DNA of 64,000 bases from Treponemataceae bacterium (GCA_963667725.2 CAXXHO010000005.1:640001-704000), one strand, 5' to 3'. Shown: positions 1 through 64,000, counted from the stretch's first letter. The notes: generated by a model not told the origin, from the letters alone. Numbers and translations: made by a program.

Positions 1-226
1 TCAAAATGGCGGTCACTGCGCCGGCGTAACAGGCGAGCACATACACTCCCATGATCAATGCCAGAGCGTCGGTTGTCGCCCAGGTATATGAGATAGAGAC
101 TACCAAAGCCACACCCGTGATCGCCGAAAGCCCCGGCAATGCTCCGACAAGCAATCCAAGCACAGAACCAATGCCAACATAAAGGATGAACCGAACATCC
201 ATGACAGAAAGTATCTGCAGCACCAT
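1..226 (-). CDS. tctA: Tripartite tricarboxylate transporter permease TctA, N-terminal part (runs off window start)
   Basis: Manual translation MVLQILSVMDVRFILYVGIGSVLGLLVGALPGLSAITGVALVVSISYTW...YAGAVTAIL; the GxLVGALPGL motif is typical of TctA; follows tctC-tctB. Confidence 0.85.
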   Translation of the reverse strand, partial: MVLQILSVMDVRFILYVGIGSVLGLLVGALPGLSAITGVALVVSISYTWATTDALALIMGVYVLACYAGAVTAIL

Positions 227-250
227 GTTCCCCTATAATTTTAGCTGTTT

Positions 251-772
251 TCAGGCTAGATATACCTGTAATCCTATATTGAACACCACGTAAATTGTCA
301 GGCTGGTGAGAATCGGCACGAGCACTAACATCCACCATCTGCGTTCGTTTAATAGAAGCATCACTACAAACACATACGCAGCGGTCGATATAATAAATCC
401 GGAGAACATCATCAGAACGCCATATCCTATCGTAAGCAAGACCATCACGATCGTCTTTGTATTCTTACGTGCGCGGGCAGGCATGGGGGATGAAGAACTA
501 GCGTTTTCAATGGTTTTTGGCGTAAGCTTCCGAATCTCTTGAAAAAACATAATAGCGGATAATAGAATAAGTAGGCATCCCATAATAAAAGGAAACAATC
601 CCGGCGAGAGCGACCAATTGCCATAGCTGCCCATAGACAATGACATAATGGCTACAACAACACCAACAACAACCAGACAAGTGCTCTCAATGACGGCTTG
701 AAATCTTCTCATCACAACCCCACAACACGCGGTACAGGGATTCCCCTGTACCGCTATAGCGATTTTACGCAT
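251..772 (-). CDS. tctB: Tripartite tricarboxylate transporter TctB-family small membrane subunit (start may be 712)
   Basis: Four hydrophobic segments, SPGLFP motif, C-terminal YVVFNIGLQVYL; lies between tctC and tctA. Confidence 0.8.
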   Translation of the reverse strand: MRKIAIAVQGNPCTACCGVVMRRFQAVIESTCLVVVGVVVAIMSLSMGSYGNWSLSPGLFPFIMGCLLILLSAIMFFQEIRKLTPKTIENASSSSPMPARARKNTKTIVMVLLTIGYGVLMMFSGFIISTAAYVFVVMLLLNERRWWMLVLVPILTSLTIYVVFNIGLQVYLA

Positions 773-1780
773 TTATTTTCGAGGAATGCCAAATTTTTCC
801 GGGCTGTCCTTAGTGACGCCAGCATCATGCAAAAGCCAGCATACACGCGATGACCAATCTTTCCAGTATTCATTGACCGCGTCGCCAGTGATTTCATGAA
901 GCGTGTTATACGCTCTTGCGGCAAGGAACTCAGTCCAGACAGGGTCTTGGATCGCTTTTTTTGAGGCTTCTATCAGGATGTCTTTCACATGCTGAGGCGT
1001 GCCGGCGGGAACTAGCACGCAATTTGGAAAGCCTAAAGGTAAATATTTTTTTGAGTCCGAAACCACTTCGGTGAACGCTGGAACATCAGGAAGCCGCTTC
1101 GCTCGTTTATCGGTGAACACCGCGAGGGCTCGGAGATCGCCCGAATCAAGATAACCGAAAGTCGTGGTCAAATTGGCGAAGGTAAAGTCCACTTGTCCGC
1201 CCATTACCGCGGTCATGCCAGCCGAACCGCCGCCGAATGGCGTCATCGATGTCTCAAACCCCATTTTCTTAAGTAACAAACCCTGAATATGCCCCGACGC
1301 ACCCGGACCGGAATATGCCATCTTAATTTTTCCGGGGTTGGCCTTGATCGCGGAAATCAAGTCGCCGAGCGTTTTGTAAGGAGAATTGCCCTTAACCACG
1401 ATCGCTTTCGTATCTTCCACCATCATTATGATGCCATCAAAAGCGGAGAACGACACATTGCCGATTCCCATCACTTCGAAAGTCCCCGGCGTCTCGGCGG
1501 AGAACAACACAGTATATCCATCTGCCGGCCTTTGGGCAGCGTACAATGTCCCGATGGAACCCGAAGCTCCCGGCTTATTTAGCACCACAATGGGCACTGA
1601 TAGATAGTTTTTTAATGCTTGGACATAGGTACGAGCAACGATATCCGTTCCATCGCCTGGATTCCATGGCACGATCAAATTGATCGCCTTTGTCGGGTAG
1701 TTTATGGTACCCTTGGTCTGGGCTGACACAGCGGCGAACGCGCAAAGCAACGTCAAACACACCAACAAACCCTTTTTCAA
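773..1780 (-). CDS. tctC: Tripartite tricarboxylate transporter substrate-binding protein (TctC/Bug family)
   Basis: Signal peptide, YPTKAINLIVPWNPGDGTDIVAR, NKPGASGSIG, PADGYT motifs; TTG start at 1780 preceded by AAGGAGG. Confidence 0.9.
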   Translation of the reverse strand: MKKGLLVCLTLLCAFAAVSAQTKGTINYPTKAINLIVPWNPGDGTDIVARTYVQALKNYLSVPIVVLNKPGASGSIGTLYAAQRPADGYTVLFSAETPGTFEVMGIGNVSFSAFDGIIMMVEDTKAIVVKGNSPYKTLGDLISAIKANPGKIKMAYSGPGASGHIQGLLLKKMGFETSMTPFGGGSAGMTAVMGGQVDFTFANLTTTFGYLDSGDLRALAVFTDKRAKRLPDVPAFTEVVSDSKKYLPLGFPNCVLVPAGTPQHVKDILIEASKKAIQDPVWTEFLAARAYNTLHEITGDAVNEYWKDWSSRVCWLLHDAGVTKDSPEKFGIPRK

Positions 1781-1834
1781 AATGAATTCCTCCTTGCTCA
1801 TGCGAATCAGCGCATGAGAAAACTCACCTATATG

Positions 1835-1863
1835 AGTTTAGGGGGATTATGCTTTCCTGTCAA
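1835..1863 (-). promoter_or_regulatory. Putative sigma70 promoter of tctCBA
   Basis: TTGACA-N17-TAAACT on the minus strand. Confidence 0.55.
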
Positions 1864-1992
1864 GCAAAATATTTCATTTAATTAGCATTATGCATTTACA
1901 TATGAAATATATTGCAATAATAAATATTAATATTTAATTATTATATATTATATATATATTTATATAAGTTCATGCTGCAGAATATCATGCTA

Positions 1993-2020
1993 TTGACAAG
2001 GCTGTAATCCATTCTATACT
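1993..2020 (+). promoter_or_regulatory. Putative sigma70 promoter of the MFS gene
   Basis: TTGACA-N16-TATACT. Confidence 0.55.
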
Positions 2021-2125
2021 CTTGGTTTGAACTAGTTTATTAACAATATTTGATCATTAATGCATACTTTACTGAAATTATTTTCAGTAAAGTATGTCCA
2101 AATGGAAAAGGATGCATCATATAAT

Positions 2126-3379
2126 ATGAAACGATCTGAAGTCATCAGAAACACCATGTTTGCGTTCCTCGTGATCTCCTACTTCTTTTCCTACTTTTTC
2201 CGTGTATCCACCTCAGTGGTGTTGCCAATCCTGCAACAGGAATGGGGTTTTAGCGCGGCCTTGGCTGGGTTTATCTCTAGCATGTACTTCTATACCTATG
2301 CCATGATGCAACCTCTATGCGGGATGCTGAATGACAAGATCGGTCCCACCTTAGTGGTGGGCGTCGGCATTATCATAACAAGCATAGGATCCATAATTTT
2401 CGGTTTGGGAAATTTTCCTGCAGCGCTTGTTGTCGGCCGACTTCTGATGGGCATCGGATTATCCCCCATGTTGAGCGGATTATTAGTATATCAAAGCACG
2501 AACTTTTCCACTGCGCGTTATACATCGCTATCCGGACTTTCCATGATGGTAGGAAACATGGGGGCGGTGTTTTCGGTAGCTCCTTTATCGCTCGCCATAC
2601 ATCATTGGGGACGCCTGACGGTGTTCTCTAGCTTAAGCCTCGCCACATTAGCCATAGCGGCGGTCCTGCTTGCTTATAGTCTCTCAAGAGCGCGCGCTCC
2701 CCATAACGGCGCTTCATTCAGATCGCTCCTCGCGTCGCAATTCCGCATGGCTTTCTCTACCGTCAAAGCCTCGCGCGAAATCAAGCTGATCACCATGATA
2801 TGGATGGTATCTTTCGGCGCACTCATGTCCTTCCAAGGGCTATGGGCGGTCTCTTGGTTTTCAGCCGCCTACCCTCGGGACGCCGGGCTTGCCAGCCTCA
2901 GCGCAACGATGATCGGCATTGGCGTAATGGCGGGGAATATTATTGGTGGCGCGCTAGGGAAAGTGCCTTCGAAACGACACAGGATTGTTAGCGCGTGTGT
3001 CTATCTTACCGCAACGATGTGGGTATTGGTCATCCTCTGTTTCTGGCGACAAGCCCCCCTCGCGTTGACAGTGGCTGCGGCGACATTCCTAGGCATCACC
3101 AATGGTGTCTCCTTTGTGCAATTCACCGCTGCGATCAATGATCTGGCTCCGGTAGGACAAGGCGGTTCCGTGTTCGGGATCACTAATTTCTTCACCTTCA
3201 CCTGCGTGATCCTTTTCCAGTGGGGGACTGGATCACTCATCGGATGGTTTGGCCATCAAATGGGTTCAGCAGAAGCCTATCTTTCAACATTCCTGATCGT
3301 GACGCTCAGTATGGTTATTCCCTGTGTTGCGGCGGCCATACTCGCACCGTTTTCCCGTGTAGCCATGCCTAAGGCCTAA
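2126..3379 (+). CDS. MFS transporter (start uncertain, 2060-2126)
   Basis: About 12 TM segments; GMLNDKIGP resembles MFS motif A; YFFSYFFRVS N-terminus. Confidence 0.85.
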   Translation: MKRSEVIRNTMFAFLVISYFFSYFFRVSTSVVLPILQQEWGFSAALAGFISSMYFYTYAMMQPLCGMLNDKIGPTLVVGVGIIITSIGSIIFGLGNFPAALVVGRLLMGIGLSPMLSGLLVYQSTNFSTARYTSLSGLSMMVGNMGAVFSVAPLSLAIHHWGRLTVFSSLSLATLAIAAVLLAYSLSRARAPHNGASFRSLLASQFRMAFSTVKASREIKLITMIWMVSFGALMSFQGLWAVSWFSAAYPRDAGLASLSATMIGIGVMAGNIIGGALGKVPSKRHRIVSACVYLTATMWVLVILCFWRQAPLALTVAAATFLGITNGVSFVQFTAAINDLAPVGQGGSVFGITNFFTFTCVILFQWGTGSLIGWFGHQMGSAEAYLSTFLIVTLSMVIPCVAAAILAPFSRVAMPKA

Positions 3380-3439
3380 ATCCTTGCACACACTGCATCA
3401 TGTCTAACCACGAAGACTGGTTATTGGGTACATATCTCT

Positions 3440-4516
3440 CTATTTACGTATTGAAGTGCTACCGCGTGGCACAATCGTCACATCAAACACAATGTCCTGA
3501 ACATTTTCATGTTTAATCATGCGGTTGAGGATATCAACCGAGCTTTCGCCCATCCTCCTGGACGGCTGTTCAACACTGGTGAGTTGCGGGTCGGTGAATC
3601 GCGCTAGTTCGCTATTGTCCCAGCTCATCACCGAGATATCGCGCGGTACGCTGAAGCCGTGCGTTTTATAGGTGTCAAGAACCCCTGATGCCATAGTGTC
3701 GGACGTGGCGATGATCCCATCAATAGCAGGCGCTTTGCCAATAAGCTCAGCGGCTGCCATCTTTCCGCCTTCAAAACTCCATGGGGCAATAGCCACAAGC
3801 AATGGATCGTATGGTATTTTAAATTCAGCGAGCGCCTTAAGGTATCCTCTAAAACGGTCAAGGCTGGCGAATCCACCCAAGGTCGCGGGATCCTTAACAA
3901 GCTCGACAATGTCCATGCCTCCAAAAGGGAACTCCCACACCCCAATAATAAACCCGATATTTTTCCTTCCCAAGCTAAGCATATAGCGAGTAGCTACATA
4001 TCCCCCAGTGATGTTGTCGGTATAGACATGAGGTTTGCCAGGAAGAACGTTGCGCCTTGCCACGACTACCGTCGGTATATCCTTGAACAGGTCTAGCTCA
4101 GGAGGATTCGCTCCCTCCCAAGAGGCAACAGGTACATAGAGCAACCCTTCCAAGTGGAGATGGGACATCTGGCCAAGCAACTGACGCTCATCGGTACGGC
4201 TTCGGCTTGCCGAAGCCACCACGATCATATAACCATGCGACCTAGCCACTTCCATGGCTCCCGCTGCGATAGTGGCAAAGTAGTTATGCTCAATATCGGG
4301 AACAATCAATCCTATTGTCCTTGTATCGATATCCTTCGTTTGCCGTAGGTGAGCGGTGCTGTACCCAGCCCAGTCTTTCTTTCTAAGAACCTTCTCGATA
4401 CTTTTAGCTGATTCCTGCCTTATAAGCGTACCGCTGAGGTATCGAGAAACCGTCGCAACAGATACATTCGCTTCTTGAGCGATATCCTTTAGTCGTACCT
4501 GACCTTTTCGGCTCAT
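3440..4516 (-). CDS. LacI-family transcriptional regulator
   Basis: LKDIAQEANVSVATVSRYL HTH, sugar-binding domain, PQLTSVEQP. Confidence 0.92.
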   Translation of the reverse strand: MSRKGQVRLKDIAQEANVSVATVSRYLSGTLIRQESAKSIEKVLRKKDWAGYSTAHLRQTKDIDTRTIGLIVPDIEHNYFATIAAGAMEVARSHGYMIVVASASRSRTDERQLLGQMSHLHLEGLLYVPVASWEGANPPELDLFKDIPTVVVARRNVLPGKPHVYTDNITGGYVATRYMLSLGRKNIGFIIGVWEFPFGGMDIVELVKDPATLGGFASLDRFRGYLKALAEFKIPYDPLLVAIAPWSFEGGKMAAAELIGKAPAIDGIIATSDTMASGVLDTYKTHGFSVPRDISVMSWDNSELARFTDPQLTSVEQPSRRMGESSVDILNRMIKHENVQDIVFDVTIVPRGSTSIRK

Positions 4517-4862
4517 GCAAACTCCATATCATGCATTCATTGGGGATCAAAGGACTTGTCTCGGTCAGCTCATGAAAGCACGCAGCTGAATGAAACTATT
4601 TTCAATCAACTGAATATTATTTCAATAATATAATAAACACAAGAACTTAATGCATAACTTCCGCGTATAACATGGGGATAATGGTGTCATCTGGATTTCG
4701 TGAAAAATTAAAAAATCTATCCTCTGGCAGAATCAAGGCAGCGAGGTCGCAAGCGAGAGTTGTCAAATCCTTGTCTACAGGGACAGCAACGAAGGTTCGT
4801 TCGGCCACCTCGATCGGCCTAAAGCCATTTCAATGAGTTAACCGACGGCCGATACGGTGTCT

Positions 4863-5426
4863 CTAGATGGACCAAACATCGCTGGCTGACCGCACGATTC
4901 CATCCGTGGCAGCCGCGCTTTCCGCCAACGCGTTAATCCGCGAGAAGACCTCGCAGGTATAGCAGTACCGCTCGCCGATCCCGGAAGCTTTCGCGGAGGC
5001 GCAGAGACCGCCCGTGAAAAACCAGCAGAAGTGGCCTTCGCCCGTCACGTAGGCGATACATTCCTTGCGCGACTCATCGGAACAGGACTTCATCGACCAG
5101 CAGGGGTTTTCGTGGGCAAAAGACTTTTCGTTCAGTTTGAAAAGGAGGAAGTAGAGCATTCTCTCGACGTTCGAAGGAACCTTGCGCCAGCCCTGCTCAT
5201 AGCTTTCCACCGCCTTGGGCGATATGCCGAGAAGGCGCGCCAGCTCGCGCTGACTTTTTCCGAGAAGCGCCCTTGCCCTGGTGAATCCCGCCTTGTCCAT
5301 GGGACGGAGCTCGGGAAGCGCGCCAGCAGTCGGGATAGCGCCCCTTTCGGGACTCGCTTCAGGGTTTTTCTCAGAGCCAGTTTTAAAACCTATGTTAATA
5401 CCCACGTTGTCGCCAGCCTTTCCCAT
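4863..5426 (-). CDS. XRE-family HTH regulator with Cys-rich (two CW motifs) C-terminal domain
   Basis: SQRELARLLGISPKAVESYEQGWR HTH; CW..C..C..CW..C..CxxC cluster. Confidence 0.75.
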   Translation of the reverse strand: MGKAGDNVGINIGFKTGSEKNPEASPERGAIPTAGALPELRPMDKAGFTRARALLGKSQRELARLLGISPKAVESYEQGWRKVPSNVERMLYFLLFKLNEKSFAHENPCWSMKSCSDESRKECIAYVTGEGHFCWFFTGGLCASAKASGIGERYCYTCEVFSRINALAESAAATDGIVRSASDVWSI

Positions 5427-5447
5427 GATCGCAGCCCCCCATAGCGC

Positions 5448-5478
5448 TACCACTGCGTGGTATTACCACTGCGTGGTA
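5448..5478. promoter_or_regulatory. Tandem pair of identical palindromes TACCAC-TGC-GTGGTA, probable operator
   Basis: Exact copies at 5448-5462 and 5464-5478 just upstream of the XRE gene. Confidence 0.55.
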
Positions 5479-5541
5479 GTGCTATTCTCACACCGATTGG
5501 AGGGCTTGATCAAGAGCGCGGCGACAAGGACGAAGGCCCGC

Positions 5542-6345
5542 TCAGAAAGCCGGGACCACCCCGCCGCCATAGGTCTTGAGAATGAAATCCTTCACTTTCT
5601 GCGAGGTGAGCGCCTTCGCAAGCGCCACGATGCGCGGATCCTTCGTCTCGCCCTTCCTCACCACGAGAATGTTGGCGTAAGGGGAGTCCCCGCCCTCGAG
5701 GAGAAGCGAATCCTTCACCGGGTTGAAGCCAGCCTGCAGCGCGTAGTTACCGTTGATGATGGCTCCCGCCACGTCCAGGAGCGTGCGCGGAAGCTGCGGC
5801 GCCTCGATCTCCTTAAACTGGAACTTCTTGGGATTCTCGGCGATGTCCCTCGTCGTCGCCTCAAGACCGGCATTGGCCCTGAGCTTGATCAGTCCCTTGG
5901 ACTGGAGGAATATCAGCGCCCGCCCCTCGTTGGTCGGATCATTGGGAATCGCTATCATCGCGCCAGCGGGAAAGTCGGAAACCTTCTTGTATTTCTTGGA
6001 ATAAAGCCCGAGCGGCTCGACATGGACGGCCACGGCGCTTTCAAGGTCGAGTTTGCGCGCCGACGCGAAGGCCTCGAGGTAGGGAAGGTGCTGGAAAAAG
6101 TTGGCGTCCAGCTGCTTCTCCGCCAGGGCGATGTTCGGCGTGACATAGTCGGAGAATTCGACGATATCGAGCTTGATGCCCTGGACGGCGAGATCGGCCT
6201 TGATCACGTTGAGAATCTCGGCATGGGGAACGGCGGTCGCTCCGACCTTGAGACTGGTCTGGGCGGCGCCTTGGGCCGCGCCCTGCGCGATCGCCGTGAG
6301 GGCGATGACGCCGGCAATGAGTATCCTGAAAAATCCGCGGTTCAT
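5542..6345 (-). CDS. metQ: MetQ/NlpA-family methionine ABC transporter substrate-binding protein
   Basis: VGATAVPHAEIL, FSDYVTPN, LDANFFQHLPYL, IPNDPTNEGRAL. Confidence 0.92.
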   Translation of the reverse strand: MNRGFFRILIAGVIALTAIAQGAAQGAAQTSLKVGATAVPHAEILNVIKADLAVQGIKLDIVEFSDYVTPNIALAEKQLDANFFQHLPYLEAFASARKLDLESAVAVHVEPLGLYSKKYKKVSDFPAGAMIAIPNDPTNEGRALIFLQSKGLIKLRANAGLEATTRDIAENPKKFQFKEIEAPQLPRTLLDVAGAIINGNYALQAGFNPVKDSLLLEGGDSPYANILVVRKGETKDPRIVALAKALTSQKVKDFILKTYGGGVVPAF

Positions 6346-6593
6346 GTGAACCTCCTGGGGTGAGTTATCGATGCCTCAAGGCATCGCGTGGAGACTGGGG
6401 TGAGGATATGATCTTTCTGGAGAAGCTGGTTTAGATGAGGGAGATAGCGCGCGCCTTGCGCCCGGCGGATTGCGGCCCGAGATGGCCGCTCCGCATGAAA
6501 CATACGAACAGTCTATGCGCTTTCATGGTTTCTCTTGGCGGCTAGAATGCCGTATCGGCCATGTTTCTGTCAATCAGTATTTCGCGTTAAAAG

Positions 6594-6629
6594 AAAGGCT
6601 GTCCGGGAAGCGATTCCGGGACAGCCTTT
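6594..6629 (-). terminator. Rho-independent terminator-like hairpin downstream of the reductase gene
   Basis: AAAGGCTGTCC...GGACAGCCTTT inverted repeat with A/T tails. Confidence 0.65.
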
Positions 6630-6704
6630 TACAGACGGTGAAGACTAAGCTGGAAAAAATCCCGGCCGGCTAAACCAAAAATCTATCGAAGAATCATTCC
6701 AAGA

Positions 6705-8666
6705 TCATTTCTGGGCGGCAGCGCTCGCGCCCGCTATCCTTCCGAAGACCATGATGTCGGCGATGGCGTTGCCGCCCAGGCGGTTGCCCGCATGGATGCC
6801 ACCGGTCACTTCGCCGGCGGCGAAGAGTCCGGGAATGGCCTTTCCGGCCGCGTTGAGAACGCGCGCCTGCGTGTCGATAGCCAGACCGCCCATCGTGTGG
6901 TGGACCGAGGGCGAGCGCGGCGTGGCGTAGAAGGGCCCCTGCGTGAGCTTGGGACCGAAGTTGCGCTTGCCGAAATCGGGATCGGCTCCCTTTTCGATGT
7001 AGCTATTGTACTTCTCGATCTCGAAGCTGAGGGCGCCGGGGACCATGCCAAGCTGCGTCTCGAGACCGGCGAGGGTGTCGGCCTTGTAGACGTCATGGTT
7101 CTTGATCAGGGTATCGATGTCGTCGCCCCAGCCATTCTTGCCGCCCGGCTGAGGATTGCCCGCCGTGACCTGGTCGCAGATGATGTAGAAGAGGCCTTTG
7201 TCCTGCTTGAGCGCCCCGGCGGCGAGAACGTCGCGCTCGGCGTACTCGTTCACGAAGCGTTTGCCCTGGCTGTTGACGAAAACCTGGCTCTCGGCGCTGC
7301 CCCAGAGGCCGCCCGCGAGGGAGCCCGAAACAGGATGAGAGGAGGGCATGAGCTGGATGAAACCCATACCAACGAGGCTGGCGCCGGCCTTCTCGCCCAT
7401 GACGATGCCGTCGCCGGTGGTGGTCGGGGCGTTGGTGGTGGGCATGGTGAGAGGCATCGCGGGCCAGTAGGTGTTGTACTTGGCGCGCATCTCGGGATTG
7501 GCGCCGAAGCCGCCGGTGGCCATGACGACGCCTTTGGAAGCCTTGAGCGTGACCTTCGTGCCGTCGACCTTGGTCGCCTTCACGCCCACGACAACGCCCT
7601 TGGCCATGATGAGCTCATCGGCCTTGGTTTCGAGAAGGATCTCGACGCCCAGCTTTTTCGCGTTGTCGGCGAGGGTGCCGATGAAGCCGGTGCCCACGGG
7701 TTTCGCGCTGCCGTGGGTTCGGGGCCAGAGGGCGCCGAGAACGGTGCTGATCTCTTTTTTGAAGGGGAGCCCGAGAGACTCGAGCCACTGCATGGCCTTG
7801 GGGGAGTTCGTCGTCAGCGTCCGCACGAGCTCCAGGTCGCCGTGTATGGCGTTGCCCTTGAGATCGACGCGCTTGCCGCCGAAATAGGTCTGCATCATGT
7901 GGAGCTCAACAGAGTCGAAGAGCTTGTCGGAACCCGAAGCGACATAGGTACGGATCTGGTCCTTGAGGATCCTGAGGGTAGGACCATACTCGCCCACCGA
8001 AGCTTCGTCGATGTCGAGGAAGGACTTGAGGTCGCCGAGAAGGGGCGCCGTCATCTTGACCGCGTCCTGCCGCGAAGGATCCACGGCGTTGTAGGCGCCG
8101 CCTGCCCTGATCGTGTTTCCGCCCAGGGCGGGGGCTTTTTCGATAAGGATGACCTTGGCGCCCTTCTCCGCCGCTGATACGGCGGCCGCGAGGCCGGCGC
8201 CGCCGCCGCCGATGATCACCACCTCCGTCGACTTCTCGACGGCGGCGCCGGCGGCCTTCTTCACCTCGGCCTGCTTGCCCATAAGCGCTTCCACCGAACC
8301 GCCAGCCTGCTTCACGCAGTCGGCCACGGCTTCGAGTATGGCATCGCTCGTGAGCGTGACGCCCGACACGACGTCGATGGCGAGAGACTGGCTCTTGACG
8401 ATGGCCTCGGGCACCCGCGCGATGGCCGTATCGCTGATTCCCGGCGTCTCGCCATGCTTCACGATCTCGACCTTCTTGATCGCGTCGGCCGAGAAGGTAA
8501 CCTTTACCGCCACGGGGCCGTTCTTGCCGTTCGCCTCAGCCGTGTAGGTCCCCGCCTTGAAAGCGGCCGCCTTGGCCGTTTCGGGCTTGGTCGCGCAGGC
8601 GACGATGGACAGGACCGCCAACACGCAGACGAGGGCGAGGGCGGCGCTTTTCATGAATTTCTTCAT
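6705..8666 (-). CDS. Flavocytochrome c / fumarate-urocanate reductase-like lipoprotein with N-terminal FMN-binding domain
   Basis: Lipobox IVAC; FMN_bind domain with DVVSGVTLTS; GGGGAGLAAA FAD motif; HHTMGG; GIHAGNRLGGNAI. Confidence 0.88.
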   Translation of the reverse strand: MKKFMKSAALALVCVLAVLSIVACATKPETAKAAAFKAGTYTAEANGKNGPVAVKVTFSADAIKKVEIVKHGETPGISDTAIARVPEAIVKSQSLAIDVVSGVTLTSDAILEAVADCVKQAGGSVEALMGKQAEVKKAAGAAVEKSTEVVIIGGGGAGLAAAVSAAEKGAKVILIEKAPALGGNTIRAGGAYNAVDPSRQDAVKMTAPLLGDLKSFLDIDEASVGEYGPTLRILKDQIRTYVASGSDKLFDSVELHMMQTYFGGKRVDLKGNAIHGDLELVRTLTTNSPKAMQWLESLGLPFKKEISTVLGALWPRTHGSAKPVGTGFIGTLADNAKKLGVEILLETKADELIMAKGVVVGVKATKVDGTKVTLKASKGVVMATGGFGANPEMRAKYNTYWPAMPLTMPTTNAPTTTGDGIVMGEKAGASLVGMGFIQLMPSSHPVSGSLAGGLWGSAESQVFVNSQGKRFVNEYAERDVLAAGALKQDKGLFYIICDQVTAGNPQPGGKNGWGDDIDTLIKNHDVYKADTLAGLETQLGMVPGALSFEIEKYNSYIEKGADPDFGKRNFGPKLTQGPFYATPRSPSVHHTMGGLAIDTQARVLNAAGKAIPGLFAAGEVTGGIHAGNRLGGNAIADIMVFGRIAGASAAAQK

Positions 8667-8771
8667 ACCAACTCCTTGTACATGGGATCCGGCAACGAGA
8701 CGAGCCTTCCCGGACGCGTTGCCGCGCCTAAAGGCCGGTCTCTTCGATGCTCGGACCCGTACAAGTGTCGG

Positions 8772-8802
8772 ATGGTAAAGTGTGGGGTAACCACGCGGTC
8801 AA
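8772..8802 (-). promoter_or_regulatory. MerR-type promoter (19-bp spacer with dyad) for the reductase
   Basis: TTGACC-N19-TACCAT with GTGG-N5-CCAC dyad in the spacer. Confidence 0.65.
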
Positions 8803-8813
8803 GCGATAAAATA

Positions 8814-9638
8814 TTATTTTATCGAAAAACCCAAAGAAATATAGTAGAGCCTTCCCTTCTCGGTTTCGCAGAAGGTGGCGAGAAGACCGGTAAGATCGCT
8901 CGCGATCTCGACGCCCAGCGATTCCGCTGTCTCGAAGATGCCGTTGAGGTCGCTCTTCCTGAGCGAGAAAGGATCGTAGGTGGCCACGAGGGTGCAGAGG
9001 TTTTTTGATTTCGCGAAAAAAGAAACAGGGGGACTGAGGTCGAAATCGAAAGCCTTCGCCCATTCCTCGCGCACGCCGACGCCGATGGACACGGGAAGCC
9101 TGTCCACGGCGGGGTCGACAAGGCTCTCGCGGGGGACGTTGAGGGCGACGCAGGTGTATTGGGGATGAGTCATCCACTGATCCAGGATGCGGAGGGCGGC
9201 GCGGCTTCGCTGTCCGCCTTCGCCAAAAAGAATGAGGCGATAAAGATTGAAGACTTCCTCCGCCCCGCGCAGCTCCACCCGGCCCATGCGCGAGGGGATG
9301 GCGGTGAGCATCTCCCTTTGCTGGCGCACCCGGGCGAGTTTGAGCCGGAGCGACTCCAGCTCGGCCTCGAGAGCGGTCTCGTGCGCGGCGTAGAGTTCGG
9401 CCTGTTCCTCGATGCCGGCGTTGGCCTTGTCTATGATGGCCGGTATGGGCAGCTCGAGTCCGCGGCAAATCCTCGTCAGGAGCATGTCCACGGCGTTGGC
9501 CGCCGAATATTTGCGGTAATTGTTCGGCGCCACCCCTTCGGGAGCGATGATGCCGCGACTCACGTAGTGCCTCAGGGTTTCGCCGGTGACGCCGGTCAGT
9601 CTGCAGAACTCCCTGGCGCCAAAGCTGGTCGTGTCCAT
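8814..9638 (-). CDS. MerR-family transcriptional regulator
   Basis: AREFCRLTGVTGETLRHYVSRGII...NNYRKY HTH followed by a coiled coil. Confidence 0.85.
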   Translation of the reverse strand: MDTTSFGAREFCRLTGVTGETLRHYVSRGIIAPEGVAPNNYRKYSAANAVDMLLTRICRGLELPIPAIIDKANAGIEEQAELYAAHETALEAELESLRLKLARVRQQREMLTAIPSRMGRVELRGAEEVFNLYRLILFGEGGQRSRAALRILDQWMTHPQYTCVALNVPRESLVDPAVDRLPVSIGVGVREEWAKAFDFDLSPPVSFFAKSKNLCTLVATYDPFSLRKSDLNGIFETAESLGVEIASDLTGLLATFCETEKGRLYYISLGFSIK

Positions 9639-9807
9639 TCCGTCCGGTTTTCCTTTCCTCGAAAAGACTAAAGGTCGCGCCGAGTATAACCTTTCGCCCG
9701 GAAAAGCTTCAATCAGGCCGTTGGGCGGGAGGGCCGGCGCCGCGGCCTTCAGAGCCAGCCCCCCCCGCCCGCTTGCGCCAAAAGCGCATCGCCGTTATGC
9801 TTTTCCC

Positions 9808-10386
9808 ATGGAAATCCCGCTAAGCCTGAAAAAGACAGCCGACGGCCGCCTGGTCTACGGCATTCCCCTTTGGTACCGCGTAATGACGGGCATCATGATC
9901 GCCCTCATCCTCGGCGGCATGCTCACCACGGAAGGTTCGCCCGGCTTTATCGCCTGGTTCATCCTCGTCCTCCTCGTCCTCGGAGCGCTTTACGAGGAAG
10001 TCTGGATCGTCGACCCGAAGGCGAAGACCGTCCGACACCTGGGCGGTATTTGGCCGATAGCTCGCGCCCTAGTCGTGAACTTCAACGATGTCGAAGAGTT
10101 CGCCCTGGGAGCCTTTGCCCGCGGCACCGTCCCCGGATCGACCGAGGAATCGGCCGACAAGGAAAGAGCCTTCGCCATGATGAACGGCAAAGACACGAAC
10201 GATGCCGGCAAGAGCGCCTTCCTTAAGCTGGGGGCGCGCAAACCCTACATCAACCTCCTCTTGAGGACGAAATCAGGCGAAACCTACCTCGTGGACACCC
10301 TGCCAGCCCGACGGGGAGGCAGGCTCAAGAAAGCGGGCGAAGCGCTCGCTGAAGCCTGCGAAAGCCATTTTTCCGATAAGAACTGA
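9808..10386 (+). CDS. Hypothetical membrane protein
   Basis: Two N-terminal TM segments; host-like codon usage; promoter TTGCGC-N17-TATGCT 6 nt upstream of ATG 9808. Confidence 0.65.
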   Translation: MEIPLSLKKTADGRLVYGIPLWYRVMTGIMIALILGGMLTTEGSPGFIAWFILVLLVLGALYEEVWIVDPKAKTVRHLGGIWPIARALVVNFNDVEEFALGAFARGTVPGSTEESADKERAFAMMNGKDTNDAGKSAFLKLGARKPYINLLLRTKSGETYLVDTLPARRGGRLKKAGEALAEACESHFSDKN

Positions 10387-10451
10387 GCCGCGCCGGGCGC
10401 CATAAGCTGAGCCGCGCCAGGCGCTTTCGTTAAAAACAACATCCATTGAAA

Positions 10452-10492
10452 AGGGGCTGCCCGCGGATCGATCCGATCCGCGGGCAGCCCCC
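10452..10492. terminator. GC-rich hairpin between convergent genes (bidirectional terminator candidate)
   Basis: GGGGCTGCCCGCGGATC...GATCCGCGGGCAGCCCC. Confidence 0.65.
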
Positions 10493-10525
10493 TCGCATTA
10501 TAGCATTTGCGCCTCAGCGCCGCGT

Positions 10526-11530
10526 TCACTCCGGCTTGTGGTAGAGGAAGCAGGCCACCTGGTGGCCGCTTTCGGTTTCCTTCAGCTCGGGCCTGTATTT
10601 CTTGCAGATATCCATGCGCTTCCAGCAGCGGTCGTAGAAATAGCAGCCGGGACGCTGCTTGTCCGGCGAGGGCACGTCGCCCGTGAGGATGATGCGCTGG
10701 CGCTTGGCCTCAACCTTGGGGTCGGGGATGGGCGCGGCCGAAAGCAGGGCCTGGGTATAGGGATGCATGGGGTTCTTATACAGATCCTTCGAACCCGAAA
10801 TCTCCACGATCAGGCCCAGGTACATGACGGCCACCCTGTCGGAAATATACTGGATGACGGCGAGGTCGTGGGCGATGAAGAGATAGGTGAGTCCGAATTC
10901 CTTCTGCAGATCCTTGAAGAGATTGAGGATCTGGGACTGGATGGAGACGTCGAGGGCCGAGACCGGCTCGTCGCAGAGCATGAGCTCGGGCTTGAGGGCG
11001 AGGGCGCGGGCGATCCCGATCCTCTGGCGCTGACCGCCCGAAAACTCGTGCGGGTAGCGGTTCTTGAAGAAACGCGAAAGCCCCACGCGCTCCATGAGAT
11101 TGTCCACCCTGTCGTTGCGCTCTTCGGTGCTCATGTCGAGCAGGCCGCGCTGCTGGAATATCTTCATGGGCTCGGAGATGATCTCGCCCGCCGTCATGCG
11201 GGGATTGAGCGAGGCATAGGGATCCTGGAAAACCATCTGCATGTTCTTGCGCGCCGAAAGAAGATCGTGCGCCGAGGTCTTCATCAGATCCTTGCCCTTG
11301 AGGAAAACCTCGCCGGCCGTGGGCTTGTAAAGCTGGGCTATGGCGCGGACGGTCGTGGACTTTCCGCAGCCCGATTCGCCCACGAGACCGAGGGTTTCGC
11401 CCCGCTTTATCTGGAAACTGATGCCGTCCACCGCGTAGATATAGCCCTTTTCCTTGGAAAAGAGGGACCTCCCCAGGGAAAAGTGCATCTTAAGGTTGCG
11501 TACGTCCAGCAATACTTCGTTTTCGCTCAT
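10526..11530 (-). CDS. oppF: Oligopeptide ABC transporter ATP-binding protein
   Basis: [28 protein letters not shown]-terminal Cys cluster. Confidence 0.92.
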
Positions 11531-12513
11531 TTCTTTTCCTCCGCGTAGAGCCAGCACGACACGGCGCGGCCATTTTCCGAATGCACGACGGTGGGATATT
11601 TCTTCTTGCAGATATCCATCGCCTTTTCGCAGCGCGGATAGAAAGGACAGCAGTCCGGAAGGTCTATGACGTTAGGCGGCTGACCCTGGATGGAGAACAG
11701 ACGCTCGGAATTCTCCCTGTCCAGCCGGGGCACCGAGTGAATGAGGCCCTGGGTATAGGGATGCTTGGGCTCCCCGAAAATATCCTCGGTCTGTCCGCGC
11801 TCCACTACCCTGCCCGCGTACATGACGCAGATGGTGTTGCACATGCCGGCCACGACGCCCAAGGAGTGAGTGATCAGGATGACGGCCGTTCCCAGCTTCT
11901 TGGTGAGATCCTTCATCAGCTCGAGAATCTGCGCCTGGATCGTGACGTCGAGGGCGCTCGTCGGCTCGTCCGCGATGAGAATTTCGGGATTGCAGGAAAG
12001 CCCCATGGCGATCATGACGCGCTGGCGCATGCCGCCGGAGAACTGGTGCGGATACTGGTCGATGCGCTTCTCGGGCGCGGGAATCCCGGCCAGCTTGAGC
12101 ATCTCGATGGCCTTTGCCTTGGCCGCCTTCTTGTCCAGCCCCTGATGGAGGACGATAGTCTCTATCATCTGGGTGGAAACCTTGAGGAAGGGATTGAGCG
12201 AGGTCATCGGATCCTGGAAAATCATCGAAATCTTGTTTCCGCGGATCTGGCGGATCTCGTTCGCGGACATTTTGAGAATATCCTTTTCGTGGAAAAGCAC
12301 CTGGCCTCCGGCGATCTTTCCGGGCGGGTTCGGGATGAGGTTGATTATGGAGAGATTGGTGACGCTCTTGCCGGAACCGGACTCCCCCACGATGCCGAGC
12401 GTCTCGCCCTTGTGCAGGTCGAAACTCACGCCATCGACGGCTTTCACGATCCCCTCGTCAACGTGGAAATATGTCTTCAGGTCCTTGACCTGCAGAATGA
12501 CTTCTTCTGTCAT
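11527..12513 (-). CDS. oppD: Oligopeptide ABC transporter ATP-binding protein
   Basis: GESGSGKS, FQDPMTSLNP, FSGGMRQRVMIA. Confidence 0.93.
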   Translation of the reverse strand: MTEEVILQVKDLKTYFHVDEGIVKAVDGVSFDLHKGETLGIVGESGSGKSVTNLSIINLIPNPPGKIAGGQVLFHEKDILKMSANEIRQIRGNKISMIFQDPMTSLNPFLKVSTQMIETIVLHQGLDKKAAKAKAIEMLKLAGIPAPEKRIDQYPHQFSGGMRQRVMIAMGLSCNPEILIADEPTSALDVTIQAQILELMKDLTKKLGTAVILITHSLGVVAGMCNTICVMYAGRVVERGQTEDIFGEPKHPYTQGLIHSVPRLDRENSERLFSIQGQPPNVIDLPDCCPFYPRCEKAMDICKKKYPTVVHSENGRAVSCWLYAEEKK

Positions 12514-12529
12514 GCTTGCGGCTCCTTGC

Positions 12530-13774
12530 TCAGGTTCGGTTTTTGCTCTGCGGATCCAGCGCGTCGCGCAGACCGTCTCCCAGGAAGTTCATAGAGAACA
12601 GGAAGATAGTCATGGCAATCGCCGGGCCCAGGAGCTGCCAGGTCGAATACTCCATCGCTTTGACACCCTCGGAAACCAGGGTTCCCCAGGACGCGTCGGG
12701 CGCCGAAACGCCGAGGCCAAGGAAGGAGAGGAAAGATTCGTTCATGATGAAGCTGGGCATCAGCAGGGTGGAAAATACCACGATGACGCCCAGGGTGTTC
12801 GGAAGCAGGTGACGGAAGATGATCCTCGGCACGCTCGCGCCCATGGATCTGGCCGCCTCGACGAACTCAGAGTTTTTCAGGCTGATGATCTGGCCGCGCA
12901 CGACGCGCGCTATCGTAAGCCAGGACACCAGGGCTATGGCTATAAAGAGGATGACGAAACTCCCCCTCGCCTTCTCGCCTATCATCGCCATGATGATGAT
13001 GACCATGAGCATATAGGGCAGGCCGTACATTATATCGACGAAGCGCATCATGAGATTGTCGAGCCAGCCGCCGATGTAGCCTGAAACCGCGCCGAAGATG
13101 ATGCCCACCAGAGCGGCGGTAATGGTGCCCACGATGCCGATGGCGAGGGAAATCCTTCCGCCGTAGATGATGCGGGAGAACATGTCGCGTCCGAGATCGT
13201 CGGTGCCGAGAACGTACACCTTTTTGGCCGAGGGATTGGTCTCCATCTCCGCCTTGACCCGCTCGAGTTCCGTCTTCTGGAATTCAAGCTCACGGGCAAG
13301 AGGATCGGCCGAAGCCGTGGTGTCGGTGCCGGTGCCGCCGAAGTTGAGCGAAAAACTCTGGTTCGGATCGACTTCGCCCTCGGTGGGAACCACCTCCGCG
13401 GTCGGGCCGAAGTTGAAGCCCGATGAGGGATTATAGCCCGTCTCCGCCTCGAGCGCCTGGTGCGACTTGATCGTTTCCTCGAGGTCGATGATCCTCTTCT
13501 CCAGTTTCGCCACGACGAGGGCGCCTGCTGGCTTGAACGAAGGCGCCAGGGAAGCGTTGGAGAGGATCTGCTCTTTGTAGTCGTGGATGACGCCCATCGA
13601 CGAGAGAAGGGGGGCGGCAAGGGTTATGATAATATAGAAGGAGACGATATAGAGGCTGACGAGGGCCATCCTGTTTTTGCGCAGCCTCTTCCAGGCATCT
13701 GCCCAGAGGGAGACCGGCTTCATCACCTGATTGAACTCGTTGACCGCCTGCGTTTCTTTCTTGTTGTCACTCAT
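12530..13774 (-). CDS. oppC: Oligopeptide ABC transporter permease with a large extracytoplasmic insertion
   Basis: SLWADAWKRLRKNR, LGTDDLGRD, EFVEAARSMGA. Confidence 0.9.
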   Translation of the reverse strand: MSDNKKETQAVNEFNQVMKPVSLWADAWKRLRKNRMALVSLYIVSFYIIITLAAPLLSSMGVIHDYKEQILSNASLAPSFKPAGALVVAKLEKRIIDLEETIKSHQALEAETGYNPSSGFNFGPTAEVVPTEGEVDPNQSFSLNFGGTGTDTTASADPLARELEFQKTELERVKAEMETNPSAKKVYVLGTDDLGRDMFSRIIYGGRISLAIGIVGTITAALVGIIFGAVSGYIGGWLDNLMMRFVDIMYGLPYMLMVIIIMAMIGEKARGSFVILFIAIALVSWLTIARVVRGQIISLKNSEFVEAARSMGASVPRIIFRHLLPNTLGVIVVFSTLLMPSFIMNESFLSFLGLGVSAPDASWGTLVSEGVKAMEYSTWQLLGPAIAMTIFLFSMNFLGDGLRDALDPQSKNRT

Positions 13775-13783
13775 TCCTGACTC

Positions 13784-14710
13784 CTACTTGTAAGAAATGC
13801 GCGGATCGAGGAATCCGTAGATGATGTCCACGATAAGGTTGGCCATGATGAGGACGATCGAATAGACGACGACCTCTCCCATGATCAAGGTGTAATCGCG
13901 GTTGATGGCGGACTGGACGAAGGGCCTTCCGATGCCGGGCACGAGGAAGACCGATTCGACCACGACGGAACCTACGACGATGCCAGAAAAAGCCGGGCCG
14001 AGGTAGGTGACGACGGGAAGAAGGGCGCCTTTCAGCACGTGCTTCCACACGACAACCGATTCCTTAAGCCCCTTGGCGCGCGCCGTCCTGATGTAGTCGG
14101 AACGGAGCACCTCGAGAATGCTCGCGCGGGAAAGCCTGGCGATATAGGCGAAGTAGGGGAAGGACAGGGTAAGCGCCGGCAGGATGATCGCCTTCCATCC
14201 GTGAACCGACACCCATTGCCCCATAGGCAAGATCTTCCACCTCATGCCGACGAAGAGCTGCAGAACAGGACCCATGACGAAGAGCGGCACCGAAATGCCC
14301 ACCACGGCGATCGACACCGCGACATAATCGGGCCACTTGTTCTGCCTGAGCGCCGATATGATGCCGACGGCCACGCCCGAGAAGACGGACATGACGAGGG
14401 CGGTGACGCCGAGGGCCATAGACACGGGCAAGCCCTGGTCGATCATCTCGTTGACCGTGATATCCCTGTATCGGAAAGAAGGACCCAGATCCCAGCGGAG
14501 AATATCGCCCAAGTAGCGCAGATATTGTCTGCCGAGAGACTCGTCCATATGGTAACGCTTCAGGAGATTCTGGAGGATTATCTCCGGAACATCCTTTTCC
14601 CGCGAAAACGGGCCGCCGGGAGCAAGCCTGATCATGAAGAAGCTCAAGGTTATGATGATGAGCAGCGTGGGAATCAGGCTCAACACTCTCCGAATGAAAT
14701 AACGTGCCAT
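13784..14710 (-). CDS. oppB: Oligopeptide ABC transporter permease
   Basis: RLAPGGPF, DLGPSF, DYIRTARAKGL. Confidence 0.93.
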   Translation of the reverse strand: MARYFIRRVLSLIPTLLIIITLSFFMIRLAPGGPFSREKDVPEIILQNLLKRYHMDESLGRQYLRYLGDILRWDLGPSFRYRDITVNEMIDQGLPVSMALGVTALVMSVFSGVAVGIISALRQNKWPDYVAVSIAVVGISVPLFVMGPVLQLFVGMRWKILPMGQWVSVHGWKAIILPALTLSFPYFAYIARLSRASILEVLRSDYIRTARAKGLKESVVVWKHVLKGALLPVVTYLGPAFSGIVVGSVVVESVFLVPGIGRPFVQSAINRDYTLIMGEVVVYSIVLIMANLIVDIIYGFLDPRISYK

Positions 14711-14893
14711 CCGGGATCACTCCTTTTTTTATCTGCCAAGCGCGCAACTACCCCGTAAAAAAAACAAACGTGACAGATTCGCGTGACAAGGATTATAGGA
14801 TGAGCTGAGAACTTTGGTAGTCTCAAGGGAATCAATTATAGCCCGAAACCCTGAAACGTGCTAGGGCCATATTTCACGGGAAAGGCGGCGGAC

Positions 14894-14922
14894 AAAAAAA
14901 GGCCGGGGAAAACCCCGGCCTT
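14894..14922 (-). terminator. Rho-independent terminator after oppA
   Basis: GGCCGGGG-AAAA-CCCCGGCC hairpin followed by T7 on the minus strand. Confidence 0.75.
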
Positions 14923-14944
14923 GGACGCATGATTCAGTCCGCGC

Positions 14945-16492
14945 TTATTTCTTGGGGCGGATGAATTTCCAGGGGTGCTGGTTCATCGGGTTCGGATACC
15001 AGCCGTCCCACTTGGAGAGGTCGACCATGTTCTGGGTGACATAGAAATAGAAGGGAAGAATGGCCATGTCCTCATCGATGAGAACCTTTTCGGCGTCGCC
15101 GAGGGCTTTCATTCGCTCGGCACCGGAGGTGACGCGGGCTTTGTTGATGAGTTCGTCGTATCGCTTGTTGGAATACAGACCATCGTTCTGGGTTCCGCCG
15201 GTGACCCACATATCGCTGAAGGTCGAGGGATCCAGATAGTCGGCGATCCAGCCGGCACGGGCCATGTCGAAGTTGTGGGACTGGGACCTGGTGTCGAGGT
15301 AGGTACCCCACTCCTGGTTCACGAGGTTGACATCGATGCCGAGATTGGTCTTCCACTGGGCCTGGACGAATTCGGCGATCTTTTTATGGCTGGCGCTGGT
15401 GTTGTAGAGAATGGAGAAGGAGGGAAAACCCTTGCCGCCCGGATAGCCGGCGTCGGCGAGAAGCTTGCGCGCGGCTTCGGGATCGAAGGCGAATCCCTTG
15501 GCGGGGGTGTAGCCGGTCGAGGGCGGGACGAAGGAGTCGGCCGGAATCTGGCCGCCCTTGGTGACCTGCTCGACGAGGGCTTTCTTGTCGAAGGCCATCG
15601 CGAGAGCCTTGCGGACGCGAACGTCGTCGAGGGGCTTGCGGGTTACGTTGATGATGTAATAGTAGGTGCCATACTCGGGGGCCACATGGAAGTTCTTGTC
15701 GAGCTTGATCTGATCCATGAGTTCGAGAGGAACGGTGTCGATCCAGTCAGCCGCGCCGCTCTTGTAGAGGTTGTAGCCGACGTTGACATCGTCATTGGCG
15801 AGGAAGGTGACTTGCTTGAGACCGACGTTCTTGGCATCCCAGTATTTGTTGTTCTTTACGACAACGACTCTTTCCTGGGGCTTCTGTTCCTTGAGAACGA
15901 AGGGACCGTTGGATACCCAGTTCTGCGGCTTGACCCACTCATTGCCGAATTTCTCGATGGCGTGCATCGGGACGATCGCGAACGCATAGTGCACGACCAT
16001 GTCGGGGAAGAAGGGGGTGGGGCCGACGAGTTTGACTTCAAAGGTGGATTTGTCCACGGCGCGGATCTTCACTGCCTCGGGACCGGCCTTGCCGGAGAGG
16101 TAGTCCATGCCGCCCTCGATGTACGCGGCCGGAAGGTCGGCGTACTGGAAAGCGTTCTTGGGATCCATCTTGCGCAGCCAGGACTTGACTACGGTGTCGG
16201 CGGTGATTTCGACGCCATCGGACCAGGTCGCCTTGCGAAGCTTGAAAGTGATGGTCTTGTAATCCTTGCTGAAGCTCCAGCTCTCGGCAAGGCCGGGAAG
16301 GGCGCGATTCGTTTTCGGATCTCCGATGGTAAGTCCCTCGAAGAGGGCCATATAGATTCTGTGCTCGGGCACGCCTTCAACGGCATGGGGATCCAGAGAC
16401 ACAGGCTCGGTTCCGTTAACGATGGTGAAGCTCTGCGCACCAAGCGCCACTACTGAAAGAAGCGCGAAAAGGACAAATAGACCCCTTTTCAT
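14945..16492 (-). CDS. oppA: Oligopeptide ABC transporter substrate-binding protein
   Basis: NGTEPVSLDP, ATWSDG, VSNGPF, RAGWIADY. Confidence 0.93.
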   Translation of the reverse strand: MKRGLFVLFALLSVVALGAQSFTIVNGTEPVSLDPHAVEGVPEHRIYMALFEGLTIGDPKTNRALPGLAESWSFSKDYKTITFKLRKATWSDGVEITADTVVKSWLRKMDPKNAFQYADLPAAYIEGGMDYLSGKAGPEAVKIRAVDKSTFEVKLVGPTPFFPDMVVHYAFAIVPMHAIEKFGNEWVKPQNWVSNGPFVLKEQKPQERVVVVKNNKYWDAKNVGLKQVTFLANDDVNVGYNLYKSGAADWIDTVPLELMDQIKLDKNFHVAPEYGTYYYIINVTRKPLDDVRVRKALAMAFDKKALVEQVTKGGQIPADSFVPPSTGYTPAKGFAFDPEAARKLLADAGYPGGKGFPSFSILYNTSASHKKIAEFVQAQWKTNLGIDVNLVNQEWGTYLDTRSQSHNFDMARAGWIADYLDPSTFSDMWVTGGTQNDGLYSNKRYDELINKARVTSGAERMKALGDAEKVLIDEDMAILPFYFYVTQNMVDLSKWDGWYPNPMNQHPWKFIRPKK

Positions 16493-16563
16493 TCGTACCT
16501 CCTGTTAAAATTGTACTTGTTAAACTATATACTTGCCACAACAGGAATGCAACAATAATTTTC

Positions 16564-17736
16564 ATGGAGCGATTCATGTTCACCTTTAATTCACCGACCA
16601 GACTCGTTTTCGGAAACGGCGTCGCCAGAACGGCGGCCAAGGAAATCGCCGCGATGGGTTCACGCAAGGTTCTCATCGTCACGGGTCCCGGCAGAACGGC
16701 TTCCTCGGAGGCCGTGGCGAGCCTGAAACTGAGCCTGGAAGAAGGCGGAATTGTCTATTTCCATTACGCGGGAGCGGGGTCAGACCCCACGACCTCCATG
16801 GTGGATGAGGGCGCGGCACGCTATAAAGCCGAAGGCTGCGACGCCATCATCGGGCTAGGCGGCGGCAGCCCCCTCGACTGCGCGAAAGGCATAGGAGCGT
16901 CGATCGGCGAAGGCAGACCCATAAGGGATTTCGTCGGCACGGGGCTCGCTTTCGGCGCTCCCGTCCCACCCCTCCTGGCGATTCCCACGACGGCGGGCAC
17001 GGGCTCGGAAGTGACGAACGCGGCCGTCTTCACCTATAGGGAGGGCGATAGAAAAGTGAAGAAGGGAACGGCGGGACAGTCCCTTTTCCCCCGCGTCGCC
17101 CTCGTCGACCCCCTCCTGCACGTCACCATGCCGCCCGAGCTCACCGCGGCAACGGGCATGGACGCCCTTACGCACGCGGTGGAAGCCTACGTGAGCAGAT
17201 CGCACACGCCGATAGCCGACCTTTTTTGCCTGGAAGCGATACGGCTCATCGGGGAGAACCTCAAAAGAGCGCACAAACATGGCGACGATCTGGACGCGAG
17301 GGCGGGCATGGCCCTCGCCTCGACGATGGCCGGCGCGGCACTGTCCCAGGCCGGCCTGGGCATGGTGCACGGCTTCGCGCACGCGGCCGGCGCACTGGCA
17401 GGCCTGCCCCACGGGCTGGCCAACGCGATCATACTCCCCTACGTCATGCAGGCATGCATTCCCGACGCCAGCATAAGGCTTTCCAACATCGGCAAGGCGC
17501 TGACGGGAAGGCACTCGGCCACAGCGATCGACGCCGTGGGAGCCATGGCGGAACTGGGCTCCGAAATAGGCATTCCGCCCAACCTTTTCAGCGCGGGGGT
17601 TTCGGAAGATCTCCTTCAGGCCATCTTCGACGACGCGAAAACCTACAAGCGAAGGCCGCAGAGCCCGCGCGCCTTCACCGACGAGGAACTGAAAATCCTC
17701 CTCCGAAAGGCCTGGTCGGAGAATATGGCGGAATAA
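16564..17736 (+). CDS. Iron-containing alcohol dehydrogenase
   Basis: GLGGGSPLD, IPTTAGTGSE, DALTHAVE, HGFAH, HGLAN. Confidence 0.92.
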   Translation: MERFMFTFNSPTRLVFGNGVARTAAKEIAAMGSRKVLIVTGPGRTASSEAVASLKLSLEEGGIVYFHYAGAGSDPTTSMVDEGAARYKAEGCDAIIGLGGGSPLDCAKGIGASIGEGRPIRDFVGTGLAFGAPVPPLLAIPTTAGTGSEVTNAAVFTYREGDRKVKKGTAGQSLFPRVALVDPLLHVTMPPELTAATGMDALTHAVEAYVSRSHTPIADLFCLEAIRLIGENLKRAHKHGDDLDARAGMALASTMAGAALSQAGLGMVHGFAHAAGALAGLPHGLANAIILPYVMQACIPDASIRLSNIGKALTGRHSATAIDAVGAMAELGSEIGIPPNLFSAGVSEDLLQAIFDDAKTYKRRPQSPRAFTDEELKILLRKAWSENMAE

Positions 17737-17739
17737 CTA

Positions 17740-20700
17740 TTAGGCCTCGTCGGGGGCCAGGGCGGACTGCGAAAGACGCGATCCGACGGGAGTCTTCTCG
17801 ACAACGATGCAGGCGGGGATGCGCGAGCGCAAGGCACCCACATGGGACACGATGCCGATCACCCTCGAGCCGCGGATCTTGTCCAGCACCGAAATAGCCC
17901 GGTCGAGCGTCTCGTCGTCGAGGGAGCCGAACCCCTCGTCGATGAAGACAGCGTCGAGGGATACGCCGCCGTTCTGGTCGCGGATGGCGTCCGCGAGACC
18001 GAGGGCGAGACTGATGGAGGTGAGGAATTTCTCGCCGCCCGAGAGGGTGGTGGTGGGGCGGTCCAGGCCTGTCCAGGAATCGAGGACACGAAGGCCGAGG
18101 CCGATCTTGCCGCGGCCCGAACCGACGCCCGGGCCTTCCTCGGGTTTGAGATAATACCTGCCGTCCGACATCCGCGAAAGATGGACCGAAGCGCGCCTCG
18201 TCACCTCGCGGAAATACATGGCCAGAACGAAATTCTTGAAGGTGAGGCGCTTGCCCGGGATTTCGCCGCGCAGGAGTTCCGAAAGGCGATAGAGGCTACG
18301 GCTGCCCGCTTCGAGGGTATCCCGCTGCAGCAGGAGGGCGGAGCGGCGCGCGAGCGTTTCCTCGAGGCGGCCGATGGAGAGGCGGCAGGTATTGGAACGC
18401 TCGCGCGCCGCGTCCAGCGCCGCTTGCGCCTCGCGAAGGGCAGCCTCCAGAGAAGCCATGTCGGGCAGCTCCCGTCCGGGAAGGGGAAGATCGGCCTCGA
18501 GGGATGTTGCCAGGGCTCGCGCGGCGGCCAGGGACTCCCTGTAAGTGGAAACTGCCCGCTCCTCGGCGGCGAGGACTCCCTGAGGGAGCAAGCGGGCTTG
18601 TACGAGCGCGATGACCTGACCGAGGCCGCCGCAGCCTTCGCCCAAAACCGCTTCCAGCGCCGAGGCTCCCCGAGAGGGGAGCGCCAGGGCCGCGGCCTTC
18701 TCATCCTCCTGAAGGAAACCCTCCTGCGACAGCGACTCGGCGAGCCGGGAGAACTCGGCCCAAAGCGAAGCGATCGAAGCGTCCCTTTCGCGCTCTATCG
18801 TCGCCGATCGCGCCTTCGTCGTGGCGAGGTTTTCTTCCCAAGCCGAACATTCGGCCTCAAGCCGCGTTTTTTCATTTTCGAGCGCCTCGAGAGCCTTCAG
18901 CGCCGCGGCATGCCGGGGCGTTGGATCTTCCCGCCCCGATTCCCGCTCAGCCTCCAGAAGCAGCGCCTTCTTGGCCGCGAGATCAGCCCTGGCCTTTTCT
19001 GCCTGAACGCGAAGCGCCTCGAGAACTTCCGCCCTTTGGGCGAGAATTTTCTCCGAGCCCGCGGCCTCGCGGCGGCGCGCCTCAAAGCGGGAAGCGAGCA
19101 GTCTGCCTTCCGAGAGCGCCGCGGCATTCTCTCGCGAAAAGCGCGCGAGATACATGCCGAAGGAAGCCGTGGCCTTTTCGTCGAGGCGAGCGGCCCAGGA
19201 AGAGATTCCGCCGTCCCCACGGCTGATTTCTTCGGGTATAATCCCCGCTTCAGACAGCGCCGCGCCGACGGCTTCGACGCTCTCTCCCATCTCGGCGCCC
19301 AGGGCGTCGAGCGCGGCGCCTATTTCGCCTAACCTCTCGCCGGCGTGCGCGAGGCTGGCCGCGAGACCGGCCGAGTCGGCGGAAAGCCGCGCCCCGCGCG
19401 CCCTCGCCGACTCGATATCGGAGAAGGAAGGAGAGCCGCTTTCAACGCTAAGCGCCGCTGGCGAAGGATGATCCCGGGAACCGCAGACGGGGCAAGGCTC
19501 CCCGGGTAGCAGGCTCCCCGCCAGATGAAAGGCCTCGGAATGCGCGGCGGCAGCTTCCAAGGCTGCTAAGTCCGCCGCAACCTTTTCACCGGCGGCGACT
19601 GTTTCGCGATGCGCGATTTCATATTCGCGTTTCGATTTATTCGCTTTGGCGTAATCGACAAATAACGTTGAGCGACGCTTATTCAGCTCCGCGACGACGG
19701 CTATACCCGATGAAAGCGACTGGCGACGCTCCAGCTCGGCGCGCAGAAGAGCTTCCTCGTCAGGCTTCGGCTTCAACGCTTCGATTTCGCGCTTAACCGC
19801 GTCCACTCCGGCAACTTCGCTCGCATAACGTCCATCCAGTTCAAGGGAAAGCTTCTCGGCTCCGGCGCAAACCTCGAGAGCCTCGGCGCGGCGTTTCCAG
19901 ACTTCCATGGCCTTCCCCAGGCCGAAGACTTCCTGCCGCTTCGCCTGAATGAGGGAAGCGCATTCCCCTATCCTCGCGCGCCTGGCGTCGAGCTCGGGAC
20001 GGGCGGCCGCGAGAACGCGCAGCTCCTCCGAAAGAAGGGCGACGCGGCCCGACAGGTCGAGCGCCGCGGCCTTGGCCTTGGAAAAAGCCAGGGCAAAAGG
20101 AGCCGCCGAGGCCGCGGCCTTGGCAAGGCCCAGCCGCGCCGCCCGGGAATCCTCAGCCGCGCCCCTATCCTCCAGCGCCGCAAGAGCCTTGGCCGCATCC
20201 TGGGCCTTGGCCACCCGCGCCGCCCTTTCCTTTTCCCTTTCCAGCGCCCGCTCGCGGGCGGCCGCTTCCCCCATAGCCCCGGCTTCCAGCCCCAGGACCG
20301 TCTCTAGTTCCTCCCTCAGGGCGGCAAGCCTCGCGTCGGGATCCTCCCCAAGCTCAGCCTCCAGACGCGAAATCTCCGCGTCCAGCACCGAAAGCTCCAG
20401 CCGAGCGCCCTGCGTCCTCGCCTTCGCTATCTCCGTGATCCTCTCATGGAGCCCGACGGGAAAAAGCTTTTCGAGCACCTGACTTCTCTCGGTAGACTCC
20501 ATCTCCAGAAACTTCTGGAAATCGCCCTGGGGAAGGAGGATTATCTTGGAAAACTCGTCGGCGCTAAGCCCGATGAGCTTGGAAATCTTCTCGTTCGCGT
20601 CCCTCACCCCGTCGGCCAGCACGCGCCAGCCGCCTGGGTAAGCGGCGTCGGCCGCGAAGAAAGCCGCGGCGGGCGGCACCTCCGTCAGGCCGCCGCCGCG

Positions 20701-21003
20701 CTTGGGCCTCGTAAAAGGCGCCACGCGCAGAACCCTGTAGCCCGTCCCGGAAAGCGAAAACTCGAACTCCACCGTCGGCTTGTCGCCAAGCTTCGCGAAA
20801 TCCGACACAAGCTCGGCCTCGAAACCCTTCCGGGCGCCCGGCGCCTGGCCGAACAGCGCGTAAGTGATGGCGTCGAAAAGCGTGGACTTGCCCGAGCCTG
20901 TCTTTCCGCAGATGAGGAAGAATTCTCCCAATCGGGTAAAATCGATCTCGGCCCTATCGCGATAGGGCCCGATGTTTTCCAGGGCGAGCCTAATTGGACG
21001 CAT
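17740..21003 (-). CDS. sbcC: SbcC/Rad50-like SMC ATPase
   Basis: GKTGSGKS, LLPQGDF, central CPVCGS zinc hook, LSGGEKF, DEGFGSLD. Confidence 0.92.
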   Translation of the reverse strand: MRPIRLALENIGPYRDRAEIDFTRLGEFFLICGKTGSGKSTLFDAITYALFGQAPGARKGFEAELVSDFAKLGDKPTVEFEFSLSGTGYRVLRVAPFTRPKRGGGLTEVPPAAAFFAADAAYPGGWRVLADGVRDANEKISKLIGLSADEFSKIILLPQGDFQKFLEMESTERSQVLEKLFPVGLHERITEIAKARTQGARLELSVLDAEISRLEAELGEDPDARLAALREELETVLGLEAGAMGEAAARERALEREKERAARVAKAQDAAKALAALEDRGAAEDSRAARLGLAKAAASAAPFALAFSKAKAAALDLSGRVALLSEELRVLAAARPELDARRARIGECASLIQAKRQEVFGLGKAMEVWKRRAEALEVCAGAEKLSLELDGRYASEVAGVDAVKREIEALKPKPDEEALLRAELERRQSLSSGIAVVAELNKRRSTLFVDYAKANKSKREYEIAHRETVAAGEKVAADLAALEAAAAHSEAFHLAGSLLPGEPCPVCGSRDHPSPAALSVESGSPSFSDIESARARGARLSADSAGLAASLAHAGERLGEIGAALDALGAEMGESVEAVGAALSEAGIIPEEISRGDGGISSWAARLDEKATASFGMYLARFSRENAAALSEGRLLASRFEARRREAAGSEKILAQRAEVLEALRVQAEKARADLAAKKALLLEAERESGREDPTPRHAAALKALEALENEKTRLEAECSAWEENLATTKARSATIERERDASIASLWAEFSRLAESLSQEGFLQEDEKAAALALPSRGASALEAVLGEGCGGLGQVIALVQARLLPQGVLAAEERAVSTYRESLAAARALATSLEADLPLPGRELPDMASLEAALREAQAALDAARERSNTCRLSIGRLEETLARRSALLLQRDTLEAGSRSLYRLSELLRGEIPGKRLTFKNFVLAMYFREVTRRASVHLSRMSDGRYYLKPEEGPGVGSGRGKIGLGLRVLDSWTGLDRPTTTLSGGEKFLTSISLALGLADAIRDQNGGVSLDAVFIDEGFGSLDDETLDRAISVLDKIRGSRVIGIVSHVGALRSRIPACIVVEKTPVGSRLSQSALAPDEA

Positions 21004-22213
21004 CGGAAGCCTCCCTGGCCATGGCCTCGAAGAGGGCGACCATTCCCTCGGGAGGCGGCTCCCCCGTCATCTCGGCGTGAAAGGCGAGGAAATCATCCTT
21101 CGCGGTTTCCAGACGATCGGGAGCGCCGCGGCCGCCTCGCGCGCGCCGCAGCGCGTCCAGAGCTGCATCGCCATCCCCAGCGTCGCCCCAGCGCAGCTCG
21201 AAAGCCCGCTGCGGCGCGCCCAGGAGCCGCGGATACAGCGCCTTCAGCCTCTCCCCCGCGTTCAGCACCGGCTCCTCGTCGCAGAGATACACCTCGATAT
21301 AGTCGTCCCGATCCGCCTCGGGCAGGGGATTCGCTACAAGCTCGTCGAAAAAGCCCGAAAGACGGCGTACCTGCCGCTTGGGCGTGAGGGGCATCGACTC
21401 GATGCGCGGCGCCTTGCCCGCCAGGACCTCCACCGAAAGAAAACCCTTTACCTTCCCTGCCTCCCCCACCGAATAGGCGAGGGGCGCTCCGCAATACCAG
21501 ACATGAGGCGCCGGGCTCTGCTCGGAATGGAGATGGCCCAGGGCGACATAGTCGAAGCCCTCGAAGAGACCGCAGTCGACCTGCTCCGCCGCGCCCAAAA
21601 AGGCCAGCTCGCTGTCGCCCGCGAGAGCGCCCGAGGCGAAACAGTGCGCCACGAGGACATTCGCCGCGCCAGGCTCCAATTTTGAACGGATCGAGGCCAT
21701 CGCCAGCCTCATCAGCTCCTGCTGGGAGCGAATCGAAACGGGCGCTTCCCCGTCACCTGTGCCGCCCCCGTCGCCGATAGCGGCCAACTCTCCCCAATTC
21801 GCGCTCATCTGGGTCAGGAAGGGCAGGGCCCAGACGGCGACGCGTCCCGCGCCTTCCCCGACGACGAAGGCCGGCGAGCCTTCCATCCGCGTGGCGATGC
21901 AAAGCCCCGAATCGGCCAGGAGGGAGGCGCCGAAGGAAAGCCTCCCCGCCGAATCATGATTCCCCGACAGCACCACGATGCGCAGACCGGGCGCCGCCCT
22001 GCGGGCGGCGCCCAGAAAAGCGTCGAAAAGATGTATGGCCTCGACGGGTGGGATCGCCCTGTCGTAGATATCGCCCGCTATGAGGAGGGCGTCGGGCTTC
22101 AGCTCCCCGATCTTCGCGACCACCTGATCGAGAATATACGCCTGATCGTCGAGGAGATCGTAGCCGTGGAGCGTCTTGCCGAGGTGGAGATCGGAGAAGT
22201 GAAAAAATCTCAT
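20990..22213 (-). CDS. sbcD: SbcD/Mre11-like nuclease
   Basis: HFSDLHLG, AGDIYD, GNHDS, ALGHLH. Confidence 0.92.
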   Translation of the reverse strand: MRFFHFSDLHLGKTLHGYDLLDDQAYILDQVVAKIGELKPDALLIAGDIYDRAIPPVEAIHLFDAFLGAARRAAPGLRIVVLSGNHDSAGRLSFGASLLADSGLCIATRMEGSPAFVVGEGAGRVAVWALPFLTQMSANWGELAAIGDGGGTGDGEAPVSIRSQQELMRLAMASIRSKLEPGAANVLVAHCFASGALAGDSELAFLGAAEQVDCGLFEGFDYVALGHLHSEQSPAPHVWYCGAPLAYSVGEAGKVKGFLSVEVLAGKAPRIESMPLTPKRQVRRLSGFFDELVANPLPEADRDDYIEVYLCDEEPVLNAGERLKALYPRLLGAPQRAFELRWGDAGDGDAALDALRRARGGRGAPDRLETAKDDFLAFHAEMTGEPPPEGMVALFEAMAREASDASN

Positions 22214-22288
22214 GGGACTAGAATGCGGCGATGAAGCGCCGCAGGTCAAGGGAAATCCGCCGCCGGGGCCGCCGGCCCCGCCCCGCCG

Positions 22289-23158
22289 CTATTCGAACAG
22301 CTCCCCCAGCCACTCTACGCAGAGATACATCCAGGACGAAACATGAGGGTCGGGCTCCTTGCCCTCGACGCTCGTCTCCTCGGTGGCGAGCGAAAGCCCG
22401 TGGACCCCCTCGGGATAAACATGGTATTCGAAGGGAACGCCCGCGCGCCTCAGGGCGCCGGCGAAGAGAAGACTGTTTTCGAGCGGCACGGCCTCGTCAG
22501 CGTAGGTATGCCAGAGAAAGGTGGGCGGCGTCTTTTCGTTCACGTGCAGCTCCAGCGACACCTCCTCGAGCGCCTGAGGATCGGCCTTAGGCCCGAGGAG
22601 ATTCTCGAAGGAACCCCTGTGCGCGAAAGGACCGGAGCTGACGACAGGATAGCCCAGGATGAGGGCGTCGGGACGGTTCAGCCCCGGCTCGATCCCCTTC
22701 AGCGCCGCCGTGCCGCCGGGAGCGTTAAGCGACAGAGGATTGTCCCAGTAGACCCCCAGGCTCGCCGCGAGATGGGCGCCGGCCGAAAAACCGCAGAGGG
22801 CGATACGCCCGGGATGGATCATGTAAGCGTCCGCGCGCTTCCGGAGCATGCAGAGCGCCTTCGAAACGTCGAGAAGGGCGAGCGGGTAGCGCCTGGGCGC
22901 GACGCTGTAATGCAGGACGAAGGCGTGATAGCCGGCCGCGTTGAACTGCAGGGCCACCGGCTCGGATTCCCTCGGGGAGAGGAAACCGTATCCCCCGCCC
23001 GGACAGATCAGGACGGCCGCCCGTTTTTTGTTGCCGTCCAGGACATAGGTATCGATGACGGGAGCGAAACCATCGCCCATGTCGCCGCCGTATTCGCCCC
23101 TGCCCCATACATCGATCGTCTCGTGAATCATCGCCAGACTCCTTGCGTCTTTCATCAT
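22289..23158 (-). CDS. Alpha/beta hydrolase (acetyl esterase/lipase type)
   Basis: CPGGGY, GFSAGAH nucleophile elbow, DEAVP, HGL. Confidence 0.88.
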   Translation of the reverse strand: MMKDARSLAMIHETIDVWGRGEYGGDMGDGFAPVIDTYVLDGNKKRAAVLICPGGGYGFLSPRESEPVALQFNAAGYHAFVLHYSVAPRRYPLALLDVSKALCMLRKRADAYMIHPGRIALCGFSAGAHLAASLGVYWDNPLSLNAPGGTAALKGIEPGLNRPDALILGYPVVSSGPFAHRGSFENLLGPKADPQALEEVSLELHVNEKTPPTFLWHTYADEAVPLENSLLFAGALRRAGVPFEYHVYPEGVHGLSLATEETSVEGKEPDPHVSSWMYLCVEWLGELFE

Positions 23159-23208
23159 ACATCAAAACGACGATGGTGCCAGCCCGATATTCATTGTACA
23201 ATTCCGCC

Positions 23209-23961
23209 ATGCTGCGCCTGCTGATCATCGACGACGAAGCCGCCATCAGGGCGGGAATCTCGGCCTACTTTCCCTGGGCGAGCCTCGGCATAGAGGTCGC
23301 GGCCACCTGCCAGGACGGCCTCGAAGCCCTCGCCGCGATGGAAACGACGAAATTCGACCTCGTCCTCTGCGACATCAGGATGCCCCGAATGGACGGCATC
23401 GCCTTCGCCGAAAAAGTGCGGGAACGCGGATACCCCTGCGACATCGTCTTCATAAGCGCCTACAAGGACTTCGCCTACGCCAAGAAAGCCATAGAACTAG
23501 GCGCCAGGGAATACATCGTCAAGCCGGCGGGCTACGAGGAACTCAACGAAGTCTTTTCGAAAATAGTGAAAGAACGCGCCGCCACCGCCCATCCCGACAG
23601 CCCCGCCCAGCCGGCCAGCCTGGCCGAGCGTACCCTGCGGATCTTCCGGCAGGACCTCGCCGACATCTGCCTCTCCTCTATCGCCGTAAAACTGAACATG
23701 AGCCCGAACTACCTGAGCGCGAAACTGCACCAGGAAACGGGCAGGACCTTCTCCGAACTCCTCCTGGACGCGCGGATGAAGGAGGCCGAACGCCTCCTCG
23801 CCGACCCCGCCAACCGCGTCGGCGCCATAAGCGCCCTCGTCGGCTACGCCAACCCTAAAAGCTTCATCCGCGCCTTCAGGCTCTACTTCGGCTGCTCGCC
23901 CACGGCCTACCGCTACGCGGCCAGGCAGCCCTCCAATAACCGGCATTCCTCCGATGAATAG
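23209..23961 (+). CDS. Two-component response regulator, AraC/YesN type
   Basis: IIDDE, CDIRMPRMDG receiver domain; C-terminal AraC HTH. Confidence 0.9.
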   Translation: MLRLLIIDDEAAIRAGISAYFPWASLGIEVAATCQDGLEALAAMETTKFDLVLCDIRMPRMDGIAFAEKVRERGYPCDIVFISAYKDFAYAKKAIELGAREYIVKPAGYEELNEVFSKIVKERAATAHPDSPAQPASLAERTLRIFRQDLADICLSSIAVKLNMSPNYLSAKLHQETGRTFSELLLDARMKEAERLLADPANRVGAISALVGYANPKSFIRAFRLYFGCSPTAYRYAARQPSNNRHSSDE

Positions 23962-25765
23962 AAAAGCGCCAGCCTGGGATTCACCCGCCCTGTCCTTCCT
24001 GAAGAAACTCCTCCTCTCCCTCCTGCCCGTCGTCCTGCCACTCCTCATGCTCGGCTTCGCGGCCATCTACTTCGCCAACAGCTTCATCAGCAGGGAAACA
24101 GCCACAGCCACGAGCCGCCAGCTGGACAACCTGAAGGACATGGTCGACGTCACCATGTTCGAACTGGACGCCCTCAACCTCACCTTCAGCGTCAATGCCA
24201 AGATAATCTCCACCGTCGACGACCTCCTGAGCGGCAAATCCCTCGGCGTCGAGGAAGTCACCTTCGCCAAGACCCTCAACGACCTATTGAGCGCCCAGAG
24301 CAACGCCCGCCCCTACGTGGACTCAATCTACTTCTACCTCGACCGCTACCCCGAGCGCCTCCTCTCCGTGACCGACGGCATCATGCATATGGATACCTTC
24401 ATGGACACTGACTGGGTTAAAACCTACGAATCCTTCCCCGAAAACCAGCTCCTGTGGACAGAGACCAGGGAAGTCCGCCACTTCAGCTTCGAAACGACGC
24501 CCCTGCCCCTCTTCACCGTCTACCGCCGCCTCTACCCCGCCAGCCACGGGCGAACCGGCGTCATCGTGATGAACATCGAGAAGAGCCACTTCGACGAACT
24601 CATGTCCCGGGCCTCCCAGTTCGAAGGCCAGGAAGTCTACCTCCTCGACCAGAACGGCCGCCTCATCCTCTCGGCAGGCGACAGGCGGGAACTCAGCGCC
24701 CTCAGCAAGAAAATCCTCGGCGAAAACAGGGAGACCCTGGCCAAACAGGCCTACGAAGGCTCGTCCTACTATACCTATTCCTCGGCCACCTCCCGCTACG
24801 GCTGGCGCGTCGTTTCCATAATCCCCGCCTCGAGCCTGGAAGGCTTTTCCGTCACCCTGAAAAAACTCATCCTTTGGATGCTGGCCATCGCCCTCCTCAT
24901 AGGCGCGGCCATGACCCTCTCTATAGCCCGAAGGAACGCGCGTAGGGTGGAAGCCGTCACCGAACTCTTCAAAAAAGCCGAGCGGGGCGAGGAACTCCCC
25001 GAAAACCCGCCCCTCCTCCACGACGAATACGACTACATGGTGGAAACCCTCATCCACAGCTTCCTTACCCAGCGCTACGCCGGCCTGCAGCTCTCCGAAC
25101 GCCAGGCCCAGGCCAAGGTTCTCGAGCTCAAGGCCCTGCGCGCCCAGATGAACCCCCACTTTCTCTTCAACACCCTGGGATCCCTCTACTGGATGGTCTT
25201 CGGCACCGAAGGCAGGCCCTCGCCTGCCTCCTCCATGATCCAGGACCTCTCCGTCCTCCTTAAATACTCCCTCGAGGAAAGCGAGGAAGTCAGCCTGGCC
25301 GACGAAATAGCCGCGGCCAAACGCTATCTGTCCATCCAGCGCTTCCGCTACAGCGAAAAATTCCAGGCGCAGTGGGAAATCGAGGAGGAAGCCCTCGGCC
25401 GCAAGGTCGTCAAGTTTTTCCTACAGCCCCTCCTCGAGAACGCCATCTACCATGGAATACGAAACAAGGAAGGACAGGGCCTGATCCGCATTAGGGCCAC
25501 CGTGGACAGGAAGGGAGGCCTCCTCCTCGTCCGGGTGGAAGACTCTGGCGAGGGCATGGACGAGGCGCGCCTTTCAGAAGTCCGCGCCATGCTGAAGGCG
25601 GAAACTCAGTCGGGCGACCACATCGGCCTCCACAACACGAACCGGCACATAGGGCTCATCTTCGGAAGCCAGTACGGCATCGACATAGAAAGCGCCAACG
25701 GCCGAGGCACGTCGGTCAACGTCACTTTTCCCCTGATACCAGCGGCGCCGCCCATCGTTGATTGA
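23954..25765 (+). CDS. Sensor histidine kinase, YesM type
   Basis: LRAQMNPHFLFNTL, LQPLLENAIYHG, two TM segments. Confidence 0.92.
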   Translation: MNRKAPAWDSPALSFLKKLLLSLLPVVLPLLMLGFAAIYFANSFISRETATATSRQLDNLKDMVDVTMFELDALNLTFSVNAKIISTVDDLLSGKSLGVEEVTFAKTLNDLLSAQSNARPYVDSIYFYLDRYPERLLSVTDGIMHMDTFMDTDWVKTYESFPENQLLWTETREVRHFSFETTPLPLFTVYRRLYPASHGRTGVIVMNIEKSHFDELMSRASQFEGQEVYLLDQNGRLILSAGDRRELSALSKKILGENRETLAKQAYEGSSYYTYSSATSRYGWRVVSIIPASSLEGFSVTLKKLILWMLAIALLIGAAMTLSIARRNARRVEAVTELFKKAERGEELPENPPLLHDEYDYMVETLIHSFLTQRYAGLQLSERQAQAKVLELKALRAQMNPHFLFNTLGSLYWMVFGTEGRPSPASSMIQDLSVLLKYSLEESEEVSLADEIAAAKRYLSIQRFRYSEKFQAQWEIEEEALGRKVVKFFLQPLLENAIYHGIRNKEGQGLIRIRATVDRKGGLLLVRVEDSGEGMDEARLSEVRAMLKAETQSGDHIGLHNTNRHIGLIFGSQYGIDIESANGRGTSVNVTFPLIPAAPPIVD

Positions 25766-25910
25766 GCACCCTTTTCGTTGTTCGCGCTACCTTTCGCGGA
25801 AATTCGTGGTTTGGGCACCCCAATTCATAGCAGATAATCCCTATCGCGTATGAAAATACGGCTCTACCATCGAAGGGAACTTCCCTATCCGGGGAGCACA
25901 AGGAGGATCC

Positions 25911-27191
25911 ATGTTCAATAAAAGTTCGACCGGCAGATCCACGTTCGCCAAGATCGTGGCGATCGCGATGCTTTGTTTCGCCGTCGGCGGGGCTTTCGCC
26001 CAGAAGCAGACAACCATCCGCATGGCGTGGTGGGGCGGCGAAACCCGACACAAGGCCACCGTCGCCGCGGCCGAAGCCTTCATGAAGAAGTACCCCAACA
26101 TCACGGTCAAGACCGAATACCAGGGTTGGGAAGGCTACTACGACAAGCTCATCACCCAGCTCGCCGCGGGCACAGGCCCGGACATCTTCCAGTTCGCCAT
26201 AGCCTGGTTCGGCGACTTCCAGAAAAACCCCGAAATGTTCGCCGATATCAAGAAAGTCCCCGGCCTCGACATCGGCGGCTGGACACAGACCTCCTTCGAC
26301 TACTCCACCCTCGTCGGGAAGACCATAGGTCTCCCCCTCGGCGCCAACGGCCGCATCCTCGTCTACAACAAGACCCTGGCCGACAAGCTCGGCATAAAAA
26401 TCGACGGCTACCTGACCTGGGAAACCTTCGCCAAGACCATCAAGGAAGCCAGAGCCAAGGATCCCAGCGTCATAGGCTACTCCGGCACCATGGACCAGTA
26501 CGGCTACCCCCTCATCTCCTGGCTCGTGCAGAAGACGGGCAAGCCCTACATCTCAGCCGGCGCCGAATTCGGCTTCACCGAGAAAGACTTCGCCGAAGGT
26601 CTCGAAATGTTCAAAGGATGGTTCGCCGACGGCACCTTCCAGACCCTCGAGAAAACCGTTCTCCTGAAAGCCTCCTGGTCAGACCCCGACTGGCTCAACG
26701 GCAAGGTCCTCTTCAGCGAGACCCCCGTCACCCAGATCACCCAACACCTCAAATACAAATATGAGGTCGGCTTCACCCGCTATCCCGTCATCGCGGGCGC
26801 CAAGCTCACGGGCGTCGAGATCGGCCCGAACCTGATGTTCTGCGTCAACGCCAAAACGAAGGACATGGACGCCGTCGTCAAGCTCGCCAACTTCCTCAAC
26901 ACCGACCCCGAAGGCGCCAAGCTCATGGCCCTGGAGCGCGGCGTGCCGACGAACAAGCAGGCATACGACGTCCTCGTCAAGAACGGCATGATCGACAACG
27001 TCACGAAGATAGCCATGAAACTCATCGACGACACCGACACGGGCAAATTCTCCTACTTCGACCCCGTGGAAGTGCGCGACCTCCTCCACACCGCCCTCCA
27101 GCAGGTCGGCCTGAAAGGAAACGTGAGCGCCGACGCCGCGGCCAAGGAATTCTACACCAAGGCTTCCAAGGTCCTGAAGAACTTCAAATAA
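25911..27191 (+). CDS. Carbohydrate ABC transporter substrate-binding protein
   Basis: Signal peptide, MAWWGGETRH, YYDKLITQLAAGTGPDI. Confidence 0.88.
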   Translation: MFNKSSTGRSTFAKIVAIAMLCFAVGGAFAQKQTTIRMAWWGGETRHKATVAAAEAFMKKYPNITVKTEYQGWEGYYDKLITQLAAGTGPDIFQFAIAWFGDFQKNPEMFADIKKVPGLDIGGWTQTSFDYSTLVGKTIGLPLGANGRILVYNKTLADKLGIKIDGYLTWETFAKTIKEARAKDPSVIGYSGTMDQYGYPLISWLVQKTGKPYISAGAEFGFTEKDFAEGLEMFKGWFADGTFQTLEKTVLLKASWSDPDWLNGKVLFSETPVTQITQHLKYKYEVGFTRYPVIAGAKLTGVEIGPNLMFCVNAKTKDMDAVVKLANFLNTDPEGAKLMALERGVPTNKQAYDVLVKNGMIDNVTKIAMKLIDDTDTGKFSYFDPVEVRDLLHTALQQVGLKGNVSADAAAKEFYTKASKVLKNFK

Positions 27192-27276
27192 GCGACAGCG
27201 CTTTTCTTAGATGGCGCGAAGGCGGCCGCCCGACTGATCCACCAGAATCGGGGCGGCCGCCTTCGCCGGAGGATTC

Positions 27277-28164
27277 ATGAGTTCCCTGACCAAGCACAAC
27301 CGGGTGGCCTATCTCTATATCGCGCCCTGGCTCATAGGTTTTTTCTGCCTCACCCTCGTCCCCTTCGTCTCTACCTTCGTCTTTTCCTTCACGGACTACT
27401 CCGTGCTGAGGCCGCCCACGTTCGTTGGCCTCGCCAACTACGTCAAAATGTTCACCGAAGACGACCTCTTCCCCAAATCCCTCTGGGTCACCACGAAGTA
27501 CGTCTTCATCTCCGTGCCACTCAAGCTCGCCTTCGCCCTTCTCGTCGCCATCATCCTGAACAAGAATATCAAGGGAATCGGCCTCTACCGAACCATTTAC
27601 TATATGCCGTCCATATTCGGCGGCAGCGTCGCCCTCTCCATCCTCTGGCGCATGCTCTTCCAGGGCGACGGCTTCATCAACCGCCTCCTCGCCACGGTGG
27701 GAATCATGGGCCCCGACTGGCTGGGCGACCAGCGCTTTTCCCTCATCACGATAAGCCTCCTCCAGGTCTGGCAGTTCGGCTCCTCGATGGTCCTCTTCCT
27801 CGCGGCCCTCAAGCAGGTGCCCGAATACCTCTACGAGGCGGCCCGAATCGACGGGGCCGGCAAGCTGCGCATATTCCGCAGCATCACCCTGCCTCTCATA
27901 ACGCCCATCGTCTTCTTCAATCTCGTGATGCAGACGGTCAACGCCTTCCAGAGCTTCACGACGGCCTTCGTCATCACCTCGGGCGGGCCTCTCCACTCGA
28001 CCTACCTCTACGCCATCCTCCTCTACGACAACGCCTTCAAGTACTTCAAGATGGGCTACGCCTCGGCGCTGTCCTGGGTGCTCTTCATGATCCTCATGGT
28101 GGTCACCGGCTTCCTCTTTAAGTCCTCGTCGAGCTGGATGCACTACATGGATACGGAGAACTGA
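27277..28164 (+). CDS. Carbohydrate ABC transporter permease
   Basis: YLYEAARIDGA EAA loop; FVGLANY. Confidence 0.92.
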   Translation: MSSLTKHNRVAYLYIAPWLIGFFCLTLVPFVSTFVFSFTDYSVLRPPTFVGLANYVKMFTEDDLFPKSLWVTTKYVFISVPLKLAFALLVAIILNKNIKGIGLYRTIYYMPSIFGGSVALSILWRMLFQGDGFINRLLATVGIMGPDWLGDQRFSLITISLLQVWQFGSSMVLFLAALKQVPEYLYEAARIDGAGKLRIFRSITLPLITPIVFFNLVMQTVNAFQSFTTAFVITSGGPLHSTYLYAILLYDNAFKYFKMGYASALSWVLFMILMVVTGFLFKSSSSWMHYMDTEN

Positions 28165-28166
28165 GC

Positions 28167-28997
28167 GTGAAAAGAAAAAACAACCTGCTGACCTATATCG
28201 GCCTCAGCCTCTTCGCCTTCGTCATGATCTACCCCCTCATCTGGCTCGTGTTCTCGGCCTTCAAGGACACCCAGGAAATCCTGACGAGCGACAGGCTCTG
28301 GCCTTCCAGCTTCAGGCTCGACGGCTTCATCGAAGGATGGAAGGGCGAGGGCAGGCCGAAGTTCTCGGTCTTCATCTGGAACTCCATAACCCTGACCCTG
28401 CCGACCGTCATCCTCACCATCATCTCGGGCGTCCTCGTGGCCTACGGCTTCTCGCGCTTCAGCTTCAAGCTGCGCAAGCCCCTTTTCGCGATTATGATCG
28501 GCACCATCCTTCTGCCCAACACCGTCCTCCTCATCCCCCGCTACCTCATTTTCCGCAACATGGGCATGTTGGATTCCTACCTGCCTTTCTGGCTGACGGC
28601 CGCGGCGGGCGTCCCCTTCTTCATCTTCATGTTCGTGCAGTTTTTCCACGGCATTCCGCGCTCCCTGGACGAATCGGCCTATCTCGACGGCTGCGGTTCC
28701 TTCAGGATCCTCTGGTCCATCCTCATCCCGCTGCTGAAACCGGCCATCTTCTCGGCCGCCATTTTCCAGTTCATCTGGACCTGGGATGACTTCTTCCAGT
28801 CCCTCATCTATATTTCAAGCGTGGACAAGTACCCCGTGACCCTCGGCCTCAGGCTCTCGATCGACGCGATGGGCATTCCGCCCTGGAACCAGATCGCCGC
28901 CATGTCAGTGGTGGCCATCCTGCCCTCCGTCCTCATTTTCTTCGCGGCGCAGAAGTACTTCGTGGAGGGCATCGCCACCTCGGGCCTGAAAAATTGA
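28167..28997 (+). CDS. Carbohydrate ABC transporter permease
   Basis: LDESAYLDGC EAA loop; QKYFVEGIATSGLK. Confidence 0.92.
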   Translation: MKRKNNLLTYIGLSLFAFVMIYPLIWLVFSAFKDTQEILTSDRLWPSSFRLDGFIEGWKGEGRPKFSVFIWNSITLTLPTVILTIISGVLVAYGFSRFSFKLRKPLFAIMIGTILLPNTVLLIPRYLIFRNMGMLDSYLPFWLTAAAGVPFFIFMFVQFFHGIPRSLDESAYLDGCGSFRILWSILIPLLKPAIFSAAIFQFIWTWDDFFQSLIYISSVDKYPVTLGLRLSIDAMGIPPWNQIAAMSVVAILPSVLIFFAAQKYFVEGIATSGLKN

Positions 28998-30007
28998 AAA
29001 ACGCCGAAGCCGCCCTGGCGGGCTATGTCGCCGGCACCCTGGAAATCCTCGCGCCCTCTTCCTCCGCCATCCTTTTATCCAGAGCCGGCGAAAGGCTCGT
29101 GGAGCGCTACGATAGGGGACAGCGGCCCCAGTCGGCGGCGCCCGTCGACGCCGATTCGCTCTGGCCCTTCTGGTCCATATCGAAATCCTTCGCCGCGGCC
29201 CTCGTGGCGCGCCTCGCTATGCGGGGCGCCCTCGGCCTCGACATGGCGCTCTCGCGCGCCCTGCCAGAGTTCGCGGAGCGCGGGCCTGGGCCTTTCGACC
29301 GGAGGAAGGTGACCCTGCGCCATCTCATGAGCCACACATCAGGCTGCGCCGTTTCGGGCAGGATCGAGGACGGCGTGACCCTGGGGCCGACGCCCGACCT
29401 CTCCGCTATCCTCATCGCGACCGAGCCCGGCTCGGTTTTTGAGTATTCGTCGCTCGGCATGCACGTCATGGAGCGCTTCCTCGAAGCCCTAACGGGCTCC
29501 GACTACGGGGAGCTCCTTCGCAAGGAAGTGCTCGAGCCTTTCGGCTTGGGCAGCGTACGCTTTCTGCATGAAGGAGATCTTCGCGAGGGCAAGGGAGCCG
29601 CGGCGCTGCCCTGCCTCGACGGACAGATTGTGGCCTCCCAGCCGCGGCAGCGCTGCGGCCTGGGCCTCTACGGCACGGCCCGCGACCTTCTCGCCTTCGG
29701 GGAAGCCTGGCTCAGCCTCCGTGACGCCTCAGGCAAGCCTTGGTGCGACGCCGCCCTCAGAGACGAAATCTGGAGCCGGCACTCCACCCGAACCTCAGAC
29801 GAAAGCGACTACGGCCTCCTCTGGTGGCTCTTCGACGACCTGGGCGGACGCGTGGCCTCAGGCGCCTCATACAGCCTCTGCGCCCTCCTCCCGCGCGAAA
29901 ACATCGTCGCTGTGGTGGCCCGGAACCACTTCGGCCCTGGCCTAAAGCCCTTCGACTACCGAAGCGACAAGCGGCGCATCCTCGAACTCGCGCGCGCCTT
30001 CCGGTAA
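28994..30007 (+). CDS. Serine hydrolase, beta-lactamase-like (class C/esterase fold)
   Basis: SISK (SxxK), LRHLMSHTSG, FEYSS, YGLLWW. Confidence 0.8.
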   Translation: MKNAEAALAGYVAGTLEILAPSSSAILLSRAGERLVERYDRGQRPQSAAPVDADSLWPFWSISKSFAAALVARLAMRGALGLDMALSRALPEFAERGPGPFDRRKVTLRHLMSHTSGCAVSGRIEDGVTLGPTPDLSAILIATEPGSVFEYSSLGMHVMERFLEALTGSDYGELLRKEVLEPFGLGSVRFLHEGDLREGKGAAALPCLDGQIVASQPRQRCGLGLYGTARDLLAFGEAWLSLRDASGKPWCDAALRDEIWSRHSTRTSDESDYGLLWWLFDDLGGRVASGASYSLCALLPRENIVAVVARNHFGPGLKPFDYRSDKRRILELARAFR

Positions 30008-30115
30008 GCGCCGCTCCAATGAGCCAGTAAGCCGCTTCCAGACGCGGTTTCGCTAGGCGGTCACCCTGCCTGTATAGTACATTCAAGATATAATCGCTCA
30101 AACAATTCGAGGAGG

Positions 30116-31093
30116 ATGAATATGTTCTACAGAAGGCTTGGCTCGGCCGGCATAAAGGTATCGCTGCTTTCGCTCGGCTCATGGATAACCTACGGCACAC
30201 AGGTGGACATCGACGCGGCGGCCGACATGCTCAAGCTGGCATACGACAACGGCATCAACTTCTTCGACAACGCGGAAGTCTACGCGAAAGGTCAGTCGGA
30301 GACCATCATGGGCGCCGCCTTCCGCAAGCTGGGCCTGCGCCGCGGCTCCTACCTCGTCTCCACCAAACTGTATTGGGGCCTCAACGAAGGACCGAACGAG
30401 AAGAACACCCTCAACCGCAAATACCTTCTCGAGGCGATGGACGGCTCCCTCGATCGCCTCGGCATGGACCATGTCGACTTCGTCTACTGCCACAGGCCGG
30501 ACTCCGAAACCCCCATGGAAGAAACAGTCCGCGCGATGAGCGACATCGTTTCGGCAGGCAAGGCCTTCTACTGGGGCACGAGCGAATGGTCGGCGGAGCA
30601 GATACGCGAAGCCTGGCAGATCGCCGACAGGCGCAACCTCCACAAGCCGCAGATGGAACAGCCCAGCTATAACATGATCACCCGCACCAAGGTGGAAAAG
30701 GAATTCGCCCGCCTCTACGAGGGCATAGGCCTCGGCCTCACCACCTTCAGCCCCCTCGCGGCGGGCTTTCTCACCGGCAAATACAAGAACGGCATCCCGG
30801 AGGGTTCGCGTTTCTCCCTACCCGGCTACGACTGGCTGAGCGGCCGCTACATGAACGACAAATTCATCGCCTGCGTGGCCAAGCTCGAACCCATAGCCGC
30901 CGAACTCGGCTGCTCCATGAGCCAGATGGGCATAGCCTGGGTCGCCCGCAACCCCAACGTCTCCTCGGTGATCACCGGCGCCTCGAAGCGCGAGCAGCTC
31001 ATCGAAAACCTGGGCGCCCTCGAAGTCCTGCCCAAGCTCACGCCCGCCATCCTCTCGAGGATCGACGAGGCCATGAAACCGATACTGCAGTAA
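30116..31093 (+). CDS. Aldo/keto reductase (Kv-beta-like subfamily)
   Basis: [39 protein letters not shown]. Confidence 0.92.
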
Positions 31094-31146
31094 ATCGCCC
31101 AACGCGCGGCAGCGGCGTCGCCGCCTTGGCCGCCGCCGCTTCGGTC

Positions 31147-31791
31147 TCAATCCCCCGGCAGCTTGACGAAGACCTCGCGCGGTTCCGTCCCGAGGGCGGC
31201 GACGCAGAAGGAACGGCCAATGCCAGCGAGGCCTTCGCGTATTCCGGCGCGGACCGTCGCGTCGGAAAGCGTAGCGCGAGCCCGAAGCGCGAGATCGGCC
31301 GACAGTTCGTCCTTCATCCTGGCGGCCTCTTCCTTAAGCTTGAAAACGGTGTTTGTGACGAGGTTGGCGCCCTTGGCGCTTATTTCAATGGTGTCGGTGC
31401 GCACGGCGGGCGGCAGACAGCCAGGCTCGGGCGCTGAAATAGACAGGGCTCGCGTTTTCTGGTTCCAGGCAATCGTCCACAGCGAAGGATCAGAGGCGTC
31501 GACGAAATAGAAGACGTCGGCCCAGGCCGACAGCTCGACGCTCGCCTTTACGCGAACGATAGCCAGCACCTTGGCGGCGAACTCCTTCGATGCCACATAA
31601 CGTTGTCTCGAAGAAAGGACGACGAGCTTCTGCCCGGGCTCGAGATTCTCGACATAAAGCGCCCAACGTTCCAAAACAGTGGGCTTCGCGTCGAGCGCGG
31701 CTTTCCACGCGAAAAAGGAACCCGCGAGGACAGCGGCCGCCCCGAGCGCCAGAAACACGAGGAGGACGGGGAATCTCCCATATCGCCTCAT
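31147..31791 (-). CDS. Hypothetical membrane-anchored protein (DUF4230-like)
   Basis: N-terminal TM helix followed by a beta-rich region; family guess is weak. Confidence 0.55.
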   Translation of the reverse strand: MRRYGRFPVLLVFLALGAAAVLAGSFFAWKAALDAKPTVLERWALYVENLEPGQKLVVLSSRQRYVASKEFAAKVLAIVRVKASVELSAWADVFYFVDASDPSLWTIAWNQKTRALSISAPEPGCLPPAVRTDTIEISAKGANLVTNTVFKLKEEAARMKDELSADLALRARATLSDATVRAGIREGLAGIGRSFCVAALGTEPREVFVKLPGD

Positions 31792-31808
31792 TCAACCACT
31801 CCGAAACA

Positions 31809-33173
31809 TCAGAATCCGCTGTCTTTCTCCCAGCCGGCGATCACCGCGCCCGCTTCCTGCCTCAGCACCGGCAGCGACGAGAGATCCCCCGTGGCGGCCA
31901 TGTCGTCCAACGCCTTGTGCGCTATCATCGCGAGGGATTCCTGAGCCTGGTTCCGCCCCTTCACGAAAGCGGGATCTCCTGATCGCAAAAAGTTGCGCGA
32001 TTTCGCGAGCCAAGCTTTCCATCGCCGCCAGTAAGCCTCGGCCTTCGCCGAACCCTCGGCGTAATCGTAGCCGGCCCAGAGCGGGATGAACTCGCCCTTG
32101 ACGAGCAGAAGAGGCTTGTAGAGGGAAACGCAGGGGTAGGAAGTACCCGTGAACCACAGGACGGCAGCCTCGGGGCTCCTGTATTCGACCACCATGGACG
32201 CTGTCGTGGCGGAAGCCGGAAAGCCGCCTGAGTGGACGCAGAGACTCTCCATGTGCTTCGCCAAGGGATGGGCCGGATCGAAAGGTCCGTGGGAGCGCAG
32301 AATATTGAAGAAATCGAGAACGGCGGGCATCGCCGGCTCAGCTGGCGCCCCAGGAGCAGCCGCGGCAGCCGTTGCCGCCTGCGCGAGCTTCGCCCCGAAG
32401 GCCCCGAGCAGAGAAAGGGAAAGGGCGCGACGCCGCTCGCCCCTCGTGAAACGCAGGTAGAAACGATTCTCGACATAGGCCTTGAAGGATTCCTTTTCGC
32501 CCTTGCGGCCGGGATCGGCCTCGTCGGAACAGGCCGCCCTCTCGTTGACGGGCGAAATGGCCTTGCGCGTGGCGACATCGAGACGCTTGAAGTCCTCCTC
32601 GATGCAGTAGGCGTTGGAAATGGCGTCGCGGTGGGGGATGGAGCGCCAAGCCCAGCGGTGCCCCGCCGTCTCGAGGATATAGGCGGCGGAAGAATCAGCG
32701 ATTATGAAACTGTTGTCGTAATAAAGGGAGCCCTTGAGGGCGCCGTTGCCGCCCTGCTCGTACTTTTCGACGAAGGCGCAGATGAAATCCACGGCTTCCT
32801 TGGCCGTCGCCGAGGAGCTCAGGGCCGCCCTCAGGATATCCATGCCCAGAACGCCGTCTTTAGCCGGCTTATAACGCGAGAAGACAGCCTCGTTGCCGAT
32901 GGCGACGCCCTTCTCGTTCAGCCCCATCTCCCCGCCAGCCATCCAGGACGGCTTCGAGAGCGTGAAGGCCAATCCGGCGTCGCTCAACGGAAAAGTCCTG
33001 CCGCCCAGGACAACCTGCCCGGAAGCCGGCCTGCGCGGGACGACGCAGAGGGTCTGCGGCTCGTCCGGTTGCCTGTCGGAATTCTTGCCGAAGAAAGAGC
33101 CCGCGAACACGGCGTCCGCGCTGATGCCCTTGCCGGCGGCCTCGCCGACTGCGCAATAGAAAGTATCGCACAT
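31809..33173 (-). CDS. C69-family dipeptidase / secernin-like Ntn hydrolase
   Basis: N-terminal MCDT, FGKNSDRQPDE, GGEMGLNEKGVAIGNEA. Confidence 0.85.
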   Translation of the reverse strand: MCDTFYCAVGEAAGKGISADAVFAGSFFGKNSDRQPDEPQTLCVVPRRPASGQVVLGGRTFPLSDAGLAFTLSKPSWMAGGEMGLNEKGVAIGNEAVFSRYKPAKDGVLGMDILRAALSSSATAKEAVDFICAFVEKYEQGGNGALKGSLYYDNSFIIADSSAAYILETAGHRWAWRSIPHRDAISNAYCIEEDFKRLDVATRKAISPVNERAACSDEADPGRKGEKESFKAYVENRFYLRFTRGERRRALSLSLLGAFGAKLAQAATAAAAAPGAPAEPAMPAVLDFFNILRSHGPFDPAHPLAKHMESLCVHSGGFPASATTASMVVEYRSPEAAVLWFTGTSYPCVSLYKPLLLVKGEFIPLWAGYDYAEGSAKAEAYWRRWKAWLAKSRNFLRSGDPAFVKGRNQAQESLAMIAHKALDDMAATGDLSSLPVLRQEAGAVIAGWEKDSGF

Positions 33174-33305
33174 TTGTAATCTCCCAACGCTCAATGTAAA
33201 GCTTCCTGGCCTACGGCGCAAGGAGGAAAAATTCCCGCCCTTCCATCCTCCCGCCGCCCCGTCTCGGTTGACTCGAAAGAGCGCCGAAAGCATACTCTAT
33301 GGACG

Positions 33306-34136
33306 ATGATTGGCAGCATGTTCCGCAGGCTTTCTCTCGTCCTCGCCATCGTCTCCCTCGGCGCGGGACAAATCCCCGCTCAAGCCCTCACGGGCAAACT
33401 AGCCCTCACCCCGCGCTCCCCCGCCGGCCGCCCCCTTCCCGCCGAGACCGATCCCCGTTTCGTCGCGTCCATCTACGCGCTGAGAGACGCCGTCTACAAC
33501 GGCGCCCAGCCCGGCGAAGTCGAAAAGACGGCCCAAAGCCTCATCGAAGAGACGAAAACCCAGCCCCTCGGAGAAATCGACCGCTTCCTCATCCTCTCGC
33601 GGATCGAATACCTCCTCGGCCGTTCCTGGAACGAAGCCGGCGACAAGAAGAAAGCTATCCTCCATTTCGAAGCCGCCATGGACAAAGCCCAACGCTCCAT
33701 GGCATCGGGAGAGGAGCCCGCCGGCGTCATGGCCCTCACCAAGCCCCTTTCGGAACTCTGCCTTCTCAAGAACATGGGCTTTCTTATAGCGAACGGCCCC
33801 AAGATATCCCAGAACGCGAAAAAAGTGCTGGCCGCCGAACCGGGACACCCGGGAGCCCTCTCGATCCTCGCCGGCGCCAAGGCATACCCTCCGGCCATCT
33901 TCGGCGGAAACCCTAAGGAAGCCATAGAAGAGATGGAAACCCTCCTCAAAGCCCGCGACGAGGGCTTCGAGAAGGACGAACTCTTCGACATAAGGACCTG
34001 CGTCGCCACGGCCCTCATGAAACTCGACCGCAAGGACGAGGCGCGATTCTGGTTCGAGGCTGCCCTCGAGCTCTATCCGGGCAACAAATACGCCCTCGCC
34101 GAACTCGCGAAGACGAAACCAAAGGCGAAGCCATGA
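33306..34136 (+). CDS. Secreted TPR-like protein
   Basis: Signal peptide; helical repeats ending ARFWFEAALELYPGN. Confidence 0.65.
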   Translation: MIGSMFRRLSLVLAIVSLGAGQIPAQALTGKLALTPRSPAGRPLPAETDPRFVASIYALRDAVYNGAQPGEVEKTAQSLIEETKTQPLGEIDRFLILSRIEYLLGRSWNEAGDKKKAILHFEAAMDKAQRSMASGEEPAGVMALTKPLSELCLLKNMGFLIANGPKISQNAKKVLAAEPGHPGALSILAGAKAYPPAIFGGNPKEAIEEMETLLKARDEGFEKDELFDIRTCVATALMKLDRKDEARFWFEAALELYPGNKYALAELAKTKPKAKP

Positions 34137-35272
34137 GCCTCGAAACCATCGTCACCGCCTACGCCATGGCCACGGCTGTCGCGGGCGTCCACATCTTCGT
34201 CGTCACTGCCCTGAACACGGCGTGGATGATGTACGCGAGCATTGTCAGCCCCAAGAAGACGGGCCCCCTCGTCAGCCTCCTCGTCCCGGCGCGCAACGAG
34301 GAGGCCCACCTCGGAGCCTGCCTCGACTCCCTCGTCGCCCAGAACTATGAAAACCTGGAAATCATCGTCTATGACGACGACTCCACGGACGGGACGAGGA
34401 AAATCCTCGATCAATACGTGAAGCGATACCCTGGCCTCGTCCGCGCCATCGGCGGAAAGCTCGAACCAGGCTGGTACGGAAAGCCCCTCGCCCTCCAGCG
34501 CCTCTCGGAAGCCGCGTCGGGCTCCTGGCTCTATTTCACCGACGCCGACACCGTCCACGAGCCCGACTCGGTGGGCTTCGCCCTCGGCAGCGCCGAACTC
34601 CACAAGGCCGACCTCGTCTCGGGCTACGTGCGCAACAAAATAGGCAGCTTCGGCGAGGGCCAGGTGGTTCCCGCCATCTACCTCCTCACCATGGTGGCCA
34701 TGCCCCTCTGGCTCATCCACCTCGCCAAGTCCTCCCTCATCTCCCACGCCATTGGACAGGTCATGCTCTTCAGGGCCTCATTCTACGAAAAAATCGGAGG
34801 CTACGACGCGGTGAGGCACAAGGTGTCGGAAGATGTCCACATGGCGAGGCTCGTGAAAAAACAGGGCGGCAAGGTCCTCTTCACCGACCTCAAGGAACAT
34901 ATCGCCTGTAGGATGTACAGCGATTACCGAAGCGCCATAGACGGCCTCTCGAAGAACGTCTACGACTACTTCAACAAGAACATCATCGTCCTCGTGGCCG
35001 TGACCGTCCTCGTGCCCCTCGTCTTCTTCATCCCCATACTCGGCTCAATCTGGCTCCCCGCCTTCCTGATCCAGGCCCAGCCCTGGTTCCGCCTCGGCTG
35101 CCTCTTCCTCGTGTCGGCCTGGGGCCTTCTGACCATGGAACGCCTCCTGCCCTGGTACGTTCCCCTCATCTACCCCCTCATCCTCGTCAACGTCCTCTCT
35201 ACCGCGTGGAGAGCCTGCAGGCTCTTCGCCACGGGCAAGGCCGTCGAGTGGAAGGGAAGGATGGTGAAATAG
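34133..35272 (+). CDS. Family 2 glycosyltransferase, membrane-bound
   Basis: VPARNEE, DDDSTDGT, GWYGKP, FTDAD, SEDV, EWKGR C-terminus. Confidence 0.88.
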   Translation: MSLETIVTAYAMATAVAGVHIFVVTALNTAWMMYASIVSPKKTGPLVSLLVPARNEEAHLGACLDSLVAQNYENLEIIVYDDDSTDGTRKILDQYVKRYPGLVRAIGGKLEPGWYGKPLALQRLSEAASGSWLYFTDADTVHEPDSVGFALGSAELHKADLVSGYVRNKIGSFGEGQVVPAIYLLTMVAMPLWLIHLAKSSLISHAIGQVMLFRASFYEKIGGYDAVRHKVSEDVHMARLVKKQGGKVLFTDLKEHIACRMYSDYRSAIDGLSKNVYDYFNKNIIVLVAVTVLVPLVFFIPILGSIWLPAFLIQAQPWFRLGCLFLVSAWGLLTMERLLPWYVPLIYPLILVNVLSTAWRACRLFATGKAVEWKGRMVK

Positions 35273-35274
35273 GC

Positions 35275-36009
35275 ATGGCGTATAAAAGAGGAAAGCCCTT
35301 GATAATAAAAAAGCCGCCATTCCTTGCGGCTTCGTATCTGCTCTGCTGGTTCGTCGCCCTCATAGGCTGGCCCATCGTCCAAGCCTGGTACGGTTACAGC
35401 GTGACAGGCAGGCAAAACCTGAGAAAAGCGGGCCGTCGCCCCCTCATCTTCGTCAGCAACCACTCCCTGCCCCTGGACAGCCTCATCCACGGCCTTTCCA
35501 TCCTGCCGGGCTTCAGCTACTTCACCATCATCGAGGAAACCGTCATGACGCCCATCCTCGGCACCCTCGTCCGCCTCCTGGGAGGCATCCCCATGCCCAC
35601 CGATTCGGCTCGGCTCAAGGACATAGACGAAGCCATGGACAGAGCCCTCGCGATCCGCGGACGCGTCTATTTCTACGCCGAAGGGGAATGCTTCCTCCTC
35701 AACCAGGAGATCAAACCCTTCAAGGCTGGCGCCTTCTACTACGCCATCAGGAACAGAGCCCTCATCGTCCCCGTCGTCACCGTGCTCAAGCGCCCGAACA
35801 GGCGCGTCCGCCCCGCCGTCCATATCCTCCCCGCCATGGAAGCGCCGGCCCCCACAGGCCACGCCGCCACCGACCTCCACAACGCCATCGTCACCTCGAA
35901 GCGCGTCCGCGCCGAGATGCAGGCCCTCATCGACGCCGAGGGCGGCGACAAAAGCCTCTACCGCGGCCCCATGCCCCGCATACGCGGCGTCAACGATCGC
36001 GAACGATAG
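35275..36009 (+). CDS. Lysophospholipid/glycerolipid acyltransferase (PlsC-like)
   Basis: SNHSLPLD (NHxxxxD), YAEGE, PFKAGAF. Confidence 0.85.
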   Translation: MAYKRGKPLIIKKPPFLAASYLLCWFVALIGWPIVQAWYGYSVTGRQNLRKAGRRPLIFVSNHSLPLDSLIHGLSILPGFSYFTIIEETVMTPILGTLVRLLGGIPMPTDSARLKDIDEAMDRALAIRGRVYFYAEGECFLLNQEIKPFKAGAFYYAIRNRALIVPVVTVLKRPNRRVRPAVHILPAMEAPAPTGHAATDLHNAIVTSKRVRAEMQALIDAEGGDKSLYRGPMPRIRGVNDRER

Positions 36010-36153
36010 GAAATCGCCCCTAGACAGCCCATTCCCGAGCCCCTCCATTCCCCGCGAGCCTTTTGCCATTGCGGCCGAGCCCTTCCCGCATATACTTAAC
36101 CATAAACGTAGTGAATTTCGCAAAGTTGGCTAATCGAAAAAGGGAGGCTCCTG

Positions 36154-36675
36154 ATGCAAAGAAAAACGAACAAGGCTGTCTTGGCCGTCATCGCCATTGC
36201 TTTCCTCACCCTCGGTCTCTCGGGCTGCGACCTACTGCAGAACCTCCTGGGCGGCGGGGATACGGAAAACCAGGAACTGCTCTCCAAGCTTTTCGCCGCG
36301 CACGACAAGGCCACTCAGGAAATCCAGGCCTATGTCCAGGCCCACAATGGCGAGGGATATCCGGATTACCTGCCTGATGGTTTTTACTATTCCGACGCGG
36401 GGAGCGAGCGGACGAGGACCTTCACCGCCTACCTCAACGCCGACGGCGTCCAGCTGGACGGAACCGACATCAAGACCTTCAGCGGAACGCCGGGAGCGAG
36501 CGAGATCGTGGGAGACAACATGAACATCAGGTTCAGAGGATCAATTGGCGGAGACTATCTTCTTGAGTTCGCCTGGACCATGAGCTCGCCGTCCACGCGG
36601 AATTACTCGGAATGCAAGGTAAACGGCGAAGACATGCTGGATGATTTCCTCGGCATGGAGCCGCCCGCTCATTGA
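36154..36675 (+). CDS. Hypothetical lipoprotein
   Basis: Lipobox LSGC; RBS GGGAGG. Confidence 0.7.
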   Translation: MQRKTNKAVLAVIAIAFLTLGLSGCDLLQNLLGGGDTENQELLSKLFAAHDKATQEIQAYVQAHNGEGYPDYLPDGFYYSDAGSERTRTFTAYLNADGVQLDGTDIKTFSGTPGASEIVGDNMNIRFRGSIGGDYLLEFAWTMSSPSTRNYSECKVNGEDMLDDFLGMEPPAH

Positions 36676-36710
36676 CGACGTCCGCGAACGATAGGTACTG
36701 GTTGAAAAGC

Positions 36711-36827
36711 GGACAGGATAACAGGATGGGCAGGATTTACAAGAAAAGGATTTAGGTAAAGAGAAGAAAGCTCGATTCTTTACCCTAAATCTTACCTGTC
36801 GATCCTGAGGGTCCTGTTATCTTGTCC
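36711..36827. repeat. CAGGAT-periodic long imperfect hairpin (family 2), full copy A
   Basis: GGACAGGATAACAGGATGGGCAGGAT...ATCCTGAGGGTCCTGTTATCTTGTCC; inner GGTAAAGA/TCTTTACC pair; abuts the ATPase stop codon. Confidence 0.8.
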
Positions 36828-37967
36828 TTATTTCCGCAACTCCTCGATAAGGGAGGAAAGCGGGCAGAAGACAATAGGCATGCCTTCGATTTCTCGTTTG
36901 ATGGGGCGTTGCGAGTCGGCGGCAACGACGATGTTGACCGAACCGGGATGGAGGGCTCGAAACGCCTTAAGCCCGGCAGGTTCGAAGGCATCGCCGCTCC
37001 ACTTCACCTCGATTGCTATAGGCTCGCTTCCGCGAGGCGCCAGGACGAAATCCACCTCATGTCCTTCCTTGTCGCGCCACGACAAAACTTCCTGATCTTG
37101 CGCGCCGGCTTTCAGCTCGTTCAAGACAAGATGCTCCCAGAAGATCCCTTTCTCCTTGGCGGAAATTTCATGCATGCCCTGAGCCCAGGCGACAAATCCC
37201 GTATCGAATCCATAGACCAAGGGCGTGGCGACTATCTCCCTGGCCGCGCGATTGTGGTAAGGACGAACAATGTGGACGAGCTGCGTAGCTTCGAAAATGG
37301 CGAGATAATTCATGATCGTTGGTCGACTTACTCCGCAGGAGGCCGCGAAGGAAGCGGCATTGAATCTTCCCCCGCTTTGCGCAAGAAGAAGTTCGGCGAA
37401 TTTTAAGAAAGATGAACGGCGCTCTAAACGAAAGAGTTCGAGAATATCCCGGGCCCAAAAGGCTTCCATCCACTCCGAGTAGTCCCTGTCGTCGCGTAAA
37501 TCGGAGAGAAAAAAACCGGGAAGGCCTCCCGAGAGAAATCGTTTCGTCCTGTTCCCGTATCCCGGGAAATTCATATCTTTTTCGCAAAGAGGCGTAAGCC
37601 TAAGTTCCGCTTTACGCCCAGCAAGCGTATCGCGAAACTTCACCGATGCCCCGAGGGTGGAAGAACCGGTAGCGACAATGCGGAGTTCGGGAAAGTGATC
37701 AGCCGCTATCTTAAGGAGAAGAGCCGGATCGTCGAGCCTGTGTATTTCATCAAGCGCGATAATGCCCTGACCAATCGCCTTGAGAAACGCTTCGGGATCA
37801 TCCATCTCCCGTCGTACGGAAGGCAGCTCGCAGTCAAAATACTCAACACCTTCAAGACTCTGGCAAAGGACAGTTTTACCCGATCGTCTGACTCCGGAAA
37901 GCCATACAATCGGTCGCTTGGACCATAGCGAACGTATCCTTTCCTGCCACCATGTTCGTAGAATCAT
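36828..37967 (-). CDS. AAA_14 ATPase with DUF4143-like region and C-terminal PD-(D/E)xK-like motif
   Basis: GVRRSGKT Walker A, LDEIH, ATGSS, LAGRK, EVDF...IEVK. Confidence 0.85.
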   Translation of the reverse strand: MILRTWWQERIRSLWSKRPIVWLSGVRRSGKTVLCQSLEGVEYFDCELPSVRREMDDPEAFLKAIGQGIIALDEIHRLDDPALLLKIAADHFPELRIVATGSSTLGASVKFRDTLAGRKAELRLTPLCEKDMNFPGYGNRTKRFLSGGLPGFFLSDLRDDRDYSEWMEAFWARDILELFRLERRSSFLKFAELLLAQSGGRFNAASFAASCGVSRPTIMNYLAIFEATQLVHIVRPYHNRAAREIVATPLVYGFDTGFVAWAQGMHEISAKEKGIFWEHLVLNELKAGAQDQEVLSWRDKEGHEVDFVLAPRGSEPIAIEVKWSGDAFEPAGLKAFRALHPGSVNIVVAADSQRPIKREIEGMPIVFCPLSSLIEELRK

Positions 37968-38033
37968 AGCAGCATTATAATTAATTGCCTGACCAATCGC
38001 AAGTGTACTTTCATTTAGTCAAGACTGAATGAA

Positions 38034-38065
38034 GACAGGATAACAAGATGGGCAGGATTTACAGG
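38034..38065. repeat. Family 2 half copy B
   Basis: GACAGGATAACAAGATGGGCAGGATTTACA, 29/30 identical to 36712-36741; contains the stop codon of the wzi-like gene. Confidence 0.8.
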
Positions 38066-39858
38066 AAAACCTTGCAGCTCAGCTCCAGCACGTTCTTCCA
38101 TTCGGCATCGGGTACGGCGGCCCCGCCTCCCGTGCCGTCCTCCCACCAGGTGTAGGAAAGCCCGTAGCCAGCCCCGAACTCGAGGGGGACCTTAGCCCCT
38201 AGAATCTCAGGCGCTTTTGCGGGTCTCCAGTAGACCTTGAACTTAGCTATGTGGTTGTAGTCGTAGATGCCGTCGTGGAGGAAGTCCTTGTAATAATCGG
38301 AAACCCCGCCGGTGCCATAGTCCAGATAGTCTTCCACGTCGCCGTAGATCAGATGATTCGTCGTGACATAATTGGGATTATCCCCATGGCGGATGAAGCT
38401 GTACTGAAAATCGGCGCGCCAGTCGGCCGCGAGCCTGGTGTCGAGCTTGAGCAGCAGTTCGTCGGAGTTGGGTTTCAGGTGATAGCCCAGGTTTTCGCCG
38501 TCGTTGGTATAGTTGGTGTTGACCCGCAGCCGCGTATCGCTGTTCCATGTGGGCGGGTGGGTATAGACGAAAGGCTCGATCTTCGTGTACTGGGCCGTGA
38601 GCGACGCGAAGGGAAGCCAAGGAACATCGAGCTTTACCCCGCCCTGATAGGCGAACATGTTGCGCGCCTTGCTGAACCATTCATCGAACCCGGAAAGCTC
38701 CATCTCGTCGATGTAGAGGGAGGCGTAGGCTTTGCCTATCCGTTTCAGGAAAACCTGAATATCCCCGCCCAGGCTCATATTGTCCACGTCGGACTGCGTT
38801 ACCTGATACTCGACGGCGAACATCATCGGTGAAAGGTAGCCCAGCTCGAGACGCTTGGCGCCTATCATCGAGCCCGAGGCCGAAAGGCTGAGCCACTCGA
38901 AGGGAAAAAGCTCCAGCCGCTGGATGGCGAACATTTTCTGCTCGGTGACCGCCGTGGGATTGCCATTGATGTCGGTCGCCGTCGAACGGTCGGCGCCGCC
39001 TTTCTCCCAGTTGCCCAGGGATCCGACCATGTGGGAAATCGCGAAGATTTCCGATGGCCTGAACTGGACTTCCAGTCCCATAAAAGGCCGAGCGGTGCCC
39101 GAAAGCGTGAGAGAGCCTGAGCCCACGCCCCAGTCGCGCCGGAAGCGGGAGAGGCGGTACCTGAAAGCTCCCGAATCCGTCGCCCCGGCGATGTCGCTGC
39201 GGAGATCGAAACTCCAGGTGGGATAAGCTTCCTCCCCGTCGGTCGTTGGGGAGGTGGAGACTTTGTTGTGGGAGGTATCCCATTCCTTGGTGAAGGAGTA
39301 GGGCATGTAAAGATCGCGGTTCACCTTGTCGTAAGTTATACCGATGGTTCCCCAGAGGGAGAGCCAGGGCTCCGGATAAAGCTTCACGTAGGGCTGAACG
39401 AGGGAGTTGAGGTGCCAGAGATCGGCCACGTCGCCCGTCCCGCCCGTGGCGAGGTCAGCGATGCCCGCGGCATCGAAGCGACCGGTGGCCTCTATGTGGC
39501 CTCCCACCGCCGCCTTGGCGTTGGGCGCTTTCCAGAGAGCCTGCCCGATATCGCTCCGCGCCCCATCCTCGAACTCGGCGGCGATTCCCCGAATTTCGGC
39601 CCGCTCGATGGGGGAAAAGGCGTCCATATTCGCTTGGATCGTCGCGAGGAACTCGGCCACCTGCGCCCTCGTGTAGGGCTTCACCGACGATAGCCGCGTC
39701 AGCACGCCGCGCAGCTCGGCGGTCTCGATGACGCTATACACAGGATGCCCCAGCTCGACGGCGAGATGGGACTGGGCGACGGCCCTCGGCGCCGCCACGA
39801 ATCCGAGCGCGAAGACCAGCATGGCGCCAATAATCCATCGAAGCATATTTTTATTCAT
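38059..39858 (-). CDS. Outer-membrane protein, capsule assembly Wzi-like
   Basis: Signal peptide; LSSVKPYTRAQV N-terminal helical part; RDWGVGSGSLTLSGTARPF; beta-barrel-like C-terminus; located in the EPS locus. Confidence 0.6.
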   Translation of the reverse strand: MNKNMLRWIIGAMLVFALGFVAAPRAVAQSHLAVELGHPVYSVIETAELRGVLTRLSSVKPYTRAQVAEFLATIQANMDAFSPIERAEIRGIAAEFEDGARSDIGQALWKAPNAKAAVGGHIEATGRFDAAGIADLATGGTGDVADLWHLNSLVQPYVKLYPEPWLSLWGTIGITYDKVNRDLYMPYSFTKEWDTSHNKVSTSPTTDGEEAYPTWSFDLRSDIAGATDSGAFRYRLSRFRRDWGVGSGSLTLSGTARPFMGLEVQFRPSEIFAISHMVGSLGNWEKGGADRSTATDINGNPTAVTEQKMFAIQRLELFPFEWLSLSASGSMIGAKRLELGYLSPMMFAVEYQVTQSDVDNMSLGGDIQVFLKRIGKAYASLYIDEMELSGFDEWFSKARNMFAYQGGVKLDVPWLPFASLTAQYTKIEPFVYTHPPTWNSDTRLRVNTNYTNDGENLGYHLKPNSDELLLKLDTRLAADWRADFQYSFIRHGDNPNYVTTNHLIYGDVEDYLDYGTGGVSDYYKDFLHDGIYDYNHIAKFKVYWRPAKAPEILGAKVPLEFGAGYGLSYTWWEDGTGGGAAVPDAEWKNVLELSCKVFL

Positions 39859-40102
39859 TCTTTTTCCTTTCAACCAAATCTTCGAGCGTCGGAAGGCCGG
39901 CCGGTTCGACAAATGCTATCTCCATACCGAGCTGTTCCAGCAAGGACAATACGGCACCAAAGGAAATACCCGCCTGCTTGCCATTCTCCAGCTTACTCAA
40001 GGTGACACGGCTGATACCCACGGCGGCGGCGAGTTCCGATTGCTTAAAGCCCTTCTGGCTTCTCAATGCTTTAATCGCTGGTCCGATTTCCCAATATTTC
40101 AT
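39851..40102 (-). CDS. HipB-like XRE antitoxin
   Basis: IKALRSQKGFKQSELAAAVGISRVTLSKLENG; overlaps the hipA end. Confidence 0.8.
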   Translation of the reverse strand: MKYWEIGPAIKALRSQKGFKQSELAAAVGISRVTLSKLENGKQAGISFGAVLSLLEQLGMEIAFVEPAGLPTLEDLVERKKNE

Positions 40103-41300
40103 CGGCGATATCCTTTTTTGGCTCTCCATCGCGCGAACTCATCCAGGAAGCGAGTACTTTCCTTCCCGTCGGGGCAAATTCAGGATTGGCGGCACTGTAC
40201 GCTTCCAGCTCGTCGACCGTCTCGGCGACAGCTCTGGCGCATTCATCGTACAGAGCTCCAGCCTCAGACTTCCCCAACTGACATTCGGCGATGCCGAAAT
40301 CGACAAGCTGCCTTCGCCCAGGCCAGAACTTCCTGCCGGAAAAAGTCAAAGCCGGCCTATCCTTCATCATATAGGCCGTCGTCGTTACCACATCATAGCA
40401 CGGGGCGAGATAACGATCGATTCTATCGGGAGAATAGAGTATCCCAAAATTCTTCAAGTGGGCATCCCCATTCCGCAACAGCATGGAAATAACAAGTATC
40501 ATGTAATACTGACGCAGCGAAGACTGTCGACGCTGCGGAGATACAAAATCCGCGATCGTCTTGGCAGCCTGTTCATAGCTGCCCGAATATTTTTCACCTT
40601 TATTCTTTGCCTGAAGGACGCAAAAATCCTCGAATCCCAAAAATCCTCCATCAGGCGATCGATCGAAACGTCCGGTGACGAAGAGCTTCCTATCATCGGA
40701 AAGAAAGAAGGACGAAACCGGAAGCCCAGCTTTCCGCGCAACCGTCATGCAGAAATATTCATTTTCCGCCAAGTGCGGAAATTCTTCTCCCCAAGTCTTC
40801 ACAATATAGTCGCTCACCGAAACCATGGACTTATCCCTCAGCCTTGCCAGCAACTTAGGCTGAATGCCCGATACAAACGAACTCTCGAGAAAAATTCCGA
40901 GGAGCCTCGCGAAAATATCATCTTCCCCAGAAGAGAGAATTTCATCGAGCGAGAGTGAAAGGGAGTCTCGATTGTCGCCTCTAAACAAAGGGCTTTCATA
41001 TTCCAGTCGTCCACGGACATTGCCCGATAGAAGACTCAGAAGGGAGAAATCGTCGGCAGCCCCGAATTCTTTCATCACCAACTGTTTTAAAAGCTCGAAA
41101 AGATAACCTTCGGGGAGATTCATCCCAAAAACCGGATGCAACCCTCCTGTCCAATTCCAGCTTCTCGCCCTATAGGGCATGGTAAGGGATACCCAGGGCA
41201 GAGCGCTTGAGCTTGAATCATAATTGAAGGAATAGGTGTCGCCGCTCCGGTACAAGGTACCGACGGTCATGCCATCAGCCTTCACCTTTATATAATCCAC
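40071..41300 (-). CDS. hipA: HipA-family Ser/Thr kinase toxin
   Basis: MNLPEG, SGIQPK, FEDF, NGDAHLKNF, APCYD; GTG start with RBS GGAGG. Confidence 0.88.
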   Translation of the reverse strand: MDYIKVKADGMTVGTLYRSGDTYSFNYDSSSSALPWVSLTMPYRARSWNWTGGLHPVFGMNLPEGYLFELLKQLVMKEFGAADDFSLLSLLSGNVRGRLEYESPLFRGDNRDSLSLSLDEILSSGEDDIFARLLGIFLESSFVSGIQPKLLARLRDKSMVSVSDYIVKTWGEEFPHLAENEYFCMTVARKAGLPVSSFFLSDDRKLFVTGRFDRSPDGGFLGFEDFCVLQAKNKGEKYSGSYEQAAKTIADFVSPQRRQSSLRQYYMILVISMLLRNGDAHLKNFGILYSPDRIDRYLAPCYDVVTTTAYMMKDRPALTFSGRKFWPGRRQLVDFGIAECQLGKSEAGALYDECARAVAETVDELEAYSAANPEFAPTGRKVLASWMSSRDGEPKKDIADEILGNRTSD

Positions 41301-41390
41301 CCTTCCCTCCTGTTCAATATAATTATCATATACCTCTATACAATTTATTATGTTAACTATATTGAACATTGTCAAGCAAAAATTGGCAAT

Positions 41391-41428
41391 AAAAAAGGCC
41401 ACCCGCGAACGCGTCGCGGGTGGCCTTT
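41391..41428 (-). terminator. Rho-independent terminator after the winged-helix gene
   Basis: AGGCCACCCGCGA...TCGCGGGTGGCCT with T6 on the minus strand. Confidence 0.75.
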
Positions 41429-41451
41429 CCAATGAGCGAATCCATAGTCGT

Positions 41452-42120
41452 CTACATCGACACGGCATCCTTGTTGGATGAAGCTCCCTTGCTGAAAAGA
41501 GTGTCGGTACAGCCAAATAGGATATCGGCTAGATGAACCTTCGAGGCCCAAGCGCCGACACCGCGGTCCATCCCGCCAGCTAGATCCGCCTCGGCATTGT
41601 CGGGATCACCCTCGCCGCAGTCTTTTTCAAGACCGTTGAAGGTTTTAGCGGCCACGAACATGGCGCCGGGAAGAGCGAGAAGAGCTTCACGCCTAGCTTC
41701 CACGGGATTTTTCACGAAGGTTAGGCCGTGCCGCTCGCAGGAATAGTCGAAAAGAAAATCGAGCTCGGCGGGACCCTCGAGTACGAGGATGTCGAAGCCT
41801 TCTTTCGAAAGCCGAAGGACAAAGGCGTCGATCTTGTCGCGATAGAGGGAGGCGCTCCGCACCGCCCTCGTGAAGTAGGAGAGCGAACGGCGCAGCACCT
41901 CCTCCATGCCGTCGGAGGTGAGGATATAGCGCAGGCTGCGCCCCGAAAGGTGCATCAGCTTGACCCAGCCCCGCTCGATGAAACGCTTAAGGAGGGCGTT
42001 CGTCATTCCCAGGGACAGACCTGAGGCCCCGGCGAGGTCACGCTGCGAGGTGGTAGCGGAATCGTCCTGTTTTGAGTAGATGGTTTCAAGGAGTTGAAGC
42101 TCTGTATCGTTGGGGGTCAT
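41452..42120 (-). CDS. Winged-helix (MarR-like, EPS-associated) transcriptional regulator
   Basis: SQRDLAGASGLSLGMTNALLKRFIERGWVK...YILTSDG. Confidence 0.8.
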   Translation of the reverse strand: MTPNDTELQLLETIYSKQDDSATTSQRDLAGASGLSLGMTNALLKRFIERGWVKLMHLSGRSLRYILTSDGMEEVLRRSLSYFTRAVRSASLYRDKIDAFVLRLSKEGFDILVLEGPAELDFLFDYSCERHGLTFVKNPVEARREALLALPGAMFVAAKTFNGLEKDCGEGDPDNAEADLAGGMDRGVGAWASKVHLADILFGCTDTLFSKGASSNKDAVSM

Positions 42121-43181
42121 GTTTCCTTAGGATGGAGAGAGATGGCGAAACGAAATAAAAGGCCTAGGATCATCAGGGATATTATTTCTACAGGGAAAGA
42201 CAGATATGCGGGAAGTCTGCTCGCGACGATAAATACTATTGCCAGACAGGCAGCCGCCGCGTAGAAGATGCCGAGTATATTGATCAGCCTATAACCGCTA
42301 TCGAAAAAGCGATGATGGATATGAAGCCTGTCGGGAGTGGCGATGCTCACACGCGCCGCAACCCTTCGAACAATGGCGCATAACGTATCGATCACAGGAA
42401 TGGCGAGGAGGACGAAGGCCGGAAGCAACCCTATCGTTTTCATGGTCGCGCCACCCGATTGGCCAATGAAAGGAATGACGGAAAGCGAAAAACCGAGAAA
42501 GAGACTCCCCGAATCGCCCATGAACATCTTGGCCCTGGGCGCCGGAAAATTGACGATAAGGAATCCCGCGATCGCTCCCGCGAGCATGATGCAGAGAAAG
42601 CTCGCGGCCGCGTCGCCGGCAAGATAATAGAATGCCGCATAGGCGATAGACGCGATAAAGGAAAGCCCGCCAGCGAGACCGTCCAATCCATCGATAAGAT
42701 TGATCGCGTTGGTCACTCCCACGATCCACAGGAAGCTGATGATAGCGGACAACCACCCAAGACTGCCCGCAAGCGCGTCGGGAGCATAGCTGAAGCCCTG
42801 GAAGCGATACCCTCCACCCGCCACCACGACGAGAGCGGCGCTCATCTGAAATAGAAGCTTGGTTCTCGCCTTCACGCCTTTCACATCATCGATGAGCCCG
42901 ATAGCGTGAACAAGCGCCGCGCCGATTATGAAGGGCGCGAGCCTGGCGAATCGCCCGGAAAACTTACGGTAAAGTTCCGCCTCGGCGATCAAGGGATAGG
43001 CTATCGCCGCGACGAAGAAAGCCCAGAACATGCCCACGCCGCCAAGACGCGGTACTTGGCCGGAGTGGATCTTTCGTTTCCCCAGGCTGTCATAAAGCTC
43101 GTTTTTAGCGGCAAATTCCAGGATAAAGGGCATCGCGCTCGCGGAGAGAGCCGTTGAAAGGATTATGGTCGTCCATTGCAT
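42117..43181 (-). CDS. MraY/WecA-family undecaprenyl-phosphate sugar-1-phosphate transferase
   Basis: RKIH...PRLGG, GLIDD, NAINLIDGLDGLA, FMGDSGS, DRLHIHHR. Confidence 0.9.
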   Translation of the reverse strand: MQWTTIILSTALSASAMPFILEFAAKNELYDSLGKRKIHSGQVPRLGGVGMFWAFFVAAIAYPLIAEAELYRKFSGRFARLAPFIIGAALVHAIGLIDDVKGVKARTKLLFQMSAALVVVAGGGYRFQGFSYAPDALAGSLGWLSAIISFLWIVGVTNAINLIDGLDGLAGGLSFIASIAYAAFYYLAGDAAASFLCIMLAGAIAGFLIVNFPAPRAKMFMGDSGSLFLGFSLSVIPFIGQSGGATMKTIGLLPAFVLLAIPVIDTLCAIVRRVAARVSIATPDRLHIHHRFFDSGYRLINILGIFYAAAACLAIVFIVASRLPAYLSFPVEIISLMILGLLFRFAISLHPKET

Positions 43182-43202
43182 AGCTTCCCTTCTTTTTTTA
43201 GC

Positions 43203-43748
43203 TCAACCAACCTGAGCGTCGGGAAGAAGGCAACGGAAGAAAGAATTGGGAATCCTAAAGCTTTTCGTGGTGCCGCGGCGAGAGTACAACGTTAATGTCA
43301 CGGTATCGCCTTCGGCAAGGCAAGCGGCATGTTTCCCCAGATCGTCGAGCCCCAGAAGGAAGGTCACGGTAGCCTCGGAGTTGCCGTCTTCCAGATTCCT
43401 GATTTTCGTCATGCCAATCATGCTGAGGCTGCAATTGGAGGGAAAAAGCCATTTCAGTTCACCAGAAAGCGTAAAATCGCCGTCGCTGACGATGGTCACC
43501 ATCAATGCCTTGAGATTGTAGGATTCGGATAGGCTGGCACACAGCATCACCTTGGAAATGTCGTTGGTCGATACCGCGAAATCATCCCTTACGGAGAGAA
43601 GGGGGGGATCCCTGTCAAGCTTTTCGAAGAAGATGGTATGGAGAGTCGTGTCCACCAGAACTTCCGCAACGGTAACCTTCTGGGCGAAACAGTGAAATCC
43701 AAGGCAAAAGAACAAGGCAAAAACGCAGAATGCGACATTTTTTCTCAT
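43203..43748 (-). CDS. Hypothetical secreted protein
   Basis: Signal-peptide-like N-terminus; fills the gap in the operon; no recognisable motif. Confidence 0.55.
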   Translation of the reverse strand: MRKNVAFCVFALFFCLGFHCFAQKVTVAEVLVDTTLHTIFFEKLDRDPPLLSVRDDFAVSTNDISKVMLCASLSESYNLKALMVTIVSDGDFTLSGELKWLFPSNCSLSMIGMTKIRNLEDGNSEATVTFLLGLDDLGKHAACLAEGDTVTLTLYSRRGTTKSFRIPNSFFRCLLPDAQVG

Positions 43749-43883
43749 ATGTTTTTAAGAATAAAGATCTTCAAACTTTTTGTTCTGTTTCACCGTCTAG
43801 ACTATTTTTATATGTGAATAATCTTATCCCTTTCCTCCTGTGGAAATAAATTTAAATCCAGTTTCAATACGCCGTCAAGCTAA

Positions 43884-45119
43884 TTATTTCTTGTTCATTA
43901 TTTTTCGCCGCTTATTCTCCCCCGAGAACTTTGCCCTGACTTCGGGGTCGGAAACGAGCTTGCCGAAGGCATCGAGCACAAAGGCAAGAAGAACGGAGAG
44001 GAATCCACCGGCCATCGTGCCGACAACACAAATCATGGACCGCGAGGGTTCGCTTTTCTTTTCGGGCGGGATAGCCCTGTCGATCACCTCGACGAAAACT
44101 TTTTCGGTGGCATCCTGCAACTTCATGCTCTCAAGGCTAGAAAGAAGGGTACCATAGACTTTCGTGGCAAGCTCCAGCTCGGCCGTGAGATTCGCGTACT
44201 CCATGAGGGCGGCCGGCGTTTCGCTCATCGAAGGCCCCACCCCGCCGCCGGTTTTCTCAAAATCAGCCATCTGCTTCTTGACCGCATCGAGCTGAGTCTT
44301 GGCTGAAACGACCTTGGGATTGTCCGACGAGAGCGCGCTCTCGAGACGGGATATCTCAATTTCCAAGGTAATCTTTTGCTGTATCAACGCTTGATAGAGC
44401 TGCAACCCCCCAGCGCTCTGAACCTGAGGTTGGACGAACTTGTTTTTCTTTTGGTAAGCAGTCAGCTTGTTCTGGGCCGCGCGGACTTTCTGCTCCTGCT
44501 CGGTAGCCTGTTGTTCGAGAAGTATGATGTTTTTCCCGCTCGAAGACAGCACCCTGTCCGCGAGATCCTTTTGGATCATATCCAAGGCGCCATTCGCGAT
44601 AGTGCTGGAGAGCGTGGCGCTCTTGGTCTTGGCAACGATCTTCATCACGCTGGTTTTCGCGTCAGTAGATACCGACAGGACATCTTTCCGTAAAGCTTCA
44701 ACCGCGGCTCCCATAGGCGTGCCTTTTTTAATTTTTTCCGGATGCTCGATGAGGACAGGGATAAGGTTGAGCTCAGCTACAAGATTTTCCGCGAAACTGC
44801 GGCTCTTGAGAATAGCCTCGATCTTTATTGCAGGATCGCTGGAACTCCCTCCGGGCAGGCTCACCCCCGCCATCGCGGCGAGGCCCGCGTATTGAGAGAG
44901 CAGGGATGAAGAAGACCCGGATATCGGCAGCACCGTGGCGGAGGCTGTAAACATATTGGGCTGCAGGAGGGCGTAGACCACCGACAGGACAGCCGCAGCC
45001 GCCGTGACGGCCACTATGAGCATCTTGCGCCGCCACAGGGTGGCGGCGAGATCCACGAGACTGATCTCTTCGTCGCCACCGGAAGCCGGCGTTTTATTTT
45101 CCATTTCGTTGTCGGACAT
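43884..45119 (-). CDS. Wzz/GNVR-type polysaccharide chain-length determinant / co-polymerase
   Basis: EEISLVDL, two terminal TM segments, coiled coil, VIDRAIPPEKKSEPSR. Confidence 0.85.
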   Translation of the reverse strand: MSDNEMENKTPASGGDEEISLVDLAATLWRRKMLIVAVTAAAAVLSVVYALLQPNMFTASATVLPISGSSSSLLSQYAGLAAMAGVSLPGGSSSDPAIKIEAILKSRSFAENLVAELNLIPVLIEHPEKIKKGTPMGAAVEALRKDVLSVSTDAKTSVMKIVAKTKSATLSSTIANGALDMIQKDLADRVLSSSGKNIILLEQQATEQEQKVRAAQNKLTAYQKKNKFVQPQVQSAGGLQLYQALIQQKITLEIEISRLESALSSDNPKVVSAKTQLDAVKKQMADFEKTGGGVGPSMSETPAALMEYANLTAELELATKVYGTLLSSLESMKLQDATEKVFVEVIDRAIPPEKKSEPSRSMICVVGTMAGGFLSVLLAFVLDAFGKLVSDPEVRAKFSGENKRRKIMNKK

Positions 45120-45132
45120 AGAAGCTCCTCGC

Positions 45133-48100
45133 TCAGAGACCCAGGAGGGAAACAGTGCTCATGACGGTGTACATGATCTTATACCCCGAGTCGATAATAT
45201 CCTTGAAGTAGCCCCAGCCTACGTTGATCTTGGAGGACTTCGCCACGACGACGACCGTATCGCCCGGGTAGAGCTCAAATTTGAGAATGCTCGGCCTGAA
45301 GAAGAGGAAGCCCTTGCCCTCGGTGCTGTCCAGCTTGCCCGACGCGCGCATTATATAGGTTTTCTGGAGGTCGGCGTTGTTCGAAACCCAACCGGATTCG
45401 GCGATGGCTTGGCGAACCGTTAGCCCATCCCTAAAGGCCACGACATTCTGGTCCGAGACTTCGCCCGACACAAGAACATAGGTGGGAGTAGTCGGCACGA
45501 AGATGAGATCGTCGCGCTCCAGAACGACATTGGAAGACGAGCGGGCAAGCTCTTCGACTGTGTGGGGAATATCAATGGAAATCCTACCGAAACCGTCCTT
45601 GTACATTTGTTTGAGGCTGCCCAATCTGGCCCGCTGCACGGCGAGATCGATCTGAAGGTTAGCCACGACGGCGGCGGCGGAGCTAAGAGCGGTATCGGTA
45701 GAATTAGGCAGGGCGTTCCCCGCCCCCGTGACGGCTTCCAATTGGGAAATGATACGGTCAACCTGCTTCTTCTGGTTTTCGGCAGCCGTTCTGCGGATGA
45801 GGATAATGCCCTTGGGGTAAGCTCGGGAGTCATAACCGCCGGCGGCCTGAAGAGCGTCGGCAAGCCTCATACCGTCCTTGAACTCGATGGACTGAGGCGC
45901 CTGAACCGCTCCCCGTACCGTCACTATCGGCAGATTTTCCTCAGGAAGAAGCCGCTTGAAGGAAATGGCATCCCCGGGCTGAAGCACCAGCTTGCTGGCC
46001 GACTGCCGCTTGAGATATTCCTCAAGATAGATATTCAGGGTTTCTCCGTTCGTCCTGGTGACAACTGCCTTGAGGGAATCAAGATCTATCTTCAGCTTCA
46101 CCGAGCGGAGCACTTGGGAAAATTCCATGTTGTCATAGTAGGGAATGACCTTAGGCTCCTGGACCTCACCGGAAGCAGTCACGGGAAGCTTACTGTACTT
46201 GGGATAGAAGATTACGTTGTCGCGTGGTTGGAGCTCTACATCGGTCCTGCCCTGGACAATACTGGAAGGGGAGAAGCTCAGAATTGTCTCGGAATCCATG
46301 CCGCGACGCCGGACTTCGGCGTAAGATGTGTCGGTTTCGATGAGAATATCATCCTCGGCGAGGATATGAGAAAGCTGCAAGCCTTCGTACCAGGCATAAC
46401 GACCGGGATATCGCGTGGTACCCTTAATGAGTACGGTGTCGGGATTACGGGAAAAATCGTAGGTCTGGGTTTTTTCATCGGCCGGAATGAGCCTGATGAT
46501 ATCCCGGGGGAATATTCTTTCATCCTGCAAGCCCACCAGGACGGCGTAAGGACTGAAGGTCTTGTATTCAATCCTCCCCCCCATGATCCAGCGTTCGATT
46601 TCCGCGAAATAAAGGTAGGTAGCGCTGACGATCTGTTCCGGCGTGATGATCTCCGAAAGAAGCTTAGGCGCATCGGTAGAATAGAGACCGGTGCGCCGGG
46701 CGGAGCCTACCACGGCGTATGCATTGCCGAAGTGATCAAAGTCGGGTTTTTCGGGAAGATAGCCGACATTGACGAAGCGAATGTAATCCTGGGCTCTGAG
46801 ATCCATATCCATTTTGCCGGCAAGCACTTCGCGCGGCGAGAAGCTTTTGAATTCCCAGCCTCCATCGGGTTTTCTCCGGGTGAGCTCAGCATAATCGAGA
46901 TTAGTTTCCTGGAGTATCTGCTCCGAGGTGACCACAGAGGAGAGTTTGAGCGTAGGAGTACGGGCGTAGGGGCCGACATAACGAATAACCCCAGAAACAT
47001 TGACGATTTCAAGGAAGAACCCAACATCGGGGGATATATCGGATGAGTTCGGCGCGGAAAGCGCCCCCACCGCGGATGGAGCCGCAGGCGATGATGCAGG
47101 TGGCGCACCCTCGACCGATATCGCCGTTATCTGCCCATTCTGCGTTCCATTATTTATGGGACCCAAGGTCTGGTTTTGAACGGGCGGAGAGAGAGTCGAA
47201 TAGTATTGGATCATATCCTTAGGCTGCAATTCGATATCAAAGATGCCGGAACCTACTTCCCTGGGAGCAAAGGTGACGGTCTGTTTTTTGCCGCCCCTGA
47301 GAGGTCTGACGATTTCGGCATAGACCTGATTCATGATGAGAAGGGGCTTAACCATAGTTTGAATGGCCGAAAGCTTCATACCCCGCTTCCAGGCAAAGAT
47401 GCCGGAGAACTGAGTAGGTCCCGTAATGAGGACAGCTTCAGGGTAACGATCGAAGTCGGGTGTTTCGGGCCTGTAATTAACCTTCACAAGCTTTATCTGA
47501 TCGCGAGGACCTACTTCGAAGTCCCATGCACCGCTCAGCACCTCTCCGGGTCTGAAGGTCAAATACTCGTTTTTCCCATCGGCCCTTAGCCGCAGGATTT
47601 CGGCATAGTTCAGGTTCGTATCCAGCAGCATCTGATCTTTTGTTATGAGCGTCGAAAGTTTCATGCTCGGCCGCAGCGCAAACAGCTCAGGCTTTGTCAC
47701 CTGGCCGGTGAGCTGAACTACATCGGCAAATTTCTCGACATTCGCGGCGGCAAGAGTCCCACCGAACGTAGTCTTCTTTACGAGTCTGATGGAATCCCTG
47801 GCGCGAAGCGCTAGGTCGAATTTTCCCTCCAGCACTTCACGCGGGGCGAAAGTAGCGTATTCGCTGCTTCCATCGGCCTTGAGCCTTGTCAACTCGGCGT
47901 AATCGAGATTGGTCTCCTCGAGCATCTGATCGGCAGTAATCACCGACGAGAGCTTGAGCGTGGGCGTCCGAGCCCAGGGGCCTGAGTAGCGAACCGCCCC
48001 AGAGACCGTCACCACTTCGAGGAAGCGGCCCAGATCCGAGGGAGAAACGGAGGATGCTTCCGCGGGCGCGATAACAGTGGAGGCGGGCGCAGGGGGAGAT

Positions 48101-51100
48101 CCAGGTGATTGGACAGGAACAGCAGGACTTGCAGGACCTACAGGAGTCGTCTCAGTAGAGACGGCCTCAGTAGAGGCGGCCTCGGCGGGAGCGGCGGTCG
48201 GTAACGTTAAAATGGCAGGGTCTGGCCCCATGGTTTCGGCGCCTAGTTTAGTAGCCGACACCGGCGCCGTCGTATAAAGGCGCACTGAATCACGGGCCAT
48301 TAGTGTAAGATCAAAAATGCCGCCAGCCACTTCCTTCGGGGAGAAGGTGAGGTATTCGAATTTGTCGCCACCTAGAGGGCGAACAATTTCCGCATAGACT
48401 TGGTTGATCACGAGCGAGGGCTTGGACTTCGCGAGCAGCGAGGAAAGCTTCATGTCCTCGCGCCAGGCGTAGAGGCCACCGAACTGAACAGGGCCCGTCA
48501 CCTGGACAGCAGCGAAGAAGCGATCGAAATCGGGTTTCGCGGGACCGTAACCCACTTTTAGGAGCTTCACCATGTCACGGGCGCTCAGGTCGAAATCCCA
48601 GGATCCGTCCAGTACTTCAGAAGGCCTGAAGGTCACGTACTCGTTCTTTCCATCGGCCTTGAGCCGCGTAATCTCGGCGTAGTTGAGGTTCGTGTCCAGC
48701 AGCACCTGATCCTTCGTCAGGATCTTCGAAAGCTTCATGCCAGGGAGAAGGGCGAAGAGCTCGGGACGAGCAGCCTGACCGGTGAGTTGCACAACGTCAG
48801 CGAACTTCTCAATATCCACTGCACCAAGAGTTCCACCGAATATAGTTTTCTTGACAAGCCGGATCGAATCCTTAGCCTGAAGGGCAAGATCATACTTCCC
48901 TTCAAGGACTTCGCGCGGGGCGAAGGTTTGGTATTCGGAAGAACCATCGGCCTTAAGCCGGGTGAGTTCAGCGTAATCGAGGTTGGTCTCTTCGAGCATC
49001 TGATCGGCGGTGATCACCGACGAGAGCTTCAAGGAAGGAGTCCTGGCATAAGGGCCGATATAGCGAATAGTGCCAGATATCGTTACCACTTCAAGGAAAC
49101 GTCCAAGATCGGAAGGAGAAGCTTCGCTGATCACCTCAGCTACCGAAACCGGCGCCGTTGAACCAGCGACAGGAGTAGCTGGCGTCGTTGTTTCAGTCGG
49201 CAATTCAGCAGCCAGTTTAGCAGTCGCCGCTGGCGCCGTCGTATAAAGCTTCACCACGTCGCGAGCCTGAAGCTCAAGATCGAAGGAGGCATCAGCTACT
49301 TCGCGCGGCGCAAAGGTCAGGTATTCGTATCGTCCACCACCCTTGGGTCTCACTACTTCAGCATAATATTTATTGGTCTCCTGAGCGGGCTGAGCCAGCG
49401 AAAGAAGAGCCGAGAGCTTCATGCCGCTTTTCCAGGCGTAGAGGCCGCCGAACTGGACGGGACCTATCACCTGAACAGCGGAGGAGAAACGATCGAAGTC
49501 GGGCTTTGCGGGAGCGTAACCGACTTTGAGGAGTTTCACCACATCGCGAGAGCCCAAGTCGAAATCCCAGGAACCGTCCAAAACTTCGGAAGGCCTGAAG
49601 GTCAGGTACTCGTTCTTCCCGTCGGCCTTGAGGCGCGTTATCTCGGCGTAGTTGAGGTTCGTATCCAGCAGCACCCGATCCTTTGTCAGGATCTTCGAAA
49701 GCTTCATGCCAGGGAGGAGGGCAAATAGCTCGGGACGAGCAGCCTGACCGGTGAGCTGCACCAGGTCGGCAAACTTCTCAATATTCGCGGGGGCAAGAGC
49801 TCCACCAAACGCAGTTTTCTTAACGAGACGAATCGAGTCCTTGGCTTGTAGCGCGAGGTCAAATTTCTTCGCAAGCACATCCTTAGGAGCAAAGGTCTGA
49901 TATTCGTAGCTACCATCATCCTTTAGCCTCGTAAGTTCAGCGTAATCAAGGTTGGTTTCTTCAAGCATCTGATCGACGGTGATCACCGAGGAGAGCTTCA
50001 AGGTAGGCGTACGAGCCCAGGGGCCTGTATAGCGAACCGCCCCGGAGACCGTCACCACTTCGAGAAACATGCCCAGGTCGGCGGTAGATTCGGCGGAGAG
50101 TTCTGAAGGCATTCCAGTAGAAACCGCAGCGGCAATAGAAGGCGCTGTCGTTTCCCCAACCGCAGCGGGAGCGGGAACAGGCGCAGCAGTGGTCGCCGCC
50201 ACAGGTTCGGCAGCCGCAGGTACCGCAGGCGCCGGCACAGCCGCGGGGACTTCTACGCCCTGTTTGAGGGGAGTGGCGGGAACCGTCGTATAGAAGCGGA
50301 CAGAATCCCTCGCCTTCAGGGAGAGATCGAAGATGCCAGCGGCCACTTCCTTCGGGGAGAAGGTCAGGTACTCGAATTTGTCGCCACCCAAAGGGCGCAC
50401 AATCTCGGCATAGACTTGGTTGATCACAAGCGAGGGCTTGGCCTTCGCGAGTAGCGAGGAAAGCTTCATATTCTCGCGCCAGGCGTAGAGGCCGCCGAAC
50501 TGGACTGGCCCCGTCACCTGAACGGCGGCGGAGAATCGATCGAAGTCGGGCTTCGCGGGAGCGTAACCTACTTTAAGGAGCTTCACCACATCTCGGGAGC
50601 CCAGTTCGAAATCCCAGGAACCGTCCAGCACCTCGGAAGGCCTGAAGGTCACATACTCGTTCTTCCCGTCGGCCTTGAGGCGTGTTATCTCGGCGTAGTT
50701 GAGGTTTGTGTCTAGAAGCGCTTGATCCTTCGTCAGGATCTTTGAGAGCTTCAGCCCCGATCCCAGGGCATAGATTTCCGGTCTCGAAACCTGGCCGGTG
50801 AGACTGACCGCGTCGGGGAACTTGTCGAAATCATGGGTGGTCGCGTCGGCGCCACGTTTCACGAAGCGCACTTTATCGAGCCTCGCGAGTGTAGAGTCCT
50901 TCGCCCCGGAGAGAATTTCCCGAGGCGAGAAGGTGAAGTATTCCTCGGCCCCGGAGGCGGTCTTTCGGATTATCTCGCCATAGAAAGGGTTGGCGTCGAG
51001 GGTGAGTGCGTTATTAGAAAGGAGGCCTGAGAGCGTCGAGCCTTCCTTATAGAGATAGAACCCGGGATATTTTACCGGTCCCGATACCACGAGGGTGTCG

Positions 51101-52557
51101 GCGAAGCGGTCGAAATCGGGGTCGAGCCCCACATCGTCGTAGCGGTACAGCACTACCCTGTCGAACTCGGCGAGGGGGATATCAGTACCCGAAAGAACGT
51201 CGCGAGGGGAAAAAGCGAAGGACTTGTCCCTGCCCGAAAGATCCATGCGGTACACGCGGCCGTAGAAGAGATTCGTTTCGGCGACAACTTGGGCTTTGGA
51301 CAAGAGTTCCTTTAGCGTTTTGAAAGAAGAAATCTCATAACGGCCAGCGTATTTTACAGGGCCGCTCACTTGGGCCTGACCCACGAGAAGCTCGGTGACC
51401 TTGCCGAAATAGACGAAGTCGCCGTCGGAGGCGAGCTTCGAGGAGAAGGAAGCGTTGGATAGATCGCCCGAGACAAGGCTTTTGCCCGATTCGGAGAAGC
51501 GAAGCAGCGTCACGCCGCCGGAGCGAGCCGAAGGCAGGGCGCCGCCCGCGAGCCCGAGCGCGGTCGCGATGCTGGTGTCGCCTTTCAGTTCATAGATGCC
51601 CGGTCGCTTGAGTTCGCCGGCCAAGGCCGCCACGGGACCGATGCCCGGCACGAAGAGGGAATCGCCCTCGCGAATGCGCAAGTCTATGGGAAGGCCTTTC
51701 ATAAGGCTGTCGTAAAAATCAATTTCCAGTTTTTCAGCCACACCCTTAGTCTGCCTCGTGAGCACGACCTTGCGCAGCGAACCCGTCTTCTTGATCCCGC
51801 CCGCCCTGGAGAGGACGGTGAGAATCGTATCGGCCCCGGAAGCGAGGACCGTGCCGGGATTCCCCGCATAGCCCGAAACGAAGACCGGGAACTGCCGCAA
51901 GGTGGCGAGGGTGAGGCTCATTTCGAGCTTCTTGTAGCGTCGATCGAGCATGCTCTTGATGACGGTCCGCACCGTGGCGAGATCCTGGCCCCATACCGCG
52001 ATCTGTCCGGCGGGAGGAAGGAAGATATATCCATTGCGGTCAACCGAGAGCGTATAGGAGGCTGAAATTTCCTTGATATCGACAGGATCGCCCCAGAGGT
52101 AGAGAACGAGGCTGTCGCCAGGTCCCAGCACATAATCGTCGCCGATGGAAGCGAGCGAGGGCGCTGTGGGCTTTTCGAAGAGCGAATAGCCGAACTGGGA
52201 AAGTTCCTGTGCGGGAGTGCCGAGGCCCGTGGCCATGCCGGCGAACATGGATTCAAGCGGAGAGTTGATGGCGTTAATCGGGGCGACAGTAGGAGCGGCG
52301 GTAGCCGACGTCCCCGGGGAAGCGAGGGCATTCACGGTAGGCTGTGCGGGAGCCGTGGTCGGTGCGGTTCCACCCGAAGCGCCCTGAGCGGCCAGCGCCT
52401 GCGCAATCGCCGCTTGGTCCATGGCTTGAGCGCCGGCTGAGAAGGATAAGCTCACCGCAAAAGCGAGCGAGCAGGTCAAGGCAATTGCTTTTCTTCTATT
52501 GATCGGCACTTTCAAACTCCGGATTCGTGGTGTTGCTTGTTCAGTATAATACATCAT
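45133..52557 (-). CDS. Giant polysaccharide export protein (Poly_export plus many SLBB domains; KpsD/Wza-like); true start possibly GTG near 52510
   Basis: DYVLGPGDSL Poly_export motif; repeated VxVxGxVxxPG SLBB modules; C-terminal helix. Confidence 0.85.
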   Translation of the reverse strand: MMYYTEQATPRIRSLKVPINRRKAIALTCSLAFAVSLSFSAGAQAMDQAAIAQALAAQGASGGTAPTTAPAQPTVNALASPGTSATAAPTVAPINAINSPLESMFAGMATGLGTPAQELSQFGYSLFEKPTAPSLASIGDDYVLGPGDSLVLYLWGDPVDIKEISASYTLSVDRNGYIFLPPAGQIAVWGQDLATVRTVIKSMLDRRYKKLEMSLTLATLRQFPVFVSGYAGNPGTVLASGADTILTVLSRAGGIKKTGSLRKVVLTRQTKGVAEKLEIDFYDSLMKGLPIDLRIREGDSLFVPGIGPVAALAGELKRPGIYELKGDTSIATALGLAGGALPSARSGGVTLLRFSESGKSLVSGDLSNASFSSKLASDGDFVYFGKVTELLVGQAQVSGPVKYAGRYEISSFKTLKELLSKAQVVAETNLFYGRVYRMDLSGRDKSFAFSPRDVLSGTDIPLAEFDRVVLYRYDDVGLDPDFDRFADTLVVSGPVKYPGFYLYKEGSTLSGLLSNNALTLDANPFYGEIIRKTASGAEEYFTFSPREILSGAKDSTLARLDKVRFVKRGADATTHDFDKFPDAVSLTGQVSRPEIYALGSGLKLSKILTKDQALLDTNLNYAEITRLKADGKNEYVTFRPSEVLDGSWDFELGSRDVVKLLKVGYAPAKPDFDRFSAAVQVTGPVQFGGLYAWRENMKLSSLLAKAKPSLVINQVYAEIVRPLGGDKFEYLTFSPKEVAAGIFDLSLKARDSVRFYTTVPATPLKQGVEVPAAVPAPAVPAAAEPVAATTAAPVPAPAAVGETTAPSIAAAVSTGMPSELSAESTADLGMFLEVVTVSGAVRYTGPWARTPTLKLSSVITVDQMLEETNLDYAELTRLKDDGSYEYQTFAPKDVLAKKFDLALQAKDSIRLVKKTAFGGALAPANIEKFADLVQLTGQAARPELFALLPGMKLSKILTKDRVLLDTNLNYAEITRLKADGKNEYLTFRPSEVLDGSWDFDLGSRDVVKLLKVGYAPAKPDFDRFSSAVQVIGPVQFGGLYAWKSGMKLSALLSLAQPAQETNKYYAEVVRPKGGGRYEYLTFAPREVADASFDLELQARDVVKLYTTAPAATAKLAAELPTETTTPATPVAGSTAPVSVAEVISEASPSDLGRFLEVVTISGTIRYIGPYARTPSLKLSSVITADQMLEETNLDYAELTRLKADGSSEYQTFAPREVLEGKYDLALQAKDSIRLVKKTIFGGTLGAVDIEKFADVVQLTGQAARPELFALLPGMKLSKILTKDQVLLDTNLNYAEITRLKADGKNEYVTFRPSEVLDGSWDFDLSARDMVKLLKVGYGPAKPDFDRFFAAVQVTGPVQFGGLYAWREDMKLSSLLAKSKPSLVINQVYAEIVRPLGGDKFEYLTFSPKEVAGGIFDLTLMARDSVRLYTTAPVSATKLGAETMGPDPAILTLPTAAPAEAASTEAVSTETTPVGPASPAVPVQSPGSPPAPASTVIAPAEASSVSPSDLGRFLEVVTVSGAVRYSGPWARTPTLKLSSVITADQMLEETNLDYAELTRLKADGSSEYATFAPREVLEGKFDLALRARDSIRLVKKTTFGGTLAAANVEKFADVVQLTGQVTKPELFALRPSMKLSTLITKDQMLLDTNLNYAEILRLRADGKNEYLTFRPGEVLSGAWDFEVGPRDQIKLVKVNYRPETPDFDRYPEAVLITGPTQFSGIFAWKRGMKLSAIQTMVKPLLIMNQVYAEIVRPLRGGKKQTVTFAPREVGSGIFDIELQPKDMIQYYSTLSPPVQNQTLGPINNGTQNGQITAISVEGAPPASSPAAPSAVGALSAPNSSDISPDVGFFLEIVNVSGVIRYVGPYARTPTLKLSSVVTSEQILQETNLDYAELTRRKPDGGWEFKSFSPREVLAGKMDMDLRAQDYIRFVNVGYLPEKPDFDHFGNAYAVVGSARRTGLYSTDAPKLLSEIITPEQIVSATYLYFAEIERWIMGGRIEYKTFSPYAVLVGLQDERIFPRDIIRLIPADEKTQTYDFSRNPDTVLIKGTTRYPGRYAWYEGLQLSHILAEDDILIETDTSYAEVRRRGMDSETILSFSPSSIVQGRTDVELQPRDNVIFYPKYSKLPVTASGEVQEPKVIPYYDNMEFSQVLRSVKLKIDLDSLKAVVTRTNGETLNIYLEEYLKRQSASKLVLQPGDAISFKRLLPEENLPIVTVRGAVQAPQSIEFKDGMRLADALQAAGGYDSRAYPKGIILIRRTAAENQKKQVDRIISQLEAVTGAGNALPNSTDTALSSAAAVVANLQIDLAVQRARLGSLKQMYKDGFGRISIDIPHTVEELARSSSNVVLERDDLIFVPTTPTYVLVSGEVSDQNVVAFRDGLTVRQAIAESGWVSNNADLQKTYIMRASGKLDSTEGKGFLFFRPSILKFELYPGDTVVVVAKSSKINVGWGYFKDIIDSGYKIMYTVMSTVSLLGL
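46750..50830 (-). repeat. Four in-frame tandem repeats of about 1 kb inside the SLBB gene (boundaries approximate)
   Basis: Marker CGGC(G/A)TAGTT at 47601, 48675, 49644, 50691; spacings 1074, 969, 1047, all multiples of 3. Confidence 0.85.
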
Positions 52558-52623
52558 TTTTATTTATTTCCTATAGTGACAAACATCGTGGATGTTTTCT
52601 AGAAACGGCAAAACATCAATTTT

Positions 52624-53610
52624 TCAAGCGGTCTGGGGACGCAGATGATCGTGCAGCCTGTTAAACAGGTGGGAACAGGTGCAGGTTTCATAAAAGGACT
52701 CCAGGTAATCCTGCCAGCCATGGGAAGGGAAGGAGAGGCTCGCGTGGATTTTGGAACAGGCGAGGTGACAGCAGGGCGGTCGCGGCGCCCTGCCGGGGGA
52801 GGTTTCGGCAGGGACGTGGCACAAGGCCACCGGGCGCTCGATGAGACGGTACTTCAAGGCAAGGCGGGCGTTTTCGGCCGCGAAACCGGCCCAGGATATT
52901 TTGCCATCATCAATATAATGGTAGATGCCGCCTGAAATCGGCAAGAAAGGCGTATTTTCGCCGGGGAAAAGGCTTAAGGAACCTTTTTCGCGGAGGGCCA
53001 TGCCGAGGAGGGCGTCGGCAAGGTTCCGGACCCAGGTGGGCGAGGCGACTTCGTCGTTGACGATGGCAAGATCGGTACCTGTCAGGGAAGCGCGGATGAG
53101 CCCAAGAAGGAGGTTGGCGAAGGGGCCGAACTCCTCGTCGCCATAGAGCCAGCCTGTGCGCAGGACGAGGGATGAGGGATTGGCGGCCAAGAGGGCACGC
53201 TCACCCTCAAGCTGGTACCGGCCAAGAACGTTGACCGGGCGGCAACTTCTCGATTCGGCGTAGCCGCGAGAGACAAGGTTGCCTGAAAAAACATAGTGCG
53301 TGCCCACTGAAATAAAGCGGACTTTGAGCCGCAAAGCCATGGCCGCCAGAAGGGACGGAAGGACGGCGCTTTGGTAGCGGGGATTATCAGGTTCGCGCTC
53401 GCAGCGATCGGGATCGAAGTCGGCCCCACAATAAATAAGATGGGTGAGGCGCGGGGCCGCTTTGAGCCTTGCCTCCAGGTCATCTAGCGCATGGGCACTG
53501 GGAGCGGCAAGCTCGGGCCCAGTACCGATAACCTCGACACGCAGCTTGCCGAAGGCCAATGAGGCGGCCTGGCCGAGCATCTTGTGTATTCCTACTATAC
53601 AGACTGCCAT
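52624..53610 (-). CDS. RmlD-like (dTDP-4-dehydrorhamnose reductase fold) protein with degenerate catalytic motifs
   Basis: LRTGWLYG, VNDEVASPT, GIYHY, APRP; lacks GxxGxxG and YxxxK. Confidence 0.7.
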   Translation of the reverse strand: MAVCIVGIHKMLGQAASLAFGKLRVEVIGTGPELAAPSAHALDDLEARLKAAPRLTHLIYCGADFDPDRCEREPDNPRYQSAVLPSLLAAMALRLKVRFISVGTHYVFSGNLVSRGYAESRSCRPVNVLGRYQLEGERALLAANPSSLVLRTGWLYGDEEFGPFANLLLGLIRASLTGTDLAIVNDEVASPTWVRNLADALLGMALREKGSLSLFPGENTPFLPISGGIYHYIDDGKISWAGFAAENARLALKYRLIERPVALCHVPAETSPGRAPRPPCCHLACSKIHASLSFPSHGWQDYLESFYETCTCSHLFNRLHDHLRPQTA

Positions 53611-53648
53611 GGTAATTATTTAAATTGTTTGCCGTTGCTTCAGGCGGT

Positions 53649-53687
53649 AAAGTTAAAAATTGGGGTCAGACCCCGATTTTTAACTTT
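53649..53687. repeat. Palindromic cassette-boundary site R1
   Basis: AAAGTTAAAAATT-GGGGTCAGACCCC-GATTTTTAACTTT. Confidence 0.9.
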
Positions 53688-53689
53688 GT

Positions 53690-54802
53690 TCAGCGAGTGA
53701 TGTAGTTCTTCTCTATCCAGGTTCGGTACTCGCCTGAACGGACATGGGAGCACCATGCCTGGTTGTCCAGATACCAGCGGACGGTGGCGCGAAGGCCAGC
53801 GTCGAAGGTGAAATGTTGTTTCCAGCCAAGTTCATTTTTCAATTTGGAACAGTCGATGGCGTAGCGACGGTCGTGGCCGGGGCGATCTTTCACGTAGGTG
53901 ATGAGGGCTTCGAGGGAGGCTGGATTTCGGTTGCTCTCTTCAGCGACGAGGGCAATGAGACGGCGCAGGAGCGTGATGTTCTCCCATTCATTCTCGCCGC
54001 CGATGTTGTAGGTTTCGCCAGCCCGACCACGATTCATGATAGTCCACACCGCTTCATTGTGGTCTTCCACGTAGACCCAGTCGCGGATATTCCTGCCGTC
54101 GCCGTAGACGGGAAGCGCCTTCCCCTCGAGCATGTTGAGGATCATCAAGGGAATCAGCTTTTCCGGGAATTGATACGGTCCGTAATTGTTGGAACAGTTC
54201 GAGACTGTGACCGGGAGGCCGTAGGTGTGGAAGTAGGCTTTCGCCAGATGGTCGCTGGAGGCTTTGGATGCCGAATACGGCGAACGCGGATCGTAGGGTG
54301 TGGATTCTGTGAAATAGCCCGAGTCACCCAGGGAGCCGAATACCTCGTCGGTGCTCACATGATGGAAGAGAACATCGCCGCGGGCGCCGCCTGACGCGGC
54401 ACCTGCGGCACCGACGCCCCAGGCTTTTCGCGCGACATCGAGCAACGTATAGGTACCAAGGACATTCGTTCTGATGAACGCTTCGGGTCCGAGAATCGAG
54501 CGATCGACATGGCTTTCCGCGGCGAAATGAACCACCGTGTCGATGTCATAGTCGACAAAGACCTTCTCGACGAGGCCGCGGTCGGTGATATCGCCCTTGA
54601 CGAAAGCGTAGCGGGCGGCGGCGCTTGTGCCACCGAACCGCGCGTCGATATCGGCAAGACTCTCCGGATTCCCCGCATAGGTGAGCGCGTCCAGGTTGAT
54701 AACGCGTCCGGCGAAGTCAGGCCTGGCGAAAAGCCAGTGGATGAAGTTCGATCCAATGAAGCCCGAACCGCCGGTGACAAGTATTGAAGACAATTTTCTC
54801 AT
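53690..54802 (-). CDS. rmlB: dTDP-glucose 4,6-dehydratase
   Basis: VTGGSGFIGSNF, HFAAESHVDRSI, STDEVFG, YSASK, DRPGHDRRY. Confidence 0.95.
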   Translation of the reverse strand: MRKLSSILVTGGSGFIGSNFIHWLFARPDFAGRVINLDALTYAGNPESLADIDARFGGTSAAARYAFVKGDITDRGLVEKVFVDYDIDTVVHFAAESHVDRSILGPEAFIRTNVLGTYTLLDVARKAWGVGAAGAASGGARGDVLFHHVSTDEVFGSLGDSGYFTESTPYDPRSPYSASKASSDHLAKAYFHTYGLPVTVSNCSNNYGPYQFPEKLIPLMILNMLEGKALPVYGDGRNIRDWVYVEDHNEAVWTIMNRGRAGETYNIGGENEWENITLLRRLIALVAEESNRNPASLEALITYVKDRPGHDRRYAIDCSKLKNELGWKQHFTFDAGLRATVRWYLDNQAWCSHVRSGEYRTWIEKNYITR

Positions 54803-54820
54803 TGGAATTCCCTTTCTTGG

Positions 54821-54857
54821 AAGTTAACAAATGGGGTCAGACCCCATTTGTTAACTT
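54821..54857. repeat. Palindromic site R2 (perfect 18-bp arms)
   Basis: AAGTTAACAAATGGGGTC-A-GACCCCATTTGTTAACTT. Confidence 0.9.
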
Positions 54858-55589
54858 TATACGCTTGGAGATGGCAGCTGGACTGAGACCGAGGTAGCGG
54901 GCGATCTGCGATTGGCTGTAACCATCGCGAAGGGCACTTTCAATTGCTTCGTCGCGTACTGCACGCTCTATACCATCACGCTTACGCGCTAAATTCGCTA
55001 TAAGGAAATGCTGCGGGAGCGATTTGCACATGGCAAGCCTCAAGGAGTCAGGGGCTTCGGCATCAGCAGGCTTGACTCCGGCGACTTCGGCTCGCGGCAA
55101 GAACTTTGTGCTGAAGAATTCTGTAAGTTGGGCGATTTCTTCCTGGCTTAGCGCAGGATTTTTCGTGACCGAACTCGCCCAGGGGTATTCGCCGATCCGC
55201 GATGTCATGCCTTTTTTGATGGGATTACGCTCGATATATTTTATAAGAACGTTAAGGTACTTTTCATCGTGCACAAACCAGGATTTAAAACGGCCTTGCC
55301 AGAGAGAACCGACGCGGTCGTATTTACGATTAAAATATTGCGTATAGTCCTGGTCCAAGCGCTTGAGCGCTGACGAAAGATTCTCAAACCGCGTTTCCAA
55401 CAACAAATGATAATGATTCGGCATAAGGCAGTAGGCAACGACATCGAAATCAAAGGCCGATTTTTGGTTGTCGAGGAGGTCCAGGAATCGCCGACAATCT
55501 GGATCGTCCATAAAGATTAAGCGCTTTTCCACACCTCTGTTTATGACATGGTAGAGGCCGATCCGATTCATTCGCGGCAATCGCGACAT
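54837..55589 (-). CDS. HUH/Y1 transposase, REP-associated tyrosine transposase (RAYT)-like, with C-terminal HTH
   Basis: YHVINRG, AYCLMPNHYHLL (HUH), LWQGRF, YIERNP (catalytic Tyr), YPWAS; GYSQSQIARYLGLSPAAISK HTH; RBS GGAGGTG. Confidence 0.9.
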   Translation of the reverse strand: MSRLPRMNRIGLYHVINRGVEKRLIFMDDPDCRRFLDLLDNQKSAFDFDVVAYCLMPNHYHLLLETRFENLSSALKRLDQDYTQYFNRKYDRVGSLWQGRFKSWFVHDEKYLNVLIKYIERNPIKKGMTSRIGEYPWASSVTKNPALSQEEIAQLTEFFSTKFLPRAEVAGVKPADAEAPDSLRLAMCKSLPQHFLIANLARKRDGIERAVRDEAIESALRDGYSQSQIARYLGLSPAAISKRIKLTNGV

Positions 55590-55660
55590 GGCCAGGCACC
55601 TCCGCGTGCAATATTTATGCGCACGGCAGGCAGCTAAAAGATTCAAAGGCCGGGGCAAAA

Positions 55661-55695
55661 AGTTAAAAATTGGGGTCAGACCCCGATTTTTAACT
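55661..55695. repeat. Palindromic site R3
   Basis: AGTTAAAAATT-GGGGTCAGACCCC-GATTTTTAACT. Confidence 0.9.
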
Positions 55696-56374
55696 CGGCA
55701 GGGGGCTTAGGCAGATCCGCAAACCAGGTATTCCACAGCTGCGTCCGTGGGCTTACGAGCGACCACGCGGTTAGGAAAATGAGCGTGAAATAATTGCCGA
55801 GGCTCCTGTGCCGCGTCCACCAGACCTCGAGATCGCCCTTGTAGGGAGCGATGACGGTATCATGAAAATGGTCGCGGTCGCCCTGGATCTCGTCGAGAAT
55901 GGATTCCTCGTCGCGGAAAACCACGGATCCGATACCCGTGAGACCTGGCGGCACGGCGTCGATGGCGGCGCGCACCTGCGCCGAATACAGCTCGTAATGG
56001 CGCCTCGCCTGGGGGCGGGGACCCACGAAGCTCATCTGGCCCAGGAAAATGTTGGCGAGCTGGGGAAGTTCGTTGATCTTGGTTTTGCGCAGAAAATTGC
56101 CCATGGGGAGGATACGCGGATCATTCTTCTGCGTGAGGACGCCGCCCGGCAGGTTGGGGCTGTTTTTAAGCATGGTGGCGAACTTGAAAACATTGAAGTC
56201 GCGGCCGCCAAAGCCGACGCGGGGCTGGAGATAAAAAATATAGTGTTCGCCAGTGAGCTTCAGGCCGACCATGATGGGCAGCATGAAGGGGAAGAGAATG
56301 AGCATGGCGACAGAGGAAAAAATGATATCGAAGAGGCGTATGAGCATTGGCGCGAATGTAGACACTGAAGGCAT
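55676..56374 (-). CDS. Bacterial sugar transferase (initiating phosphoglycosyl transferase, PglC/WbaP small type)
   Basis: RLFDI, YLQPRVG, KFATM, DPRI, LRKTKINELPQL, MSFVGPRP, PGLTG. Confidence 0.92.
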   Translation of the reverse strand: MPSVSTFAPMLIRLFDIIFSSVAMLILFPFMLPIMVGLKLTGEHYIFYLQPRVGFGGRDFNVFKFATMLKNSPNLPGGVLTQKNDPRILPMGNFLRKTKINELPQLANIFLGQMSFVGPRPQARRHYELYSAQVRAAIDAVPPGLTGIGSVVFRDEESILDEIQGDRDHFHDTVIAPYKGDLEVWWTRHRSLGNYFTLIFLTAWSLVSPRTQLWNTWFADLPKPPAELKIGV

Positions 56375-56384
56375 GGGCCGTCCT

Positions 56385-56425
56385 AAAGGTTGAAATTTGG
56401 GGTCAGACCCCGTTTGTTAACTTTT
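56385..56425. repeat. Palindromic site R4 (mismatched arms)
   Basis: AAAGGTTGAAATTT-GGGGTCAGACCCC-GTTTGTTAACTTTT. Confidence 0.85.
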
Positions 56426-57129
56426 GAAGGTCATCGGCGAGAAGGGCTTGGAGGTAGCGCCAATAATCGTCGGAGAGAGCGGTATCGACAATCGGTCCCA
56501 ATGGGAGGAAGCGACGCATCTCGTTCCGGAAGTCTTCCCGGATCGAAGCATCAGCGCCGATACTCCCGATACGCGCCGTGAGTGAGTCAAAAAATCCTGA
56601 CGTCGTTTTATGGTGATCTAGTATTTTTTGGGCAATAAAATCGGTATTCAACGCGACACCCTGTCGCTCGAGCCAGGCAATATCCCATAGATCGCGGTTT
56701 TTAATTCTATTCGGCCTGAATGCCAGAGCGAGGAATTTATCGGCGAGTATTTCCTCCCGGCTCTGCGCGCGAAGGATGAGCCCCGAAGTTCCCATTTCCA
56801 CACCGTATCGATTGCGAAGCATCATGGGGCGGAATTCGTGGCTAGGGATCGAGCAGATATCGATATGGATACGTTGGGCTTTCAGATCTTTCCGCTCCGG
56901 CCGCGTCCGCACTATCACCTTCCACGTATCGACGTTCCCAGCCTCCCGAACCGTAACAAGCCCTAAGGCAGGTGCCTCCGATGAAGGTAAGCAGGACCAA
57001 CAGGCCAGCGTCGCTCATCAATCGCAGGATATCGTGATGGAGCAACTCCTTTTCGACGACAGGACGAAGCACCGCGAGTTCGGGGCTATTGCGGATCGCT
57101 TCGTCGACGAGCGCGTCAAAGAGGCTCAT
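56403..57129 (-). pseudogene. AbiEii-family nucleotidyltransferase toxin, disrupted (frame change near 56945)
   Basis: N-half VEKELLHHDIL...FIGGTCLRACYGS; C-half in another frame EAGNVDTWK...EILADKFLAL...RDLWDI; the expected SEDLDF segment is absent. Confidence 0.75.
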
Positions 57130-57680
57130 CTTTCATCCTTTTGCGCAACGAGACTCATATCGACAAGATCCATGGGCCTTTTGGCCGAACGCATATCCGC
57201 AAGCGCGAGGGCGATCGAAGCCCGCCAGAGTCGACATTGCCCGTCCCAGCTTAGCTCAGAAGCGAGGCGCGAAGGATCTTTGCCGGTATGGATGAATTCG
57301 ATAGTGCCAAAGCCCTCGCACTCAATTTTTCCGGATCGACCCGAACTCATGACTGTAATCCAGGAAAATGGAATCTGGGATATGAGTCCCGCGTCAGATA
57401 GCACCGTTTCACGACTCAGATAATTGAAACGCTCGGCTCGCAGACGGGCCGCGGCATGGAACAGCACTCTATCCCGCGGGTAATCTACTTTTTCGTAGAT
57501 ATAGAGGTTCCTGCATAGCCGTTTCAGCGATCCCATCCTCGATGCCCTGGAAACGAGGGTCTTGAAGGTATCGTAGGATAACTCGGGCAAAAGAGCGTGG
57601 AGATCGCGCAGGGAGAAAAGGTAGTGCTCGCGGTCAGCAAGCCGCGCGAGTGTCTCAGAAAAGATCCTGACTGGCTGCAT
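57126..57680 (-). CDS. AbiEi-family type IV antitoxin
   Basis: LKRLCRNLY, NYLSRETVLSDAGLISQIP, GTIEFIHT; 4-bp overlap with abiEii. Confidence 0.8.
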   Translation of the reverse strand: MQPVRIFSETLARLADREHYLFSLRDLHALLPELSYDTFKTLVSRASRMGSLKRLCRNLYIYEKVDYPRDRVLFHAAARLRAERFNYLSRETVLSDAGLISQIPFSWITVMSSGRSGKIECEGFGTIEFIHTGKDPSRLASELSWDGQCRLWRASIALALADMRSAKRPMDLVDMSLVAQKDER

Positions 57681-57712
57681 TTCCGCTCCGATCGACTGCT
57701 GATAAGCGGCAA

Positions 57713-57729
57713 GTTACACTAAGTGTAAC
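57713..57729. promoter_or_regulatory. Inverted repeat upstream of abiEi, probable autoregulatory operator
   Basis: GTTACACT-A-AGTGTAAC. Confidence 0.5.
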
Positions 57730-57751
57730 CTAGTGTCGATCAAAATTCAAT

Positions 57752-57791
57752 AAAGTTAAAATTTGGGGTCAGACCCCGTTTGTTAACTTTT
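57752..57791. repeat. Palindromic site R5 (mismatched arms)
   Basis: AAAGTTAAAATTT-GGGGTCAGACCCC-GTTTGTTAACTTTT. Confidence 0.9.
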
Positions 57792-58190
57792 GGGCCAAAG
57801 AATCTTTAAGCCGAAATCCTTGAACCTCTCAAATTCTCCATCTTTACTCACTATCGTCATATTCCTTCGAATACATTGCCAGATCAACATTCTGTCGAAG
57901 GGATCATTGTGCGTGTTCTCGGCCAAGTTCACATAACTGCTCGCTTCCTCGGGAGTCAGGTCGATAAGCTGAAAATCCATCTTCTCCGCAAAAGAAATCA
58001 AGTCTTCAATAGGCAGGCCACCAAGATCCAGTTTCTTGATCCTTGTCTTTATCGCGATTTCCCAAAAAGTGACGGCACTAACAAAGACTTCATTGTGTGG
58101 ATTCTTGAGTTCCGACAGCACTTTTTCCGGCAAGGATTTGGATCGAGTGACCGACCAAAGAAATGCGCGGGTATCCAGCAGGTACTTCAT
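57783..58190 (-). CDS. VapC/PIN-domain toxin
   Basis: YLLDT, SAVTFWEIAIK, HNDPFDRMLIWQ. Confidence 0.9.
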   Translation of the reverse strand: MKYLLDTRAFLWSVTRSKSLPEKVLSELKNPHNEVFVSAVTFWEIAIKTRIKKLDLGGLPIEDLISFAEKMDFQLIDLTPEEASSYVNLAENTHNDPFDRMLIWQCIRRNMTIVSKDGEFERFKDFGLKILWPKS

Positions 58191-58429
58191 TCCAGACCTA
58201 CGAGCTCTTCTTCCGTCATCTTGAAATCAGCAGAAAATCGTACCGTATACTTGCCGTCAAGAATCCCTAGTTTCCTTTCTTTCTTCTCTTCAAGGTCCTC
58301 GAAGGGTACAATCATCGCAACGGGCTTTTTCTTTTTACCATAGAGAATTCCAAACTTCTGGCCTTGCCGTACCTTTTCGAGAACTTCCGAGAATTGAGCC
58401 TTCAGCTCACCGACAGGCAGTGTTTTCAT
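58187..58429 (-). CDS. Phd/YefM-family antitoxin
   Basis: MKTLPVGELKAQFSEVLEKV...KPVAMIVP; 4-bp overlap with the PIN gene. Confidence 0.85.
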   Translation of the reverse strand: MKTLPVGELKAQFSEVLEKVRQGQKFGILYGKKKKPVAMIVPFEDLEEKKERKLGILDGKYTVRFSADFKMTEEELVGLE

Positions 58430-58493
58430 ACCCAAAGCGTACCTATACTATTTTTGTTTGTCAAGTTGACAAGTTTGATTTCGATACATTGTT

Positions 58494-58526
58494 GGACAGG
58501 ATACCAGGACCGCCAGAATGTACAGG
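58494..58526. repeat. Family 2 degenerate half copy C
   Basis: GGACAGGATACCAGGACCGCCAGAATGTACAGG, 8 bp before R6. Confidence 0.65.
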
Positions 58527-58534
58527 AAAGCTAT

Positions 58535-58561
58535 AAAAGTTAAAAATTGGGGTCAGACCCC
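58535..58561. repeat. Site R6 (left arm plus core only)
   Basis: AAAAGTTAAAAATT-GGGGTCAGACCCC then unrelated sequence. Confidence 0.85.
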
Positions 58562-58615
58562 GGTTCTATCGCGGAACCGTTTGACATAGTATCGGTTCTG
58601 CGGTAGACTCGATCT

Positions 58616-59809
58616 ATGAATACACTATACGAAATCCTCGATTCGTTGCGTATTGTTCAGGCGCGGCTGGAAGATGCGCTCAAGACGCCCGCCAGGCCTT
58701 GGCAAGGCGGCGCGGCGCTACGCGGCGGCGCGGCCCTGAAAGACAGATCAATGCTTCTCTATGGTCCGCGCGGGGTCGGTAAAACAACCTTTCTTGTGCG
58801 CGAAGCCAAAGCGAGGGGAGCCGTCTACCTCAGCATGGATCATCCCGCCCTTGCAAACCTATCGGTCTATACTGTCGCGGAAGCGCTGTTTCAGCGAGGA
58901 GTGATGCAGGTCTGCCTGGATGAAATCCACTACGCGACACATTGGAGCGAGGATCTCAAGGCCTTGTACGACGCGTGGCCTGATCGCTCCATCTGGGCTT
59001 CCGGATCGGATTCGCTCCTGTTGTCATCGGGAATAGGGGATCTTTCGCGACGCTACATCGGCATCGCCATGCCATTTCTGTCGTTTCGGGAGTTTCTGGT
59101 TCTCAAAGGATATCCGGATTTCGGAGTCCATGACCCTTTCTCGACGGATACCACATGGGTGTCGAGCGTCATGGCGGCAGGCAACATTCTTAGGCTTTTC
59201 GAAACCTATTTGGTATCAGGTCTACGTCCGCTTTTCATGGAGGGCGAAGACCGCTACGCCACCCGGATATTGCAGGTCGTTCAAAAGACGCTTGAAGCTG
59301 ATATCCCACGTATTGTGCAAACGGTGGCCCAAAATCATTTTAGCCTGATGAACGCGGTGCTCGGATATCTATCACAGACGAATATTCCCGTGGTACAGGT
59401 AAATTCACTCTGCCGCGAGTGGAATGTCGGAAAAGAGAAGCTCTATGCCCTTTTGCAGGCAATGGAGCAAACAGGCTTGATCAGGATTGTACGAAAGCCG
59501 AGCGATCACGCGGCGCGATCGATCGGCGCCAAGCTCTTTCTGGCAGATCCATCCCTGTACCCGGCGCTCAGCGGGAAGGAAGGCAACGCGCGGGAAGCCT
59601 TTGTGGCCTGCGCGTTTTCTTCAGCGAGGCATAGGGTCTACGCCGCTCAGGATGAACAGGAAGGTGATTTCCTCGTGGATGACTCTTTTCTGATTGAGAT
59701 TGGCGGATCGCGAAAACCTCGGAAGAAGGCGAATTTCGTGATTCGCGACGGCGCGGATTATCCCGTACCGGGAGTAATCCCTTTATGGATGATGGGATTC
59801 GGCTGGTAG
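58616..59809 (+). CDS. AAA_14-family ATPase (DUF4143-like C-terminus)
   Basis: GPRGVGKT, LDEIHY, ASGS, DLSRR, KLFLADP, GDF...IEIGG. Confidence 0.85.
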   Translation: MNTLYEILDSLRIVQARLEDALKTPARPWQGGAALRGGAALKDRSMLLYGPRGVGKTTFLVREAKARGAVYLSMDHPALANLSVYTVAEALFQRGVMQVCLDEIHYATHWSEDLKALYDAWPDRSIWASGSDSLLLSSGIGDLSRRYIGIAMPFLSFREFLVLKGYPDFGVHDPFSTDTTWVSSVMAAGNILRLFETYLVSGLRPLFMEGEDRYATRILQVVQKTLEADIPRIVQTVAQNHFSLMNAVLGYLSQTNIPVVQVNSLCREWNVGKEKLYALLQAMEQTGLIRIVRKPSDHAARSIGAKLFLADPSLYPALSGKEGNAREAFVACAFSSARHRVYAAQDEQEGDFLVDDSFLIEIGGSRKPRKKANFVIRDGADYPVPGVIPLWMMGFGW

Positions 59810-59810
59810 C

Positions 59811-59837
59811 AAAAGTTAACAAACGGGGTCAGACCCC
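59811..59837. repeat. Site R7 (left arm plus core only)
   Basis: AAAAGTTAACAAAC-GGGGTCAGACCCC fused directly to the PIN gene 3' end. Confidence 0.85.
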
Positions 59838-60242
59838 AGCGGAAGGATCCATAAGGGAGAGGTCACGGAAATATTCGCGGTAGTAGCCGCGGTCGCGAGC
59901 CAGGAGACGATCGGCATTCAAACGCGCGTGGGCAGCGATTAGAAAATCAGGCAGAACGCGTCGGGACTGGCCGCGGTTTTTCAGGTACGAAGCGTAGATC
60001 GAGCCTGCGAGCGTGGCGCTCTCAAGGGAGGCGGGCAGGAACTCAAGGCCCACATCGCCCAGGAAGGCCGCGAGTTGCTGGTCGGAAGCCAAGGCTGGCC
60101 TTAGTTCGGCGATAACAGATTCGCAGACAACCAGCCTGCCCGAAGCTCGGGCTTCAGCTAACGCAGCTTCCGAATTCGCTGCGTGGCGCGGATCATCGGT
60201 AAGAATATCGAGAAGCACCGATGTGTCGACAGCGGTTGTCAT
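59829..60242 (-). CDS. VapC/PIN-domain toxin
   Basis: AVDTSVLLDIL, VIAEL, PDFLIAAHA, LLARDRGYYR. Confidence 0.88.
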   Translation of the reverse strand: MTTAVDTSVLLDILTDDPRHAANSEAALAEARASGRLVVCESVIAELRPALASDQQLAAFLGDVGLEFLPASLESATLAGSIYASYLKNRGQSRRVLPDFLIAAHARLNADRLLARDRGYYREYFRDLSLMDPSAGV

Positions 60243-60463
60243 CCGCGAACCTCGTCCAAATACGCATCGACATCGGAGATGCCCCCAGGAAGATGCCCTT
60301 TACCCCGCCATGTTCTCAGCGCGTCCTGAGGTTCTTTCTTGGTTCCGATGATTTTACCCTGTACCAGCTCGAATTCGATGATCGTACCAGGACGGATGCC
60401 CAGCTTGGTGCGTATAGCCTTGGGCAGGGTTATCTGGCCTCGTTCGGATACGGTAGTTTTCAT
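60239..60463 (-). CDS. AbrB/MazE/SpoVT-family antitoxin
   Basis: MKTTVSERGQITLPKAIRTKLGIRPG; 4-bp overlap with the PIN gene. Confidence 0.88.
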   Translation of the reverse strand: MKTTVSERGQITLPKAIRTKLGIRPGTIIEFELVQGKIIGTKKEPQDALRTWRGKGHLPGGISDVDAYLDEVRG

Positions 60464-60521
60464 ACTTTTATAGTAAGTATTCATATTTTTTTTGTCAAGG
60501 CTGGTATTGGGCTAGGGCAAA

Positions 60522-60558
60522 AAGTTAACAAACGGGGTCAGACCCCGAATTTTAACTT
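60522..60558. repeat. Palindromic site R8 (mismatched arms)
   Basis: AAGTTAACAAAC-GGGGTCAGACCCC-GAATTTTAACTT. Confidence 0.9.
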
Positions 60559-61747
60559 ACATCTTGGCGTCGAGGAATTTGCCGGTTTCTTTGTGGGCGA
60601 ACTCGGGGATGGTGGCGTTGAAGAGGTCGATAAGCTGGGCGCGGGTCCAATGGCCTTTTTCGCGCATAACGCGTATCTCGGACTCGAAGCGTTTGAGGGC
60701 GGGCGCGTCATAGGCAGGTTCATTTTTGATGACGCCGATGGATTCGAAGCGGTCCAGGTCGAGGCTTTCCTTATCGGTGAAGAATTCCTCAAAGTCCTTT
60801 TCGCCCGTCGTGTCGCTCGCGAAGAAGAAAACGGGCCACTTGCCCTGCGCTTTCAATTCGCCCACGCGGGCGCGAGCTTCATCCTCGCTCGCACACTCCA
60901 CTGGCTCATAGCCCCGATGTTTCAAATATCTTTCCGCGATCTCGGAGAACGTTATGAGATTGGCCTCCGCGTTGAGTTTTGGAAAGAAAAGATCGCGGTT
61001 TTCGCCCAGAAGGGCGGACATCAGACAGAGCTCGCCCGATTCCTTGGGCGTGACAAAGTAGCGCCTGACATCGTTGGGAGCGGAAATGGGCTGTTCTTTC
61101 TCAAGGCGTCTATTGAAACCATAGAGTAGGCTTCCATCGGAGAAGGCCACGTTGGCGAAACGGGCGGTGGAAACGGGCAGCTCGAGGCTCCGGCGCATAA
61201 GAAAATATTCCATAATACGCTTGCTGGCGCCCATCATGTTCACGGGATTAGCCGCCTTGTCTGTCGACACGCAGAAATATTTCCTCGCGCCCGCCGCGGC
61301 GGCCTGCCTCATAGTTTTATCGGTGTTAAACACATTGACGTCGACCATGCGCATCAAGGTATAAGGATCCTTCTCGCTGCGCACATGTTTCAGCGCGGAA
61401 AGATTGAGCACGTAATCGTAACCGGGGCCGTTCTTCATGAAGGCGTCGAAGATGTCGCTGCCCGCGTCGATGGCGAAGGTGGCGAATTCGCCCGAAGAAT
61501 AGCCGATGGACGAGCGCAGGTCGCGCACCAGCTCGACCATGTTGTTCTCGCTGATGTCCACCACATGAAGCAGCTTAGGATCGCGCCTGAAAATCTCGCG
61601 CGTGACCGCCTGCCCAATGGAACCAGCGCCGCCTATAACAAGAAAACGCGAGGCCTTGACGAAGCGCGACAGCTCGACCTCGCGGGAAGCCAGATCGGCA
61701 GCGAAGAGTTCTTCCTTTCTGCCGATGATATCAAGAATGGAATCCAT
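60557..61747 (-). CDS. Nucleotide-sugar (UDP-GlcNAc-type) 4,6-dehydratase, CapD/Polysacc_synt_2 family
   Basis: IGGAGSIG, LSALKHVRSE, VSTDKAANPVNMMGASKR, RFANVAFSDGS. Confidence 0.88.
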   Translation of the reverse strand: MDSILDIIGRKEELFAADLASREVELSRFVKASRFLVIGGAGSIGQAVTREIFRRDPKLLHVVDISENNMVELVRDLRSSIGYSSGEFATFAIDAGSDIFDAFMKNGPGYDYVLNLSALKHVRSEKDPYTLMRMVDVNVFNTDKTMRQAAAAGARKYFCVSTDKAANPVNMMGASKRIMEYFLMRRSLELPVSTARFANVAFSDGSLLYGFNRRLEKEQPISAPNDVRRYFVTPKESGELCLMSALLGENRDLFFPKLNAEANLITFSEIAERYLKHRGYEPVECASEDEARARVGELKAQGKWPVFFFASDTTGEKDFEEFFTDKESLDLDRFESIGVIKNEPAYDAPALKRFESEIRVMREKGHWTRAQLIDLFNATIPEFAHKETGKFLDAKM

Positions 61748-61767
61748 AGCGCACCTTATTGTAAGTA

Positions 61768-63408
61768 GGGATTCCTGAAGAACCCGCTTTTCAATCTTTC
61801 AAGCCGCTCTCAACAGCCCCATTGGTATAAATTTTAATCGTTCTGCTATTTCAATAATCGTATCAATGAGCAACACAAAAAGGGCTTTCGCCTTTCTCCT
61901 TGCCAACACCATGAGGTTCATCACCAAGAATACCATCATGATGGAAGTCTCGCTCGTTTCCTTAAGCTTCGTTCCAATACTATCGAGCGTATAACGTCGT
62001 TTCGCTTCTCCAAACTTGCCCTCTACCGCGATCCTCATGCTCTCATCTTCTCGCTCGATTCTTTTTTGTTCACGTATTCGTTCTTTATTCTTGCCGTTAA
62101 CCTTGAACGGCCTTCCCAGCTTCGGCCCCGATAATCGTATCCCATACTCTTGGCAGTACTGCAGATTCTCCCTCGTCCTATAGATCTTATCGGCGCATAC
62201 CGCTTCTGGATATCTCCCATATCGCCGCTTATAGCTTTCTATTTGCCCTTTCAAATCTTTGCATTCGTTGTAGGAATCCCATGAGAGCCTATAGACTTCC
62301 GCCATTCCATCAACAAGGCTCAACGAGAGCTTCGCTCCAAACTCATACATTCCTCGGGCCTTTCCTCTCGCGATCGGACGCACCCAAGGCTTACTTATGC
62401 TTAAGATCCTTCCTTCTATCGACCAGGTGTCACTGCGGTACAATTCTCTCTGCTGGCGGACCAATTCTCCGATTACCCACAGATCCTGCCGCTGCTTTCT
62501 CGAGAGCGAAGTTATCCCTACTTTGTCCTTGTATTCATTGATCAACCGCAGGTTCCGCTCGACATATTGGATCTGCGTTTTCAACGCTCTCCTTATCGTA
62601 TTCACTCTCGGCTTTCGGTTCCGTATGAAGGTCAGAAACTCTTTTCTCGCCTTCTTCCTATACGTCCTTGGTTTTTCCCAACCCTCCGGCATTTCTTTCT
62701 GGAGCGTATCGATGATACTTTCAGTCTTCCTTCTCGCTTCATCCAGCAAGGTCACATCATGGGGGAATCTCATATCTTCGGGAGCGCAGGTAGCATCAAC
62801 GATCAAGGTCCCTTTATTCTCTTGCCCTTTCTCTTCTCCATCCCCTGCGCCGTTGCCTTTATCTTCATCATCATGGTGTTCATCGTCGGCTTTGCTCTTC
62901 TCGATGATCAATGAATTCACTTCTTTCAGGACGTCAGCAGATAATCGTTTCCTGAAATGCACCATCATGCTCGGATCGAAAGGTATCTCATATTTGTATC
63001 CTTCGTATCCTAAGAAGAACTGTAGATAAGGACTCTCTCGAATATCCTCCACCAGTTCTTCATCTGAAAGATTCTTCTTCTCTTTTATTATGAGAGCGCC
63101 TAACGCGACTCTCACCGGTATCGCCGGCCTTCCATTATTAGCGACGAACAGCTTTGAATATTTCTCTTCGACATCTTTCCAAGGGATCAGGCTTGCCAAG
63201 ATTACCCAACGATTATCCGCTTTCAAGCTGCCGCCGAACACCATGTCGAACTGATCAAACTCAGGCGTATACTTTGGTATTCTGTACATCTTCGCCTTCC
63301 AAGTGCACGACTTTTTCACGCTTTTCTTCAATTTCCGTGCACTTTTCCGGTCCATTATATCATATATTCCTTTAACTGATTTGACTTTATTTCTTTTTCA
63401 GGAGCCCC
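61768..63408 (-). mobile_element. IS5-family insertion sequence, 1641 bp, 6-bp target duplication TAAGTA
   Basis: Terminal IRs GGGATTCCTGAAGAA / GGGGCTCCTGAAAAA (12/15); TAAGTA at 61762-61767 and 63409-63414; lower GC. Confidence 0.88.
61799..63289 (-). CDS. IS5-family DDE transposase
   Basis: LIVDATC, PIARGK, EFGAK, ADKIY, RIAVEGKFGEAKRRY. Confidence 0.92.
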   Translation of the reverse strand: MYRIPKYTPEFDQFDMVFGGSLKADNRWVILASLIPWKDVEEKYSKLFVANNGRPAIPVRVALGALIIKEKKNLSDEELVEDIRESPYLQFFLGYEGYKYEIPFDPSMMVHFRKRLSADVLKEVNSLIIEKSKADDEHHDDEDKGNGAGDGEEKGQENKGTLIVDATCAPEDMRFPHDVTLLDEARRKTESIIDTLQKEMPEGWEKPRTYRKKARKEFLTFIRNRKPRVNTIRRALKTQIQYVERNLRLINEYKDKVGITSLSRKQRQDLWVIGELVRQQRELYRSDTWSIEGRILSISKPWVRPIARGKARGMYEFGAKLSLSLVDGMAEVYRLSWDSYNECKDLKGQIESYKRRYGRYPEAVCADKIYRTRENLQYCQEYGIRLSGPKLGRPFKVNGKNKERIREQKRIEREDESMRIAVEGKFGEAKRRYTLDSIGTKLKETSETSIMMVFLVMNLMVLARRKAKALFVLLIDTIIEIAERLKFIPMGLLRAA

Positions 63409-63433
63409 TAAGTATTTTCGGCAAAAAAAGTTA

Positions 63434-63560
63434 GACAGGATAACAGGATCTATCACGATTAACAAAAAAATCTTTCTGGTAAAGAGAAGAATCTCTCTTT
63501 CTTTTCTTTCTTTACCCAAAACTCTTCCCTGTCAGTCTTGCCCGTCCCGTTATCCTGTCC
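63434..63560. repeat. Family 2 full copy D (long imperfect hairpin)
   Basis: GACAGGATAACAGGAT...GGTAAAGAGAAGAA...TCTTTACCC...CCCGTTATCCTGTCC; homologous to 36711-36827. Confidence 0.8.
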
Positions 63561-63585
63561 AAGTTAAAAATCGGGGTCAGACCCC
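63561..63585. repeat. Site R9 (left arm plus core only)
   Basis: AAGTTAAAAATC-GGGGTCAGACCCC. Confidence 0.85.
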
Positions 63586-63644
63586 ATATGGTGCAAATTG
63601 TAAATACAATTGACAATATACACCAGGCTACCTATACTTATACT

Positions 63645-64000
63645 ATGATCCCACGAATCCTGGCTGGAAAAATCGTTCAATGGAGCGGCGAGTACCCGGT
63701 TGTCACTGTCACGGGGCCTCGCCAATCGGGAAAGTCGACGCTCTGCAAGGCACTGTTTCCGGACAAACCCTATGTCTCGCTGGAGGAAAGTTCCCTGCGA
63801 CTCCAGGCAATCGAAGATCCGCGCGGCTTTCTGGCGCGATATCCGGACGGAGCCATACTGGACGAAATCCAACGGGTGCCCGAACTATCGTCTTATATTC
63901 AGACTATTGTGGACAGCCGCGACAGGCCGGGGATGTTCATCCTGACGGGGAGCCAGCAGTTCGAGCTTATGGCTGGTGTCTCGCAATCGCTGGCCGGACG
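63645..64000 (+). CDS. AAA_14-family ATPase, N-terminal part (runs off window end)
   Basis: Manual translation MIPRILAGKIVQWSGEYPVVTVTGPRQSGKST...ILDEIQRVPEL...FILTGSQQ...SQSLAGR. Confidence 0.88.
   Translation, partial: MIPRILAGKIVQWSGEYPVVTVTGPRQSGKSTLCKALFPDKPYVSLEESSLRLQAIEDPRGFLARYPDGAILDEIQRVPELSSYIQTIVDSRDRPGMFILTGSQQFELMAGVSQSLAG

Follow-up and report, generated by a model that had tools for sequence, protein, structure and literature searches.

The end of the window, by which we mean the whole stretch of 64,000 nucleotides that was analysed (part of contig C5 in an assembly of a Treponemataceae bacterium), contains an island of surface-glycan, toxin-antitoxin (TA) and defence genes separated by copies of a palindrome (Table 1). 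The gene content of the intervals was assigned with Pfam and NCBIfam profiles and the defence families with PADLOC; it is as given in the original prediction, except that the AbiEii toxin gene is broken. Exact copies of the 13-bp core, GGGGTCAGACCCC, occur ten times in the window, with 0.00 expected from 100 shuffles. Nine of these, starting at 53662, 54833, 55672, 56399, 57765, 58549, 59825, 60534 and 63573, form the array, and all nine have the central A on the plus strand. The tenth, at 16776, is armless and lies within a coding region; a core-pattern scan with a check for arms revealed no armed copy in the first 53 kb of the window. Core-to-core spacings are 1171, 839, 727, 1366, 784, 1276, 709 and 3039 bp, the last being reduced to about 1390 bp once an insertion sequence of about 1.65 kb is subtracted. 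The original prediction had been right about the nine positions, their polarity, the upstream region free of armed copies and the range of spacings (given as 709-1392 bp), as well as in seeing co-oriented sites that delimit single genes or TA pairs and include a RAYT-like Y1 gene. The array extends beyond the window to C5 706337 with three further sites, making a total of 12 sites in 12.7 kb. Their orientation is uniform (12/12), as it is in a second array on contig C4 (8/8).

Table 1. Genes, palindromic sites and mobile elements of the array, with positions counted from the first nucleotide of the window.
Feature	Position	Strand	Evidence
rmlD-like reductase, array flank	52624..53610	-	profile match
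Full palindromic site, rmlD / rmlB junction	53649..53687	.	DNA hairpin -15.3 kcal/mol, z -6.7
rmlB, dTDP-glucose 4,6-dehydratase, backbone gene	53690..54802	-	TIGR01181, 469.8 bits
Full site, perfect palindrome, rmlB / Y1 junction; Y1 TGA stop comes from core	54820..54858	.	hairpin -17.6 kcal/mol, z -9.7
Y1/HUH transposase, 250 aa, RAYT/TIRYT type, C-terminal HTH; last residues site-encoded	54837..55589	-	Pfam/NCBIfam, alignment
Full site, Y1 / sugar transferase junction; transferase ORF stop comes from core	55659..55696	.	pattern and alignment
Small polyprenyl-phosphate sugar transferase (Bac_transf), backbone gene	55676..56374	-	Pfam
Full site, hybrid (non-complementary) inner arms, transferase / AbiE junction	56386..56424	.	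only core folds: -5.4 kcal/mol, z -0.9
AbiEii toxin gene, disrupted; two ORFs of 171 and 95 aa	56403..57129	-	vs 292 aa in C4 copy
AbiEi antitoxin/regulator	57126..57680	-	PADLOC AbiEi, 186.6 bits
Full site, hybrid inner arms, AbiE / phd-vapC junction	57752..57790	.	site alignment
phd-vapC (PIN) TA module, own promoter-like site; C4 array without module	57783..58435	-	Pfam, promoter scan
Half site (left arm + core), then promoter-like TTGACA-17-TAGACT and ATPase 1	58536..58561	.	site alignment, promoter scan
AAA_14 ATPase 1, PADLOC candidate defence family PDC-S01, inverted relative to array; C4 array without gene	58616..59809	+	Pfam, PADLOC
Half site (left arm + core) between convergent ATPase 1 and vapC	59812..59837	.	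site alignment
abrB(MazE)-vapC (PIN) module	59829..60484	-	Pfam
Full site, abrB-vapC / dehydratase junction; dehydratase stop in outer edge of right arm	60521..60559	.	site alignment
Polysacc_synt_2 (PglF/FnlA-like) sugar dehydratase, backbone gene	60557..61747	-	Pfam
IS5-type insertion sequence, ends approximate; DDE transposase ORF 61799-63355	61764..63415	-	Pfam; missing from L131
MITE-like element, inverted ends, second repeat family, abuts half site	63431..63559	.	repeat comparison
Half site (left arm + core), then promoter-like TTGACA-17-TATACT and ATPase 2	63560..63585	.	site alignment, promoter scan
AAA_14/DUF4143 ATPase 2, PDC-S01 317 bits over whole gene; continues to C5 704808	63588..64000	+	Pfam, PADLOC

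The unit of the site is a near-palindrome of about 39 bp built around the core, in which an outer box AAGTTAA is followed by a variable AT-rich spacer of 5-6 nt, the 13-bp core, a second spacer and the box TTAACTT. Both arms are present at six of the nine sites in the window. The other three, with cores at 58549, 59825 and 63573, are half sites consisting of left arm and core only; the C4 counterpart of the second retains its right arm. Stop codons of the ORFs adjoin the sites or fall inside them, and the gap from a site to the next start is only about 17 nt. Arm variants of different sites were compared by eye rather than numerically. Non-complementary inner arms are consistent with the left half of one site having been joined to the right half of a different one, and sites of this kind may have arisen in this way. 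In the same by-eye comparison, the C4 site between Y1 and AbiE has the left arm of the Y1 side and the right arm of the AbiE side, which are found on separate sites in strain L131.

Other mobile elements are also present. The island has been struck by an IS110 and an IS5, the IS110-family element sitting inside a palindrome; IS110 elements target REP sequences. We considered the half sites as part of a MITE-like repeat of about 140 bp and rejected this, because arm and core follow only four of its approximately 16 copies, indicating separate elements with common junctions.

The Y1 gene is linked to the palindrome in each of the five arrays in which it is found (C5 and C4 of the present genome, G000, and those of L131, G020 and L054), where a site is found on either side of it. 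The ORF of close orthologues terminates inside the core, giving C-termini that end in GV. The protein matches the Pfam profile Y1_Tnp (1e-12) and the NCBIfam profile REP_Tyr_transpos at 70.8 bits, below the cut-off of 80; its sole PDB match is E. coli TnpA-REP (4ER8). Over 5000 relatives were retrieved by a database search, and one source calls them RayT. In an alignment of 15 sequences, down to 43% identity, H59-Y60-H61 and Y118 are unchanged throughout and the C-terminal block is conserved. Weak matches to HTH_38, Sigma70_r4_2 and HTH_24 at residues 237-268, all under the Pfam cut-offs, point to a C-terminal helix-turn-helix (HTH). The present genome has two gene copies of the array type, sharing 87% amino acid identity. 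In genome G187, homologues at 36-40% identity are flanked by a related core, GGGGACAGACCCC, of which that genome contains 60 copies. More distant homologues occur in nine of 401 genomes across the phylum, some with a single GGGGWSAS motif on each side; the 13-bp palindrome was found beside none of them.

Sites are clustered in this genome: of about 31 in 4.2 Mb, 20 lie in the two homologous arrays. The array on C4 is a diverged copy, although with 6.26% contamination of the assembly it may represent a second related organism rather than a paralogous locus. Sites outside the arrays have mixed polarity relative to genes, and some are located in ordinary operons, for instance between ABC transporter and peptidase genes on C6 and C4. 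In the Rectinema subterraneum genome, exact cores number 92; they are spread over many contigs and face either way, frequently forming closely spaced inverted pairs, and no close Y1 was found in this genome. This is the REP-like dispersal that the original prediction had named as evidence against a cassette system, and it makes the sites REP-like transposase repeats that also serve as junctions between modules. Genome G005 (94% complete) has 17 cores, and no Y1 was found there either. In its island, the slot between rmlB and transferase holds an AbrB-PIN pair at which no sites can be recognised, and the gaps are taken up by a different MITE-like repeat. Among the matches listed by a loose core-pattern scan of genome contigs, most single hits in unrelated phyla are in line with chance, which by our own estimate would give about 140; they were disregarded.

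Comparison between relatives separates a fixed backbone from a variable set of modules. The order dehydratase, sugar transferase, rmlB is unchanged in all of the approximately seven arrays compared, and a site-free dehydratase/transferase pair exists on C6; the proposed shuffling of surface-glycan genes is therefore not borne out. The prediction that breakpoints fall at the core does hold for the accessory modules (AbiE, VapC pairs, AbiH, PDC-S01 ATPases and the Y1 gene), which are gained, lost or replaced as one module plus one site. The transferase module and the phd-vapC and ATPase 1 pair, present in C5, are missing in C4, where a single intact site remains. The L164 array has no Y1 gene, and rmlB and transferase are separated by one site instead; L054 has an additional PIN module, and in G020 the rmlD-like reductase is missing between the export gene and rmlB. 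A cargo-less solo site between AbiEi and AbiEii is present in C4 and L031 and missing in G020 and L054. Between C5 and C4, identity is 95.5% for the abrB-vapC module, compared with 78-83% for its neighbours and 78% for the next gene. Between genomes, the core is conserved at 13/13 positions while identity in the adjoining genes is no higher than 78-88%. Over 11.5 kb, strain L131 shares 95.4% identity with the present genome, and it lacks the IS5-type element; it has AbiH where the present genome has ATPase 2, and homology resumes (98.4%) at the core of the site at C5 704822.

Joints in three contig sets correspond to variants of the C4 or L131 type, or lie within repeats; examples are 54845 joined to 60570 with 13 letters between, and 55695 joined to 58535, where one side covers only 27 letters. 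Joints in contig set X2 hint at other orders (59809 to 63467 and 61760 to 55658), but these are of low depth and 90% likeness and were not counted. The proposal that a single maximal ancestor gave rise to every difference by deletion fits C4, G020, L054 and L164; it fails for the module order in G005 and the replacement of ATPase 2 by AbiH, and was rejected.

The RAYT-like enzyme with its C-terminal HTH and a core fitting GGGGWSAS identify the system as a TIRtron with its TIRYT, not an integron. We lean, with limited conviction, towards an explanation in which TIRtron-type repeats cognate to Y1 colonised the gaps of the island and then served as direct-repeat junctions for the turnover of accessory modules. 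Y1 would bind the core hairpin on single-stranded DNA, cut the sites and copy or move the small palindrome. In this way, almost all gaps between the genes of the island would have acquired a site, the island being a variable one that splits an ancestral glycan operon with the order dehydratase, sugar transferase, rmlB and rmlD. As direct repeats, they may then have provided the junctions for loss, exchange and addition of TA pairs, AbiE, AbiH, PDC-S01 ATPases and Y1 itself. Loss of a module could occur by recombination between two sites, and gain either by site-to-site exchange or by import from a related array through homologous recombination in shared neighbours.

Several observations count against this explanation. 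The sites fill nearly the whole of the short gaps, so any gene-sized insertion or deletion would appear to break at a site. Every presence/absence difference, except those of G005 and the swap of AbiH and ATPase 2, could be a deletion between direct repeats. Cores persist in the absence of Y1 in G005 (17) and of a close Y1 in R. subterraneum (92), and G005 also has the AbrB-PIN pair in its site-free slot and another repeat in its gaps. The mixed polarity outside the arrays, the sub-cut-off NCBIfam RAYT score and the contamination of the assembly also have to be taken into account.

A dedicated integron-like system, in which Y1 would excise a gene plus one hairpin as single-stranded circles and integrate them at resident hairpins, reshuffling TA, defence and glycan genes, is possible, if hardly probable. 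It would account for the uniform orientation, the stop codons at or in the sites with the next start close by, the promoter-like sites of the TA and ATPase modules, the hybrid arms of some sites and the Y1 gene inside five arrays. Differences of one module plus one site, with one slot holding three contents in three genomes, and a cargo typical of integrons and defence islands (AbiE, AbiH, VapC, PDC-S01), are also in keeping with it. The constant order of the glycan genes in seven of seven arrays and the site-free pair speak against it, as do the dispersal of the core in both orientations in R. subterraneum, the arrays that persist in genomes without Y1 and the movement of solo sites without cargo; the literature search found no description of such an activity. 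We likewise consider it doubtful that Y1/HUH is a cassette recombinase that recognises the folded core in single-stranded DNA and joins the left half-site of one copy to the right half of another, moving one gene module plus one site, and the cassette interpretation originally offered is partly supported. The solo insertion between AbiEi and AbiEii, the repeats dispersed in R. subterraneum and G005 and the sites in ordinary operons would suit passive colonisation by selfish REP- or MITE-like palindromes, perhaps tolerated as RNA hairpins at gene ends and with no role in turnover. The island would then vary through homologous recombination in flanking genes, illegitimate TA insertion and IS activity, in line with the IS110 and IS5 hits, the other MITE-like repeat in the gaps of G005 and the TA pair in its site-free slot. 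We regard this as rather unlikely, because shorter arrays keep exactly one intact site per junction with arms matching both neighbours, identity drops abruptly at a site, from 95.5% to 78%, the core is invariant against a 12-22% difference in neighbouring genes, and some sites have hybrid arms.

Bidirectional intrinsic terminators, or operators for an HTH regulator, without a role at the DNA level, are very improbable. The terminator scan flags the core and its T-rich arm on both strands at most sites, and the symmetry of the outer boxes would suit binding by an HTH dimer; the scan total of 18 is, however, near the shuffle mean of 13.5. The promoterless rmlB and transferase genes lie about 17 nt downstream of several sites and would be silenced by efficient termination, and both the linkage to Y1 and the turnover at sites would be left unexplained. 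A classical integron array, or CALIN, served by an IntI encoded elsewhere in the genome was rejected as extremely improbable. Three IntI genes above the TIGR02249 cut-off (447-462 bits) are indeed present in the assembly, on C7, C1 and at C5:550880, but the nearest is about 142 kb away, and all three neighbourhoods hold attC sites of 107-124 bp (RYYYAAC...GTTRRRY) unrelated to the array site. The latter has its boxes in the opposite arrangement (GTTRA... ...TYAAC), and we know of no attC as short. An Rfam scan of 52000-64000 returned no match. That the sites are not attC and that no intI lies near the array agrees with the exclusion called for in the original prediction.

TIRYT-type repeats mark the exact turnover junctions of anti-phage and TA modules within a surface-glycan operon, and one such swap, AbiH in place of an ATPase, distinguishes strains with 95% identity. 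If Y1 catalyses the exchanges, this would be an integron-like system based on HUH chemistry, a second solution to the task that integrons perform with a tyrosine recombinase and folded attC sites, in a genome with true integrons. If Y1 is not the catalyst, the palindromes of a transposase would still turn an operon into a modular defence island. The passages of the literature that mention TIRtrons or TIRYTs are few and assign them no function. Full, hybrid and half sites, together with two copies of the enzyme, provide a set of substrates for a first biochemistry of TIRYTs.

Among known systems, the array resembles integrons in its co-oriented, hairpin-forming sites abutting ORF stops, its single-gene or TA modules, its TA and defence cargo and its strain-variable content with breakpoints at sites, the last for accessory modules only. 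It differs from them in having no IntI or attI adjacent, all three IntI genes being distant, and in a 39-bp site with box order opposite to that of attC (R''-L''...L'-R', about 55-140 bp). The candidate enzyme is an HUH Y1 protein that is itself a module, and housekeeping glycan genes lie in fixed order between the sites. The same genome also contains true Treponema-type integrons, with attC sites of 107-124 bp. With IS200/IS605 elements (IS608, ISDra2) the array shares Y1/HUH chemistry on hairpins of single-stranded DNA, and the short conserved box beside the hairpin could act as a cleavage or target sequence. Unlike those elements, it has identical palindromes on both sides rather than distinct left and right ends, no tnpB, only two Y1 copies (87% identity) instead of many, and host or accessory genes as the units between sites.

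REPtrons (RAYT/TnpA-REP with REP, BIME or REPIN) likewise have a Y1/HUH gene flanked by its own extragenic palindromes at gene 3' ends, belonging to a family that some genomes carry in dispersed form and that is retained where the enzyme is missing. In the aligned sites, however, no GTAG or CGTC tag is visible, and the array copies are all in one orientation instead of forming inverted pairs. About two thirds of the copies in this genome are in two arrays, and high-copy dispersal is seen in R. subterraneum; the enzyme has an extra HTH domain and scores below the NCBIfam RAYT equivalog cut-off. The closest likeness is to the TIRtrons and TIRYTs named by Di Nocera, De Gregorio & Rocco 2013 (PMC3733652). 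According to that paper, inverted repeats containing GGGGWSAS flank the TIRYT genes; some of these repeats are self-complementary, they are found as dimers or in clusters, and they overlap the 3' end of the gene. The relevant passages of Quentin et al. 2018 (PMC6006769) equate TIRYTs with subclass 2.1 of TnpA-Y1, whose members have an HTH at the C-terminus; action on their own repeats had, by the account of the TIRYT passages in the earlier paper, been demonstrated for no member (PMC3733652). Here too, a RAYT-like Y1 protein is longer than classical RAYTs and has a C-terminal HTH. Its gene is flanked by the sites with cores at 54833 and 55672, which start with GGGGTCAG, matching GGGGWSAS, and the repeat is self-complementary, overlaps the gene 3' end and belongs to a moderately abundant, clustered family. 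In contrast to the TIRtrons in those passages, for which no such arrays or cargo are described (PMC3733652), the repeat of this island is a palindrome of 39 bp whose copies, arranged as direct repeats, occur at nearly all gene junctions and delimit accessory modules that vary between relatives.

The window has ten copies of the 13-bp core GGGGTCWGACCCC (0.00 expected), and an exact-match count places nine of them where the original prediction had them, all with the central A on the plus strand. All nine share one pattern: an outer box AAGTTAA, a variable AT-rich spacer of 5–6 nucleotides, the core and then the mirror image, giving a near-palindrome of about 39 bp. Both arms are present at six of the nine sites; those at 58549, 59825 and 63573 have the left arm only (half sites). 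As single-stranded DNA, sites with complementary arms give strong folds (−15 to −18 kcal/mol, z −5 to −10), and only the core folds in the half sites and in two full sites whose inner arms are not complementary. The tenth copy, armless and within a coding region, may be due to chance or be a relic.

The ORFs of the array stop at a site or within one. For four window genes (Y1 transposase, sugar transferase, AbiEii and the second VapC) the core provides the TGA on the gene strand, as it does for AbiH of a related strain; these unrelated proteins therefore share a site-encoded tail ending in GV, with a longer common tail in three. Pfam, NCBIfam and PADLOC confirmed the predicted gene list, except that AbiEii is broken rather than intact, being split into a 95-residue N-terminal and a 171-residue C-terminal ORF, with about 57 residues of the intact 292-residue copy on contig C4 absent. 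The AbiEi beside it looks intact.

Locations of sites, slot contents and other features (C, contigs of this assembly, G000; other G, genomes of relatives; L, loci or contigs)
Feature	Location	Description
Sites, 12	C5 693662-706337	window array, to 2.3 kb beyond window end
Sites, 8	C4 22830-29640	
Sites, 5	C4 66-85 kb	
Sites, 2	C5 752-756 kb	
Sites, 2	C6	
Site, 1	C3	
Site, 1	C4 5689	
Tenth core	window 16776-16788	
Site-encoded ORF ends	window 54837-54858, 55676-55696, 56403-56424, 59829-59837	palindrome residues, then core TGA
AbiH stop	L131 4250-4267	core-derived
AbiEii	window 56403-57129 (-)	split
Slot A (rmlB/transferase)	C5, L131, G020; G156 contig	Y1 (G156: rmlB-Y1)
Slot A	L054	PIN pair + Y1
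Slot A	C4	Y1, transferase itself missing
Slot A	L164	empty, one site
Slot A	G005	AbrB-PIN pair, no recognisable site
Slot B (transferase/dehydratase)	L164, G005	empty
Slot B	G020, L054	AbiE
Slot B	C4	AbiE + abrB-vapC
Slot B	C5, L131	AbiE + phd-vapC + ATPase1 + abrB-vapC
Slot C (upstream of dehydratase)	L131	AbiH, then M78-peptidase/HTH pair
Slot C	C5	IS5 + ATPase2, then same M78/HTH pair
Slot C	G005	other genes
Segment absent from L131	C5 706324-710793 (L001 6324-10793)	4.5 kb; starts at degenerate site 706337
Duplicated DegT 3' piece	C5 705919-706317	
IS110-family element	C4 27493-28905 (L005 7493-8905)	DEDD_Tnp_IS110 + Transposase_20
MITE-like element	window 63431-63559; C5 740-757 kb (L002); G005 contig C49 (L013 5380-5530, 6740-6890, 9510-9650)	
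Tandem AAA_14/DUF4143 ATPase genes	C5 745258-753389 (L002 9258-17389); C4 67854-75122 (L007 7854-15122)	runs of 4-6
Rectinema subterraneum array	contig 1 (L014), about 32-42 kb	
Integron integrase	C7 37069-37989 (+)	above TIGR02249 cut-off
Integron integrase	C1 34408-35331 (-)	above TIGR02249 cut-off
Integron integrase	C5 550880-551806 (-)	above TIGR02249 cut-off

The window corresponds to C5 640001-704000. The 4.22-Mb assembly contains 29 exact cores and about 31 credible sites (among 33 matches, two with two mismatches and one arm-like match were discounted), and from their locations the family is strongly clustered there, not dispersed. Dispersal in the manner of REPs, which the original prediction took as evidence against a cassette system, is thus not seen in this genome but is seen in Rectinema subterraneum, where exact cores number 92, spread over many contigs in either orientation and frequently forming close inverted pairs; the nearest homologue there to the window Y1 has just 31% identity. 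In the relative G005, 17 cores are spread over 10 contigs, and Y1 was not found. Sites also occur in ordinary operons, such as the gap between ABC transporter and peptidase genes on C6 and C4, and C4 and G156 carry, between AbiEi and AbiEii, a site without cargo of about 30 bp (core and right arm) that G020 and L054 lack. On C4, an IS110-family element interrupts a full site within its core: the left part precedes the element and the remainder, with the right arm, follows. Observations of this sort, together with the patchy distribution of Y1 and of the armed pattern given below, speak for the sites being ordinary mobile repeats as well. The array of the R. subterraneum isolate has about 11 junction sites, two close pairs included, adjoins a glycosyltransferase/Wzy/flippase locus and includes DUF4143 ATPases, an HTH gene, AbiEii, an ISL3 element and genes of unknown function.

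A second copy of the Y1 gene, 87% identical in amino-acid sequence, lies in the C4 array, likewise between two sites. Over its first 35 kb, C4 is a diverged syntenic counterpart of C5 669-703 kb (65–83% identity), and elsewhere the contig is 92–99% identical to C6 and C2; together with an assembly contamination of 6.26%, this means that C4 may originate in a second related organism, and suggests either a bin drawn from two related populations or the presence of large, diverged duplications. Whichever its origin, it was counted as an independent array.

A second repeat family, a MITE-like element of about 140 bp with inverted ends, has a 14-base end motif present in 27 copies in G000, where the element separates nearly all the DUF4143 ATPase genes of a tandem island. 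It occupies glycan backbone gaps in G005, where G000 has the 39-bp sites. The tandem ATPases, alternating on C4 with PRiA4_ORF3-domain genes, belong to the PADLOC candidate defence family PDC-S01, and a site or half site lies no more than about 100 bp from some 8 of the 20 AAA_14 matches in G000.

Arrays were compared on C5 and C4, on L131 (a metagenome contig sharing 95.45% identity with the window across 11,565 bp), in G020 (L011, L012), G156 (L031, L166) and G005 (L013), and at L054 and L164. Dehydratase, sugar transferase and rmlB follow one order in all of them, C4 being without the transferase, and C6 carries a further dehydratase/transferase pair without sites; the glycan genes, predicted to be shuffled cassettes, therefore form a fixed operon. 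What varies is the content of three slots, and for these accessory modules the expectation that gain, loss and replacement break at the sites was borne out. In every case with sites, the shorter version retains a single intact site, each arm of which equals, by eye, the arm of that side's neighbour in other arrays (left with left, right with right). The abrB-vapC pairs of C5 and C4 are 95.5% identical, whereas the adjoining dehydratase genes reach only 78%. Where L131 has AbiH and G000 ATPase2, homology returns, at 98.4%, from the core of site 704822, and the core is identical between arrays (13/13) despite differences of 12–22% in adjoining genes. The identity step, the swap boundary and the invariant core point to exchange at the sites. 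G000 also has 4.5 kb that L131 does not, encoding an NTP transferase, a DegT-like protein, an epimerase and a GDP-mannose dehydratase, and accompanied by a duplicated DegT 3' piece.

The Y1 protein (P0001, 250 residues) matches Pfam Y1_Tnp, has weak Pfam HTH matches at its C-terminus and scores 70.8 bits against NCBIfam REP_Tyr_transpos, under the cut-off of 80; the sole relative in the PDB search was E. coli TnpA-REP (4ER8, E 0.001). The HUH motif (H59-Y60-H61) and Y118 are invariant in 15 of 15 aligned sequences, at identities down to 43%. In orthologues as distant as 54% identity the C-terminus is a core-encoded GV, GVRP or GVGP, and in G187, from another family, homologues of 36–40% identity are flanked by a related core, GGGGACAGACCCC, present in 60 copies in that genome; the enzyme-repeat pairing is conserved. 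Counting G000, the clade is patchy (9 of 301 genomes of the order, 9 of 401 in a phylum sample), with none in two same-genus genomes, each 92% complete, and the armed site pattern occurs in 3 of 41 genomes. From the linkage of gene and site, the co-variation of core and enzyme clade, and the part of the E. coli TnpA-REP literature available, we infer that Y1 may cut the sites.

The best-supported reading, and in our judgement a somewhat probable one, is a repeat family whose members are also recombination junctions, the catalyst being left open. Small palindromic repeats of a TIRtron-type transposase (a RAYT-like Y1 enzyme with its own repeats) would have come to occupy the gaps in a variable island within the glycan operon and then acted as junctions for accessory-module turnover. 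Restoration of junctions to exactly one site, hybrid arms at some sites, a sharp identity step at a site and the invariance of the core argue for recombination at the sites, not merely nearby. Purely passive colonisation, which we consider distinctly improbable, has in its favour that the sites span almost the whole gap, so that breakpoints would coincide with them regardless, and that deletion between direct repeats requires no dedicated enzyme. A dedicated cassette system, its gene modules moved by the candidate enzyme Y1, is possible if doubtful, and a role of the sites as terminators or operators only is very improbable.

The chance that the array is an integron is next to nil. True integrons do exist in G000 besides the palindrome arrays, since three integrase genes score 447–462 bits against TIGR02249 and have classical attC sites of 107–124 bp near them. 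All of these lie some 142 kb or more from the array, and an Rfam scan of window 52000-64000 gave no match. Moreover, relative to the R''/R' boxes of attC, the GTTRA/TYAAC boxes of the 39-bp site are reversed.

A closer counterpart is described in the available portions of Di Nocera et al. (2013; PMC3733652): RAYT-like genes whose flanking inverted repeats have GGGGWSAS in common, not the GTAG of REPs. These repeats are in some cases self-complementary, in some overlap the gene 3' end, and in some form moderately abundant families, as dimers or clusters; the elements were named TIRtrons and the enzymes TIRYTs, which the corresponding portions of Quentin et al. (2018; PMC6006769) place in TnpA-Y1 subclass 2.1, with a C-terminal HTH. 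Since the start of the core, GGGGTCAG, fits GGGGWSAS, the pairing of Y1 and palindrome is of this known, little-studied kind. The literature searched, in which few subscription journals were covered and sources were accessible in part, contained no report of gene modules delimited by Y1 or TIRYT repeats; the present array contributes direct comparative evidence for gain, loss and replacement of modules at the sites, even between 95%-identical strains.
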